NCBI RefSeq assembly: GCF_006345805.1
Contig: NC_043002.1
Span: 44,206,001-44,270,000 of the forward strand
DNA from: Octopus sinensis
Lineage: Eukaryota
DNA: 64,000 bases
Direction: 5' to 3'
The notes beneath the pieces are model-generated. The model saw only the letters and a list, made by a program, of their open reading frames with translations, made no database searches and was not told the DNA's origin. Both the position numbers and the translations under genes were made by a program. Positions 1 to 64,000 of the stretch are shown piece by piece (within the stretch, counting starts at the first letter, position 1; the number at the start of each line of letters is the position of its first letter).

Positions 1-1802
1 TCCGTAGCCACCTGCGTAGGCCATAACGGACTATCTGGGCAGACCGTGTACACACGTTCTCGGTCACCCAAACGTCCAAAATTTTTTTCACCTTCCCTCC
101 CTCGTGGTAAAGGAGGATAAACACCTCCTCTTCACAGGAAGGGACTTCACACTACTCCATCACACATCCCACTGACGGAGCCCTATCCGCAGGTGGTACA
201 CATCCCACCTGCGACTCCGTCGGCGGCCTAGGAACATCCGCCGACCGCCCTGTGTTCCTCTTTTTCCTCTTTCTTTTTGAGGCTGCGGGAGCAGGGGGCT
301 GCGTTGACAGACGCGGTGTGTCGCTACCCTCCTCCGCCGCCTGTACATTCTTTGGTGAGCAACCATTGTTGCTCACCTCTCTTTTTCTTTTGGTGGAGGC
401 AACTTCCTCCACGACTTCCACCGTCCCCCCTCCAATGAAGGGGCGGCGAGCACTTTCTCTTTTTCATGCTGCAGGGTCTTACCACGGCCCTTGGTACAGT
501 TTTTCCTGATATGGCCAGGCTCCAGACACAGGTGACACTTGGGGGGGGCGTCCCTCAAGTATCACCGGGTACCTGTACCCGGCCAGTTTTAAGAAGTCTG
601 GGAATGTTATATCTCCCACCGCCACCGGGGTCCACAGGGTCAAAGTTGCCTTTGACCCCTCCCAGTCGACCGCAGGAGCAACATCCACCCTCAATAGCCC
701 GGGCCCGCTATCCCCCAGGCCTCGCCGGATGGTATCTTCGATCCATCCCGCCTTCGTGCCCGGGGGCAGCCCGTATACCCAGGCTCTTTTTATCTTCCTC
801 CCACAATACGTGGGGAGAAACAAAATTTCATTCCCCTCAAGGGGCTCGCTGGCAAATTTGTCAGCCTCCTCGGGGGTACCAAACAGCAACCAGACCGTTG
901 CAATTTTGGTCCCCCGTGATATAAATTTTATAGTTGGCAGGTAGTCTGCCAACTCTCTCTCTATTATGCTCTTATCGAAGAGGGCGATGGCACCACGTGA
1001 CCTAGAATAGGTTCGTAGCACCACCGTCCTCTTCTCAAGATCTTTAATCCACTGCTTGGGTGGGACTACCTCCCACTCCAAAGCAGCGGCACCGTTTGTT
1101 TTTGCCATGTGCAAAAAAAAAATCGTTTTTTCCTGTGACTGGTAAAAGAAATCCAATAAATCCAAACACAATACTGGCCACAGCCAATGGTAACTGCAAC
1201 TGTAACAGATTCTAATCATTCGGGCGAGTTATCAAAAAAATTCACAATAGATTCACGAAACAGCAGCCGCCGAGAGCAGGCAGAATTGTCACGGAGCTGG
1301 GCGAAATTTATCAACACCCAACCAATTACTATTTGACAAACTACACCCAGCTCAACCGTAAACAAATCCACCTACCTCTACGGTCTTATGCTGATGTTGT
1401 TTTTTTTTCCAGTTCAATATTGGACAGAGCCAACACTTACGTCCACCTTGCAAAAACAGTCCCTCCTGCCTTGTTACTCCTTGGTAATCCACAGACACGA
1501 AGATAATTTTCGCAAAGAAATTAATTTTTGCGGAGGGGCTACGCCTCCTCAAAAACACAATTCTTACTGCAAAGTGAGTCTTTATAGGCGGCCACAGGCA
1601 GGCAAATGTCTGGAACAGAGTGGAGTCTATTACTCACCACAAAATATTAAATACAGGGCAACAAACTCCACTAAGCCCTCAAAACAATACAACAAACGCC
1701 TACCTGTAGTCGGGCCTCAAAGTTCAATATTTCACGACGAAAGACGTGACATCAAGCAGCAAGAACTCTCCGCCAAAAACAAACACGTCCGTCTCCGACA
1801 AA
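1..1802 (-). mobile_element. gag/ORF1-like retroelement B (L1/Tx1-type ORF1); runs off the window start
   Basis: ORF from ATG 1108 (MAKTNG...) to about 152 over three frames, with a frameshift in the G8 run at 541-548 and a second near 425-435. CX2CX4HX4C knuckle CHLCLEPGHIRKNC. GC-rich 5' UTR of about 700 nt carrying GGACGTG. Confidence 0.7.
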
Positions 1803-1818
1803 GGTTAGCAAGCTACTT

Positions 1819-3278
1819 TATTTCTTTTAAATTGTCATAAAGGCATTACACAGAGGGGACACTACAACACATGTGGGACATATAACGATTAAAAATAAAA
1901 TATGATATAATGAATGAACATGAAAATGCACATGAAGAACAAATTAAAATATGATAATATGAATGATATCTGAAAATGATATTATGAAGTGTGTGCTACT
2001 CACCCCACACTGAGTAACACAACTCGCTGTCTCTGGGTCCTGAGTCCTTTTTCTCTTTTCGTCCAATCCTTTTTCCCTTTTCACTGTCACTTAATGATAA
2101 CATTCTCTCCGTCATGCATTCATAACCTTTTTCACCAGGAGTGGGGTCTTCTAAATTTTGTGGTATCTGTTCTTTCTTTTTCTTTTTTTCTTGAGGGGAA
2201 ATGGGGTGGGTGGGTTTGGTGTCTGCATGGGGAGAGGGTGGGTCTGAGTGGTCTTGGGTGGGATGGGGTTGGACTGGGGTGCCACATCATAATCAGTGTC
2301 TTTTCTTTCTCTTTCTCCTATTACGCTCTGCAATTTTCCATTCTTCCTTTTTTTATCGTTTCCTTCGTCTATTTTGTCTTCCTCTCTTTTCTCTTCTGTC
2401 TCCGCAACTATATCCTCAGCCGTAGTCCTTCGTAGAGGGAAGTATGCTCTAATGTGGCCCTTTTGGCCATATTTAAAACAACGTGGTACTCTGTCCTCTA
2501 CCCACACCCCCAGCACGATTTCCCCCAGCGTCACAGTCTCTGCCAAGTTCTCAAGTTGTCCCTCCTCCGTCTGAATTATTAACTCGAGCGTCCTTCCTTT
2601 CCACCCTCCTTCTTCTGTTTCTGTGGCTTGGAGGACAGCCACCTTCTCCTCGCTTCCAACAAGGACAGCTGCCGCTACCCAAGCCTCATTTATATCAGGC
2701 AAAGTTCCTTCTACCCTTATCTTGGAAGTCCTTCTTCCAAGATACGTGGGTAGAAGGACCATTTCCTTCGTCTTTACCGTTTTGCCCGACATCCTCCTTG
2801 CCTCCTCCTCTATTCTAAACTGGACTACCATTGTCCCATATTGGCATCCTCTTGTCATGTATATTACTCCTTGGATTCCTCCTTTACTGCCTTTTCTATT
2901 TTCTCTATTTCTATTAGGTCGACCTTCTTATTCTTTATCGAGTAAACTTTGTATATGACCGTTCTTCTTTTTACGCCATCCATTATTCTTTGTGGGGGTG
3001 ACAACGTCACGTTGCCGCCCACTTTCTGCACCATTTTTCCATGCTCCTTCATTCTTGATAAATCCACCTCTTTTCTCTTCACCTCCACAGCCTCTGCGAA
3101 ACTCTTCGTTTTCTTCAAATATTCATCCATGCCTTCTACTGCTCTCAGCAGCTCCTCCTCCTCTGAAGACAGCTCAGACCAGCTAAGGTCCGAGTACATT
3201 ACTAACCTCAAAGCAGCAAAAGGAAAAACGTCCGACTCGCACACAAACGACAAACCAAATGCACTATGGGTAACCGGA
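1819..3278 (-). mobile_element. ORF1-only (gag-like) non-autonomous retroelement A with 12 bp TSD
   Basis: ATG 3199 to stop 2151, with ORFs 2864-3283 and 2151-2858 in one frame separated by a single stop. Degenerate knuckle CFKYGQKGHIRAYF. LPTYLGRR motif shared with element B (LPTYCGRK). Ends ...AAAGAAATAA. Flanked by AGCAAGCTACTT at 1807-1818 and 3279-3290. Confidence 0.75.
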
Positions 3279-3312
3279 AGCAAGCTACTTACTACACAGC
3301 CACTCCTGTACC
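3279..3312 (-). mobile_element. 5' head of tRNA-like SINE (family B), interrupted by element A
   Basis: Minus strand CAGGAGTGGCTGTGTAGTAAGTAGCTTGCT matches the start of the SINE copies at about 12390 and 48215. Confidence 0.65.
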
Positions 3313-3589
3313 TATTAGTTTCTCTTATATAAATGCTAACTAATTCTATATCTCGATTAATGTTTTAAATGCAGCAAGAAGCTAATATTGACGTTTCAGT
3401 CAACCATATATTTATGTTTTTTACTTCCTTCGTTCACTGGACTCGAGCCACTATCGAACGAATCGATCTCAATACTCAATTGCTTAATCTTAAGTTTTAA
3501 GTCTGGTACTTACGTTGGTCTCTTTTTCCGAACTTTAAACTTTCGGGATTGTCAAGCAGTGAGAAGAGACCACACGCAAACACGTAAAC

Positions 3590-5000
3590 ACACACACACA
3601 CATATGACGGGTTTCCACTCAGTCTCAGTCTGCCAAATTCAACTACAATGCACTGGGCGATATGGGGCTAAAGTACGAGGGACGTTCAATAAGTAATGCC
3701 TCTGACCCACTTGCAGTTGTTTGATCTAGTTGACATTTTGCATGTGCAATTGCTTATATCTCTATAGATTAAGTGGCAAATTACAGCTCTGAACTAATTT
3801 ACAGGTGTTTGAACCGAGTCAAGTGTGAAATGGAGCCTGTTGAGTGTCGAGCAGTGATCCGGTTTTTGTATTTGAAAGGACGCACACCACGGGAGACTTT
3901 TGATGAAATGAAAGTAACTTATGGTGATGATGCCCCATCATATGACCTTGTAAAACGCTGGCATCGTGAATTCAAACATGGTCGGAACTCTGTGGAAATA
4001 GCTCCCAGATCTGGTCGCCCTCTTCTGCCATTGATGAGGCATCTGTCCGTCAAGTTGAGGCTGCCATTTTGGAAGATCGACGCATAATTATTCGCCAAAT
4101 AGCCCATGAGGTCAAGATTAGTACCGGGTCTGTGGAAACTATCATTCATGACCATTTGCATATGCAAAAGGTGTCTGCCAGATGGATTCCCAGGTTGCTC
4201 ACGCCTTTCCAGAAGCAAGAACGCGTCGAGTGCTCGAGGGTGAATTTGGAGATGTGCCAAGAAGATGAGTCAAAATTTTTCAAAAGACTGATTACACAGG
4301 ATGAAACCTGGGTCCATCACGATGATCCAGAGACCAAATCCCAGTCAATGCAGTGGAAGTACCGTGAGTCACCCCCTCCAAAGAAGGCAAGGATGCAGCC
4401 CTCCGCTGGCAAGGTCATGCTCACAGTCTTCTGGGACCAGGACGGAGTAGTGATGACAGATTTCCTGGCAAAGGGTACCACAATTGCAGGAGCCTATTAT
4501 GCTTCACTTTTGAGGAAATTAAGAGAAGTTATCAAAATCAAGAGGCGGGGCAAGATCAGCAAAGGCATCCTCCTCCTGCAGGACAACGCTCCGGTCCACA
4601 ACTCGCTTGTCGCCAGATCAGAAGCACAGGCGTATAGCTATGAAATCCTCCCCCATCCCCCTACTTTCCTGACTTTGCACCCTCTGATTTTCACCTCTTC
4701 CCAATCATGAAGTTGTTTTTGAAAGGAAAGCGTTTCCCAGATGATGCAGCCTTGATTTCTGAAGTCACGTTGAGGTTGGAGGACCAAGCTGGGTTCTTCT
4801 ACAAAAACGGTCTCCAGAGCCGCATCAAACGATGGGAGAAATTCATAAGTCTGGGTGGATCCTATGTAGAAAAAGACTAATAACTGTGCCAAGTTTCGTT
4901 GCTCTACTGCTATGGGAAGTGAGTCAGGGGCATTACTTATTGAACGCCCCTCGTAGAAGACCTCTGCCCAAGCGGTACGCAATCTCACAGGGGGCTTAAA
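3590..5000 (-). mobile_element. SINE family B split by the mariner insertion
   Basis: ...GGGGCTAAAG-TA [mariner] TA-GAAGACCTCTGCCCAAG... rejoins to the reverse complement of the SINE-B core seen at 12480-12530. Confidence 0.6.
3676..4953 (+). mobile_element. mariner (DD34D) transposon, full length, transposase frameshifted
   Basis: TIRs CGAGGGACGTTCAATAAGTAATGCC / GGCATTACTTATTGAACGCCCCTCG with TA TSDs at 3674-5 and 4954-5. Transposase ATG 3830 to TAA 4880 with HTH, ITQDETWVHH, LQDNAPVH and PYFPDFAPSD. Frameshifts near 4030 and 4660. Confidence 0.95.
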
Positions 5001-5096
5001 CATAAACTCATATCTTCTTAAAGAATTGTAGCCTTTCTCGCGAGTAACTCTTTGTTTATAATTCAACAATTCTAACGTTGACAATTAGATAAATAG

Positions 5097-5175
<79 letters not shown>

Positions 5176-5397
5176 CTCATATAAGTAGATGTATATATTC
5201 ACGTATGCATATGCATACGTGAATATTTATATACATACACATGCATATATATATATATATATATATATGATAGATGAATGAATAGATAGATAGATGTCTA
5301 TAATTATTCACACACAGACACACACACCTACATGTATATGCAGACGTATATATTCAGGTACGTATGTACATACTTAAATATTTATATATATGCATAA

Positions 5398-5473
<76 letters not shown>

Positions 5474-6247
5474 TATGTGCATAATTATTCACACATACAT
5501 ACATAAATATATATGCATACATGTGTGTGTGTATGTGTAGTTATGTGTATAATGTGTTTGGAATACGTTTCTTTTCTCTGAAAAACAAAAATAGCTGTTA
5601 GGTTATTTTCTGCTGTTTTGTATTTGTTTATTTAGTGATTCTGGATTTGTTTTTTTGCTTTCCCGAAGATGTATAGTGAACTATAAAACAGCATGAATAT
5701 TTTAACGCACAAAAGAGTACGCCAATACACTGTATGTGCTAAACCAGGAAATTTATTTAGTACCTTGTTATTTCTTGTCTTCGTCAAATATATTATGACA
5801 ACTATAAATCTTTTATCCAGCTAGCATCTTTCAGAATTTTTCCTGTGGTGCTTTAAACGTTTAGCAGTTTAAATGCTTGACTTATTAATAAATCATCTTG
5901 ACTTATTAATAAATATCTCCCCGAAAGAATAGCACCCTTGTTTTGACATTGAAGTGTTTATAAAATTTTATGGAAAATCAAAGAGCAGAAAACAATATAT
6001 CCAACGGAATATAAAATCACATTGAAGTAGGTGAGATTTCAAATGATTTTTAATTTTGTTTAATTTTAAAACAAATTTAAATTGTATGTGAATTGACCTA
6101 CGCTGTTTGTTATTAAACAACGCTGTTTGTTATTAAATTGATTGTTATTAAATTGAATGTGAATTGACCAATGCTGTTTGTTATTAAACTGCTCTTCTAC
6201 GATGTAGTTAGTTACTATTGTTTCCGTTCTTTTCTTTTATCTTCAAG

Positions 6248-6412
6248 GTCCTCCGTTTCCTCCATCTGGTGTATCTGTTGCATTATACAGCGGCACAACA
6301 ACTACACTAACACTCCAGTGGTTAGCTCCATATGACGGTGGCTCTCCAATACTCTTTTACATGATATTAGCCAAACACAATTATGAAAATGACTGGAAGA
6401 TTCTCACAGAAT
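6248..6412 (+). CDS. CNTN: contactin-like exon (FN3 repeat, N-terminal half)
   Basis: AG|GT CCT...GAA T|GTAAGT. Encodes GPPFPPSGVSVALYSGTTTTLTLQWLAPYDGGSPILFYMILAKHNYENDWKILTE. Phase 1/1. Missed by the ORF track. Confidence 0.9.
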
Positions 6413-6944
6413 GTAAGTTACAATAAATATTTAAATACTACATTCAAACAGAAAAAAATCATACGCGTAAAATTGTTTTAAATAAATTAAAGTGGTTAAT
6501 TTATATGATTTGAGTTACATGTATCGTGACGGTCATTTGAATTATGATAAGAGTGGCTATACTTATTATCCTGTACCTCATGTATATTTCTAAAAGGACA
6601 GCAGAAGAAAAAGCATCTCTTTTACAAAGGCTCAATAATTTAAATCATAATAAAACATTGGTATTCATGTGGAAAAAGAATTAAATAAGTGAAACTAGAA
6701 AGGATTCCGACTCACACTACAAATTACTATCAATGCATTCCTTTCTCATAATATTCCCTCGTAACCAATATCTTAAGAACGCATATTAAACGATAGTACC
6801 ACAACAGCAGTGGGAATTATTTAAATTTGGTCCTTGAGACCGTTTCATTGACTGCAGTTGTGTGGTGACATTGTTGACACATGAAGTAAATTTTAAATGA
6901 AAAAATTGAATTGTTCTCGTGTTAATATTATTTCCTTTGTGAAC

Positions 6945-7126
6945 GCTGCGAGCGGGTAGGATAGTTAGCACGTCTTTGCGTTCTGAGTTCAAAATCCGCG
7001 GAGGTTGACTTTGCCTTTATCCTTTCGAGTCGATAAAATAAGTACCACCCGAGCACTGGGGTACAATGTAATCGACTTATAACCCTCCCCAAAAATTGCT
7101 GGCCTTGTGCCAAAATTTGAAACCAA
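6945..7126 (+). mobile_element. SINE family A
   Basis: GTTCTGAGTTCAAAATCCGCGGAGGTTGACTTTGCCTTT...CCAAAATTTGAAAC core repeated throughout the window. Confidence 0.8.
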
Positions 7127-7189
7127 TATTATTTCCTTTGTGCTCTAAAATACTGGACACGAGGGAATTGTATGTGTCTTTCACTTATT

Positions 7190-9405
7190 TCATAGCTTTC
7201 TACGTTACTGTCAGTATTTTGTGATGCAATTTCTCGCTAACACCAAAGAACGCAAACTTCACTAACTTCTCCATTCCATCACACCCAAAGCCACTACCCC
7301 AACTCCTCCACTACCCCTCTTCCTCCCTGATGCGCTCTACCACCCTCACCATACCACTCCACCCTCCACCCACCACCCACACACACATAACCCCATCCCC
7401 TTCCTCTCAGCCTTCCATCATCCCCACCACCCCTCTTACTTCTACCCCATCCACCCCTCCTACTTCTATCCCGTCCACCCCGCCTGCTTCTACCCCATCC
7501 ACCCCTCACCACTTCAGTCTGCTGTTACCATTCCATCAGATCTTCCCCTCTCTGAGGCGGAGCTCTCCCTCCTCAGTAGAGTTCTGCGCTTCATTCCTCT
7601 CACTCCATCCAACAACGAATTTCGGACTCGTGCCGATATTCACAGCTTTGTGCGCCGTGTTAGGTTGTGTGCGCTTTTCCGCGTCAATCCGCCTGCATCT
7701 AATGAGGACTGCTTCACCGACCTGGGCCGCCGACCATCCCAGTGGACGCCAGCTCCTGGCCAGTTCCAAGCAGTCGATCCTTTTGCGGGCGCCTGCCAGC
7801 GCGCTGTGGACCGGTTTAACTTTTCCGGGCGTCCCCGTCATCTAAACATCTCCCCAGCTGAACCCTCGGGCCTTCGATGTCTCCAACACCGCACGAACAT
7901 CGTCATAAAACCGGCCGACAAGGGTGGAGCCGTGGTGTTGTGGCGTGCGGACCTCTACAAGGCCGAAGCAGTCCGCCAACTTCAAAACACCTCCATCTAC
8001 TGTTCTTTGCCTCTGACCCCACGCCCAGCTACCAATAAACTGTGTCCTCCACTACCCATGAACTCCCGTCTCCCCACACCGCCTCCAACCTCATTGTCCG
8101 CACCCCTCGCACACCCACCGTTTACTTCCTCCCGCAAATCCACAAACCTAACGAACTTGGCCGCCCCATCGTCTCTGCCTGCAACTGCCCCACCGAACTC
8201 ATCTCCAGATATCTTGACCGTGTCCTTGCCCCCCCTAGTGGCTTCCGTCCCCTCTCACATCCATGACACCAACCACGCTCTTCGTTCGTTCAACTCTTTC
8301 TCCTTCCCTCCTCGTCTCTCTAAACTTCTCTTCACCCTCGACATCCAGGCCCTTACACGGTGATCCTTCACCAAGAGGGACTGCGTGCACTCCAACATTT
8401 CCGTGATCACCCACACAACCTCCATCCTGACACATCACACTGGTTCATCTGACCGAACTTGTCTTCTCACTCAACTGCTTCTCATTCGCGGGTGATTTCT
8501 ACCAGTAGCTCTCAGAAGAGGCCATGGGAACGAGAATGGGCCCCAACTATGCGAACCTGTTCGTTGGCTACGTTGAGGCGCAAATATTCTCAAGTTTCAC
8601 CGGTTCCACTCCCGAACTATACGGCCGTTATATTGACGACTGTATCGGTGCGACCTCACTCTGCCGCGAACATCTAGACTCCTTCCTCTCTTTTGTCAAC
8701 TCTTTCCATCCTGCCCTCCACTTCTCCTGCACTATCTCCGACACCTCTGTCTCCTTCCTTGACATTTCGGTCAGCATTCATCGCTCCACTCTCACCACCT
8801 CCATCAACTACAAACACACAGACTCACACTCATACCTCAACCTCTCTTCTTTCCACCCTAAACACACCGAGCTTTCCATTTCCTATTCCCAATTCCTCCG
8901 TCTACGCAGGCCCTGTAGTGACGACCATGACTTTGAAACTCAGCCTCAACTCATGGCTCGCCACGACATTCTACGTGGATATCCCCTCACCACTATCAAC
9001 ACCGCCTGTCCTCTCACCCCGAACCCGCCGTCTCCCGCCTTCCATTTCCCTTCACCTACCACCCCACCACCCTACTCACCGTCACCCTTCATCGACCCTA
9101 TCACATCACCGACTCCTTCACCTGCACTTCTACCAATATCATCTACTGCATCTCCTGCTCTCTCTCTCTCTGCCATTCTCTGTACATCGGGCAAACGGGA
9201 CGCCGTTTGGATGACCGGTTCGCAGAACACCTCCAAGACATCCGACTCGGCAATGGCACCTCGGTCTCGCGCAATTTCCGCTCTACCGGTCCTATTTGCA
9301 ACACTTGTCCGTGTTCTGATTGTCCTTGCACAGGAGTCATCCGGACTCCCGTTTGATCAGGGATTAATCTTCTCTCTTCGCTCCTTTGCGCCACATGGGC
9401 TCAAC
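7190..9405 (+). mobile_element. Penelope-like element (RT + GIY-YIG), probably Neptune-like, frameshifted
   Basis: IKPADKGGAVV, YFLPQIHKP, LFTLDI, MGTRMGPNYANLF, GRYIDD, YKHTDSHSYL, FTCTSTNIIYCISC, LYIGQTGRRLDDRFAEH and PHGLN, followed by a microsatellite. Confidence 0.9.
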
Positions 9406-9418
9406 ACATGTGTGTATG

Positions 9419-9461
<43 letters not shown>

Positions 9462-9553
9462 GCATATATATATATGTATATATATTTATGTATATCTATG
9501 CATAAGTGTATATATATGTGTATATATTTATGTATATATTATGTATATATATA

Positions 9554-9594
<41 letters not shown>

Positions 9595-9702
9595 TAGATA
9601 GATAAAATTTACTTGGAAGAGGATGCGTAGCGTTCAATCATATAATAATATAAATAATATATATACATGCATATATACAAACGTATATATATATATAAAC
9701 AT

Positions 9703-10177
9703 ATATGCATATGTTGGCACAGGACGTCACGAAACGTATACAACAAAGAGGTATGAAGCACGAGTACATGGAACATGAACAATTCTTCAGAACAACGAAA
9801 GACACAAATGGAAAAGAAAACAAACAACATAAAAAACGACCCTTCATCATTTGTTGGCTGTTTTTCTAGTCTCATATTTCGAGCATTTAACAACAATGTA
9901 CACTTTCGATAAAACACTTGCTTCCGAAAAGCAAATTAATTAAAATTTGGGATGCTTTGCGGGAGCAACTGTTTTATAGAAAGCGTATATTGTTGTTAAA
10001 TGTTCAAAATACGAAACAAGAAAAATGGCCAACAACTGATGAAGGGTCATTCTTTATGTTGTTTGCATTGTTTTCTGTTTGTGTATTTTCGTTGTTCGAA
10101 AGAATAGTTCATGTTCCATGTACTGGTGCTTCGTACTTTCTTGTTGTGCACCTTTCGTGACGACCTGTGCCCACATA

Positions 10178-10185
<8 letters not shown>
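9703..10185. repeat. fold-back element (about 220 bp imperfect inverted arms)
   Basis: Opposite-strand ORFs 9609-9917(-) and 9918-10160(+) give near-identical peptides. Flanked by (TA)n. Confidence 0.8.
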
Positions 10186-10222
<37 letters not shown>

Positions 10223-10302
10223 TAATAATAAATATTAGGGAATAAATCCAAACTTACAGGGAAAAATCAGATTTAGGATTGAATCCAATTTTATAGTAAA
10301 AT

Positions 10303-10690
10303 ATTATATTATATTAAATTAGAGATAAAACCACTATTAGGCAAATCATACAATGAAAAACTTAAGCCAATACATAAGATTATTTAATTTATATTATTTA
10401 AATATATAGCAAAATTATTTAAAAAATATAATTAATATAACACTACGATCATTTCATTGATTAAACCTCGCCAAGTTAAATATTTAAACCGCCTGATGAA
10501 TGACTGTAACTCGAAAATTTAAAGAAATTAACAGCCATGAAACGATCGTAGTGTTATATTACTTATATTTTTTAATAATTTTGCTATATATTTAAATAAT
10601 ATAAATTAAATAATCTTATGTATTGGCTTAAGTTTTTCATTGTATGATTTGCCTAATAGTGGTTTTATCTCTAATTTAATATAATATTAT
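10303..10690. repeat. fold-back element (about 155 bp near-perfect arms) with a hammerhead motif at the centre
   Basis: Arms 10303-10457 and 10537-10690 are reverse complements. Confidence 0.85.
10486..10557 (+). ncRNA. minimal type I hammerhead ribozyme-like motif with weak stem I
   Basis: CTGATGA 10493-9; stem II 10500-7/10531-8 (7 of 8 pairs); GAAA 10539-42; AC-GATC-GT stem III; GUA triplet ending 10550. Confidence 0.55.
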
Positions 10691-10691
10691 A

Positions 10692-10758
<67 letters not shown>

Positions 10759-11228
10759 CACTCACACACACACACACATATATATATATATACGTATAAA
10801 TGTATGTACATATACGTATATATATATATATGCACACACACACATATATATATAACAAAAATATCCTTATAAGTGATAATATTTTAGACGTTCTTTGATG
10901 CGTTATATCAAATAAAATGAACTGAAGTAAATTTTGTTGTTAATTATGGTCTTATTGAGTCATTTCTTTGTTATTTTTTTTATTATTTGTATGTTATTGT
11001 CCTCTTTTTGACAGAAACAGCTGTCTGGAAGTATTGGGTAATGAATTAATAAACCCATAACTAACAACAAAGTCAGCTTCAGTTCATTTTATTTTACGTA
11101 TAATGCTATTTGGCTATAGAACATTCATACGAATATACGTCGGATAAAAAAAATTGGAAACCTAGGGAACAATTCCTTCAGGAGATGAAGTAATTTTTTC
11201 ATCTGAATAAATACAATACATATATATG

Positions 11229-11306
<78 letters not shown>

Positions 11307-12389
11307 CATATATATGTATATGTATAAATATATGTATATATATGTGTGCATATATATATATACATATATATGTATAAATTTATGTATATATACACACATA
11401 TATATGTGTTTGTATGTATATACATGTATATGTGCATATATATATGTATATACATATATATCTTTTTTTTATATATATCTTTTTTTCCCCAACATTTATA
11501 ATTTCAATAATCATGAACATTATACCAATGTCTATCTATAAACCTTGAATTTATATATAAAAAAAAAGCCGGTGCACATTTTTATATAGTTCCTCTGTAA
11601 TTTTATATCCTCATAGATGCTTATTCTATACACACCACTAAACCATTCTAAATTACACTAATTTCATTTGTGTATTTTTATATGATACCTATTTGATCCA
11701 GAATCCATATCTATAAATATTTTATTTATATAACCCTTTGCACATATTAAATAGTCCCTTCGTACTTAAATATACTCGGAAATGTTTATTCTATACATAC
11801 CACTAACCATTCTAAATTCGCTAATTCCTCTTGTTTATTTTCAGACCCTAGATCTGCCATAAATAAATTACTTAATACTAATTCAAATTTATTAGATACA
11901 TAACACATCCAGAATTTACACCTACAAATTTTGTCTTTATATAATAGCCAACCCGGTGCACACCAACTATAACTCATAGATATAAATATAGATAATTTAT
12001 CACCGTACTGTTCATCTTATTTATCTTCTCACTTTGGTTAATTTCAAATATAAACACCATACCCGTTACTCATACCAAATTACAATATACCATTATTTAT
12101 AAGAAATAATTTAATGAGAACGTCGATATGTTCTTTTCCTACATTCTAACTCGCAAGTGTTATTAATATCTCATCTATTTTGTTTTTTAAATACCTATCA
12201 TTAACTCACTAAGCTTAATACTCTATCTATAAATTAAATAACTATTAGAACCTGAATTTTAATCCAAAACCTTATCCATTATTCTTTTACTATTTTCCCC
12301 ACTATATAGTGAACTAGAGCGTACATTATCCTTCCATATAATAAATAAATAAATATATAGGTGCAAGAGTTATTGTCTGGTAAGTATCC

Positions 12390-12570
12390 AGGCGCAGTAG
12401 TGGCTGTGTAATAAGTAACTAGGCGCAGGAGTAGCTTTGTGGTATGCTTACCACATGGTTGAGGGTTCAGTCCCACTGCGTGATACCTTGCACAAGTGTC
12501 TTCTACTATAGCCTCGGGCCGATCAAATTCTTGTGAGTAGATTTAGTAGATGGAAACTGAAAGAAGGCCG

Positions 12571-12616
<46 letters not shown>

Positions 12617-12730
12617 CTGTGTCTGTGTTTCTCCCACAACTTCGCTTGACAACCGATGCTGGTGTGTTTACATCCCCGTAACTTAGTGGTTCGGTAATAG
12701 AAACCGATAAAATGAGTATTAGGCTTACAA
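12390..12730 (+). mobile_element. SINE family B with internal (GT)n
   Basis: GCAGGAGTAGC...GGGTTCAGTCCCACTGCG...CTACTATAGCCTCGGGCCG...(GT)n...CCCGTAACTTAG. Confidence 0.8.
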
Positions 12731-13039
12731 AAATCAATTTATTTGTGCTGCTATTTTTTTAACACAATGTCATCTTTTTGTAACATACAAATAAATTAGT
12801 AATTACATCCATTTATTCTCCATTTTCTTCTTATTTTCCCTCATTATGTATGTATGTATTATGTATGTATGTATGTATGTATTGGAGAGGGGTGCGTGTG
12901 TATGTGTATGAAATTCCATGGTCTAGTATTTAGAGGTGTGTTCTAGCAATCATACGTTACTGCTTTTGATTCCTAAATCGGAATCAAAATACTTTATTTC
13001 ATGTTGATTCAGTCTACACTGCTGAAAATTAACACACCT

Positions 13040-13285
13040 GCAACAGCTGATGGATAACTCCGCGGCAAACTGGCTACTTCACTCTTTCAATCGCATGTAT
13101 GCCGTGGAAACTGGGTTAAAGTGTGACCCAATAAGCAAACATACGCTTTATAGACACATACGTACATACATAGTCACACATACATGTGTATTGTTTAGAT
13201 ACACAAACATGTACATCGAAATGCACCTCGGCGGAATTTAAGCTCAGATCGTAAAGACGGACGAAATGCCGCTCAACATTTTGTC
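13040..13285 (-). mobile_element. SINE family A variant
   Basis: CCTCGGCGGAATTTAAGCTCAGATCGTAAAGACGGACGAAATG, the reverse complement of the SINE-A head. Confidence 0.6.
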
Positions 13286-13379
13286 ACTGAAAGCAATATT
13301 TATAGGCTGTGTCAACCGAGAAAGAAGAGAATCAGAAATTCCGTAAAAGCAGAAAGTATCATCAGTGCTGCGATTTCTT

Positions 13380-13900
13380 TTTGAATGCTATCTTGTAGAT
13401 GGTGAAGTAAGAATACGAAGACAGTAAAACAGCAAGAGAAGTCAAGAACAACAGGATGAATAACTGGATAGAAAATGAAATATTAGGTCAATTCTGGCAA
13501 CAGCTCAAAGTTGCTGGGAATAAAGAACGTTGGTAGTACCTGACAGATTAAGAGCGGCAGCGGGAAACTGAATCGCTAATTATAGTTACCCAGGAACGAG
13601 CCAGTTGAATGAAATTGATAAAGGAAATGATTGACAAAATTTAGATAGTAAGCAAAAAATTTGTGGAAAAAGTGAGAGTATTAACAACTAAGATAGCACA
13701 ATAGGATAAGCATCACTGTGTGGGTAAAGGAGTGTATTGGAATGATAGCCGAGTGTGTAGATGAAAGTGACAAAAAGTGGCATGAACGCGAGACAAATGT
13801 GATGGCGAGTAAAAATTGTATGATTGTAGAGGATTTCTCCATGACTGACCAGAGTATTGAAGTAAGATTTTGTATAATTGTAGAAGACGGGGGAAAAGAA
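13380..13900 (+). pseudogene. degenerate R4/Dong-like LINE remnant
   Basis: RETESLIIVTQE and KLIKEMIDK-like peptides resemble the 48355-49700 element. Confidence 0.4.
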
Positions 13901-15765
13901 CTGAAAGATTCCTTGCAAAAGACGTTTCAAATGAATGTAATCAGCATGAAAGCTGTTAGTCACTATAACTTGCATCCGTGGATTTATTCAACATCATATG
14001 CAAGTACAAGTTGGAAAACGTTCTTCAAAATCATTGTGCATCTCTGAATTATCTCGCGAGCAGTGAGTTCATTCAGTTAGCTTGAACTTTCTCAAAAGAA
14101 ATACACCACAAGGTCACCTAGAGGCCTTTGCACGACACAGCACTGAATGGGTACGAATTATCATACAAAACACTGAATGCAAACCAAACAAAGCACTTTT
14201 GAAAATGTGAAAATTCTTCGTAAAGATTTATTAATAAAATAATGATATTTGATTTCAATGACTGGTATGTTGAGTCCCTGAAACAGTCTCACCCTCACAA
14301 TAAGCCAATTTATCGATTGTACTGCATGTTTGTACATACGCGCCTGTGAGTATGCATGTAGGTGTTTGCATGTGTGCGGAGTGTGTTTGTGGGTATACAC
14401 ATTATTTAAAGTAAACTAAGAAACGGTGAATATTTTTAACAAAAGTTACAGGTGTAGAAACTCCCACAGGGTCAGCTTCGCAAATTGTTTGTATTCCTTG
14501 AACATTTCTTACATTTGTAATAACTGTGAAATTTACTTTTCTCGGATTGCTTTGAATGATTTTCATATACAAATTTTCCGCTTCTTTCACCGTCAAAACT
14601 TACAATAAATCCAGTCTCTCTTTTTATTCTTTTGCTAATTTTGTACAAAGAGGAAATTTTTAAAAAAATTCCTTCCACATATTTGGATTACAAAATGGAT
14701 TCTAAAAGGAGGTATTGAGCAACTTAAACAGGTGGAAGGGAAAATTAAATGTATGAAAAGGAAAATATCGGTTAAGTAGAATGCAATGTGCGATTAGAAA
14801 TCGATATTAAATTATTTGGGTTCGGTTATAATATCCTCTTAAATGACGTGGCAAATTGTAAAAAAACAACGAAAAAATTTAAACTATAATTTTTTCCCAT
14901 TTAGTATGCCGTAACAATGATCAAATATTTGCATGAATAAATTTTTTAATTAATTTCCAACCGAATAATTATTTCCCTTTTAAATTCTATTAGTTCAGCA
15001 GTGTCTTTAATAATTCTTTAAGAATTTGAACTACATTGAAATTTGAGAGAGTCCTATTGAAATAATTTAGGAAATCGTAAAGAATGACTGTCATCCCTGC
15101 TCTTCTAATAATAAATAATCAAGTAATATAATTCGCAGCTGGTGCTATAGAGGGAAATATGAAATGAAACTTAAAATATTCCGAGTGTGTCAGAATGATG
15201 TTAAAATATCCCTTACGGAATTCACAATGAGGTATTTACATATATTATAAAGCCATTTATTTTAAAAGAAAATATTTCTGTTTTCTTGTCAAACAAAATA
15301 ATCCAAATATGATAATGATCTATTTTCTTTGAGACACGCGAGTGACCCAGTTGGTAAATTGCTGAGCAAGTCGGCCGTATCTGTTTGACATAACTGTCAA
15401 AGCTTACGCCCTATAACGCCCTATAGAATCGATCATCATTGCAACAAGGACTGTGAAATTGATGACTGTTTGGCTGACATACGGGGATAGTTCAAACTTA
15501 GCTTGTGTCAGTAACATGCGTGAGATTGGTATTCTTTCTGAGAAAGCTGTATCTCTCAGCCATTAAAGAAAATAGAAGAGATTACCTATCCAGCTGACTT
15601 CTGAAAGAGGTGACCTCATGTTATTGAAACATAAGTATTATTAAGAGTAGCTTAAGCATGTACCTTTGTAAAAAAAAATATAGTATGATTTTGCTCCCAC
15701 ATATTATTAATCGCTACACATAAACCAGTAATATTATACCGTACACAACCGTTTCAATTTGAGCC

Positions 15766-15874
<109 letters not shown>

Positions 15875-15880
15875 CACATA

Positions 15881-17513
15881 CAGTTGCGGCCAAAATGTTC
15901 AGAACGGCATTGTTTTCGTCAGAAAAGTAGATATATCTTTTTATCAAAGTTGTTTTATATTCTATAATTATCACAGACAATAAATACAATATTATTTGTT
16001 ATTGCCTGAGATTTTCCTGTAATTTGAGAGGATAATACAAAAGTTATGGATGATTTAGTGATTTACTGCAAAACCCACGGCGGCCAAAATGATCAGAACG
16101 GTTGCTTTTACTCCATGTTTTAGTATATTTAACCGGCGAACTCTAATGTTTTGAATTTGTTTACGTGACGGTTCGTTTACTAAACATTAGTAAGAATATT
16201 TGCAGTGTACTTTGTTAATATAATGCCACTTACTTCGTAACCAATTCGACAGCAGATTATTAAGCTTCGAAGGAAGGATAATTTAAGTATTGGATCTATT
16301 GCAAAGATTGTTAGCAAGTCAAAAAGTGTTGTACACGGTATTCTTAATGTCTACGATGATTGTGGTTTGTGTGAAGCAAGAAAGTTTACTGGTAGGCCAA
16401 GAAAAACGACCAAGAGAGAAGATCGTGCTATGGTAAAGTTGGTTAAAAAGGACAGATTTAAAACTGCTAGTGCTGTTTTTCGGAAAATGACATTGTATTG
16501 AAGAAAACTTTATCTCGAAAAACTGTGTCTCGTCCTTTAGTTGAACATGACCAACAAGCAAGAGCACCTGCAGTGAAGCCACTGATCAGCTCCAAGAATA
16601 AAAAGTGTCGTCTTACCTTTGCAACCGAACATGTGTTGTGGTCTCAAGAAAAATGGCAAACGGTGCATTTCAGTGATGAATCTAAGTCTATGTTATTTGG
16701 CTCAGATGGGAAAAGGTACGTTCGTCGAAAAGCAGGAGAAAACTTATCACCTAAATGCCTTAAGACTAGTGTTAAATTCGGTGGAGGAAGTGTCATGGTT
16801 TGTGGTGGGTGATATCCTGAAATGTTGTGGGCCCTTTGCTGCGATTACATGGAAAGATAAATGCAGGAGTTTATAAACAACTTGTAAAAGATCATGTCTT
16901 GCCTGTGCTGAGAAATTCAACTAAGCGACCACCCATACTCATGCAGGACAATGCCCCATGTCACAAGGCTAAGGTGGTCATGAACTTCCTAAAGGCTGAA
17001 AAGGTTATTGATATGGATTGGCCTGCTCAAAGCCCATATCTCAATCCTATTGAAAATGTGTGGAATATTCTAGGAGAACGTTCGAAAGCCAGAAATCCTA
17101 AAACAACTGAGCAATTATGGAATGCCCTTCAGGAAGAATGGAATAAGATCACCCAGCAAGAAATTGAAAATTTAATTTCCTCATGCAGTCGAAGATGTCA
17201 GAGTGTGATTGAAGCTAAAGGGCTTCAAACTAAATATTAAATAATTCCAGTATTCTCTGTCATTTTTGATTATTTTGTTATTTTTTCAACCGTTCTGAAC
17301 ATTTTGGCCGCCATGGGTTTTGCAGTAAATCACTAAATCATCCATAACTTTTGTATTATCCTCTCAAATTACACCAAAATCTCAGACAATACCAATTATA
17401 TTGTATTTATTTATCGTCTGTGAAAATTATAGAATATAAAACAACTTTGATAAAAACTTATACCTACTTTTCTGACGAAAACAATGCCGTTCTGAAAATT
17501 TTGGCCGCAACTG
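15881..17513 (+). mobile_element. Tc1-like (DD34E) IR/DR transposon, copy 1, defective
   Basis: About 220 bp TIRs starting CAGTTGCGGCCAAAATG with inner and outer direct repeats; TA flanks; FSDESK, MQDNAPCH and NPIENVW with 34-residue D-E spacing. Confidence 0.95.
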
Positions 17514-17758
17514 TATATATATATATATATATGTATATATAATGCAGGATATGTGTGTGTGTGTACGTGAATTTCCCCAAATTAACACGCATGTCGCTCC
17601 AATTCAACCATAACTTAATTTCCACGGCGGAGAAATCACCATTGTTTACAAACATGAGTTAAGTCCCCTTCTAGCGACGGGTAAATTTTTAAGAGATTTG
17701 TTTTTTCTTTCATCGAGGAAAAAGTGTTTTGTCGATATACGGGCAACACACACGCACA

Positions 17759-17820
<62 letters not shown>

Positions 17821-17859
17821 GTACGCACAACTATTGCGTACATGTTCATGTGTGTGAAT

Positions 17860-18032
17860 TTGTGTGACTGAAGCCATTTACACATAAATACATACGTAAC
17901 AACCCTCTCTCTTTTTGTCTGTCAATCACACACTAAAAAGACGAAATAAAAAAGTTATCTTTTTAGTGAGTGATTGACAGACAAAATTAGAGAGAGGGGT
18001 TGTTATGTAAGTGTGAATGGCTTCAGTCACAC
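17860..18032. repeat. short fold-back element (about 80 bp arms)
   Basis: GTGTGACTGAAGCCATT...CTAAAAAGA and TCTTTTTAG...AATGGCTTCAGTCACAC are reverse complements around a loop of about 15 nt. Confidence 0.8.
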
Positions 18033-18139
18033 GCACATGCACACACACACACCAACATATATGCGTACAAAAACATGTATGTAATAGGTGTACAGTGTTT
18101 TCGTCAGAAAAGTAGGTATAAGTCTGTGTGTGTGTGTGT

Positions 18140-18143
18140 TTGC

Positions 18144-18227
<84 letters not shown>

Positions 18228-18279
18228 TTTATATATATTTATATATATATATATATATATATTTATTATATTATATATT

Positions 18280-18312
<33 letters not shown>

Positions 18313-18377
18313 ATATTTTATATATATATATATAATATATATATATATATTATATATATATATATATATTTATATAT

Positions 18378-18411
<34 letters not shown>

Positions 18412-18468
18412 AATTTAATATTATATATATATATATTTATATAATATATATAATATATTATAATTTTA

Positions 18469-18499
<31 letters not shown>

Positions 18500-18737
18500 A
18501 ATATTTTATAATATATATATATATATATTTATATATTTATATATATTATAATATATATATATTTATTATATAATATTTATATATATATATATTTATATTA
18601 TATTTATATATATATATATATATTTATATATTTATATATATATATATATATATTATATATTTATATATATATTTATATATATATATTTATATATTTATTA
18701 TATATATATATATTTATATATTATATATATTTATATA

Positions 18738-18775
<38 letters not shown>

Positions 18776-18927
18776 ATATATATATATTTTATATATAATA
18801 TATATTTATATATATATATAATATATTTTATATATATATATTTATATATATATATATATATTAATATATATATATATATTTATAATATATATATATATAT
18901 TTATATATATATATATTATATATATAT

Positions 18928-18980
<53 letters not shown>

Positions 18981-19061
18981 TATATATATATATATATAAT
19001 ATTATATATATATATTTTTTATATAATATATATATATTTATATATATATTATATATATATT

Positions 19062-19098
<37 letters not shown>

Positions 19099-19127
19099 AA
19101 TATATTTATATATATATAATATATACA

Positions 19128-19162
<35 letters not shown>

Positions 19163-19209
19163 TATATATATATATATATACATATTTATATATATATATT
19201 TATATATAT

Positions 19210-19261
<52 letters not shown>

Positions 19262-19431
19262 ATATATATATATATATATATTTATTATATATATTATATA
19301 TATTTATATATATATAATATATATTATATGATATTTATATATATTATATATATATATATATTTTATATATATATATATATATATTTTATATATATATATT
19401 ATATATATATTTATATATATTATATATATAT

Positions 19432-19469
<38 letters not shown>

Positions 19470-19503
19470 TATATTTATATATATATATATAATAATATAT
19501 ATT

Positions 19504-19541
<38 letters not shown>

Positions 19542-19616
19542 TTATATATAATATTTATATATTTAATATATATATATATATATATAATATATATATATTT
19601 ATATTATATATTTATA

Positions 19617-19663
<47 letters not shown>

Positions 19664-19807
19664 ATTTATATATTAATATATATATATATATATATTTATA
19701 TATATTTATATATATATATTTTATATATATATATATTCTATTATTTTTTTATTATTTATATTTATATATATTTTATATATATATATATTTATATATATTT
19801 ATATATA

Positions 19808-19838
<31 letters not shown>

Positions 19839-19840
19839 CT
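18140..19840. repeat. 1.7 kb imperfect (TA)n microsatellite
   Basis: Nearly pure A/T dinucleotide array. Confidence 0.98.
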
Positions 19841-20039
19841 TAAGATTTAGTTGTGATCTGAACAACCGCTTCTAACACAGACGATTGAGAGCCCTTTGGG
19901 GTGTTCTATTTTCCTTGCAGGAAGGGTTCCCAACCCATGGGCAAAGGGGGAGTGCAGATGAATGGGTGGTGTTTTCAAAAGAGCTGCTTTGTGCAACCTG
20001 ATCATGTTTGTCGATCAAACTCCCAACACATGTCCTCCC

Positions 20040-20549
20040 GTCACGACACTGATTCTGCAGAACTGGGGTGGGTATGAAAACTAACTTTAAAGTATAAATA
20101 TAGATGTTTTTGTATCAGCAATGTTGTGTTCGGTTCAGTCCTATTTGGGTGAAAAATCAATAAACTGATTCCTTATGGGGTTTTCCATTTTATCCTTATA
20201 GGATTTACCACTAAAATTGGTTACACCCCATTTTCAAACAACTTTTACCAATTTTGATGTATTTTGTATAAATGTGGTGCCAGCATTACTTAGGACTCAT
20301 GAAATCTTTGAATGCTTTAAGATCTCAAAAAAAAAAAAATCGTTGAGTGGGAAAAAATCGATGAACCGATTCCTTATGGGATTTCCCAATCAAATTGTCT
20401 GCAACTCATTTTCAGCCAAAAATTTACCAATTTCAACGGATTTCGCTCAAATTTGACATCGATGTTATTTAGTTTGGTTTGAAATAAAGAACTTGATTAG
20501 CTTAACTATCCTAACTTAATCCCGGACAAAGCCGGGCTATACTGTTAGT
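20040..20549 (+). mobile_element. possible Helitron-type non-autonomous element (3' end)
   Basis: Hairpin CCCGG-ACAAAG-CCGGG at 20521-36 followed by ...TGTTAGT, a degenerate CTAG end. The 5' boundary is uncertain. Confidence 0.4.
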
Positions 20550-20718
20550 ATATATGTATATATAGTTCGTTAGCCACTTAACACATTTTTTTCTCTCCTT
20601 GTTTTTCCCGTGTCCCTTTCTGTAGAAGAGCATAGGCTCGAAACGCAAAAGACTTTTTCTACTTCTGAGCGTTATAACTATACATCTGTCTTCGTCTTTT
20701 GTTTTTTTCGTAAACTCT

Positions 20719-20790
<72 letters not shown>

Positions 20791-20979
20791 ATACTAAGCA
20801 ATTAAGGGTTTAGCAACGAATTGCCTTACCGCACACCGAATTTAGAAATAGCAGTCAAAGAGATTATAGCCATTTCTTCTACTAAAAGGGAGATCTCAGT
20901 AAAAACACAGCATTGAAAGGCAAACACAAACAGGTAAGAGAATGAATTGACGGCAATCTATCATATATATATATACATA

Positions 20980-21073
20980 CGAGGGGGCTAAAAAGTTCTT
21001 TTATGGGTGTCGTGAAAGGCCTAGTCTTCCTGTATTTTCTTTAACGCAAAGCCAGGAACTTTTCAGCATCCTC

Positions 21074-21076
<3 letters not shown>
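20980..21076. mobile_element. tiny mariner-derived MITE
   Basis: TA-CGAGGGGGCTAAAAAGTTC...GAACTTTTCAGCATCCTCTCA imperfect TIRs resembling the mariner ends at 3676. Confidence 0.55.
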
Positions 21077-21115
<39 letters not shown>

Positions 21116-21126
21116 ATATATATATG

Positions 21127-21157
<31 letters not shown>

Positions 21158-23670
21158 TCTGCACATGTACATACATACATATATACACACAAACAAAAAT
21201 ACCCTGTTGTTCATGTTGAAATTCCAATGAAGGAGACTTGGATCTAGATTGGCAATAAAACTTGAAATAAAACTGGACAATAACACATATATACATACAT
21301 ATAACATGGGGCATATTGGGTCAAATTTTTCCAAAATTTTGAAAGCAATGTGAAATAAAAACCGAAGTATAGCAGTTAACATAGATTTGCTATCTCAAAA
21401 AGTGCATCATAGTTCTGATAAGCTGATTCCGATTGATTGAGAGGCATTCAAAATTGCTTCCCAATCCATCGGAACGCCTGTAAAAATCATATTTGTATTA
21501 CTGTATAAAAATTCAATAGTTTATGGTGTATAATAGGTCATCCACAAAAGGAGCTAAAAGTAAAGCAGTATTGGAATAAAGATAAGGCAAGTTGCGTCTG
21601 AATGTTGAAAATCGTTAATAAAGAAACATGAAACATCTCAAGTTAAATAAATTCAAACTTCATCAAAATAATAAAGAAAAATAACAACCACGTTTACGGA
21701 AAAACAATCACTTTCACGGTTAAATAAATCATGAGAAACTCCTCCATTCGGCATACAGAGCCCAGATTAAGCAGTATGCTTCTTCCACAAGATTCTTGGT
21801 TAATATATTTTCCCCTTCGTGTACGCTTACGACAGATATAATCATCACAAAGGTCACACAGTAACCAAACTTCAGTCTTCCTGTTCTGGCATTTGTTCCA
21901 GAATCTTTCGCAGGCATACCATTCAGCGCCCTCTTCCTCCGAATCATTTGCTCTATCATGGTCATCATCAATACTTGTTTCGTGCCATTCTAGAGCAAGT
22001 GAACCATCTTCCTTTCTACTCTTTTACTTTTAGTAGCTTCTTTAGTGCAATTTTATTTCTTTTCTTCTTGAAGTAACGCTAAAATCATCTTACCGCACCT
22101 TGATTCTGTGTAAATATCAATAATTTCAGGAAACAATTCTGAGACATATTATTACAGGAAATATCAGACGTATTATGCCTTGCTTTTGAATGTCTATGAA
22201 TTTCAAAATGTTCAAGTATATTTCAATTATCCAACGTAACATAAGCAAAGAAGATGCTTTGAACGTATCTCTAGTACAAGAAAAAAAGCCAAATATAAAG
22301 GGATTCTTGCAGCACAGTGAAGATTTATTTGACGGGCAAAAGGCGGCTGGTCTAGTGACTGAGGTCTGTCATCCAGAATGAAGAGTTTGTAAAAGAGTCG
22401 CCGGGAATAATACTAAATTTACGTTAGCAGGATGGATGATCAATTCATAATACCTGCTACATCATGCTTCCTAATTTGAAGTTGAGACAAATGATGAAAA
22501 TTAGGCAAATAGCCCATTATACCCCACATACCAATCCAGTGAAGGCTCACAGGCCAAAACTTCGAAGTCATTGTCAGCACTACTCTTTAAGTATTATAAT
22601 AAACATGCGCTATACGAAAATATTGAGCAATTCTTTAGTTTAATATCTTCTTTTTATTATAACTCGATATAATGCGATAATTTGCATACATATAGACATA
22701 TATTTGAGTGAGTGTGTGGGGCGTTCTTGCAGGTTGCTGCTGGGTTATATATATATATTGTCTATGATATATATATATATGTCTATGAAGAGATTTTCTC
22801 TAGAACAAAACCACCATGTTATACCTTTCAACAGTATGTATGTATACTGTAAGTGTAGTACATATAATAGTGATAGAGAAAGAAAGAGAAAGAGCGAATG
22901 AAAAATTACTAGTTTTCAGAAATATATTTTCTTTCAAAGAATATAACATCGCCCATTAACAAAGATATCTATCAAATATACGTTCATGCATCAACAATTT
23001 CTTATTAAAGTACAAGTTGTTACAAAAAGTTCGCAGGATCATATTATTGATACGAAGCGATTTAATCACATAACCTAATTTTGTAGATTCTCAACTAACA
23101 GACAGGATGAAGTTTGAAAGTACTCTTGGTCTCCCCTTTTGTCAATCGTTTACCATTTGTCAGTTTCTTCCTATAAATTTGTATGACATCCTCCCACCAC
23201 ATATATATATCTTGGTTTCATACCAATAACTTCATACCGTTATTAGCACAAAATGAATATGCTTGAGGTTATCCGTCTATCTTCTGTGCTCACTTATTTT
23301 GGGGAAGTAGTGGGAGTTGAGTACTCCATTGAATCTTAAGGCAAGCAACTGTCATTAGACAAAAGGAATTTGAAATGATAAAAGCCACAATTTTGAAACT
23401 GTGCATATTATTTTTGGAATATGTAATATAAATAAAAACTACTTTTTGTGATTCAGAAAAGCTAATTAATACTGAGAAAATATTTTCTTTATTCAATAAA
23501 ATTCAGCTTTTGTTGATATTCTCACTTAAATACAAGAAGAAACCCACTGAAACTACGTGAATCTACAATAAATGTTCCTTCCACACAAACACACACACGC
23601 GGGCGCGCATATATATATGCATGTATGTATGTAGTATGTATGTATGTATGTATGTATGTATGTATGTATG

Positions 23671-24895
23671 TATTATCGAACCTCTGGCAGCATATTTAAT
23701 ATCAGGCGCTTTGCTGCAAAAGCAAAGGTATATACCTCTATCATAAGAGACCTTTTGTATGCAGTGATTGTGAGCTAGTAGCGCACACAGAGATCGATAT
23801 GCAACACATTTTGAATGCATTCTCTGGTGCTTGCACCGCCTTAGGATTGACAGTTAATCCCAAGAAAACTGTTGTCATGTACCAACCTGCCCCTGGTAAG
23901 CAGTATAGTGTACCAAATATCTATGTGTATGGTAAACGACTTGATGTAGTTGATCAGTTTATCTACCTGGGTAGCACTATTAATAGATATAGCAATTTGG
24001 ATGATGAAATTCCATACAGAATTAGGAAAGCAAGTGTTGCTTTCGGAAGGCTAGAAAGGCGCTTCTGGAGTCGGCGAGACATACGCAGAAAGACAAAGAT
24101 AAAGGTGTACAAGGTATGTGTGCTCCCTTCTCTTCTCTATGCCTGCGAGACGTGGGTCACATATCGATACCACCTTAAACAGCTGGAACGTTTCCATCAG
24201 ATGTGTCTCAGACGGATTTATGGCATTAAGTGGGAGAACCGCATCATTGATTTTGAAATATTGGAAGGCTCTCGGTGCGAAAGTATAGAAGCTCTCGCGT
24301 TAAAGCAAAGGCTCAGATAGAGTGGTCATCCGGTGAGGATGAAGGATTCAAGGATGTCAAAACAACTCTTTTATGGAGAGTTAGCTAAAGGAGAATGACC
24401 TACACATAAACCAAAAAAGAGGTAAAAAGACTTGCTGAAGGCTTCCTTAAGAGATGCTTGCATCTCTCCTGAGACACGGGAGGGCATAGCTATTGATCGT
24501 AGCAGGTGGAGAAGGATTGTGTACGAGGGGACAGCTACTTTTGAGAAATCTCGAGTGGCTCATGAGAAAGTAAGGAGGGATGTCAGGAAGAGCATCGCTG
24601 TTACACTCCCAGATGAGAAGGGTCTTCCTATGATGTTGACATGCAGTGTCTGCAAGATCCTGCCTCAGCAAAGCTGGACTCAAGAGTCATATTCGTAGTC
24701 ATAAAGCGAGATAGATGAGTGACAACATGGCCACTGGTGGTAGTGTTACACACCATACTAATCATATCTGTTAGGTATGTGGAAGAGAGTGTAATTCGGC
24801 AGGAGGACTTAAACGACATGCAACGGTACATGAAGCCCAGTTACAACTACAGCCGGCTAAAAAGTCACATTCGATCACAGCACCAATAACTGTCA
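23671..24895 (+). mobile_element. 5'-truncated RTE-clade LINE (RT C-terminal half)
   Basis: IIRDLLYA(D)DCELVAHT, GLTVNPKKTVVMYQP, YLGSTI, LLYACETW and C-terminal C2H2-like motifs; internal stops and frameshifts. Confidence 0.9.
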
Positions 24896-25004
24896 GCCAT
24901 CACGTGTGTGTGTATGTATGTATGTATGTATTATCATTTTCTTGTATAAATCTGTATATTGTTAGCTTGTTGCCTATGTGTATATATTATGATATATATT
25001 GCAG

Positions 25005-25145
25005 CTCTCAAAGAACCCTCAACGTTGAAAGAGAACACTAACATGAAATTCGCAAATATGGAGGGATTGATACCAAATGCTACCTACAGTTTTCGTGTAC
25101 GTGCTATTAATATCTACGGCGTCGGAGAAAACAGCCACCCATCTA
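25005..25145 (+). CDS. CNTN: contactin-like exon (FN3 repeat, C-terminal half)
   Basis: CAG|CT CTC...TCT A|GTAAGT. Encodes (S)LKEPSTLKENTNMKFANMEGLIPNATYSFRVRAINIYGVGENSHPS. Phase matches the flanking exons. Confidence 0.93.
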
Positions 25146-26224
25146 GTAAGTTGCGATATTTCGATTGTTTTATTAAATGATATTCATAACGCTCAAAATA
25201 CTCGAAAATATTTTCGATAGTACACACACAGGCACACACACTGAATGCTATAGCTATAGAGATCTACATTCAGGATTATATACACTCTTTACATGAGTGG
25301 GATTGGTGTCCTCATTTTGAGTATTGCTTTCAGTAAATTTCTTCAAAAGTTGCATTAACCGACGCCTTTATAAACTGCGCTATTCCTATCGACAATGACG
25401 GAGTAAGTGAATTTTTAAGGCATATAAACTTATTAGTATCTTATATCAGCTCCATACCGATTGGATAATACAATTTTCTATTTCTGAGATGAGTTTATGT
25501 AGTATATATTTACATTAGTCGATTAATTGATTTGCAAGCGGTAACTTAACGATGACAATGAGTTGGTAAAATGAAAAGTGCTGTATTTACCCTGGAGCAT
25601 TTATTTTCGATAGCTTTACTACAATAAATTAGAACCAAGCCATAATTAATCATTATTAATTAACAACCTTCAAGAATTTCCAGGTTTTTAGATACTATTT
25701 GGGTGGATAGAAAGTCATGCGATTTAATATTTAACTTCGTCACGTGAACGCTTTTGCGCATTTCATAATGGTTCTGATATAGTTTATCTGGAATGATAAA
25801 TTTCTCTGTTAAGATAAATACAGACTAGAAGCATTGAATAAATTTCTAGTTCTAATTCTTTAGGAATGTGAAGGCTTTCATCACTTCGCTTAAATAGCAA
25901 TGGTCAAGCAAGTTTTAAAAAAACTGGATAACAATTAAGGTATATAATATATTAACTTTTCTTTCCAAGGTGTCACTGTTTTTAACAGGCACTAGTTTAG
26001 TGGTGTTTATTTTATTAACAAGTGAAGGAAAACCAAAAGATAGTATGCTATAAGAATTAATTCAGCAAATATTTAATTCAGAACACCAGAATACAAAAGA
26101 GTATTTAGCATGTATGTACAAAAATAATGTCTTGTTAAGACGAATGATAGTGTGAGACTTTTAGAAGAAAGCAACTGCATTTATGGTACCTTCTTCAATT
26201 ATATATAGATTATTCTTTTCTGCG

Positions 26225-26346
26225 CTAGCTACAAGACCTGAAATTTTGAGGGGAGGGGCCAGTCAATTAGATCGACCCAGTACGCAGCTGGTGCTTAATT
26301 TATCGACTCCGAAAGGATGAAAGGCAAAGTCGACCTCGGCGGAATT
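26225..26346 (-). mobile_element. SINE family A, truncated
   Basis: AAGGATGAAAGGCAAAGTCGACCTCGGCGGAATT, which stops next to the Helitron-like end. Confidence 0.8.
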
Positions 26347-26355
26347 ATATATAGA

Positions 26356-27190
26356 CTAGCTATTTTGACCCGTGCTTCACTCGAGTTTTGGTGGTGATAG
26401 CAACCAAACGGTAGCCCCGAGCGTCTTGCAACACTCCTCACACCATTACCCACCCCATTTTACCCCCTAGTGTAAATTTTGGCGCCAATCTGACCCCATC
26501 TACCGCTCCTTAAACCGTTCCCATCCCAAAATGGGACCAAGAAATCAAAATCAAACTTTTTCGCATTTCAGCTTTATAGATATTGATTATATATATACAC
26601 ACACACATATATATGTATACACATTATATATATATTTATATACACACATATATATATAAATTAACACAATAATTCTGATTAATAATATTTGTTATGATTG
26701 TACGGTGGTGGTGGGCGATAATAATTCACCATTCTAAAAGACCTTTGGCGGGAATATTTAAACTTTTGCGGCTGTCAACGCCTTTTCTCTATAGATACAG
26801 ACAGACGTACAGTGAGAGAGGTGGTGGGAGAAAGAGTGACAGAGAGACTGTGACGGCAGAGAGGGAATGGGAGTGGAAGCTGTCAAACGTCGTTATAGAG
26901 AGAAAGAAGAGGGAAGGAGAGAAAGAGAGAGATCGAGGAAGACAGGATGATAAACGAAAGAGAGAAACGACAAACACTTGTCAAATTCTAGGTTTTGTTG
27001 CCCTAGTAACCACAGCTTTTGAGATAGGGGTCTCTAACCTAGTCCAGTCGCTTCTTCGCCTCTTTTTACATGGCCCTGTAAATTTTGGCGCCAATCCGAC
27101 TCCATCTACCGCCCCTTAAACCGTTCCCATCCCTAAATGAGACAAGCAACCAATAAATCAAAGAAATTTTTCGCATTTCAGCTTTATAGA
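26356..27190 (-). mobile_element. Helitron-like element with duplicated 5' terminus
   Basis: Minus-strand 3' CTAG (26356-9) with a subterminal CCCGTGCTTCAC hairpin remnant. The 5' TCTATAAAGCTG segment is present twice (about 26470-26590 and 27075-27198). Confidence 0.55.
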
Positions 27191-30100
27191 TATTGATTAT
27201 TGTGAAGGAAAAGTGTTGCAAGTGAAAATTTAATTAGTATATTCTACAAGCCTGTAACATGCACTGAGATATATGCAATACTTCCTTTTCAAAATAAAGA
27301 TAAGGCTTTGCAAAGAAGACAAAATGTCTAATTACAATGTTCTATAATTTTTTAAAACATATGTATATAAGTGAAGAGGATTATATTTGTACGTACTTTT
27401 CTGAAGGTACTGAATCGTGTTTTGAGAAAAACACACCGGTAGTTCATCTCCAGAATTAGGAGTTAACTTGCTACTTTTCTGATCGTGGGCAATGGATTGA
27501 CAATAACGGTAGTGGATCGAAGACAATGTCTTGCAGTGTTTAGTTTTGTTACTTTACGTTCTAAGTTCAGATCTGATGAAGGTTAAGTTTGTCACTATAT
27601 GTCGTCGATAAAAATAAGTATTCCTCAAGTGCTAGGTGGAGAAGATATAATCGTCTGTACCTTTCCCAAATAAACCTAATACATCTAATAAACCCTAATA
27701 AACCTAGTCTTATGTTAAAATGGGATATTAAGTATGCAAGCTGGGAAAAGATGTAGTATATTGGAGTAGTGTTCAAGGGTCGACTTTTTCTACAAAGTAA
27801 CGAGCGCAAAACTCATTGTGTGCGCCAAATCAACCCTCGTTGATTTAATTGTAAAATAGATCCAATCTAATCGACATATAGCAAAAAGTTCATTAGTTGT
27901 GAAGATTAAAACATTGTTCTCTGTGTGTAGTAACTGTAGAAAGAGTCAAAATGCAGTTTTATTTTACATATTTTGGAGGGGGAATAGTGAGTATAAAGGT
28001 GATTAAACATTTGTATAGAGAGTATTATAGTATACCAGAGTGAAATATTTTTTATGTATCAACTGCCGAATTAATAATTATGGAAATGATCACCGATAGC
28101 TAGGTTATTTCACTGACCACTGGTTTATTGCTGATTAAAGATTGAATGCGTGTTCCTGGGTGTTACCATCAATTGTAAAGTTGATAGTATTCAGACTGGA
28201 TCTTCGGTCTAAGACTAGATAACTTTTAATAGTGGTTCAAGAATCCTATGAGCGCGGTTTCATTTCCCTCTTCTAGCGCAAGTTTCAGAAGACCTGCCTT
28301 GACTCCGTTGACTAAGCCCAAAGTTATTGTAAAGGGTAATTTATACTAAAGGCTAACTTATACTATGAAAATTGCTTAAGTATACAAACTGTTTTAGGAT
28401 CGGTTTCTTTAAGGCAGGTCATATTGTTTAGGTTAAGTTTCATTACCTTAAGTCAGTTTATTTAATTCAAGTCAGGTCAGCTTGTGTCTGTGACTGGTAC
28501 TATGCAATGCAATGCCTTATACCTAATGGCCAAGTGCTCGCTCCCTAAACCATTTCCCAGTTCGCTTGAAAAAAAGTTTGTGTGTAGACATCCAGTAGGA
28601 TTAAATAGTAAAATCGGTTGAAGTGAGAAAGAGTACCTTAAAAACAGGCGTTCTTATGCTCTCACTGACTCTTACATAAAATATTTTCCTATCTGATATG
28701 AAAATATCATATCATTAAAAGGTATTTGTCAAGCAGGTGTTGTGCGTTTTAACCACTCAAATATGCGAACTAAAACGAAGAAAAGAATTGTCATCATATT
28801 TCTTCCTTGCATTAAATCAGCTTCTGCTTGCATGAATGTTTTTTACCGTTTTAAATGCATCAATTTTCGATGTAATATTATTTACCAAATTGGATCTAGA
28901 TATTTAGAATTTTGTTTTTCTGAAAAAGGGAGCTATTTGCCAATTCCTTTATATATTAATAATTCCTTTATATATTAATAAAAAACATTACGAGATCAAT
29001 AAGTTATCAATCATTCTTTTTAAATACTCATACACGTATGTTTCGTGATAAACGAAACAAATAGTAATATGCTATCAAAAATGTAGTATGACGACTTGAT
29101 TTCTATATCTTTTTTACGCTTAAGTTATTGATATATTTGAGTGATATAGAAACAACCACAATCATATTTCTCTTCACATTTGTGATTTTGTACCTAAAGG
29201 TAAATGCATATACAATTCTAAGCAACACTTCAAAGAAAACTTACTTCCCCAAAAATATCGCATAAACTTTACCTCCTCAAACTTTACCACCCCAAAATAT
29301 CGCATAAATGTAAATGGCCGCGATGTTAAAAGGTGTAAAATCTTTCTACCAATTAGATAATAAAGTGAAGGCGAATGCATCCCTAGATGAGAAGATCTTA
29401 AGTAAACTATAAAAACACCTTGAGTCTGTCCAGCGAAAGGCCACTAATTCCAGACCTTAGGAAGTTCTACTTTGTTTATATTGTCTATATGCAAAAGTGA
29501 TGCCAATGGAATCGTTCTGACAGGTCTCGAAACGTCCAAAAATACAGGTCTCGAAACGTCCAAAAATACCATGCCTTGTCATGCATAATAAGAAGTTGAA
29601 TCCGAGCTTTAGCTTTTCTTTCTTTTCTGTTAGCGTACCAAACATCGAAATCATTGAAGATTAAAAAATCTATTTGTGAATTGTAACATATTTTTCTCTA
29701 TCATATGCGATTTAAACCATTCTTTTGAGAGGTTTTATTGATAGTGTTGAGTTAGATAAATTCGGTTCTAGATTATTTTTTTACTTTAAGACAGGTTTCC
29801 AAAACTTTCTGCTCCATGATTAAGCTGGCTGTATCGGAAAATGTTGGGACAAGCTTCCTCACTTATTCGAATTGTTACCAGTCTATTTAGACATAGACAA
29901 TATCAGGAAGGTTTCAATATCACTGAAAAAAGAACGTTACAAACTCTCTCATTCCGGATATGATTTTAAATGCAACACGAGTTCGTAAAATGTGTGTGTG
30001 TGTGGGGGGGGGGTGCACTGTGAAGCATAGTACTTAACCAAATATCAAATTCATTCGAAGGTCCATCACACCACCCCTACTGCCAGTGCGGTTCGACGTG

Positions 30101-30639
30101 GGATATCAAACCAAGGGATAGGCTAAGGCACGGAATACAAGCCACATAAAAGTATTAATGAAATACAAAAAAAAAAAACTCATAGAGTATTTTATGATTA
30201 ATGAAATATCCACGCCTACACATTCTTAAACACTCGTAAAATTTCCAAAGTAGGCAAGAACGAAAAGGGAGGGAGAGAAACAAAGGGACAAGTACAAAAT
30301 ATTGTGTGCTATGAAATGCCATCAGTAACTACTCCAATAATTACAATGGCATTGATAACAACAACTATAACAATAATAATTCCAATAGAAGAACTATCAA
30401 CTTCACTGCCAGATGTCCTGTTATAAATCAATGTACACACAAACATATATGACACACACAACTGTATGCCAGTATGTATGTATGTCTGCCTGCCTGTCTG
30501 TATATATGTATTATTCTGGTCGAGTCAGCCTCTTGTTGTTCTGAGTTTCACTTATAGGCACACGGAATCTTCTGGCAAGTTTAAGACTTGTGTTGCATTT
30601 AAGACCACACGTATATTATTAACTTGGAAACGGTATCAG

Positions 30640-30970
30640 TGGGAGGATTTTGAACCTGCCATTGAGTGAAGATATTTTCGACGCTGCGGCCTCATACAAC
30701 AGCGTGGCTTTGCCAACCAGCGAGTTTGAGGATCGCGTTAACGATTCATCGGGAGCTAACACTCGCAAATGAAATACTGCCATGAGATACTTTGGTTTGA
30801 CCCAGCCTTCTCAGTCAACGTTAAAGCCAGCGTGGGAAGATCTTTTTATTTTTAGATTAATAGATAAGCATTTCGCAGAGTTCCATATGTATGGATAATC
30901 ATTTAAGAAACATAACTTAAGGGTCTCCTTCAGCTGTGTACCTAGCGTGAAAAATATATTAGAGAATGCT
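30640..30970 (+). pseudogene. PLE remnant (RT-to-endonuclease linker)
   Basis: Degenerate WF(N)PAFSVNVK...LIDKHF...LRVSFSCVPSVKNI. Confidence 0.55.
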
Positions 30971-31214
30971 CCAAACCCAGCACTGACGTATGATGTTCAT
31001 GTAGGTTAATTATGAGTGTCCAATTGATGGTCGATGATACAACTCCGAGACGTGGTCTACGAAGTAGATGAGGTATCCAACAGCAGCAGAAACAACAACA
31101 GAAGTAACATCAACAATGTAAGGACACACACGCGAAATAGATATGAGAAACAGAGAACCACTTTAAAAGCAGACTTAATAACCGCATTCTGTCTGTTAGG
31201 ATCCCAGAGATGTG

Positions 31215-31325
31215 CATCGTTACGACACTACTCCCAATGCGTGGCATCTTTGGCAAATATCTACTATAGCCTTGGGCCAATCAAATCATTCAGTGGATTT
31301 GGTAGACGGAAACTGAAAGTAGTAC
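31215..31325 (+). mobile_element. SINE family B fragment
   Basis: CTACTATAGCCTTGGGCCAATC...GGATTTGGTAGACGGAAACTGAAAG. Confidence 0.7.
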
Positions 31326-31446
31326 GACGTATATATATATATATATATATATATAGTTGGAATTTATAAAAAAAAAAAAAAAAGACGAAGACTGATGTAT
31401 AAACAACAAACTGGTGTATTAGTTTAACGCTCGGAAAGGTGAGAAA

Positions 31447-31485
31447 GTCTTTTACGTTTCGAGCCTACGCTCTTCAACAGAAAGG
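31447..31485 (-). ncRNA. variant minimal hammerhead-like motif in a PLE-type repeat
   Basis: Minus strand CCTTT-CTGTTGA-A-GAGC-GTAG-GCTC-GAAA-CGTA-AAAG. A second copy lies at 20615-20653(+). Confidence 0.45.
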
Positions 31486-31932
31486 AACACGAGAAAATAA
31501 ACAGAGAGAGAATGAACAAAGCTTTAGAGGCTAGCGGTCAATCATGGCAGCTGGCTGGTCAGAGGTGGTCAGTGAGGAGAGCCAGGAAGAAAGGGAGATA
31601 ATAATGTAGTGGTGATCCCAAAACAAAGGTGTACGTGCATGTGTATTTGAGAGTGTGTGTGCGTTGTGGATAATGGCTGGTGACCTTGACGTGTGGATGT
31701 GTGCGTGTGTAGGTGTGTGGATGATGGTGCATGTGCTGTGGTCAGAGTGGTCAGAGCTACTCGACTACATATATATATAACTGCTCAAAAATTCTCATCA
31801 GATTGAAAGCATGTAAATGTTACTTCAAACATGCAGCCTGGTGGATGAAAGTACCTCTGCTCCTCTATTCAAATTATTTCTTCTGCGCACCAATGATACA
31901 TATATATATATATAATATATATATATATATAT

Positions 31933-31959
<27 letters not shown>

Positions 31960-31980
<21 letters not shown>

Positions 31981-32822
31981 CATGTATGTATGTATGTATG
32001 TATGTATGTATGTATGTATGTATGTATGTATGTATGTATATGTATATAACTTTGTAAAACAACTTGGTTTCAACTAAAAAATTTAGATATACAAATAATT
32101 GCCCAAAAGCTATACTGATGAAATATAAAGGTATCCAAACGCGGCTCTACAAATAATGGGAAAATAAACAACAATATATTTTACTTAACTTTAAATAAAT
32201 TTGAACAGTCTCTCTATGACTTACATTTCCGATTAATACAAATCACGTCAAAAAATTAATTTTCATTATTATAATATAGAATATAAACCTTTAAACGCGA
32301 GACGAATCTCTACCTTGAGCAATAAAACACAATGTGTGTTTGCGTGCATGTGTGTGTGTGCGTGTATGTGCTTGTATTTGTGTGCGTGTGTGTGTGTGTG
32401 TGGTGTGTGTGTGTGTGTGTGTGTGTATGCATGTATGTATGTATGTATGTATGTATGTATGTATGTATGTATGTATGTATGTATATGTATATAACTTTGT
32501 AAAACAACTTGGTTTCAACTAAAAAATTTAGATATACAAATAATTGCCCAAAAGCTATACTGATGAATATAAAGGTATCCAAACGCGGCTCTACAAATAA
32601 TGGGAAAATAAACAACAATATATTTTACTTAACTTTAAATAAATTTGAACAGTCTCTCTATGACTTACATTTCCGATTAATACAAATCACGTCAAAAAAT
32701 TAATTTTCATTATTATAATATAGAATATAAACCTTTAAACGCGAGACGAATCTCTACCTTGAGCAATAAAACACAATGTGTGTTTGCGTGCATGTGTGTG
32801 TGTGCGTGTATGTGCTTGTATT

Positions 32823-32854
<32 letters not shown>

Positions 32855-32860
32855 CGTGTG
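31960..32860. repeat. 445 bp tandem duplication
   Basis: The unique core at 32036 recurs at 32481, nearly identical, with (GTAT)n/(GT)n ends. Confidence 0.9.
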
Positions 32861-32968
32861 CGTGTGCGAGTGCGTGTGCGTGCTTAAATTAAAAGAGTAA
32901 AAAGCGGTGATAAGGTATGAGAGTATGAATATTAAAATGAAAGTTGTATATATTTCTGTATTTTTTAG

Positions 32969-33063
32969 GGTTTCATAAAATGGACCCTTCTAATCCTCAA
33001 GCGGCTCCAAAGTTGGTTGGAGGCGGGGGTGGCAAAGTTGGCCAACTACACATTTCTTGGGAA
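32969..33063 (+). CDS. CNTN: contactin-like exon (start of the next FN3 repeat)
   Basis: TTTTTTAG|GG TTT...GAA|GTAAGT. Encodes (R)FHKMDPSNPQAAPKLVGGGGGKVGQLHISWE. GGGGGKVG is characteristic of invertebrate contactins. Confidence 0.93.
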
Positions 33064-33445
33064 GTAAGTAAATTCTTTCTCTTCTCATAATTTGGATATT
33101 AGTAAATATTGCACCGAAAGAATAAAAGAAAACAAATTAGGTTTTGAAACTGTGCATTTCTTTCATAAAAAAAAGAGTCAATATCAGTAATATTACAGAA
33201 ATAGTCATACTTTGAAGTTTTCGAGTTGTTATTTAACAGAAAAAACAACTCCCAAACATTATGGTTGAGATGGTGTATTCGCTGTCAGGTCACTGCATTT
33301 TTCATTGGTGAAATATTTTCTATTGTTCCCTCAGCCATCTGGGTGAAGTTTCATACACAGAGAACATGTAGAAATTTGTTGTATATGTCTATACATTTAG
33401 CTATGTTTGTTTTCGCAAGTGTATGTACATATATATTTGTTTGTG

Positions 33446-33493
<48 letters not shown>

Positions 33494-33819
33494 TACGTAC
33501 GCGTGTGTGTCTGAGTCTGTATATATATACTTTACCAAGAACGTTCTCTTTATTATTCTATAAATATATATATGAAAGAAGGTTTGAAAATGCAATTTTA
33601 AAAGATGTTTATTTACTTGGCCGGTTTCACTTTATTAGAAAAAGATTGTCAAAAGTAACATGTAAAAGCTTGGTTGTGTTAGGTACTGGTTGTCACAAAG
33701 TATTACAATATATAAATACATTCTCTGATAATAAGAACATGTTAAGAACAGTTTACAAGGGAAAATATGAAAAAGTTTAAGAAGTTCATTAAAATATTTA
33801 ACGCTTACAAGATACAATA

Positions 33820-34110
33820 ATATCAAATATGACTTAAATGTTCAGAGCATTCAATAATATAAAGATGTGGATCATCTTGTTTAAATGCGCAAAATTCAAT
33901 AGTGTTAAAAGTGGCGATAAGAAATGTGGGCCTTCAAATTTTCGATCATTCTGAGTCAAGACTCAATAATATCACATATGATTTAAATGTTCACAACATT
34001 CAATAATATAAAAAATGTGGATCATCTTGTTTAAATGCACAAAATTCAATATTGTTAGAAGTAATCGAGAAGAAATGTGGATCACCAAAGGTTCGGTCAT
34101 ACTGAATTAA
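33820..34110. repeat. diverged tandem repeat of about 150 bp (2 copies)
   Basis: TATGACTTAAATGTTC...GTGGATCATCTTGTTTAAATGC occurs twice. Confidence 0.75.
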
Positions 34111-34774
34111 GAGGGAGAAAAACAATGGAGAAATGAAGATAGTAAAATGTGTTTTGTTACAGTTACTGTGATTCTTTTTCTATCGTGTGCAGGGAATTTC
34201 GCTTGTAACGGCGTTTTTTTGGAATCCAGTATATTTATAATTTTTTTCCGTGAACGGATCTGATTTTTGATTCGTTAAAGTACTGATGACGTCTTATTTT
34301 TCCGATGGTCACGTTTGTCGTTCTGCCTGGTTGACATCCATTTGGAGAACGTTCATCAGCCGTTACAGTTGGCTGATTCTTTTAAAGGGTCATTTTGTTG
34401 TATTTTTTTAAGTTTGGTTTCGATCGGAGGCAAATTTCATTGTTCTAGAGTTAGGGGATGCCAGCAACTGGTGTCTAGTGTTATTGTATGGTGATTTGGA
34501 GTTGCAGTTTCGAAAGCTGCGTGAAAGACGGTTACTAAAGTTTTTTTAATTACGTCTGTTGTATCTGGTTGTTTTTTGGGGAAATTGCAATACACCCTTC
34601 ACCACAAGACAAAACTCCCCCACTCAAAGCTACAGAAACCCTTCAAGTCTGAGACGTAACGTCCTCGTGAATCACTTTTTCGGACGGGACTATAAGGTGG
34701 GAGTAGATTATAGGGATAATTGAACCATTTAGGTTCAATTTTTGTGGCGTTATGATCACACGATCCTTAACATT

Positions 34775-35072
34775 TGGCCTCCTAATTCCTCAGATGTCAA
34801 TCTATTGGACTATTACTATTATATCAAGCGTTGTTGAGAGAGGTCAATGAACACGCCCATAACCCAAAGATTCTTTGAAAGCTGCAATAGTCAGAGTAAT
34901 GCACAAAATGAACCAGGACCACTTGATCCGAGCATGTAGATGATTTAGATCTCGTATAGAAGGTGGGTTTACTGAATAACATTATAGAGAAGGTTTATTT
35001 TTATCCTCATGGCATTTTTTTATCATTAAAGTTATTATCTGTTAAATATCCTCAAATACCTTATGCACTCCG
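34775..35072 (+). pseudogene. 3' remnant of a maT/DD37D-like transposon
   Basis: IWPPNSSDVNLLDYY...KDSLKAAIVRVM...HLIRAC...FRSRIE. Confidence 0.6.
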
Positions 35073-35117
35073 GTTATATACATACATACATACATACATA
35101 CATACATACATACATAC

Positions 35118-35155
<38 letters not shown>

Positions 35156-35156
35156 T

Positions 35157-35192
<36 letters not shown>

Positions 35193-36810
35193 CAGTTGCG
35201 GCCAAAATGTTCAGAACGGCATTGTTTTCGTCAGAAAAGTAGGTATAAGTTTTTATTAAAGTTGTTTTATATTCTATAATTTTCACAGACAATAAATACA
35301 ATATTATTGGTTATTGCCTGAGATTTTCGTTTAATTTGAGAGGATAATACAAAAGTTATGGATGATTTAGTGCTTTACTAAACCCACGGCGGCCAAAATG
35401 ATCAAAACGGTTGCTTTTACTCCATGTTTTAGTATATTTAACCGTCGAACTCTAATGTTTTGAATTTGTTTACGTGACAGTTCGTTTACCAAACATTAGT
35501 AAGAATATCTGCAGTGTACTTTGTTAATATAATGCCACTTACTCCGTTACCAATTCGTCAGCAGATTATTAAGCTTCGAATGAAGGATAATTTATGTATT
35601 AGGTCTATTGCAAAGATCGTTAACAAGTCAAAAAGTATTGTTCAGGGTATTCCTAAGGTCTACGATGATTGTGGTTCGTGTGAAGCAAGAAAGTCTACTG
35701 GTAGGCCAAGAAAAACGACCAAGAGAGAAAATCGTGCTCTGGTAAAATTGGTTAAAAAGGACAGATTTAAAACTGCTGCTGCTGTGTTTCGGGAAATGAG
35801 CATTGTACTGAAGAAAACTTTATCTCGAAAAACTGTGTCTCGTTCTTTAGTTGAACATGACCTACAAACAAGAGCACCTGCAGTGAAGCCACTGATTAGC
35901 TCCAAGAATAAAAAGTGTCGTTGCAACCGAACATGTGTTGTGGTCTCAAGAAAAATGGCAAACGGTGCATTTCAGTGATGAATCTAAGTCTATGTTATTT
36001 GGCTCAGATGGAAAAAGGTACGTTCGTCGAAAAGCAGGAGAAAACTTATCACCTAAATGCCTTAAGACTAGTGTTAAATTCGGTGGAGGAAGTGTCATGG
36101 TTTGTGGTGGGTGATATCCTGAAATGTTGTGGGCCCTTTGCTGCGATTACATGGAAAGATAAATGCAGGAGTTTATAAACAACTTGTAAAAGATCATGTC
36201 TTGCCTGTGCTGAGAAATTCAACTAAGCGACCACCCATATTCATGCAGGACAATGCCCCATGTCACAAGTCTAAGGTGGTCATGAACTTCCTCAAGGCTG
36301 AAAAGGTTATTGTTATGGATTGGCCAGCTCAAAGCCCAGACCTCAATCCTATTGAAAATGTGTGGAATATTCTAGGAGAACGTTTGAAAGCTAGAAATCC
36401 TAAAACAACCGAGCAGTTATGGAATGCTCTTCAGGAAGAATGGAATAAGATCACCCAGCAAGAAATTGAAATTTTAATTTCCCCATGCAGTCGAAAATGT
36501 CAAACCTTGATTGAAGCTAAAGGGCTTCACACTAAATATGAAATAATTCCAGCATTCTCTGTCACTTTTTGATTATTTTGTTATTTTTTCAACCGTTCTG
36601 ATCATTTTGGCCACCATGGGTTTTGCAGTAAATCACTAGATCATCCATAACTTTTGTATTATCTACTCAAATTACACCAAAATCTCAGACAATACCAATT
36701 ATATCGTATTTATTGTCTGAAAATTATAAAATATAAAACAACTTTGATAAAAACTTATACCTACTTTTCTGACAAAAACAATGCCGTTCCGAACATTTTG
36801 GCCGCAACTG
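35193..36810 (+). mobile_element. Tc1-like (DD34E) IR/DR transposon, copy 2, defective
   Basis: Same TIRs and transposase as 15881-17513; TA flanks within (TA)n. Confidence 0.95.
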
Positions 36811-36859
36811 TATATATATATGTACATATATATATATATGTACATATATATATATATGT

Positions 36860-37133
36860 GGTCGAGCACTCCGTCGGTTGCGACGACAAGGGTCCCAGCT
36901 GATACGATCAACGGAACGGCTGCTCGTGAAATTAACGTGCAAGTGGCTGAGCACTCCACAAACACGTGTACACAAACACGTGTACATTTGAAATACAGGT
37001 ACTACTCATTTTTGCCAGCTGAGTGGACTGGAGCAACGTGAAATAAAGCGTCTAGTTCAAGGAAACAACGCGCCGCCGGGAATTGAACTAACGATCATGA
37101 GCCGAATGCTCCTAACCACTAAGCCACGCGCCT
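36860..37133 (-). mobile_element. tRNA-like SINE family C
   Basis: Minus strand GGCGCGTGGCTTAGTGGTTAGG...AGTTCAATTCCC head. A second copy lies at 54355-54640(+). Confidence 0.8.
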
Positions 37134-37151
37134 TTACATATATATGTATAT

Positions 37152-37188
<37 letters not shown>

Positions 37189-37200
37189 CTATATATGTAT

Positions 37201-37235
<35 letters not shown>

Positions 37236-37237
37236 AT

Positions 37238-37268
<31 letters not shown>

Positions 37269-37301
37269 GTATATGTATATATATATATGTATATATATAT
37301 G

Positions 37302-37338
<37 letters not shown>

Positions 37339-37450
37339 GTATATGTTATATATATATATATATATATAATATATATATATGTATATATATGTATATGTAT
37401 ATATATATGTATATGTATATATATATATATTATATATATATATATATATA

Positions 37451-40400
37451 GTGCCTCTGTTGAACTGGACGGACGTGTTTTTGTTTCTCTCTCCCAAGTC
37501 AGTAGCAAGCTACACAGCTTCAAAACTTAACTGACCTTACATATATATATATTTGTAACCACGTATTTGCCTACAAACCCGTAAGTACGTTTTTATTTAA
37601 CTACAAATTGTTATATACACTTGTTTTTCTTTTAATATCTTCAAACAACCAAATAATCAAAAACTCACACCCTTAAGAGAGAAAATTTATATATATATAC
37701 ACTTCTTTAACTCACAAGAAAGAATATATATATATCAAAAATCAAAAGAAAAACAAACATGACTAACTTGCAGGCCTGCAACAGACGAAATTGGTCTGAT
37801 AATGAAATTGATGTTTTAATAAACACTTGGTTCTCTCTTTCCCAAACAGAAAATTTAAATGTTTTATGTTTGAATGAGATTGCCGAAAAAACATCACAAA
37901 TAATCAACACGCGATCCGTCAAACAGATTCGTAGCAAACTGAAGCATATCGAAGCCTCTTTAAAACTAACAAAAAGCCATTTTGAAAAACTTCTTTATAT
38001 TTTCACTCTTCAAGAACAGCAACAGCTAGAAAATCAACAACAGCCACAACAACAACAACAACAGAATGAGCCACTCCTAGTTCCCAGCACAATAGCTGAC
38101 CCTAACATCGGTCAAGCACAACAACAACAACAACAGCCACAGCAACAAGAACAACAACAGCCACTCCTCAACTCTAGCATACTAGATGATTCACTAAATG
38201 CCAGTATCTTTTCACCGCTCTCATGGCAACCACCACAATTATCATCATCACCACCGCTGCCACCATCGTCTTCTATCACCCAAAATACCAACAAAAAACC
38301 AAATAAGAAACCACTGCTCTCTTCCCCCACATCACCACCTCAATACTACTGCAGTAACAAAAACTTAAAGAAACATATGAAGCAGAATGCGCCCCCCACG
38401 GCACAAACAAGAAACCCCAAAATATGCCGTTATTCACTGCGTCAGAGACTCTGCACAAATAGTGACCTCATCTTCACACATCTACCTAGCACTAGACGCA
38501 CTACCGGCCAAGGCCAAAGCACGCATCCCACAATAACATCAACACCACCAAATAGTAAATCGAAATTCAAAACACACACAACTCGGAGTCCTAAAATCTG
38601 CCGGTATTCCCAACGTGAGAGAATATGTCTGCTGAGTGACTGTCCCTTCACTCATCTTCCAGGGACCCGACGCACAAACAGAAACGGGGCTTCAAGCCAA
38701 CACACAAACCTGAATAAAAATAAAAATAAAAACACACCATGCTGCAGTAATGCTGGTCCAGTCTTTTCAGGAAGACACAAAAACAACAACAACAAAAGTG
38801 GAAACTACAACCCTATCCAACAGTGCAACCACACCTCCAGCCAAAAACTGCTCCCTAAGCAGGAAAATTCTTTTTTAGCCATGTTGAACATGGCAAAAGA
38901 GATACACAAAAATATTCTAGCCATCACTCAACACCATCCTATGCTATTACCCCAGTGCACCAATTCCCCACATTGCTGCCACTAACACACACAAAAAATC
39001 CAAGCCCCCTGCAACAGTCAAAACCAGCCACTACACTAACCTCCACATTTCTACTCAATGCACAAGGTGTCAGCCCTTCCATCAATGCACAAAAATGGAA
39101 GGTCCAATTCATTGAAGACTGGGTTGGTAACCATCCACACCACATCCCTTTCTTCATTCTCACTGAGACCCACCTTGACAACTCCCACTTGGAAGCCGAA
39201 GTGAGAGTGAAGAATTTCACAACCATCCGCGCGGATCGTATCGGCAGAAGGAAGGGTGGAACTGCCATTTTCCTGCATGATTGGTTTACGGCAGATGGAA
39301 ATAGTATATTCTCCAACGACTACTGTGAATCAGTCACCGTGCACAACAAAGCCAATGACCTGACAGTAATTGGGCTCTATAGGCCGCCCCAAACACCCAT
39401 ACTATGCTTTAAAGAATGCCTCAACAGCATTAAGTGCTTTATTCAACAGTGCCATTCTAGCAACCTACTCATGATGGAAGACTTCAATCTACCCTGTGTT
39501 GACTGGACTACAAACTGTTTGAAACCAAGCACTCCTGCCTCAACCGCTGACAAAGAAGCAGCAGAGTCACTTTTCGACTTTACGAATGAGTTTTTCTTGT
39601 CCCAACTTGTCCTTGCACCAACAACACATCAGAAGAACATTTTGGACCTAGTGTTTAGTAGCCACACTAACACTATACATAACGTTACAGTGGAAAAAAC
39701 CCTTCTTTCAGACCATGACATGGTTCTCTGTAACATGAAATTCCACCAGCCGAAAGCTAATCCTAGTGACCTCCCTCCAGCCCACCCATTTGATAACATG
39801 GATCTCCATAATGCCAACTGGGATGCAATCAGGAACGAGCTATCACATGTTGACTGGTCCTTTACACATACACACATCTCCCCCAACCATAAAACATCTT
39901 GGCAGATCTTTGTAGACACCGTCACAGACATATGTGCGAAACACTCCCCACCAAGACCTGTGAACAAAAAGTGCAGAATCCCCCAAAACAGAAAAACTAT
40001 TATCAGAAAAATAAAAAGAACAAACAAAAAAATTAACAAACTAAAGTACTGCCAACAGCAACACACATATTCGACGGCTATCGCACTGCTTGAATCCATA
40101 AAATATAACCTCCAACAATGCATGAAGACCCTCATCAATAACCAAAGATCAGCTGAGGAGAAGTGGGCCATTGAAAAAATCAAACTCAACCCCAAAGTGT
40201 TCTTTTCATTTGCGAGGAAGCGCAGGGTCACTGTCTCCATTGTTGGCCCTCTAATTGATGAAACTGGCACTCTCCAAGATAATGCCAAATCCATGGCCGA
40301 GATACTGCAGAAACAATACTGCTCTGTTTTCAGCAATCCTGATATGGCCGATCTGGGCTGTATCAGTGATGTCAACCCCCAACACACTATATCGGACATA

Positions 40401-42073
40401 ACGTTTAGTGCCCCTGATGTCTTAGCGGCGATAAACGAAATAAAACACAATTCAGCAGTAGGCCCGATAGGTTCCCTGCTTGTGTCCTGAAGGTGTGTCG
40501 ACACCAACTTGCATCTCCCCTTGCTAATCTGTGGAGAAACTCACTGGATGCTGGCTATATTCCAAAAAACCTTCTGTCCCAGTCTGTTGTCCCAGTTTTC
40601 AAAAAGGGAAACAAGTCCCTTGCAGTGAATTACCGTCCGATCTCACTCACCTCTCATATCATCAAGGTATTTGAGAGGGTGGTGAGATCTCGAATAACGC
40701 AATTTCTGGAAAGCAACAGACGGCTGATCTCTAACCAACATGGGTTCCGTAATGGAAGGGACTGCCTAACGCAGCTCCTGCATCACTTTGATGACATTTT
40801 GAGAACTTTGGGAGAGGGCTCCAACACCGATGTCATCTACCTTGATTTCAGTAAGGCCTTCGACAGGGTTGATCACAAGATCCTATTGAAAAAACTATCC
40901 AACATTGGTGTCTCTGGAAAGTTACTGAAATGGATCAAGTGTTTCCTGACAGACAGATCTCAACATGTTGTAGTTGAAGGGGTAAAATCAAGCCCAGCCA
41001 AAGTCAGTAGTGGCGTTCCGCAAGGCACTGTGCTGGGCCCACTTCTTTTCATCATCTACATTAATGACATTAATGACATCATCAAGCACAGCAACATAAA
41101 AATCTTTGCAGATGATTCCAAGCTACAGAAGGTCATAAATGAGGCGAGTGACCGGACATGCCTTCAGTCAGATCTACTGGCTGTTATCCAATGAGCAGAA
41201 AAAAACAATATGCTGCTGAACGAGGATAAATTTGAGTTAATCCACTTTGGAAAAGAGGATGCCCTGAAACTCCCATACTCCCTTCCTTCAGGTGAAACTC
41301 TCATGGCATCCAACAACATCAGAGATTTGGGAGTAATTGTGGACAACAACATAAGCTGGGCCACTCATATAAACACCAAAGTTGACATGGCCCGCAGAAT
41401 GTGTTCCTGGATTCTCAGAACTTTCCAGTCGAGAGATATCCACACCATTATCCTTCTCTTCTCCACTTATGCCCGACCCCACCTTGAATACTGTTGTCCA
41501 CTGTGGTCTCCCCACACAAAACAAAGTATCATAAAAGTTGAAGCACCTGAAAGGGCAATCACAAAAAAGATAGATGGCATGACAGGCCTCGACTATTGGG
41601 GTCGACTAGAAAAGCTAAAACTTTATTCTCTCCAACGTCGTCGTGAGCGCTACATCATCTGCATGATGTGGAAAATATTCCATCAGCATTGCCCAAATGA
41701 TGTTGGCATCACCTTTAAGGTACATCCAAGGCTTGGGCCCCGTGCCATCCGCCCAAAACAAAAATCGCACTCTCATCTCATAACAACAATACGGCACAAT
41801 TATTTCACCTCAATTGGCCCCGCTCTCTTTAACATTACACCAAAACACATTAAAACAGAAACTGACCCTATAGGGTTCAAGAAGTCTTTGGACAGATTCC
41901 TTCAAGAAATCCCGGATAAACCCCCTACACCCGGATATGTCTCTGTAAACAATAACTCTCTACTTGAGTGGGCCATAGTGCCCAAATTCTGACTTGAAAG
42001 ACTTCACCAGGTGGTGCTATTAAGTTAGACATGGCCTGGGCCAATAATGGCTGAAACCTATCAAAGTATCAAA

Positions 42074-42075
<2 letters not shown>
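37451..42075 (+). mobile_element. near full-length CR1-clade LINE (ORF1 + APE-RT ORF2)
   Basis: ORF1 37759-38985 is open. ORF2 38955-41992 has ILTETHL, YRPP, EDFN, LDLVF, SDH, PQGTVLGPLLF and FADD, with one frameshift near 40465 and a TGA at 41192-4. The 3' tail of 8-mer repeats (TATCAAAG)2 is typical of CR1. Both ends lie in (TA)n. Confidence 0.93.
37759..38985 (+). CDS. LINE ORF1 protein (Myb/SANT-like N-terminus, poly-Q, two CCCH-like fingers)
   Basis: RRNWSDNEIDVLINTW; Q/P-rich tract; CRYSQRERICLLSDCPFTH (C-x8-C-x4-C-x3-H) and a degenerate twin. Confidence 0.75.
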   Translation: MTNLQACNRRNWSDNEIDVLINTWFSLSQTENLNVLCLNEIAEKTSQIINTRSVKQIRSKLKHIEASLKLTKSHFEKLLYIFTLQEQQQLENQQQPQQQQQQNEPLLVPSTIADPNIGQAQQQQQQPQQQEQQQPLLNSSILDDSLNASIFSPLSWQPPQLSSSPPLPPSSSITQNTNKKPNKKPLLSSPTSPPQYYCSNKNLKKHMKQNAPPTAQTRNPKICRYSLRQRLCTNSDLIFTHLPSTRRTTGQGQSTHPTITSTPPNSKSKFKTHTTRSPKICRYSQRERICLLSDCPFTHLPGTRRTNRNGASSQHTNLNKNKNKNTPCCSNAGPVFSGRHKNNNNKSGNYNPIQQCNHTSSQKLLPKQENSFLAMLNMAKEIHKNILAITQHHPMLLPQCTNSPHCCH

Positions 42076-42164
<89 letters not shown>

Positions 42165-42189
42165 ATATTTTATATAATATATATATATA

Positions 42190-42286
<97 letters not shown>

Positions 42287-42422
42287 TTATATATATATTT
42301 ATATATATATATTTATATATATTTATATATAGTTATATATATATATTTATATATATTTATATATATATATATATTTATATATATATTATATATATATATA
42401 TTTATATATGTATATATATATA

Positions 42423-42481
<59 letters not shown>

Positions 42482-42485
<4 letters not shown>

Positions 42486-42912
42486 GTGAGTGGGTGAAGA
42501 AATCTTGGGATGATGTTAGTCCTGAAATCATTGTGAAGGCTTTTAAGAAGTGTGGCATTAGCAATGCCCTTGATGGCACAGAAGATGATGCATTATTTGA
42601 AGACAGTGATTTCAGCAGTAGTGATGAAGATGTTCCTTGTTTTGAAGATGATGAAGACTTTTCTGGTGTAGAAGATGATGAAGAGTTTTCTGGTTAAAAA
42701 GATGATTAAAGATGATTACTATTGTAATTTGTATGCCTTCCTTTTGTATGCTTGCTTTTATACAGCAATGTTTTCTGCTTTTGTAATGTGCTGCTAGACT
42801 GCTCTCAACAATATATGCTTAAATACACTTAAAACCTTTTTTCCTGAATTTGACCTGCTGAAATAAGGGTGAGTCTAATATGCCAGTGCGTCTAATATGC
42901 CGTCAAATACGG
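42482..42912 (+). mobile_element. 3' end of a pogo-family (POGK/Passer-like) DNA transposon
   Basis: [33 protein letters not shown] plus an acidic tail; terminal ...GTCAAATACGG-TA TIR. Confidence 0.85.
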
Positions 42913-43289
42913 TACATCGTTTATGTGCACTCATAAATAATACCTAACCTACTTGAAAGCTTAATCTCAGAAACAAAACACAAGTATTCTCAGTCTCATG
43001 GGACATTCTTCACTCATGTAAAGATTCCATTTTAAACTTTACCACTTTATGGAATTTTTTTCATTCTTTATATAAGTGCTTATTGAAAACTGCAATCATC
43101 ATATACCTTATTTTTCATACTTTGGAATTTGGTGCTAGTCATATGAATAACGCTAACTGTGGAATAAATGGTTTTCAATTTATATAAGGAACACTACTGA
43201 AACTTCCAGCATTTGAACTTCTTATATTGTTGCAAGATAATATACTCCAAACGAAATCACTTTAAACATGAAACATTAAGAAGTATTAT

Positions 43290-44680
43290 TTGATTCTCTA
43301 TATTGTTTCTGCTCTTTACAATTTGCAATAATGTTTGTTTAAGCCCCACAACAATAGACACCCCGTCCTTGATACTGAACTTTGGTTAGAAACTGTGAAC
43401 AATAGAGTGCAGTTCCTCAACTCCTATTACATGAAACCTATAGCTTCAAAATATGTTTTTCACAAGAACTCAGCTTTGTCACACAACATGAAAATTAACA
43501 TACTGATAGTAGATTTAGCTAGGATAATGAACAACGTGTCCCTACTGTGCAAACCCTATGAAACGAAAAAACACGTACAGAACTTCATGCACCGTATGCA
43601 ATTCTCTGGATATGATCAGAAAGATAGGGTTCGAGTATACGGGTGAGGGGAAAGCTAGAAAGAAATTAGCTAACATTATATGCAATGATACCAGTGGTAC
43701 CTGCCCTAAATATTGAAACAAAGACTGGAATAGGATACAAAGAACTTGTAACAAAGGAAACAAGGTGAACACGTGGTATAAAACTGACAGGCCACAGCCC
43801 ATAGAGAACTAACCCGTAGATTTAGGAAACCTCTGAATGAGACCAAACTCAACATTAAGATTGTTGAAAAGCCAGGGAAATCCGTCAGATCACAACTATG
43901 TACGACGTACCACTTTGAGAATACCATATGCACCAATGATAACTGCATGATATGTAGGATTAGCCCTGGAATTAACTGTAGAACTAGGAATGTAGTTTCC
44001 AGCATAAGATGCATAGAAGGTGCTTGTGAAGACATGAACATCACATACACAGGGGAGATATCTAGGATGAACCAATCTAACTTAAAATCCTTATTGTATT
44101 TTAAGTTAGATTGGTTCATCCTCTCCATCTCTTTCCCTTATGACAAGAGCAAATGATTTTGTAACATTTGCAACTCTGAACTCTTCCATATTCTCTTCTC
44201 TAAGAATCACCTTGTTAACACACTTATAGAGTGATCTTACAAATGTAAGCACCTTTAGCTCATATAAGTGATTTTTACCAGTCTGTATAGTTTGAACATT
44301 TAGTTCACCTTGCACTTTACTTCAGTAGAGGAATCTACTTCTAAGCCTTTGAACATTTTTTCAACCAATATATCCCTCTATATTTGTTCTCTAATTATTA
44401 TTTCTTTACCCCTTCTCTTCCAAGGGTCTGCCTTTGAGCCAGATCTACTAACGGTTTCTTAAAAAAAATACTTAATAGCGTTCTGTTTATCATTTATGCA
44501 GTCATCAAAATTGTTATAATGTATTTTTGTTGAGATAGGTTCTCTTTCTTTCCTGATGAGAAGATTACATTATTTTACACCGTTTATTCCTTTGGAATAT
44601 AACCAATGTTGTCTTCGAAACATGTCGAAAGTAAAAGAATTTGAATAACACCTTCGTTCAACTCCATTTATTTACATATA
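43290..44680 (+). mobile_element. rearranged PLE fragment: RT thumb/GIY-YIG, inverted segment and pLTR with hammerhead
   Basis: HPVLD, YYMKPIAS, FSGY, CRTRNVV and YTGEISR; 25 bp hairpin at 44064-44122; hammerhead at 44548-44631; then (TA)n. Confidence 0.75.
44548..44631 (+). ncRNA. minimal type I hammerhead ribozyme with intact core
   Basis: Stem I CTTTC(44548-52)/GAAAG(44627-31); CTGATGA 44553-9; stem II GAAGATTACATT/AATGTTGTCTTC (11 of 12 pairs); GAAA 44617-20; palindromic ACATGT stem III; GUC triplet with predicted cut after 44626. Confidence 0.8.
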
Positions 44681-44772
44681 TATGTATATATATATATATA
44701 TAAACACCAGCGAAAATAATTAATTTTATTTTATCGCATTTTGAATTTGTTTATATATATATATAATATATA

Positions 44773-44804
<32 letters not shown>

Positions 44805-46544
44805 GAATGAAAAATCGAGCGTCTAAAAAGCAAAACATAGTACAAGACTTCAAGGCCTTTGAGACTTCAAGGCTCAGAACTTTTCATACGCCCCTCCTAT
44901 ATATACTGACACACACACATACACATATATATGCGCGCGTGCGTGTGTTTGTGAATGTCTGTGTGTATGTGTGCGTAGATTGATGGTTAGATAGATGTGT
45001 GATATCACACATCTCACCTTCCATTAGTAAAGCATAAAAAAAACATTTACAAAATCCAGAAACTCAAGCTGTTATAAATAGAAGCTAAGTTAAGCTCGTG
45101 AGAAAAAGACACGCTGGAGACTGTTGTTCAACGTATATAAAAATACGAAAATATAAACAAAAAGAAAACCGCCAAGAGCTATTCTTTTGCTAGTACTTAT
45201 AAATTTTATGTTTGGAGTTGAAACTTAAAAACTGCGTCTATTTCTATTTAAAACAACTTTATGTTTCTATACCAAATAAATAATGTTGAATATAAACAAA
45301 ATATTTAATTTTATTTGTTAACTGTATGGTACAAGCTGGCTTGGCATTTATCCGTTGGTCATTCTGAATATGTTTACTAAAATATTGATATAGAACCCGA
45401 AACTATGAACTCGGGAGTGTTAGAGATGAATCCCAATTAACAACACGAAGTAACTTTTTTAGAGATGAAAAACTTCCAAAATTTATTGCATGTATGGTTG
45501 TTCAAGTTCAAATGAAATTTAAAGGAATTTATATTTCACATTATCATCTTACACATCCTAATATATTGAGAAAACATTGTTTCGATTCGTCTAACAATAG
45601 AATATATAAATGTTGAAGGGATATTTTTCGGGGTTCATAAATACGCAAAAATAAAGTCTAGGTGTATGTTGAGGTCAGAAGTTTTTACCACATATATTCC
45701 CTGATTCCGGATCAATGAAATACTTATTACGGATAAAATACGATAAAAAGGAATTTTCGCATTTCATTGATCTAGAGACTAGCGATGTCATTTAAGATTA
45801 CATTGAAAATAATATATTACATTTCATTTGTTTGTTTGTTTTTTAAGAATTTCTGCGGCGTCGCACTTCCGTGACGTGAGTACAAACATAATAGCACATC
45901 TTTTGGAAGTCATTTTCTGTCATAGTATCAGAAGTTTTGTACGTTTTGTTTCTTTATTTTCCATTTATTTGTAAATTTGATTTATAAGGTATTTTTTTTT
46001 TTGTATTTTGTCCTTTTATATACGACCATTCTTCCTTATAAGTTTGTGTTCAGTCTATTTCAATTATTTATAATTCTATATCTGACTTTGACGTTAGTGT
46101 TATTAATCGATTTCCCGTCAGCAGATTTGACATAGTACATATTTACTAACTCCAATCTCATATCAGTTCCTTTAGTACACCAGTATCACACCTTTGGTAT
46201 TTCTAGCGCTTTATCATCTAATGTTTACAACTTGAGGTGGTCTAGACGAGAGAAGAACACACGTACATATCTTCCCATAGAATTTGTCTCCAACTTCACT
46301 TTTATGTAGGATGCTGCCTATAGATTGTTTGCGTCAGGCAGAAAGGGGGTGGGGAAAAGAGGTCCTTTTCGAATATCTTTTGTTAACATAGTAATATACA
46401 ATGGGTAGTTTTAGAATAGATTAGATTTAATTTTTCCCTCTTTTGGCAGTAAATGCAAAATTGTTTGTCAGGAACTGCATTTAATATAGGCATATGTACA
46501 TTACTGGCAATGCCTACTCGTGGTACACATGTCTGGATTCCATG

Positions 46545-46710
46545 TGATGGCATGTGTGTTTACATACTCGTAACTTAGCGGTTTAGCCCTAAGAGACCAA
46601 TAAAATAAGTATTAGGATTAGAAAGAATAAGTCTTGGGGTCGATTTTTTCGACTAAAACCCTTTATGGTGGTGCTCCAGCATGGCTGCAGTCAAATGACT
46701 GAAAGACGTA
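46545..46710 (+). mobile_element. SINE family B 3' tail
   Basis: GTGTTTAC...CGTAACTTAGCGG...GGTGCTCCAGCATGGCTGCAGTCAAATGACTGAAA. Confidence 0.7.
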
Positions 46711-46783
46711 AAACAATTTTAAAAATACAAGAATATATTAAACAATCTGTCACGTAACATGAATAAAATTTCTGTAATATGTA

Positions 46784-48040
46784 CAGGGTGTTCAAAAAGC
46801 CTCTCCGCAGTAAGTATTTTATTGCAAAATAAATATTTATAAGATGGTATAGGACTACAAAAGAATATATTAGACTTTACAAGACTTAAAAAAAACTTGA
46901 AAGTGTCGGCTTTCATTTTCAATGCATAAGTTGACTCTTCTACACATGTCCTGAAATACATCTTGGAGAGTTTGACGCAGTATGGATCGTGTGAAGGTTA
47001 CGATTGCGTCTTCTAGCTCATTAATGGTTTTCGGGCGATTCTTGTACACTGATCCTTTACGTGCTCCCAAGAAAAAAAGTCTGGCGGTGTTAAATCAAGT
47101 GATCTTGGTGGCCAAAGTCCCTTCGAAATAATCAGTTCACTTAAAAGCTCTTGAAGTAGCACCATGGTAATGCGTGAAGTATGTGCTGTAGCTCCATCTT
47201 GCTGAAAGTATGCATTAATATTTTCACTTTCAGTGAGTTGGCCTACAAATGGATAGACAATATTCGAGCAATATATTTCGGTGTTGATGGTGTCTTCAAA
47301 AAATATCAGTCCCACAATACACTTTCTCGAAATTGCTATCCATACTCCAACTTTTTCGGGATGCAAAGGTTGCTCATGCGTCGCGTGTGGATTCTCAGTG
47401 CTCCATAACCTTGTGTTTTGCGAATTTATGTGCCCCGACAGATGAAACCAAGCCTCATTGGTGTAAAATACCTATCCAATCCAGTACTTCTATGCCTTTT
47501 TCGGCAACAAAGTTTTGGAACAAATGACAATAATGAAGCCTTTTAGCATGATCTGTAGTCTTCAATTCTTGAATGGCCAGTACTTTGTACGGAAAGAAAT
47601 TCAATTTCTTTTTTACTGCCATGTAAGCACTTCCTAGGCTGATATCCGTTTCCTGTGACAGTTTGCGTACGGACGGTGACAGGCTTATTGGAAATATTGG
47701 AGAGTGTTTCGTCTGAAAGAACAGTAGGACTACCACTTCTTTCTGCGTCTTCCACTGAGCCTATGTTTCTAAATTTTCTAATCAAATCGCGCACAGTGAC
47801 ACGTATTTGGAAAAGTTTCACTGAACTTCTATTTCACAGTATGTGTGTATTTGTTCCCAGCTCGAAACACCCATTCAACTAAAAACGTACGTTCTTCAAT
47901 GGTTAGCATGTCGACCCGCTGAAGGGTACACAATGACTGAGGGACAATAGCAGACACCCGGCTGCCCACGCAGTGATAGCCCAGTTACGCTTGCGCAGGA
48001 TGAAAAATATTCACTGCGGAGAGACATTTTGAACACGTTG
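46784..48040 (-). mobile_element. Tc1/mariner-superfamily transposon (rosa-like motifs, DD38D spacing), full length, defective
   Basis: TIRs CAGGGTGTTCAAAAAGCCTCTCCGCAGT / ACTGCGGAGAGACATTTTGAACACGTTG with TA TSDs. ATG 47909 (MLTIEERTFLVEWVF) to stop 46870. FQQDGATAH...WPPRSLDLTPPDFF. Confidence 0.9.
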
Positions 48041-48102
48041 TATAAGCAGAACAAAAAGGTAAATTTTCTATTCCGCAATGACAAAGAATTTTTCTTTTTC
48101 AG

Positions 48103-48192
48103 GCTCTCTTACCCACTGAACAAGGTGGCAAAGGAATAGGCTACAATGTGTATTGGCGACGAACGAGTGACAAATATCTTCGATGGAAAAAG
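48103..48192 (+). CDS. CNTN: contactin-like exon (FN3 middle)
   Basis: TTTCTTTTTCAG|GCT...AAG|GTAAGT. Encodes ALLPTEQGGKGIGYNVYWRRTSDKYLRWKK. Phase 0/0. Confidence 0.92.
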
Positions 48193-48214
48193 GTAAGTGT
48201 CTCTATAAATATGC

Positions 48215-48352
48215 ATAGGTGGGGTGTGTTGTAAGAAGCTTGATTTCCCACCACATGATTCCGGTTTCAGTGCTCCTGCTTGTCACTTGGGGCAAATGTC
48301 TTCTACTATAGCCTCGGGCCGACCAAAGCGTTGTGAATGGATTTGGTAGACT
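48215..48352 (+). mobile_element. SINE family B, truncated by the R4/Dong fragment
   Basis: CCACATGATTCCGGTTTCAG...CTACTATAGCCTCGGGCCGACCAAAG...GGATTTGGTAGAC. Confidence 0.75.
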
Positions 48353-48354
48353 GA

Positions 48355-49705
48355 TACAAGTAAAAGATAAAAGATAGAGATAAATAGAAGAGACAGGCTA
48401 CAATTACTTGGGGATATTGGAAATGGATAAATTGATAGACAAAGAAATGAAAGAAAAGTTTAAGGTAGAGTACATGCGCAGACTAAGACTGATCCTTAAG
48501 TCGAAATTAACCGGACGGAATAAGATTGAAGCAATCAATACCTGGGCGATTTCACTCCTTAGATATGGCGCAGGGGTAATCACATGAACAGTAGACGAAC
48601 TAAACAGAAAGAAAAGTAAGTTGCTGACTAGATATGGGATACTCCACCCAAAGCGTGATACAGACAGACTGTATGTACCAAGAAAAAGAGGGGGAAGAGG
48701 ACTTATTGGATGCGAACACAGCATTAGAGCAGAAGAAAATAACGTAGCATGGTATATAAAAATGCCACAGACCTGCTATCATTGAAAGTAAGAAGGTCAA
48801 GCATGTGTAAGATATATTGCAAAGATAATGCCCTGCACGAACACTTGAGAATGAATGAAACTGAAAATAGGTGGATAAAGAAAATAATGCATGGACTTTT
48901 CATAAGAATGTTGACGATAAAACAGCCAGAGAAAAAAGATGGCTATAGATGACTAAAAGTGATTTAAAAACCGGAAACGGGTTATTTAATCTGTGCTACC
49001 CAAGAGCAAGCACTATAAACGATTTACATCAAATACAGAATAGACAACACATCAGAAAGTGACAAGTGCAGAATTTGTGGACAAAATGGTGAAACGTTAT
49101 GGCATATTACCAGTCAATGTACGCCACTATCCCAGGGAGAATATAAAAGACGCCACGACAATATAGCCAGGCTTGTCCATTGGACACTTTGCAACAAGTA
49201 TGGACTTGACAAAGCAAAAACGTGGTACTAACATAAACCCGAGTGCATCATCGAAAATGATAATGCAAAGATCCTATGGGATTTTATAATTCAGTGCAAC
49301 CATGAGATAGAGAATAGGAAACCAGACATTGTGTAAATTGAGAAAGAAGGCAAAGAATGCTGGATCATAAATATAGCATGCCCAACGGACACCAAGATTT
49401 GCGATAAGGAAGAAAGAAAAGTTGATAGATATGACAGGTTAGCGGGGCAGGTTAAGCAGTTGTGGTCGATGAAAAAAGTGGCAGCAGTACCAATAATTGT
49501 TGGAGCCCTGGGAATTGTGAGTAAAAATCTTAAGAAGAACATGGAACAAACAGGGGCTGCAATAAGGGTGAACACTTGCAGAAAACAGTACTGCTTTGAA
49601 CCGGTCGAATACTCCGGAAAAATAGGGGATATTACCCAAATTCAATGGTTGCGAACAGCTGGCACTCTAGTACATCTCCAGCGTTAGAAGCTCTGCAAAA
49701 GCAAT
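48355..49705 (+). mobile_element. 5'-truncated R4/Dong-clade non-LTR element (RT thumb + REL endonuclease)
   Basis: YLGILE, NKIEAINTWAI, RLYVPRKEGGRGL, KCRICGQNGETLWHI..C, RRHDNIA and RKPDIV; ends at (TAA)n. Confidence 0.88.
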
Positions 49706-49706
49706 A

Positions 49707-49751
<45 letters not shown>

Positions 49752-49764
49752 AATAATAATAATT

Positions 49765-49840
<76 letters not shown>

Positions 49841-49857
49841 GTATTAGTATTATTATA
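49706..49857. repeat. compound triplet microsatellite (AAT)n(ATC)n(ATT)n
   Basis: Read directly from the sequence. Confidence 0.95.
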
Positions 49858-50222
49858 ACCCTTTCTACTATAGGCATAAGGTCTGAAATTTGTGGAGAGG
49901 GGTTAAACCGATTAAATTGATCCAAATACTAAACTGGTCAATTTAATCGACCTCGAAAGGATTAGAAGCAAAGCCGACCTCGGCGGAACTTGAACTCAGA
50001 ACGAAATACCTATTTCTTTACTACCCACAAGGGGCTAAACACAGAGAGGACAAACGAATTAAGTCGATTATATCGACCCCAGTGCGTAATTGGTACTTAA
50101 TTTATTGACCCCGAAAGGATGAAAGGCAAAGTCGACCTCGGCGGAATTTGAACTCAGAATGTAGCAGCAGACGAAATACCGCTGAGCATTTCGTCTGGCG
50201 TGCAAACGATTGTGTCAGCTCG
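49858..50222 (-). mobile_element. two nested or adjacent SINE family A copies
   Basis: CGACCTCGGCGGAA(C/T)TTGAACTCAGAA occurs twice (about 49975 and 50135). Confidence 0.85.
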
Positions 50223-50530
50223 TCGCCTAAATAATAATAATAATAATGAGAAGTGGAAGAAGAAGAAGAAGAAGAAGAAGAAGAAGAAGAAGAAGAAGAA
50301 GAAGAAGAAGAAGAAGAAGAACACTCAGGGAGCGCAAACCTCCACCAAGGCAACACCTACGTCATCTCAACGATTAGTGGTGTCCGTTATAAACCCTCCT
50401 CCACACCATCTGTTATGTCTTATTGTGTACTATCATCATCCGTATTATACATAATGTATTTAGAATTTTTAAAAGGTCCCCAATCGCATTTCATGTAAAA
50501 ATCATTCGATTTGATTGTGCAGCCCTTTCT

Positions 50531-50765
50531 ATGTATGTCATTATGGATATTAAGAAACTTTGGCACGACGGGCGAAATGCTTAGCGGTATTTCGTCTGTC
50601 TTTACGTTTTGAGTTCAAATTCCGTCGAGGTCGACTTTTGCTTTCATCCTTTAAGGGTCGATAAATTAAGTACCAGTTGCGAACTGGGGTCGAGCTAATC
50701 GATTGCCCCCCCACTCCCCCAAAATTTCGGGCCTTGTGCCTAGAGTAGAAAAGAATATTGGATTG
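50531..50765 (+). mobile_element. SINE family A
   Basis: GGCGAAATGCTTAGCGGTATTTCG...GAGTTCAAATTCCGTCGAGGTCGAC. Confidence 0.88.
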
Positions 50766-50899
50766 AAAAATTGTGGTGTGTGGAGCGAAGAAGGAAACTT
50801 CACTACAGCTAGATATTCCTAAAAGGAAACTGAAATAGTATGGGAATTCAAGAACGGGAGGAAATACAATAAAACAGGCCGATGGGGAGAAATGGAATT

Positions 50900-51570
50900 G
50901 CAAGGCCAAGTCGCACAATAAATTGTAGCTGTTAGAAGAATACTGGCTAAAGCTGACAAAACGAAAGCTGAAACGAGAGATCGAAGCGCTGAGTATAGCT
51001 GATCAGGATCACACCGTTAAGACGAAGCTAATAAAGGCAAAAACCGACAAAACTCAGTCAGGCAGCGAACATAGAATCTATCGAGAAGGAAAAGAAGCCA
51101 TCAGTCACCGCTTGGGCGAATGTAGTAGCTAGCACAAAAAGAGTATAAACGTGAACATGACTCTGCAGGTAAACTATTGGGACATCAGCCAAGTGTGTGG
51201 CTTCGAAATAACAGGCAAGTGGTATGAGCAGGAACCGGAGGCTATATTAGAGAATATAAAATACAAGACCGTATGAGACGTCTCCATAATCACTCACTAT
51301 GCTATTGAAGTAAGACCAGATATGATTATATAGAACAAAATAAAGAAACAGTGTAAGATCATAGTCTTTGCCATTCCCTATGATAATAGAGTCGATACCA
51401 AATGAATTGAACAAAATGAGAAATACCGGGACCGAGCCTGAGAGCTGGAGAGATTGTGGAAGATTAAAACAACAATTATTCCTGTGGCAATTAATGCATT
51501 TGTCATGACACCCAAACTGCTACCAAACAAAAACTGAAAGAGTTTGAAATTGAAATTCACATTGTCAAGT
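50900..51570 (+). pseudogene. older R4/Dong-like remnant
   Basis: LKREIEALSIA.QD, RPDMII and FAIPYDNRVD-like peptides homologous to 48355-49705. Confidence 0.6.
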
Positions 51571-53468
51571 AGCAGAAGGTGGCGAGCTTGGCAGATTCGT
51601 TAGAACGCGTGGCAAAATGCGTAGCGGTATTTCGTCCGTTTTCATGTTCTAAGTTGTGCCAATATATTCAAAGGGATTTATCATCCTCAGTGTTATATTT
51701 GCAAAAGTCTGGAAGTGTTTAAGTGATCCTAATATGTAACCATATTGGAGGCGAATAGATTGAATATGAATGTAATGTATAATAGATATGCAGTTGAAAA
51801 TATATTTAAAAATCTGTTGGTTTAGATAACAATTTAAGTTATGTGCTATAAGTTCGGTTTATTTTAAATATTAAATGTTAACTGCAGCGACTGTTTTTAA
51901 ATCTTTCATCAATTTGCAAAGCAAAATCTTTAATTTATCCAGGTTATAAGACTATTTCGTTTCTGTTTTATATAATTTTTCACGTGTTTTATATATGATT
52001 CATATAATTTTCTTATACTTTATAAGATTTTTGTTATATTACTTCAAGAAGAATACCAGGTCTTAAAATGTATACACTTAGATAGTATCGTGGCTTATTT
52101 CAGATGGGTTTGAAACATAACCGTTCTTTTAAATCTACCATGTGAAACAAAAATGGCATTAATTTAATTATATACGTAGTAAGAGGACTCATATAAAGCG
52201 GCTAAAATACGGATAAAAGATATGTATACATAATTTTAATCCCTTATACACTTGAATTTAAAAGGATATCGCTGTATGAATTTTTCTTGGTGAAATATTT
52301 CTATTAGACACTACGTGTGAAGGCGCATGAAAACTTAACTAAACACCACAAGGCATTTTTATTGGTTCTCTATCGAACCTTCCATCCATCTCACTTGTAA
52401 CTAGACTACAACACCATGAGGTAACCTTAAAGTGATTGTACACAGACAAGCAGCCAAATCCATTAAAAGCGAGGTGATCAGAGCTGCAACTTTAGTTATA
52501 CACAATTCCACCGTGGGGTTAAGGGACAGCAATAATTGCATCCTTGAGAGGACAGGTAATTCATATTTTAGACACCTCTTTACATAATACCACAGTAAAT
52601 GTAAAAAAAAAAAATTAATTTACAGAACACTACAAATACTAACTGTTATTTACATACTCATATGTTAAATGGATTGTATCACAGCATTCTAAATGTAAGT
52701 ACGAAGCTTCTGAGAAACCTTCTCGTTATGAAAGGGTTAATCCTAAAATTGCTTTAGTTACTCTTCATAAACAGGCTGTAAGAGAGGACATTTAACGTAA
52801 GAATTCCTTTTCATGGGATATTGAAGAAACCACGACGTTTTAACAATATATGAAGTGTATAATTCTTAGGAGAAAATACTAAACCTAAAGTAATTTATTA
52901 TCATTATCATGAAAAATCTGTAATAATTCTAAAACAAAATATGAAGGAGGGTAATAAGATAATGAGTCAGCCAATAGCATAAAACAGAACTTTCTTCGTG
53001 TGCTTTAACACCTGTTTATGCTTACACCGAGAATGGAAAACATCAATTATATATATATATATATATGCGATATATTTGTGCACGTATATACGTATGTGTT
53101 TGTATGTCTGTGTCTGTCTCCCTCTTCCTTATATAGATTTTATATACGTAATGTGTGTACTTATATGTGCTTATATGCACACATAGTGTATTTCTTTTCT
53201 AGTATATGTGGGGGCACTGGCACGTCAAAAAATAAACTCACCTTCTGCGTGTCGTGAAGGGCGACTAAAAGAGGTTGAAGTAGGTGTTACACTCCGACCT
53301 CGTAAAATCTTCATTAGTAACGAGTACACAAACAGACCCTTGAGGCGGTGGGTTGTCGCCTGAGTAGTACAAAGGGATCCATCCTCCAAGAGTAAAGAAT
53401 CACTAATAAATGGTGGATGTAGCAAAACACTGTTTCAGCGAATGCTCCCGTAGTACTACTGCTACTGT

Positions 53469-53501
<33 letters not shown>

Positions 53502-54354
53502 CACTACTACTACCAGACTAAGAAAACCAGACTAAGAAAAGCATTTGACACACACACCAGAATGTGAGTTTTCTGTAAATTTTGCTTAATTGGAGTTTAA
53601 ATTTTAAAAACTGGACCTGGCATGACGCGATGCATTGTACTCTTAAAATTGCTAGGTAAATTGTAATTGAAGAAATCCTATATTGTAGATTTGTATAACT
53701 CCCAAAGGGAGGCAGATAAAATCTGCCTTTTATAATAAGAGATATATATATAAATACACGCACACTCTCATACATACAGTCGCATACCCACGCGTACAGT
53801 ATGTATCTGTATTGGCACGCGTGCGCTCGTGTGTATGTATGAAAGTATTATGTATGTATGTGTGTTTGTGTGTGTGTTTGTGCGTCTGTGTCTGTGTGCA
53901 TGTATGTATATGCATATAACAATTTCGGTTGCCCTTAGAGCTTATGAAACATAAGCTTGTTGGTAAAATCCAGGAACCTGTAATCATTCGTCAATGTCAC
54001 CATGTACTATTATGTTACATTCCCACTTTCACAAAGTAGCTGCACATTACCATTTTAGATATATAGGCAACATCATTTCGAACAACTGGTCAAGGAAATT
54101 CTAAATTCCCATCTGTTAGATCATATATATTTGAGCTGCTCAAAGTGAGAACTTTCAACAAATCATTTCAGTTTGTACATTAAAGTTTCGGTACTTTGCA
54201 ATGTGTGTCCACTCTTTTGTCTGAATTTTAGAAAGGGACACATATCATAAGCATACTATGACCAATGAAGCCGTTAGCATCAAATATCTACAAAAGATTC
54301 ACTGGGGTAACTGGAGGGATAAGACTGCGCACACAGTAGTTCTCCGTCAAGAAG

Positions 54355-54640
54355 GCTCGTGGCTTAGTGATTGGGGTATTCAGCTCACTTAGTGTTTAGG
54401 GTATTCGGCTCCTAGAGAAAGGCACTTTATTTCACAGTGCTCCAATCCACTCAGCTGTCAAAAATATGTAGTACCTGTCTTTCAAGGGGCCAACCTTGTC
54501 ACGCTGAATTTCCATGACAACTACGTTAGCAGTATACGTGTCAGTTGAATGCTCAGCTATTTGCACGTTAATTTCACGAGCAGGCTGTTCCATTGATCGG
54601 ATCATCTGGAACCATTGTAGTTGTAATCGACCGACCGCCA
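54355..54640 (+). mobile_element. SINE family C
   Basis: Matches the reverse complement of 36860-37133. Confidence 0.8.
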
Positions 54641-55577
54641 GTAAGTTCTCCATCGAACCAATTCTAAAATGATTTTAATCCTCTTTCTACAATTACGAAC
54701 GGAGAGAGCTGTATTTGTTTTCCAGTGACAGGTTTAAGGTACTGCTCAGGATATGACTATATAGAAGCAGGTTCTATTTTATAGTTGTAATATTAAGGAT
54801 GAAAATGACAAATAAGAAGTTTATAAGAACCTACACTGTGCTTTATCGTATTCCGCAGCAAAACGTACTCATCCATCATCTCTACGTTGAGAAAACTAAA
54901 TCTGCTTTGTAGACGTCCAAATTATATTCACTCATGAATTTCATCCCGCAATAAAGTAAAATTTTGTCGTAAAACAGAACAAAACAAAACATTTGACTAC
55001 TGTGTATCGCCGGTAAAAGGAAAATTGATCACTTCCCGAGGGAGAATTACTTTCAGCAAAGGAGACAAGTAATATATTCGACTTAGTATAGAATTTCTTA
55101 TTCGAATTTTTAAGTTTATGTTAACATCAGTAATTTCTTTCTCGGAAATGGAAATTAATTTGCTTTAATTTACATTCTAATATTCATATATGCAAATCAT
55201 GCATTCCTTTGTTGTATTTGTGCGTCATTTTGTTATGTAAATATCGATGTCATTAAGATATTACAGCTATGAAATATATCCTTGGAATAGAAGAATAGGC
55301 TTCGAAGAAGGTATATTCATAAGAGTTACAAATAAAACTTGTTTCATTCGTCTCCTTTTGAATTAATTTTCTTCGTAATTTGAGTCAGAGACATGAAACA
55401 ACAAATTATTAGTTGTGCAACACGAAATTATAAATTACTGTAAATGTTATATAGAAAATGCAGTGAATTGACAGAACCATTGTAGCGATAAAAATGCTCT
55501 GCTTAACTTTGAGCGTACGTTTGTGTTCTGACTATCATCTATGCGACAAAATTAAGTTTATTATTACTTAAGAAATT

Positions 55578-55790
55578 AAGGCGGCAAGCTGGCAGAATCA
55601 TTAGCGAACTGGACGAAATGCTTAACGGTAATTCGCTGCGTTCTGAGTTCAAATTCCGCCGAGGTCGACTTTGCCTTTCATCCTTTCAGGGTCGATAAAC
55701 TAAGTACCAATGGATCACAGGGATCGATATAACCGACTAGTCCCCTTCCCCAAATTTTCATATCTTGTGTCTATAGTAGATAGGATTATT
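55578..55790 (+). mobile_element. SINE family A
   Basis: AAGGCGGCAAGCTGGCAGAATC...GTTCTGAGTTCAAATTCCGCCGAGGTCGACTTTGCC. Confidence 0.9.
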
Positions 55791-56953
55791 ACATAGGAAA
55801 TTAGTACACCTCGTATCACAGTGATTACTGAAGAGAAATTGTCCAGTAGAAAACGGGTGAAGTTTTTGGCGGCGATCATCGTATTTCTACTGAAGATAAA
55901 AAGTGGATTTCATTAGATCTCATAATACAACACCCTATATTTGGTGATTAACAACTTAAGTCAATCCTCAGCAATCTATGGAAAATAAATCAGTATCTAG
56001 CTAATTATATAGTCCATTTTATGACTCATTAACTCTTACAAATTAAACCTTTTTTCTATCATATAAAGAAAATGAACACGTTCGCAAAAGTATAGCGAGA
56101 AATTCCTTTTAAATCCGATGTGAAGGAAGAAATAACATGTTTTCAATATTCATTGTTTTTTTTTTCCCTTTCTACAATATTTATATAAATATATATAAAT
56201 TGTTTTAAAAACTTCACGATTTTGTAATCTTTATTCAGCTAAACGTTGTCAATATGTCTTTTTATATAGATAGATATACCTCTTTAAAATAAGTCTTGTC
56301 ATTTCGTAGAATCTCTTTTTACAACTGTTGCCAAATTTGATATACAAACTTTTAATTATGACTGAATTAATATAGTTTGTGATTGAATTATTTCGTTAAT
56401 AACATTTTAATAGGTTTCTAACATAGAAAACAAACATTCAACAGAATTTCGTATCAAACTTTAGTTAATAAACAAATCTAGCCTCAAACCGCTTTTCTAG
56501 TATATGTTTAAAGTTAATACTTAGGAATTTGTTGACAGCTCAACCTGTAATCTATTATCTTTATTCGAAACAATGATGATGATGATGATAATTTTAGATA
56601 TTTCAGAAATTGCTTCAAATATATTTCGATGGTTCTTGCTGGAGTTTAGTTAACTTTGGGTTAGTTAAAGCAGTGATAACATTGTTTGGTTTAAGATATT
56701 CATTATTTAATTACATATGATGGAAATATTCAGCGTTGAGAACTATCTCATTTTAGATTTAAAAAATAGAAAAATCCCTTGTGAAACCAATTATATTTTT
56801 GTACTGTAATACGCTAACTTATATCAGTTTATATTTAAAACTATAAAATTTATTTCAAACTAAAAGAAACATAACAAAAAGCATTTTTCTTTTAGAGAAA
56901 AGTTTGTAAGTTTCACGTATTATCTAAGTGTTTTGTTTATGTGTTTCTTGCAG

Positions 56954-57101
56954 CACGTCATACATAAGGATGCAGATGAATTGTTTCTCTTAGTCGGAGC
57001 AGAAAACTTCTACATTAAATATGAAGTCAAAGTACAAGCATTCAACTTGTATGGGGATGGACCGAATTCTACAGTTGTAGAAGTTTACTCCGCTGAAGGA
57101 A
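56954..57101 (+). CDS. CNTN: contactin-like exon (FN3 C-terminal half)
   Basis: TTGCAG|CAC...GGA A|GTGTGT. Encodes HVIHKDADELFLLVGAENFYIKYEVKVQAFNLYGDGPNSTVVEVYSAEG. Phase 0/1. Confidence 0.92.
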
Positions 57102-58024
57102 GTGTGTATCTGAATTTGATAATTCCCCCACCTTCAATTTAACTTCCATACAATTACTGCCATAAAGCTGATAAATGAAATCATAGAAATACTTCTATGA
57201 TATCTAAGAAAATTTGATTAACACTTCTCATAATCTGTCAATTTAAAGTTTGTATGTTTACCGAATTCACTTCCTTATCCTCAACATTCAATTGGAACAG
57301 TAAATTAACGATAATATATCTTACAAAATACCTCTTTAGTTGTTTGTGGTTTTATTTGTGGTATTTTTAATACAAATTTGACATTTAATCATTTACGTCA
57401 ATCCTGGGGAAAGAGATGGGAAAAGGTTCTTCTACCTTACGACCGCATAGATAATTTTCTTAGACTTTGATCAGAATCCAATACAAGTAAAACTTGTCAG
57501 AGTTAATTAAAACTTCTCCAATGTTATTTTTAAGAAGTTTATAGTCAACTTTCCTAAAGCTTTAGTCAGTAATTTTAAAAGTATTCGATAATTTTAAAAG
57601 CTGAAATATGCCGGGAAAACTATATTTCTGCATTTTCTAAAATAATGATTTAACTTTACTAAAAAGTTTTATTAAAAAATGTATGAAATGATTTAGATGA
57701 TGTGATGTTTACGTTTTGCTAAGGATATTGGTGTAATTTTACGAATTATTTACATCTCAAAATTTAATATTCTTTCAGTTACATTTGACAGTCACCATTA
57801 CGTTTTGTCTTAAATGCTGTCAAACAATGTGTGATGAAGAGGTTTAAATTTAATGAAATATAATAGGAGCTTGCACGTCTGTCTGTATGTCAAATTATAT
57901 TCTATTCTGTTATATGATGCTAGAAAGAGCATCTAATATAGAAACTACATTTTGTGTAAGCATTAAAACTGCCAGTTTCACTTTTGAAACTTTTAGAAAT
58001 TAAAATTTTATTGCTTTAATTTGC

Positions 58025-58232
58025 CTCAAAGTTTGGCAAAAAGCCAGAAATTTTGAGGCATTAGTCGATTACATTCTCCCTAGTACTTGACTGGTGCTTA
58101 TTCTATCGACCCTCAATGGATAATATAAAAAAAAGTTGGTCTGGGCGAGATTTGAACCTTGTACGCAAAGAGCCATATGAAATGCAGTTAAACATTTTTC
58201 CTGACGTTATAACTGTTCTGTCAGCTCACCAC
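58025..58232 (-). mobile_element. SINE family A, diverged
   Basis: TTTGGC...TTATTCTATCGACCC...GAGATTTGAAC...GTTCTGTCAGCTCACCAC. Confidence 0.65.
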
Positions 58233-58829
58233 TATTAAAAGATATTACTGGCTTCCAATAAAAATTAGGTAGATCAATTATTGCCTGTTCGTAAGAATTA
58301 TGAACGACGATAAAAGATTATTAAAAAGTAATATCTTTATAATGCCACGAAAATAACTTTAAAAATAAGACAGAGAACTTCCAAACTTTGTATAATCCAA
58401 ATTTAAATCATGTTGTATATTAGTTCTATTACATTAACATGAACGAACATAAGAGCATAATCATCCCAATATCGCAATGATTAGAAAAAAAAGTATTGTG
58501 TTTCAAACAGAAATTCAAATTTGTGTATCTTCAAATTCAAATGATGTATAAAATTATTGCATTGCTCTCTAATGCACATTTATGTTATACTGACACCAAA
58601 TGATTTAGGAATATATAGAGCAACATATATAGATCATGGATATACTTGAACGATAGCTTTTAAGGTAGCTTCTTAGAAATGTCTTGTAAAATTTAATTGA
58701 TTGCCTTTATATTTAGAGACCTAAACTTTCAGTGAGTTGGTCTATAAACTTTTTTGATGCTCAATTATATGAAAATATCAATGAAGATAAGATCTTTAAG
58801 AAACCTGCTATATGTATCTATATAAGCGT

Positions 58830-59040
58830 GGGTGTGGGGGGGTCTTTGTGATTGTCACCTATCACCGCCTAACGGTCAATCATGGCTTGTTTACGTTCCT
58901 GTAACTTTGCAGTTTGACAAGACAGATCGATAAAATAAATACCAGGCTTTAAAGAACACCAAATACGCAGATCAAATTGTTCGAATAAACACTTAAACAC
59001 TTCAAGGCGGTGTCTCAGCATGGCCGGACTCCAATGAGAG
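58830..59040 (+). mobile_element. SINE family B 3' tail
   Basis: GTTTACGTTCCTGTAACTT...AAGGCGGTGTCTCAGCATGGCC. Confidence 0.6.
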
Positions 59041-59394
59041 CAGCAAGTGCCAAAATGTAAAACTAATTTTACTAAAACTGTTGGTTTACTGGCCAGAATG
59101 TTTGTTACTAATTCAAGTAAGAGGTTAAAAATGAATCTTTAGTGCGGATGAGGCACTGCAAAAACTTAATTGCCATTATTTGACAAAATGGTTTTGTAGA
59201 TAGAGCTGCTCACTTCTAAATACGCACGCAATTCTGTGATGTGTATCTTTCTCCTGCCCACTCTGCAGCATTTAGCCACGCCCCTCTTCATCCTCAGTTA
59301 AAACTTCACTGAGGTTGGGAAAATAAATCGGTGCTCTACATCTGTTTGATATACCATAATTGGTAAGCTTCATGTCCGGCCATAATTGGTTAGC

Positions 59395-59560
59395 TTCGTT
59401 TCGTCCGGCCTTACGTTCTGAATTCAAATTCCGCCAAGATCGATTTCGCCTCTCATTCTTTCGGGGTCGATAAAATAAGTATCAGTTGAACATTGGGGTA
59501 AATGTAATTGACCTAGCCCCTTTTCTGAAATTGCTGGCCTTGTGCCAAAATTTGAAACTA
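59395..59560 (+). mobile_element. SINE family A
   Basis: TACGTTCTGAATTCAAATTCCGCCAAG...GGCCTTGTGCCAAAATTTGAAAC. Confidence 0.85.
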
Positions 59561-59648
59561 ATACTTTAAAATATTCTCTTTGGCGAGGAGTCCTTTATTA
59601 CTGTTAATAAAATGTTTCTTTTACGATTAAACATTGAAATAATAAAAA

Positions 59649-59804
59649 TTATTATATATTGTTTGAACAGATTTTAACTATTACGAGAATGAGAATACGA
59701 AGATAAAACGTGATGACAAAGTTATTATTATATATTGTTTGAACAGATTTTAACTATTACGAGAATGAGAATACGAAGATAAAACGTGATGACAAAGTTA
59801 TTAT
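59649..59804. repeat. perfect 76 bp tandem duplication
   Basis: TTATTATATATTGTTTGAACAG...GATGACAAAGTTA occurs twice, period 76. Confidence 0.95.
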
Positions 59805-59825
59805 AGAATAAATTTCCATTTTTAG

Positions 59826-59947
59826 TGCCTACCGTGGTTCCAGATAATGTTAACGTGGTTACATACAATGGCACTGCTGTTACTGTATTGTGGACCCCAG
59901 TACCTGATACACATGCAGACATGAAAGGGGTTGTCCAAGGATACCAA
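59826..59947 (+). CDS. CNTN: contactin-like exon (start of the third FN3 repeat in the window)
   Basis: TTTTTAG|TG CCT...CAA|GTAAGT. Encodes (M)PTVVPDNVNVVTYNGTAVTVLWTPVPDTHADMKGVVQGYQ. Phase 1/0. Confidence 0.92.
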
Positions 59948-59994
59948 GTAAGTATAAATGCTCCACTAATATAAATGTGTCTCTTTAACAAAAT

Positions 59995-60192
59995 ATTGGC
60001 TTCAAATTTTGGCACAAGGTCAGAAATTTCGGAGAAGGGCGTAAGTCGTTCACGTCGACCCTAGCAATCAACTGGCATTTATTTTATTGATCACAAAAGG
60101 GTGAAAGGCAACCTCGACTTCGGTGGAATTTAAACTCCGAATGTAAAGACGGATGAAATGCTACTAAGCATTTTGCTCGGCGTGCTATGATT
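59995..60192 (-). mobile_element. SINE family A
   Basis: TTCAAATTTTGGCACAAGG...GAAAGGCAACCTCGAC...GGTGGAATTTAAACTC. Confidence 0.85.
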
Positions 60193-60649
60193 CTCTCCAC
60201 CTTTTCACATTAACAAATATATTAACAACAGTAGCTTTATTTCAGTTAATTTCAAATAATTTAATCATATGATTTTGTTTTCTTGAATAAAGTGTGATAC
60301 TCGCGATGAAATAAACAAAAGAAATTAATGAAATAACGATGTATATATCGTTATTGTAGATCGTGTTTCGATAAAATAATTTTCCATTATCAAGTTCTCT
60401 TTGATACAGTCAATAAAATAATTGGAAAGAAAACGAAAATATTCAGCTTTGAACTGAAAAAAACTCACAATTTCAAAAATTCATTTCTCATCTACTTGAT
60501 ATCTGTAGGTTATTTGAAAATAAACAGAGAAAATTGTAAACTGAAAATAATGAATATTATGTTAATCATTTTAGGATTTCACAATTAGATATTGAAATAT
60601 AATCTACAAAAATAGGTTCCAATTCTGTAATCTTACAATCATTTCATAT

Positions 60650-62560
60650 TTTCTAACACACACATATAAGGATATTTGTGCATGGACACCATCAACATTG
60701 CCTTTTCTTTCCTTTTTCTCGTTCTCATATTTGTCGCCACCCTTAACTTCATCCTCCCCACTTCACCATCAAGATGTTCATGATCATCAGCTTCATAATC
60801 GTCAATAAGTTTTCAAAACAAAATTAAGTCTTGACTCTCTATCCATAACAAACTTATCAACTAGATCTCTCCGTTTGATGTTTTTGCATCAAGCATTAAC
60901 AACAGAATTGAAAAGAAATCTGGAGAAAGTTTATAATATATTTCAAACAGATCGTTCGTCTTGTCGAATTTATCACATATTGCACCTGCTTTCCATTTAT
61001 TTCACCTAGTTTAGCTGTTGGCTGTTGCGGGAAACCATTGTTGAGATTTCTAATTTTCACATTTATTTTAATAGATAGAGGTCTTCAAGTAAGACAAGTA
61101 ATGTATTCAAGGTTGTTCTTTTTTTTACCGAATTTAAATCCGATCCTGATATTAATGTTAGAAGTATTCTGAGATTTATAAAAGTTTTTGCACCATCGAA
61201 TTTGCCTAATGAAATTTTCTGTCCTCCATAAAACCACTTGAAGATTTTTGTTTATTTCACTGAAATGGCAATTGTCTCTATTGCATTGTATAATATTGCA
61301 GTCATTATATAATATTGAGTTGGATAAATCAAAAGGAAAGTGAACAATATACCAAAATGCATATATGTGATCTTATATCTGACTAATTCCATATATTTTC
61401 CAAACTTTAACTGAATAAATCACTAAAATATATGCATGGAAAATCGAACAATACTAATCATATTTTAAGAATCTAGCATAATAATGAAAATATCTCTTAG
61501 TCTCTCACTGTTAAAAAGTATATCTGCGTAGAATGTTTCCAGTTCATCAGCTTTAAGTTGCAATCGTCAGTAAATTCCGTGAATATGTAATAGACCTTCA
61601 GTTGTGTAAGTTGAATGGCTTAATGTGGTACCATAACTAGGTTCTATCTTATTGCTTACATTCTCAAACATATATTGATATGACCCTCAAATTTTCATAC
61701 AATTTAACATGCTTTCTTTCGAATCCTCAACAGAAAGAAAAGTAAACTTCCTTGAATAGGGACTAAAACTACAAATAAATCCGTATCTTAGAATCTTAAG
61801 GAGTATATATTACTGATATCATCATTCTGTATGTATTTTTATTTCACTTTGCTTTCAGATTTACATTATCTTTCATAATATTTATAACTTCATTTATCCT
61901 TTAATTTAATTTGATTCCAAATACATGCTATTTCTTGTATACATGTAATTTTTTCCTCATCATAAAATTTGAATCATCTTCACGAATATTTATTTCAATT
62001 TATTTGAAGATTTTCATCCATAATCCCAATAATTACAGCATGAAATATCCAGTAATTTAATTTAAGCCCAATGAAGTATTTGCTTTATTAATTATTACTC
62101 TCTTATTACATAAACTAATCCTTTACGGATTTTATATTTCAATATATTCTTATATGGATTTCCCCTTATAGTGTCTATAACTTCTTTCGTCCACAAATTT
62201 AACCTGAATCCAATTATAGATTGGCTTTCTTCAATTTGACTTTAACGTTATATCATTTGTATTTTTAGTTTTCCCTTTATTATTGATATTTCTCCCAGCT
62301 ACTAATTTATTAAAGCGTTTTATGTCTTCCCATTTCGATAACACTTCCAGGAAACTCTGATCATATTTTAAAACAAGTATAGATTGAATCTGTTCTACAG
62401 ACCATTTACAAGTTGTAGACAATAACGGATGGTTTGCAATATAAAGGTACATTTGCTAGGACACAACAACCTCCTAAGCAGACCGAGTGCAAATATGAGC
62501 AGCATATGGGAACTGGTATTATGGAAAGATAGGAAAATATTAGATTTATAAGCCCTAAAA
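60650..62560 (-). pseudogene. possible highly decayed L1/Tx1-like ORF2 remnant
   Basis: Only faint RT-like and Cys-rich peptides on the minus strand; no open frame. Confidence 0.25.
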
Positions 62561-64000
62561 TTCACTCTATAATTACCCACGGGCATATGACGTAGTGGTT
62601 AAGAGCACGGGCTACTAACCACAAGATAATAACAACGAAAAATACCTTAGGAGTAAGAACTCAGGTTCGAAATTTCCCCCAAGACACCTAAAGAAGACTG
62701 GAGGATATATCAACCGAAACGTTGTGTTAACAACAAAGAATGTAAATAATGTACATAATTCTTCATCTCTTAAATATAGAACTGTAGAAATATTACTGTT
62801 TCTAAATCACTCAAAGAGAGATATTCAGTACAAGCTCGTTAAAGTAAAGGCTGTCCTGAAAGGGATGATTTTACTGTTGTTTAGCCCCAGCAAACACCGT
62901 TTCTAGCTGTTTATACGATACAATATCTATGTCCTTATATTTTCCGGTCCAAAGATGTTGTTTTGCACTGGATGGGAGTGCTGAGCTCCCTGTTCGAAAA
63001 TATAAGGACACAGATATATTTTAATTAATCTTAAATGATAGAGCTCAATATGAGGAATTTCATGATATGAGTCTCATGCAATGAGTTTTACAAGCAAAAA
63101 GTTGAGTATTTGTTTCTCAAATTTGTAGGTGATACTATAGTTCTATAATTTTTATATGAATATAGTTCTATAAGGGGAGTTTTATTATACGTCACCGGCA
63201 TCATTGAGGTGAGGAAAAAATTATCAACGACACCGCTATTTGCAATTAGTCACTTGACTTAATGCAATCATACCTTAAAAATAAAAACATTAAAACATTA
63301 TTGAGAAACTTATTAAATTTATTATTCAATTTTCAATAAGGTAAAATCTTAAATTATTAATTGACACATTATTAATTAGTATAACAGCATAACTTTGAAA
63401 AAAACATGGAATACATGGAAAAATGCGAGCAAGAAAAATAATATTGTTACGATTATAAGCCTAGGTAGATTTTGCTGTAATATATAACTAATTTTTGTAT
63501 TATTCTATTTATTGTACTTAGTAATTATGTACTACTACTATTTTTATAACCTATTTTCAAATTTCTAATTATTAATTAATAAAGAATTTTTTTAAAGTGC
63601 AAAAAATATTTTAGTTGAGTTATATTTTATCTTTAATAGAATTAACATGTAATAACAGACAGAAGTAATAACTTGTAATAAAAGTTTTAGTTTTAATTAA
63701 AGCTAGTATTTTTCTAAATCTAAATATTTTTTGCTTTTGAAATTTTAATCTTAGCCGCAATATTTTAAGTTCAAATTTTCTTGTTGCAAGTGAAATGAAC
63801 TGCCATTACTAGATGGTAACTAACACACGCTGAGGATGGGTAACCAGCCATTAACTCGAGTCTGTGTGTGTCTCTTAAGGCTAGAGATGGGAGCGATGAC
63901 CTTCCCTCACAAATACTAATCGGACACAGAATGTGTGTCGTTAGCCAGCCGGAGGAGATATTTTCCTGGGGCTATAAACATCAGTCGCACTGCCCTGTAT

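What the first reader, a model, noticed from the sequence alone, without database searches (positions are those of the whole stretch)
44548..44631. Apparently intact hammerhead ribozyme on the sense strand of a contactin intron
Seen: every catalytic-core nucleotide is present (CUGAUGA, GAAA, GUC), with a perfect 5 bp stem I, an 11/12 bp stem II and a palindromic ACAUGU stem III too short to close a loop. It is on the + strand, so it is part of the contactin pre-mRNA (intron 33064-48102). Known: PLEs carry minimal type I hammerheads with palindromic stem III that cleave mainly as dimers, and an intronic self-cleaving ribozyme is known in mammalian CPEB3. Inference: this PLE-donated ribozyme could cut nascent transcripts of a neural adhesion gene, in cis or by pairing in trans with other genomic copies, and so affect splicing or output.
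Basis: partly seen in the sequence, partly recalled or inferred. Interest (0 to 1): 0.8.

Follow-up and report, generated by a model that had tools for sequence, protein, structure and literature searches.

The report
Retrotransposon hammerhead motif in contactin intron
The hammerhead ribozyme motif is really there, but it is one of more than a thousand copies left by a Penelope-like retrotransposon in this octopus genome, and nothing suggests it does anything for or to the contactin gene.

Summary
Window 44548-44631 (+) holds a complete type I hammerhead: CUGAUGA, GAAA, GUC, a 5-bp helix I, an 11/12-bp helix II, and a helix III of one A-U pair over a palindromic CAUG. It lies in the sense strand of a contactin-like intron (33064-48102).

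It is not a gene feature. It is the 3'-UTR hammerhead of a 5'-truncated, mutated copy (44097-44683) of a Penelope-like element. [quoted passage not shown] It looks Hydra-clade-like. The genome appears to be Octopus sinensis.

The motif's 5' half occurs 1,145 times in the genome. About two thirds of sampled copies still look intact, so an intact copy here is expected. This copy has lost 2 nt of the family's helix III palindrome (CAUAUG to CAUG), which weakens the dimer such ribozymes need. No second copy lies within the 64-kb window. The active monomer fold is not predicted.

Best reading: a passenger retrotransposon ribozyme with negligible effect on contactin. It is a new member of a known kind, and interest is low.

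The parts
44548..44631 (+). Type I hammerhead ribozyme motif. Helix I is 44548-44552 paired with 44627-44631. CUGAUGA is 44553-44559. Helix II is 44560-44571 paired with 44605-44616, with an apical hairpin at 44572-44604. GAAA is 44617-44620. The helix III palindrome ACAUGU is 44620-44625. C17 is at 44626, and the predicted cut is at 44626/44627.
   Evidence: Read directly. Unique in the window. Expected by chance 0.003 times per window. Helices I and II form in the MFE fold, and helix III does not. No Rfam match.
44097..44683 (+). 5'-truncated copy of a Penelope-like retroelement. It aligns to positions 194-795 of a 945-nt working consensus. It differs by 3.6% substitutions and 5 indels, including a 14-nt deletion and a premature stop in the endonuclease remnant.
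44098..44271 (+). Degenerate remnant of the C-terminal GIY-YIG endonuclease ORF of the element (FKLDWFILSISFPYDK...). It is broken by a stop at 44154-44156 and by a 14-nt deletion.
   Evidence: The consensus ORF of 126 aa scores E=0.009 against Pfam GIY-YIG, which is below threshold. It aligns to the C-terminus of homologue P0001 at E=2e-23. Differences are listed.
44272..44547 (+). 3' UTR of the element, upstream of the hammerhead.
44632..44683 (+). Terminal segment of the element (...CUCCAUUUAUUUAC). This is the 'short' type of 3' end and abuts (TA)n. Other copies continue about 170 nt further, to a second ...CAUCCAUUUA end.
44064..44096 (-). Short inverted duplicate of the copy's own 5' end: 25 nt exact (44064-44088 against 44098-44122), and 33 nt against longer copies. 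This is the small version of the head-to-head inverted 5' piece typical of PLE insertions.
   Evidence: Larger inverted pieces abut the 5' ends of copies L002, L003, L005, L008, L011, L016, L017 and L024.
44684..44702 (.). (TA)n microsatellite abutting the 3' end. It is the likely insertion target, and TA tracts resume at about 44756.
   Evidence: Many other copies also end in (TA)n.
32969..33063 (+). Upstream exon of the contactin-like gene (start of the FN2 domain). The donor GT is at 33064.
48103..48192 (+). Downstream exon of the contactin-like gene. The acceptor AG ends at 48102, which is 3,476 nt downstream of the predicted cleavage site.

Best explanation
The motif is the hammerhead ribozyme carried in the 3' UTR of a Penelope-like retrotransposon (PLE). 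[quoted passage not shown] It inserts into (TA)n microsatellites.

A 5'-truncated copy landed in sense orientation in a contactin-like intron. The copy was dead on arrival and has since mutated.

The ribozyme belongs to the element's life cycle (inferred, see below). Where transcripts carry two copies (partial tandems, pseudo-LTRs), the palindromic helix III lets two motifs pair into a double hammerhead. In the family consensus that palindrome is ACAUAUGU, 8 bp. Each motif then cuts after C17.

In the host pre-mRNA this solitary copy forms helices I and II at most. It cannot close helix III, has no partner in cis, and binds partners in trans far too weakly. It is therefore expected to cleave negligibly and to be spliced out with the intron. 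It looks intact because the copy is young, not because the host selects for it.

Shown here: the anatomy, the family membership, the copy numbers, the decay pattern and the thermodynamics. Inferred: the dimer mechanism and the low activity, both by analogy with published PLE hammerheads.
For: **High-copy repeat.**
- The 161 nt around the motif match 40 scored loci at 93-96% identity, out of 2,221 first-look candidates.
- The exact 19-mer CTTTCCTGATGAGAAGATT occurs 1,145 times, and its reversed control 0 times.
- The exact 32-mer of the 3' half occurs 319 times.

**PLE-like insertion structure.**
- Copies have variable 5' ends and common 3' ends, and many have inverted partial copies abutting the 5' end.
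- Two alternative 3' ends both run into microsatellites.

**Coding content of the element.**
- The consensus upstream of the hammerhead encodes a GIY-YIG-like domain.
- That domain has 17,448 first-look matches in the genome, and it lies at the C-terminus of open frames of up to 787 aa.
- Longer copies carry RT motifs upstream.
- The RT part matches P0001 at E=8e-72 and the EN part at E=2e-23. Both hit the same 635-aa homologue in the order RT then EN.
- Homologues give sub-threshold RVT_1 scores, and one is named a GIY-YIG endonuclease.

**The hammerhead is conserved in the element's lineage.**
- It is the best-conserved part of the element: 0.040 substitutions per site, against 0.085 and 0.097 in the flanking UTR and 0.054 in the EN ORF.
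- Stem positions are 88-100% paired across 57 copies. Variation is A-U to G-U to G-C.
- Two diverged copies show compensatory changes.

**Decay after insertion looks neutral.**
- 16 of 25 copies chosen through the EN ORF keep an intact motif.
- The window copy shows 1 substitution and 1 indel in 84 nt, at 3.6% overall divergence.

**Activity of this copy is unlikely.**
- The dimer is weakened by the 2-nt deletion.
- The CATG variant is rare: 13 exact copies against 319.
- No second family copy lies in the window.
- Helix III has probability about 0. Helices I and II lose out once +/-150 nt of intron sequence is included.

**Literature.**
- PLE pseudo-LTRs carry minimal hammerheads that appear to work as dimers and have low activity (PMC4209133).
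- Hydra-clade PLEs are short, target (TA)n and carry canonical hammerheads near their 3' ends (PMC8557442).
- A helix III of one base pair capped by a palindromic tetraloop gives weak cleavage as a monomer (PMC7229834).
Against: - No biochemical or RNA data were available. Weak co-transcriptional cleavage cannot be excluded, and proteins or chaperones might help in vivo, as PMC4209133 suggests.
- With short flanks, helices I and II are predicted with probability about 0.95. A transient near-native fold during transcription is therefore possible.
- RT and GIY-YIG identity rests on sub-threshold Pfam scores, motif reading and homology to unannotated proteins.
- The role of the hammerhead even within PLEs is unsettled. 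Catalytic mutants did not affect insertion in vitro, and no RNA-seq ends mapped to the cleavage site in Anolis (PMC11167929).
Confidence: 0.85

Rival explanations
1. The copy is catalytically active in the contactin pre-mRNA. It acts either as a monomer helped by cellular factors, or as a dimer paired in trans through helix III with transcripts of other family copies. Cleavage 3.5 kb upstream of the next exon lowers or tunes contactin output, in the manner of the CPEB3 ribozyme.
For: - All core nucleotides and helices I and II are intact.
- The motif is in sense orientation inside a real intron.
- The local fold is predicted with probability about 0.95 when flanks are short.
- At least 1,145 potential partners exist in the genome.
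- The CPEB3 precedent shows that an intronic ribozyme can modulate its host mRNA when its half-life matches the polymerase's transit time to the next exon (PMC10919898).
Against: - Helix III is one base pair over a tetraloop, with probability about 0.
- The 6-bp palindrome gives only -4.6 kcal/mol, and the whole dimer gains -5.9 kcal/mol over two monomers. That corresponds to a Kd from tens of uM to mM, far above plausible intron RNA concentrations (my arithmetic).
- This copy has lost 2 nt of the family's palindrome.
- There is no partner in cis within 64 kb.
- Helix II has 12 positions before its first internal loop. The loop-loop contacts that make natural hammerheads fast at physiological Mg2+ are therefore not evident.
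- Single PLE minimal hammerheads showed no detectable cleavage in vitro (PMC4209133).
- There is no sign of host-level selection.
Confidence: 0.05
2. Within the element, the hammerhead fold is conserved for something other than self-cleavage. It might serve as a structural mark near the 3' end that the element's RT/EN recognises, or that positions the start of reverse transcription. On this reading the motif in the intron is an inert RNA structure even in principle.
For: - In the Anolis PLE, catalytic mutants of the hammerhead did not change insertion activity, and no RNA-seq reads ended at the cleavage site (PMC11167929).
- Here the motif lies 58 nt upstream of the short 3' end and about 225 nt upstream of the long one, close to where reverse transcription must start.
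- Most copies have no same-strand partner nearby. In the chromosome C1 listing, only 2 same-strand pairs closer than 3 kb appear among 70 copies (my count).
Against: - The catalytic-core nucleotides themselves, not just the helices, are the most conserved positions. They are unchanged in 53-57 of 57 copies.
- The helix III palindrome stays palindromic in both length variants. This fits a dimer-cleavage function.
- Fungal and protist PLE hammerheads cleave well as monomers (PMC4209133).
Confidence: 0.2
3. The locus is a unit of a non-LTR 'retrozyme', that is, a short tandem repeat with one hammerhead per unit that is expressed as circular RNA.
For: - Type I hammerheads in animals often belong to retrozymes, which derive from PLE pseudo-LTRs (PMC7229834; bioRxiv 10.64898/2026.07.22.740005).
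- A few family copies lie in same-strand pairs 100-1,040 bp apart.
Against: - This locus is a single copy with a coding-region remnant, a 5' truncation and a microsatellite end. It is not a tandem array.
- Only one hammerhead is present, so no unit can be excised.
Confidence: 0.02
4. The motif is a chance match to the hammerhead descriptor.
For: - No Rfam hammerhead model matches.
- The genome is AT-rich and 2.7 Gb long, so about 140 chance matches of this quality would be expected genome-wide. This is extrapolated.
Against: - Only 0.003 matches are expected per window.
- The motif is the consensus of a family of more than 1,000 copies. In that family it is the most conserved segment and sits where PLE hammerheads sit.
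Confidence: 0.01

Closest known systems
Minimal and variant type I hammerheads of Penelope-like elements (Cervera & de la Pena 2014, PMC4209133)
   Same: - Open helix I of 4-5 bp.
- Helix II longer than usual.
- Very short, palindromic helix III, implying action as a dimer.
- Location in the repeated terminal region of an RT plus GIY-YIG retroelement.
- Thousands of dispersed genomic copies.
   Different: - Helix II here is much longer: 12 positions, an internal loop, and an 8-bp apical hairpin, 57 nt in all.
[quoted passage not shown]
- Helix III keeps a 4-6-nt palindromic loop instead of being absent.
Hydra-clade PLEs (Craig et al. 2021, PMC8557442)
   Same: - C-terminal GIY-YIG domain with CxxC before the conserved E and CxH after the conserved N.
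- Insertion into (TA)n.
- Hammerhead near the 3' end.
- Head-to-head inverted copies.
- The clade is reported from Mollusca.
- The closest homologue, P0001, has the CxCX5C linker.
   Different: - The octopus copies examined have an Asn-rich low-complexity linker instead of CxCX5C.
- The N-terminal RT motifs (RWK, DKT) and the element's total length could not be checked.
Amphibian satellite/retrozyme hammerhead HHR_Amex1 and the newt satellite 2 hammerhead (PMC7229834)
   Same: - Helix III is a single base pair capped by a palindromic tetraloop.
- Weak as a monomer and efficient only as a dimer.
   Different: - Those motifs keep the loop 1-loop 2 tertiary contacts.
- They sit in 330-350-bp tandem repeats that supply the partner in cis.
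- This copy is solitary and lacks evident tertiary contacts.
CPEB3 HDV-like intronic ribozyme of mammals (PMC10919898)
   Same: - A self-cleaving motif on the sense strand of an intron of a neuronal gene.
- It lies upstream of the next exon, 3.5 kb here against 9.9 kb in CPEB3.
   Different: - CPEB3 is a different ribozyme class.
- It is single-copy, conserved across mammals and active as a monomer, with a half-life of 2-3 min.
- The present motif is a repeat copy with no evidence of conservation or activity.
Rfam Hammerhead_1 (RF00163)
   Same: Same core, same type I topology.
   Different: - The 45-position model does not reach E<=10 on this motif, presumably because of the 57-nt helix II.
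- It does find other, compact hammerheads in the same genome: 8 over the cut-off among 74 scored.

Membership tests
Hammerhead ribozyme, type I | Conserved core: C3 U4 G5 A6 N7 G8 A9, then G12 A13 A14 | tested here: met
   CUGAUGA is at 44553-44559 and GAA at 44617-44619. Each core position is unchanged in 53-57 of 57 family copies.
Hammerhead ribozyme, type I | A15.1-U16.1 pair and a cleavable H17 (not G) | tested here: met
   A is at 44620, U at 44625 and C17 at 44626.
Hammerhead ribozyme, type I | Helix II closed, starting with G10.1-C11.1. Helix I open, formed by the 5' and 3' ends. | tested here: met
   G44560 pairs with C44616. Helix II has 11 of 12 positions paired. Helix I is CUUUC/GAAAG. 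Both helices are 88-100% paired across copies.
Hammerhead ribozyme, type I | A stable helix III, or a palindromic helix III that can form between two copies | tested here: met
   As a monomer the helix is not stable: the closing pair has probability about 0. The palindrome ACAUGU can form a 6-bp intermolecular helix of -4.6 kcal/mol, and the consensus ACAUAUGU one of -7.0 kcal/mol. The consensus dimer's MFE structure is the double hammerhead.
Hammerhead ribozyme, type I | Match to the curated covariance model (Rfam RF00163 or other hammerhead models) | tested here: not met
   No hit at gathering score or at E<=10 on 601 nt. The locus is not among the genome-wide RF00163 matches.
Hammerhead ribozyme, type I | Self-cleavage giving 5'-OH and 2',3'-cyclic phosphate ends | not testable with these tools
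   Needs in vitro transcription or end-mapping in RNA.
Hammerhead ribozyme, type I | Tertiary contacts between helix I and helix II loops (needed for fast cleavage at physiological Mg2+) | tested here: inconclusive
   Helix II runs 12 positions before its first internal loop, and helix I has no capping loop. No canonical contact geometry is visible, but no 3D modelling was done.
Penelope-like element (EN+) | Reverse transcriptase ORF | tested here: inconclusive
   - RT motifs are read by eye in longer copies: FIQFDISSFY, MGSTGSAQISDLVG, LYRDDCL, FLDITL.
- 73 homologues were found, the best at E=8e-72.
- Two homologues give sub-threshold RVT_1 scores of E=5.5e-6 and 4e-3.
- The octopus ORF itself gives no Pfam hit.
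Penelope-like element (EN+) | GIY-YIG endonuclease fused C-terminally to the RT | tested here: met
   - The spacing pattern IY...YFYIG...R...H...E...N is present.
- Pfam GIY-YIG scores E=0.009, below threshold.
- The domain aligns to residues 505-623 of the 635-aa homologue P0001 at E=2e-23, and the N-terminal part of P0001 aligns to the RT ORF.
- It lies at the C-terminus of open frames of up to 787 aa.
- One homologue is named GIY-YIG endonuclease by its source.
Penelope-like element (EN+) | Insertion anatomy: variable 5' truncation, inverted 5'-truncated copy head-to-head, partial tandems, alternative 3' ends ('tail') | tested here: met
   -.
- Head-to-head (-)(+) pairs appear.
- The two 3' ends are about 170 nt apart, which is longer than the published 30-40-bp tail (PMC11167929).
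Penelope-like element (EN+) | Hammerhead motif in the repeated terminal region | tested here: met
   The hammerhead lies about 280 nt downstream of the EN stop codon and 58 or about 225 nt from the 3' end.
Hydra clade of PLEs | CxCX5C linker upstream of the EN domain | tested here: not met
   Octopus copies have an Asn-rich linker with no CxC. The closest homologue P0001 has CNCRNPLEC.
Hydra clade of PLEs | [quoted passage not shown] | tested here: met
   FCNICNSE...NTLIERSYKCKH in the consensus ORF. This was read by eye against the description in PMC8557442.
Hydra clade of PLEs | Insertion into (TA)n | tested here: met
   The window copy and many others end in (TA)n or other microsatellites.
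Hydra clade of PLEs | RT motifs RWK and DKT, length under 3 kb, placement in an RT phylogeny | not tested
   No full-length copy could be fetched.
Non-LTR retrozyme | Tandem repeats of about 150-450 bp, each with one hammerhead, expressed as circRNA | tested here: not met
   There is a single copy in the window. The unit carries a coding remnant and a 5' truncation.
Host-exapted intronic ribozyme (CPEB3 or HH9/HH10 type) | Single-copy locus conserved at the orthologous position across species | tested here: not met
   At least 1,145 copies exist. The copy's decay is indistinguishable from neutral. Conservation at the orthologous position could not be tested, because no related cephalopod genome was reachable.

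The most novel reading that the evidence does not exclude
Sense-strand intronic copies of this octopus PLE hammerhead, including the contactin copy, retain enough activity in neurons to nick nascent pre-mRNAs. They might be helped by chaperones or by pairing with abundant family transcripts. A retrotransposon family would then impose a distributed, ribozyme-based drag on the expression of long neural genes.
Probability: 0.04. Interest if true: 0.6.

Novelty: new member of a known kind. Interest (0 to 1): 0.15.

Why it matters
As it stands, it matters little. Hammerheads in Penelope-like elements have been known since 2014. Cephalopod genomes are already reported to hold hundreds of Rfam hammerhead hits (PMC6962438). 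An intronic copy is the expected fate of an abundant retroelement.

Two modest points of value remain:
- This octopus family has a 57-nt helix II and escapes the Rfam models, so covariance-model censuses undercount PLE hammerheads in cephalopods.
- The family has about 1,100 or more copies, of which roughly two thirds are intact. With a gene annotation, it would make a good natural test set. One could ask whether intact sense-strand ribozymes are depleted from introns.

Tried and rejected
- **Rfam.** Scans at gathering score and at E<=10 found no hammerhead family at the locus. A genome-wide RF00163 search finds other hammerheads but not this family.
- **ORF just upstream (43788-44156).** I first took it for the element's endonuclease. 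It mostly belongs to a different repeat family (43340-44067) that merely abuts the insertion, and Pfam is silent on it.
- **The 935-945-bp units.** I first read these as the whole, non-autonomous element. Searching with the EN ORF showed that longer copies carry an RT upstream.
- **Diverged copy next to L002.** I looked there for the autonomous partner. It is again a truncated copy with an inverted piece.
- **Pfam and PDB searches of the RT fragment** gave nothing useful. BLASTP against the other PLE in the window (7.2-9.6 kb) gave only E=0.011 around the YxDD motif.
- **Supplementary files of PMC8557442** are not held.
- **Custom covariance model** was considered and dropped. The copies are too similar for informative covariation, and the genome search scores only a few dozen candidates.
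Full report
**1. The observation**

The sequence at 44548-44631 (+) reads CUUUC-CUGAUGA-[helix II]-GAAA-CAUG-UC-GAAAG. All eleven invariant core nucleotides are canonical.

- Helix I is 5 Watson-Crick pairs.
- Helix II starts with the usual G10.1-C11.1. It has 11 of 12 positions paired, with one U-U mismatch and one U-G wobble, and continues into an apical hairpin. Helix II totals 57 nt.
- Helix III is only A15.1-U16.1 closing the palindromic loop CAUG, so ACAUGU is self-complementary.
- The scissile bond would be 44626/44627.

A descriptor scan of both strands finds this motif and no other of comparable quality. Simulated sequences with the window's dinucleotide make-up yield 0.003 such motifs per 64 kb.

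RNAfold forms helices I and II in the MFE structure but not helix III. The fold energy is not unusual, with z = -1.75.

Rfam's hammerhead models do not match at the gathering score, or at E<=10 on a 601-nt stretch. The likely reason is that the 45-position model cannot absorb the long helix II.

**2. The gene context**

Exons at 32969-33063 and 48103-48192 (+) have canonical splice sites and join in phase. The joined 61-aa peptide matches the FN2 domain of contactins far better than other IgSF adhesion proteins. CNTN6 scores E=3e-10, CNTN2 2e-9, CNTN3, CNTN4 and CNTN5 1e-6 to 1e-5, and L1 0.07.

The motif is therefore in the sense strand of a contactin-like intron. It lies 11.6 kb from the donor and 3.5 kb from the acceptor.

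A protein hit on a contig of 207,928,902 bp annotated Octopus sinensis matches the length of contig C2 of this genome. The genome is therefore most likely the Octopus sinensis assembly (2.72 Gb, 13,516 contigs).

**3. What it belongs to**

The 161 nt around the motif are a high-copy repeat. There are 2,221 first-look candidates, and the 40 that were scored are 93-96% identical.

Comparing the flanks of 29 copies gives this picture:
- Homology in the window runs from about 44098 to about 44683.
- Copies have many different 5' ends but common 3' ends.
- Many have an inverted partial copy abutting the 5' end.
- There are two alternative 3' ends about 170 nt apart, ...CUCCAUUUAUUUACUUAUA and ...CAUCCAUUUA. 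Each runs into (TA)n or another microsatellite.

A working consensus of the longest copies of that first set encodes a 126-aa ORF on the hammerhead strand. The ORF has the GIY-YIG pattern (...SIYQCKISCGTDVYFYIGASSSQLSKRISNH...CNICNSE...N...CKH). About 280 nt of UTR follow, then the hammerhead. Pfam GIY-YIG scores E=0.009, below threshold.

Searching the genome with that ORF gives 17,448 first-look candidates. The domain sits at the C-terminus of open frames of up to 787 aa.

Longer copies carry an upstream ORF with RT motifs: FIQFDISSFY, MGSTGSAQISDLVG, LYRDDCL and FLDITL. A 386-aa stretch of it has 73 homologues. Several give sub-threshold RVT_1 scores, and one is labelled a GIY-YIG endonuclease by its source.

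The best homologue, P0001 (635 aa), aligns to the RT ORF over 98% of the query at E=8e-72. Its C-terminus (residues 505-623) aligns to the EN ORF at E=2e-23. This fixes the domain order as RT then EN.

[quoted passage not shown] So are 5' truncation, head-to-head inverted copies and a hammerhead near the 3' end (PMC4209133, PMC8557442).

Three details fit the 'Hydra' clade described by Craig et al. (PMC8557442, section 11): CxxC and CxH around the conserved E and N of the EN domain, (TA)n targets, and the CxCX5C linker in P0001. That clade is reported from Mollusca and always carries canonical hammerheads. The octopus copies themselves have an Asn-rich linker instead of CxCX5C, and I could not retrieve a full-length copy. 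I therefore call the element Hydra-like, not a proven member.

**4. The window copy**

It aligns to consensus positions 194-795, which means it starts inside the EN ORF. It shows 3.6% substitutions and five indels. These include a 14-nt deletion and a new stop codon in the EN remnant, so the copy is dead.

It is preceded by a 25-33-nt inverted duplicate of its own 5' end at 44064-44096. It ends in (TA)n.

The sequence immediately upstream (43340-44067) is an unrelated, older repeat family that the insertion abuts.

**5. Is the hammerhead real at the family level?**

Yes. Thirty copies were chosen through the EN ORF, that is, without regard to the hammerhead. In 25 of them the hammerhead region is present.

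| Region | Substitutions per site vs consensus |
|---|---|
| Hammerhead | 0.040 |
| Flanking UTR, upstream | 0.085 |
| Flanking UTR, downstream | 0.097 |
| EN ORF | 0.054 |

- Across 57 distinct copies, every core position is unchanged in 53-57 sequences, and stem positions are 88-100% paired.
- The one common polymorphism turns an A-U pair of helix II into G-U. A 3-nt deletion in another subfamily only shortens an internal loop.
- Two copies about 25% diverged show compensatory changes. In helix II, A-U becomes G-C and U-A becomes A-U. In helix I, U-A becomes C-G. The U-U mismatch position stays a mismatch in one of them (read by eye).
- Covariation is thin because the family is young. The case rests mainly on the fit to the well-defined hammerhead consensus and on the conserved position in a PLE.

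**6. Is this copy special?**

No.
- The exact 19-mer spanning helix I, the CUGAUGA box and the start of helix II occurs 1,145 times in the genome. Its reversed control occurs 0 times.
- The exact 32-mer of the 3' half occurs 319 times.
- In the hammerhead-independent sample, 16 of 25 copies (64%) pass the same descriptor as the window copy.
- The window copy has one substitution and one indel in 84 nt, where about 3 changes would be expected at its divergence. That is not significantly few.

The indel matters. The family consensus for helix III is ACAUAUGU, and the window copy has lost an AU to give ACAUGU. The shorter variant is rare, with 13 exact copies against 319. It has arisen more than once.

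**7. How it most likely works, and why not here**

In PLEs the hammerhead lies in the pseudo-LTR. Transcripts of partial tandems therefore carry two copies, and the palindromic helix III lets them form a double hammerhead (PMC4209133).

| Quantity | Consensus | Window variant |
|---|---|---|
| Dimer MFE structure | The double hammerhead, with an 8-bp helix III | A domain-swapped structure instead |
| Dimer energy relative to two monomers | -7.4 kcal/mol | -5.9 kcal/mol |
| Isolated helix III duplex | -7.0 kcal/mol | -4.6 kcal/mol |
| Approximate bimolecular Kd from the helix III duplex (my arithmetic) | 10 uM | 0.6 mM |

Those Kd values are orders of magnitude above any plausible nuclear concentration of intron RNA, so pairing in trans with other copies is not credible.

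Pairing in cis is also out. The consensus finds only this one copy in the 64-kb window.

As a monomer, the A15.1-U16.1 pair has a predicted probability of about 0. Part of the CUGAUGA box pairs with the helix III loop in the MFE structure. Once +/-150 nt of intron is included, helices I and II fall to probabilities of about 0.1.

The published data agree:
- Single PLE minimal hammerheads showed no detectable cleavage, and dimers only low activity (PMC4209133).
- Amphibian hammerheads with the same helix III (one pair plus a palindromic tetraloop) are weak as monomers, even though they keep the loop-loop contacts that this motif appears to lack (PMC7229834).
- In Anolis no RNA-seq ends map to the PLE hammerhead site (PMC11167929).

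The CPEB3 ribozyme affects its host because its 2-3-min half-life matches the polymerase's transit time to the next exon (PMC10919898). Here the exon is only 3.5 kb away, so a comparably fast ribozyme would be needed.

**8. Comparison and verdict**

The motif passes the sequence and structure definition of a type I hammerhead, although not the Rfam model. The element passes the architectural definition of an EN+ PLE.

It is not a retrozyme unit, because it is neither tandem nor excisable. It shows none of the marks of a host-exapted ribozyme, because it is neither single-copy nor shown to be conserved.

It is a new member of a known kind: an octopus, Hydra-like PLE hammerhead with an unusually long helix II.

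The proposed effect on contactin is possible in principle but unsupported, and by the thermodynamics and the literature unlikely. I put it at about 5%.

**9. Limits**

- No RNA data, no biochemistry and no related cephalopod genome were available.
- RT and GIY-YIG calls are sub-threshold in Pfam and rest on homology and on motifs read by eye.
- Copy numbers are exact-word counts and therefore lower bounds.
- The consensus used is a working one, built from seven copies.

Noticed in passing
window 10490-10553 (+), within about 10250-10690: A second hammerhead-like motif: CGC-CUGAUGA-AUGaCUGU...ACAGcCAU-GAAA-CGAUCG-UA-GUG, with an 8-nt palindromic helix III (ACGAUCGU). It sits in an inverted-duplicated repeat between (TA)n tracts. 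The family has at least 1,138 first-look candidates. Many copies are 97-98% identical, and many lie in head-to-head pairs. This looks like a younger, different PLE-type hammerhead family.
   Followed up: partly
window 7225-9600 (+): Frameshifted ORFs of another Penelope-like element (RT motif GRYIDDC, GIY-YIG 'SLYIGQTGRRLDDRFAEH'). It is only remotely similar to the family studied here, with BLASTP E=0.011.
   Followed up: partly
window 43340-44067 (+): A separate repeat family of about 730 bp, with at least 1,327 first-look candidates at 80-87% identity. Its copies all end at 44067, directly abutting the hammerhead element. Its ORF has Cys motifs and what looks like the first half of a GIY-YIG domain, but Pfam gives no hit.
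   Followed up: partly
window 9700-10180: A near-perfect foldback (long inverted repeat) flanked by (TA)n. It contains a CTGATGA box near its centre and may be another head-to-head PLE insertion.
   Followed up: no
window 37711-41992 (+): Long open frames (424, 543, 258 and 265 aa) of a LINE-like retrotransposon lie in the same contactin intron and on the same strand as the hammerhead. They include an RT-like region, and I assigned them by eye. Tc1/mariner-like transposase remnants lie at 3970-4710, 16821-17240, 35478-36572 and 47013-47471 (-).
   Followed up: no
genome G000, e.g. C13:29988995-29989039, C5:60037714-60037760, C5:69975879-69975986: Rfam Hammerhead_1 finds 8 matches over its cut-off among only 74 scored candidates, out of 265,664 from the first look. 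Most are compact 42-48-nt motifs, and several are about 104-108 nt. The genome therefore holds further hammerhead families unrelated in sequence to the one studied.
   Followed up: no
genome G000, e.g. C2:207487125/207487432 (+,+), C4:10054123/10055161 (-,-), C1:146698765(-)/146698882(+): Family copies occur in same-strand pairs 100-1,040 bp apart, and more often in head-to-head (-)(+) pairs. In the chromosome C1 listing I count about 6% of copies in same-strand pairs and about 20% in head-to-head pairs closer than 3 kb. The same-strand pairs are the places where dimeric cleavage in cis could be tested.
   Followed up: partly
loci L059, L061, L064, L069, L077 (upstream of the EN domain): [quoted passage not shown] It often carries frameshifts, and it stands where related elements have a CxCX5C zinc-finger-like motif.
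   Followed up: no
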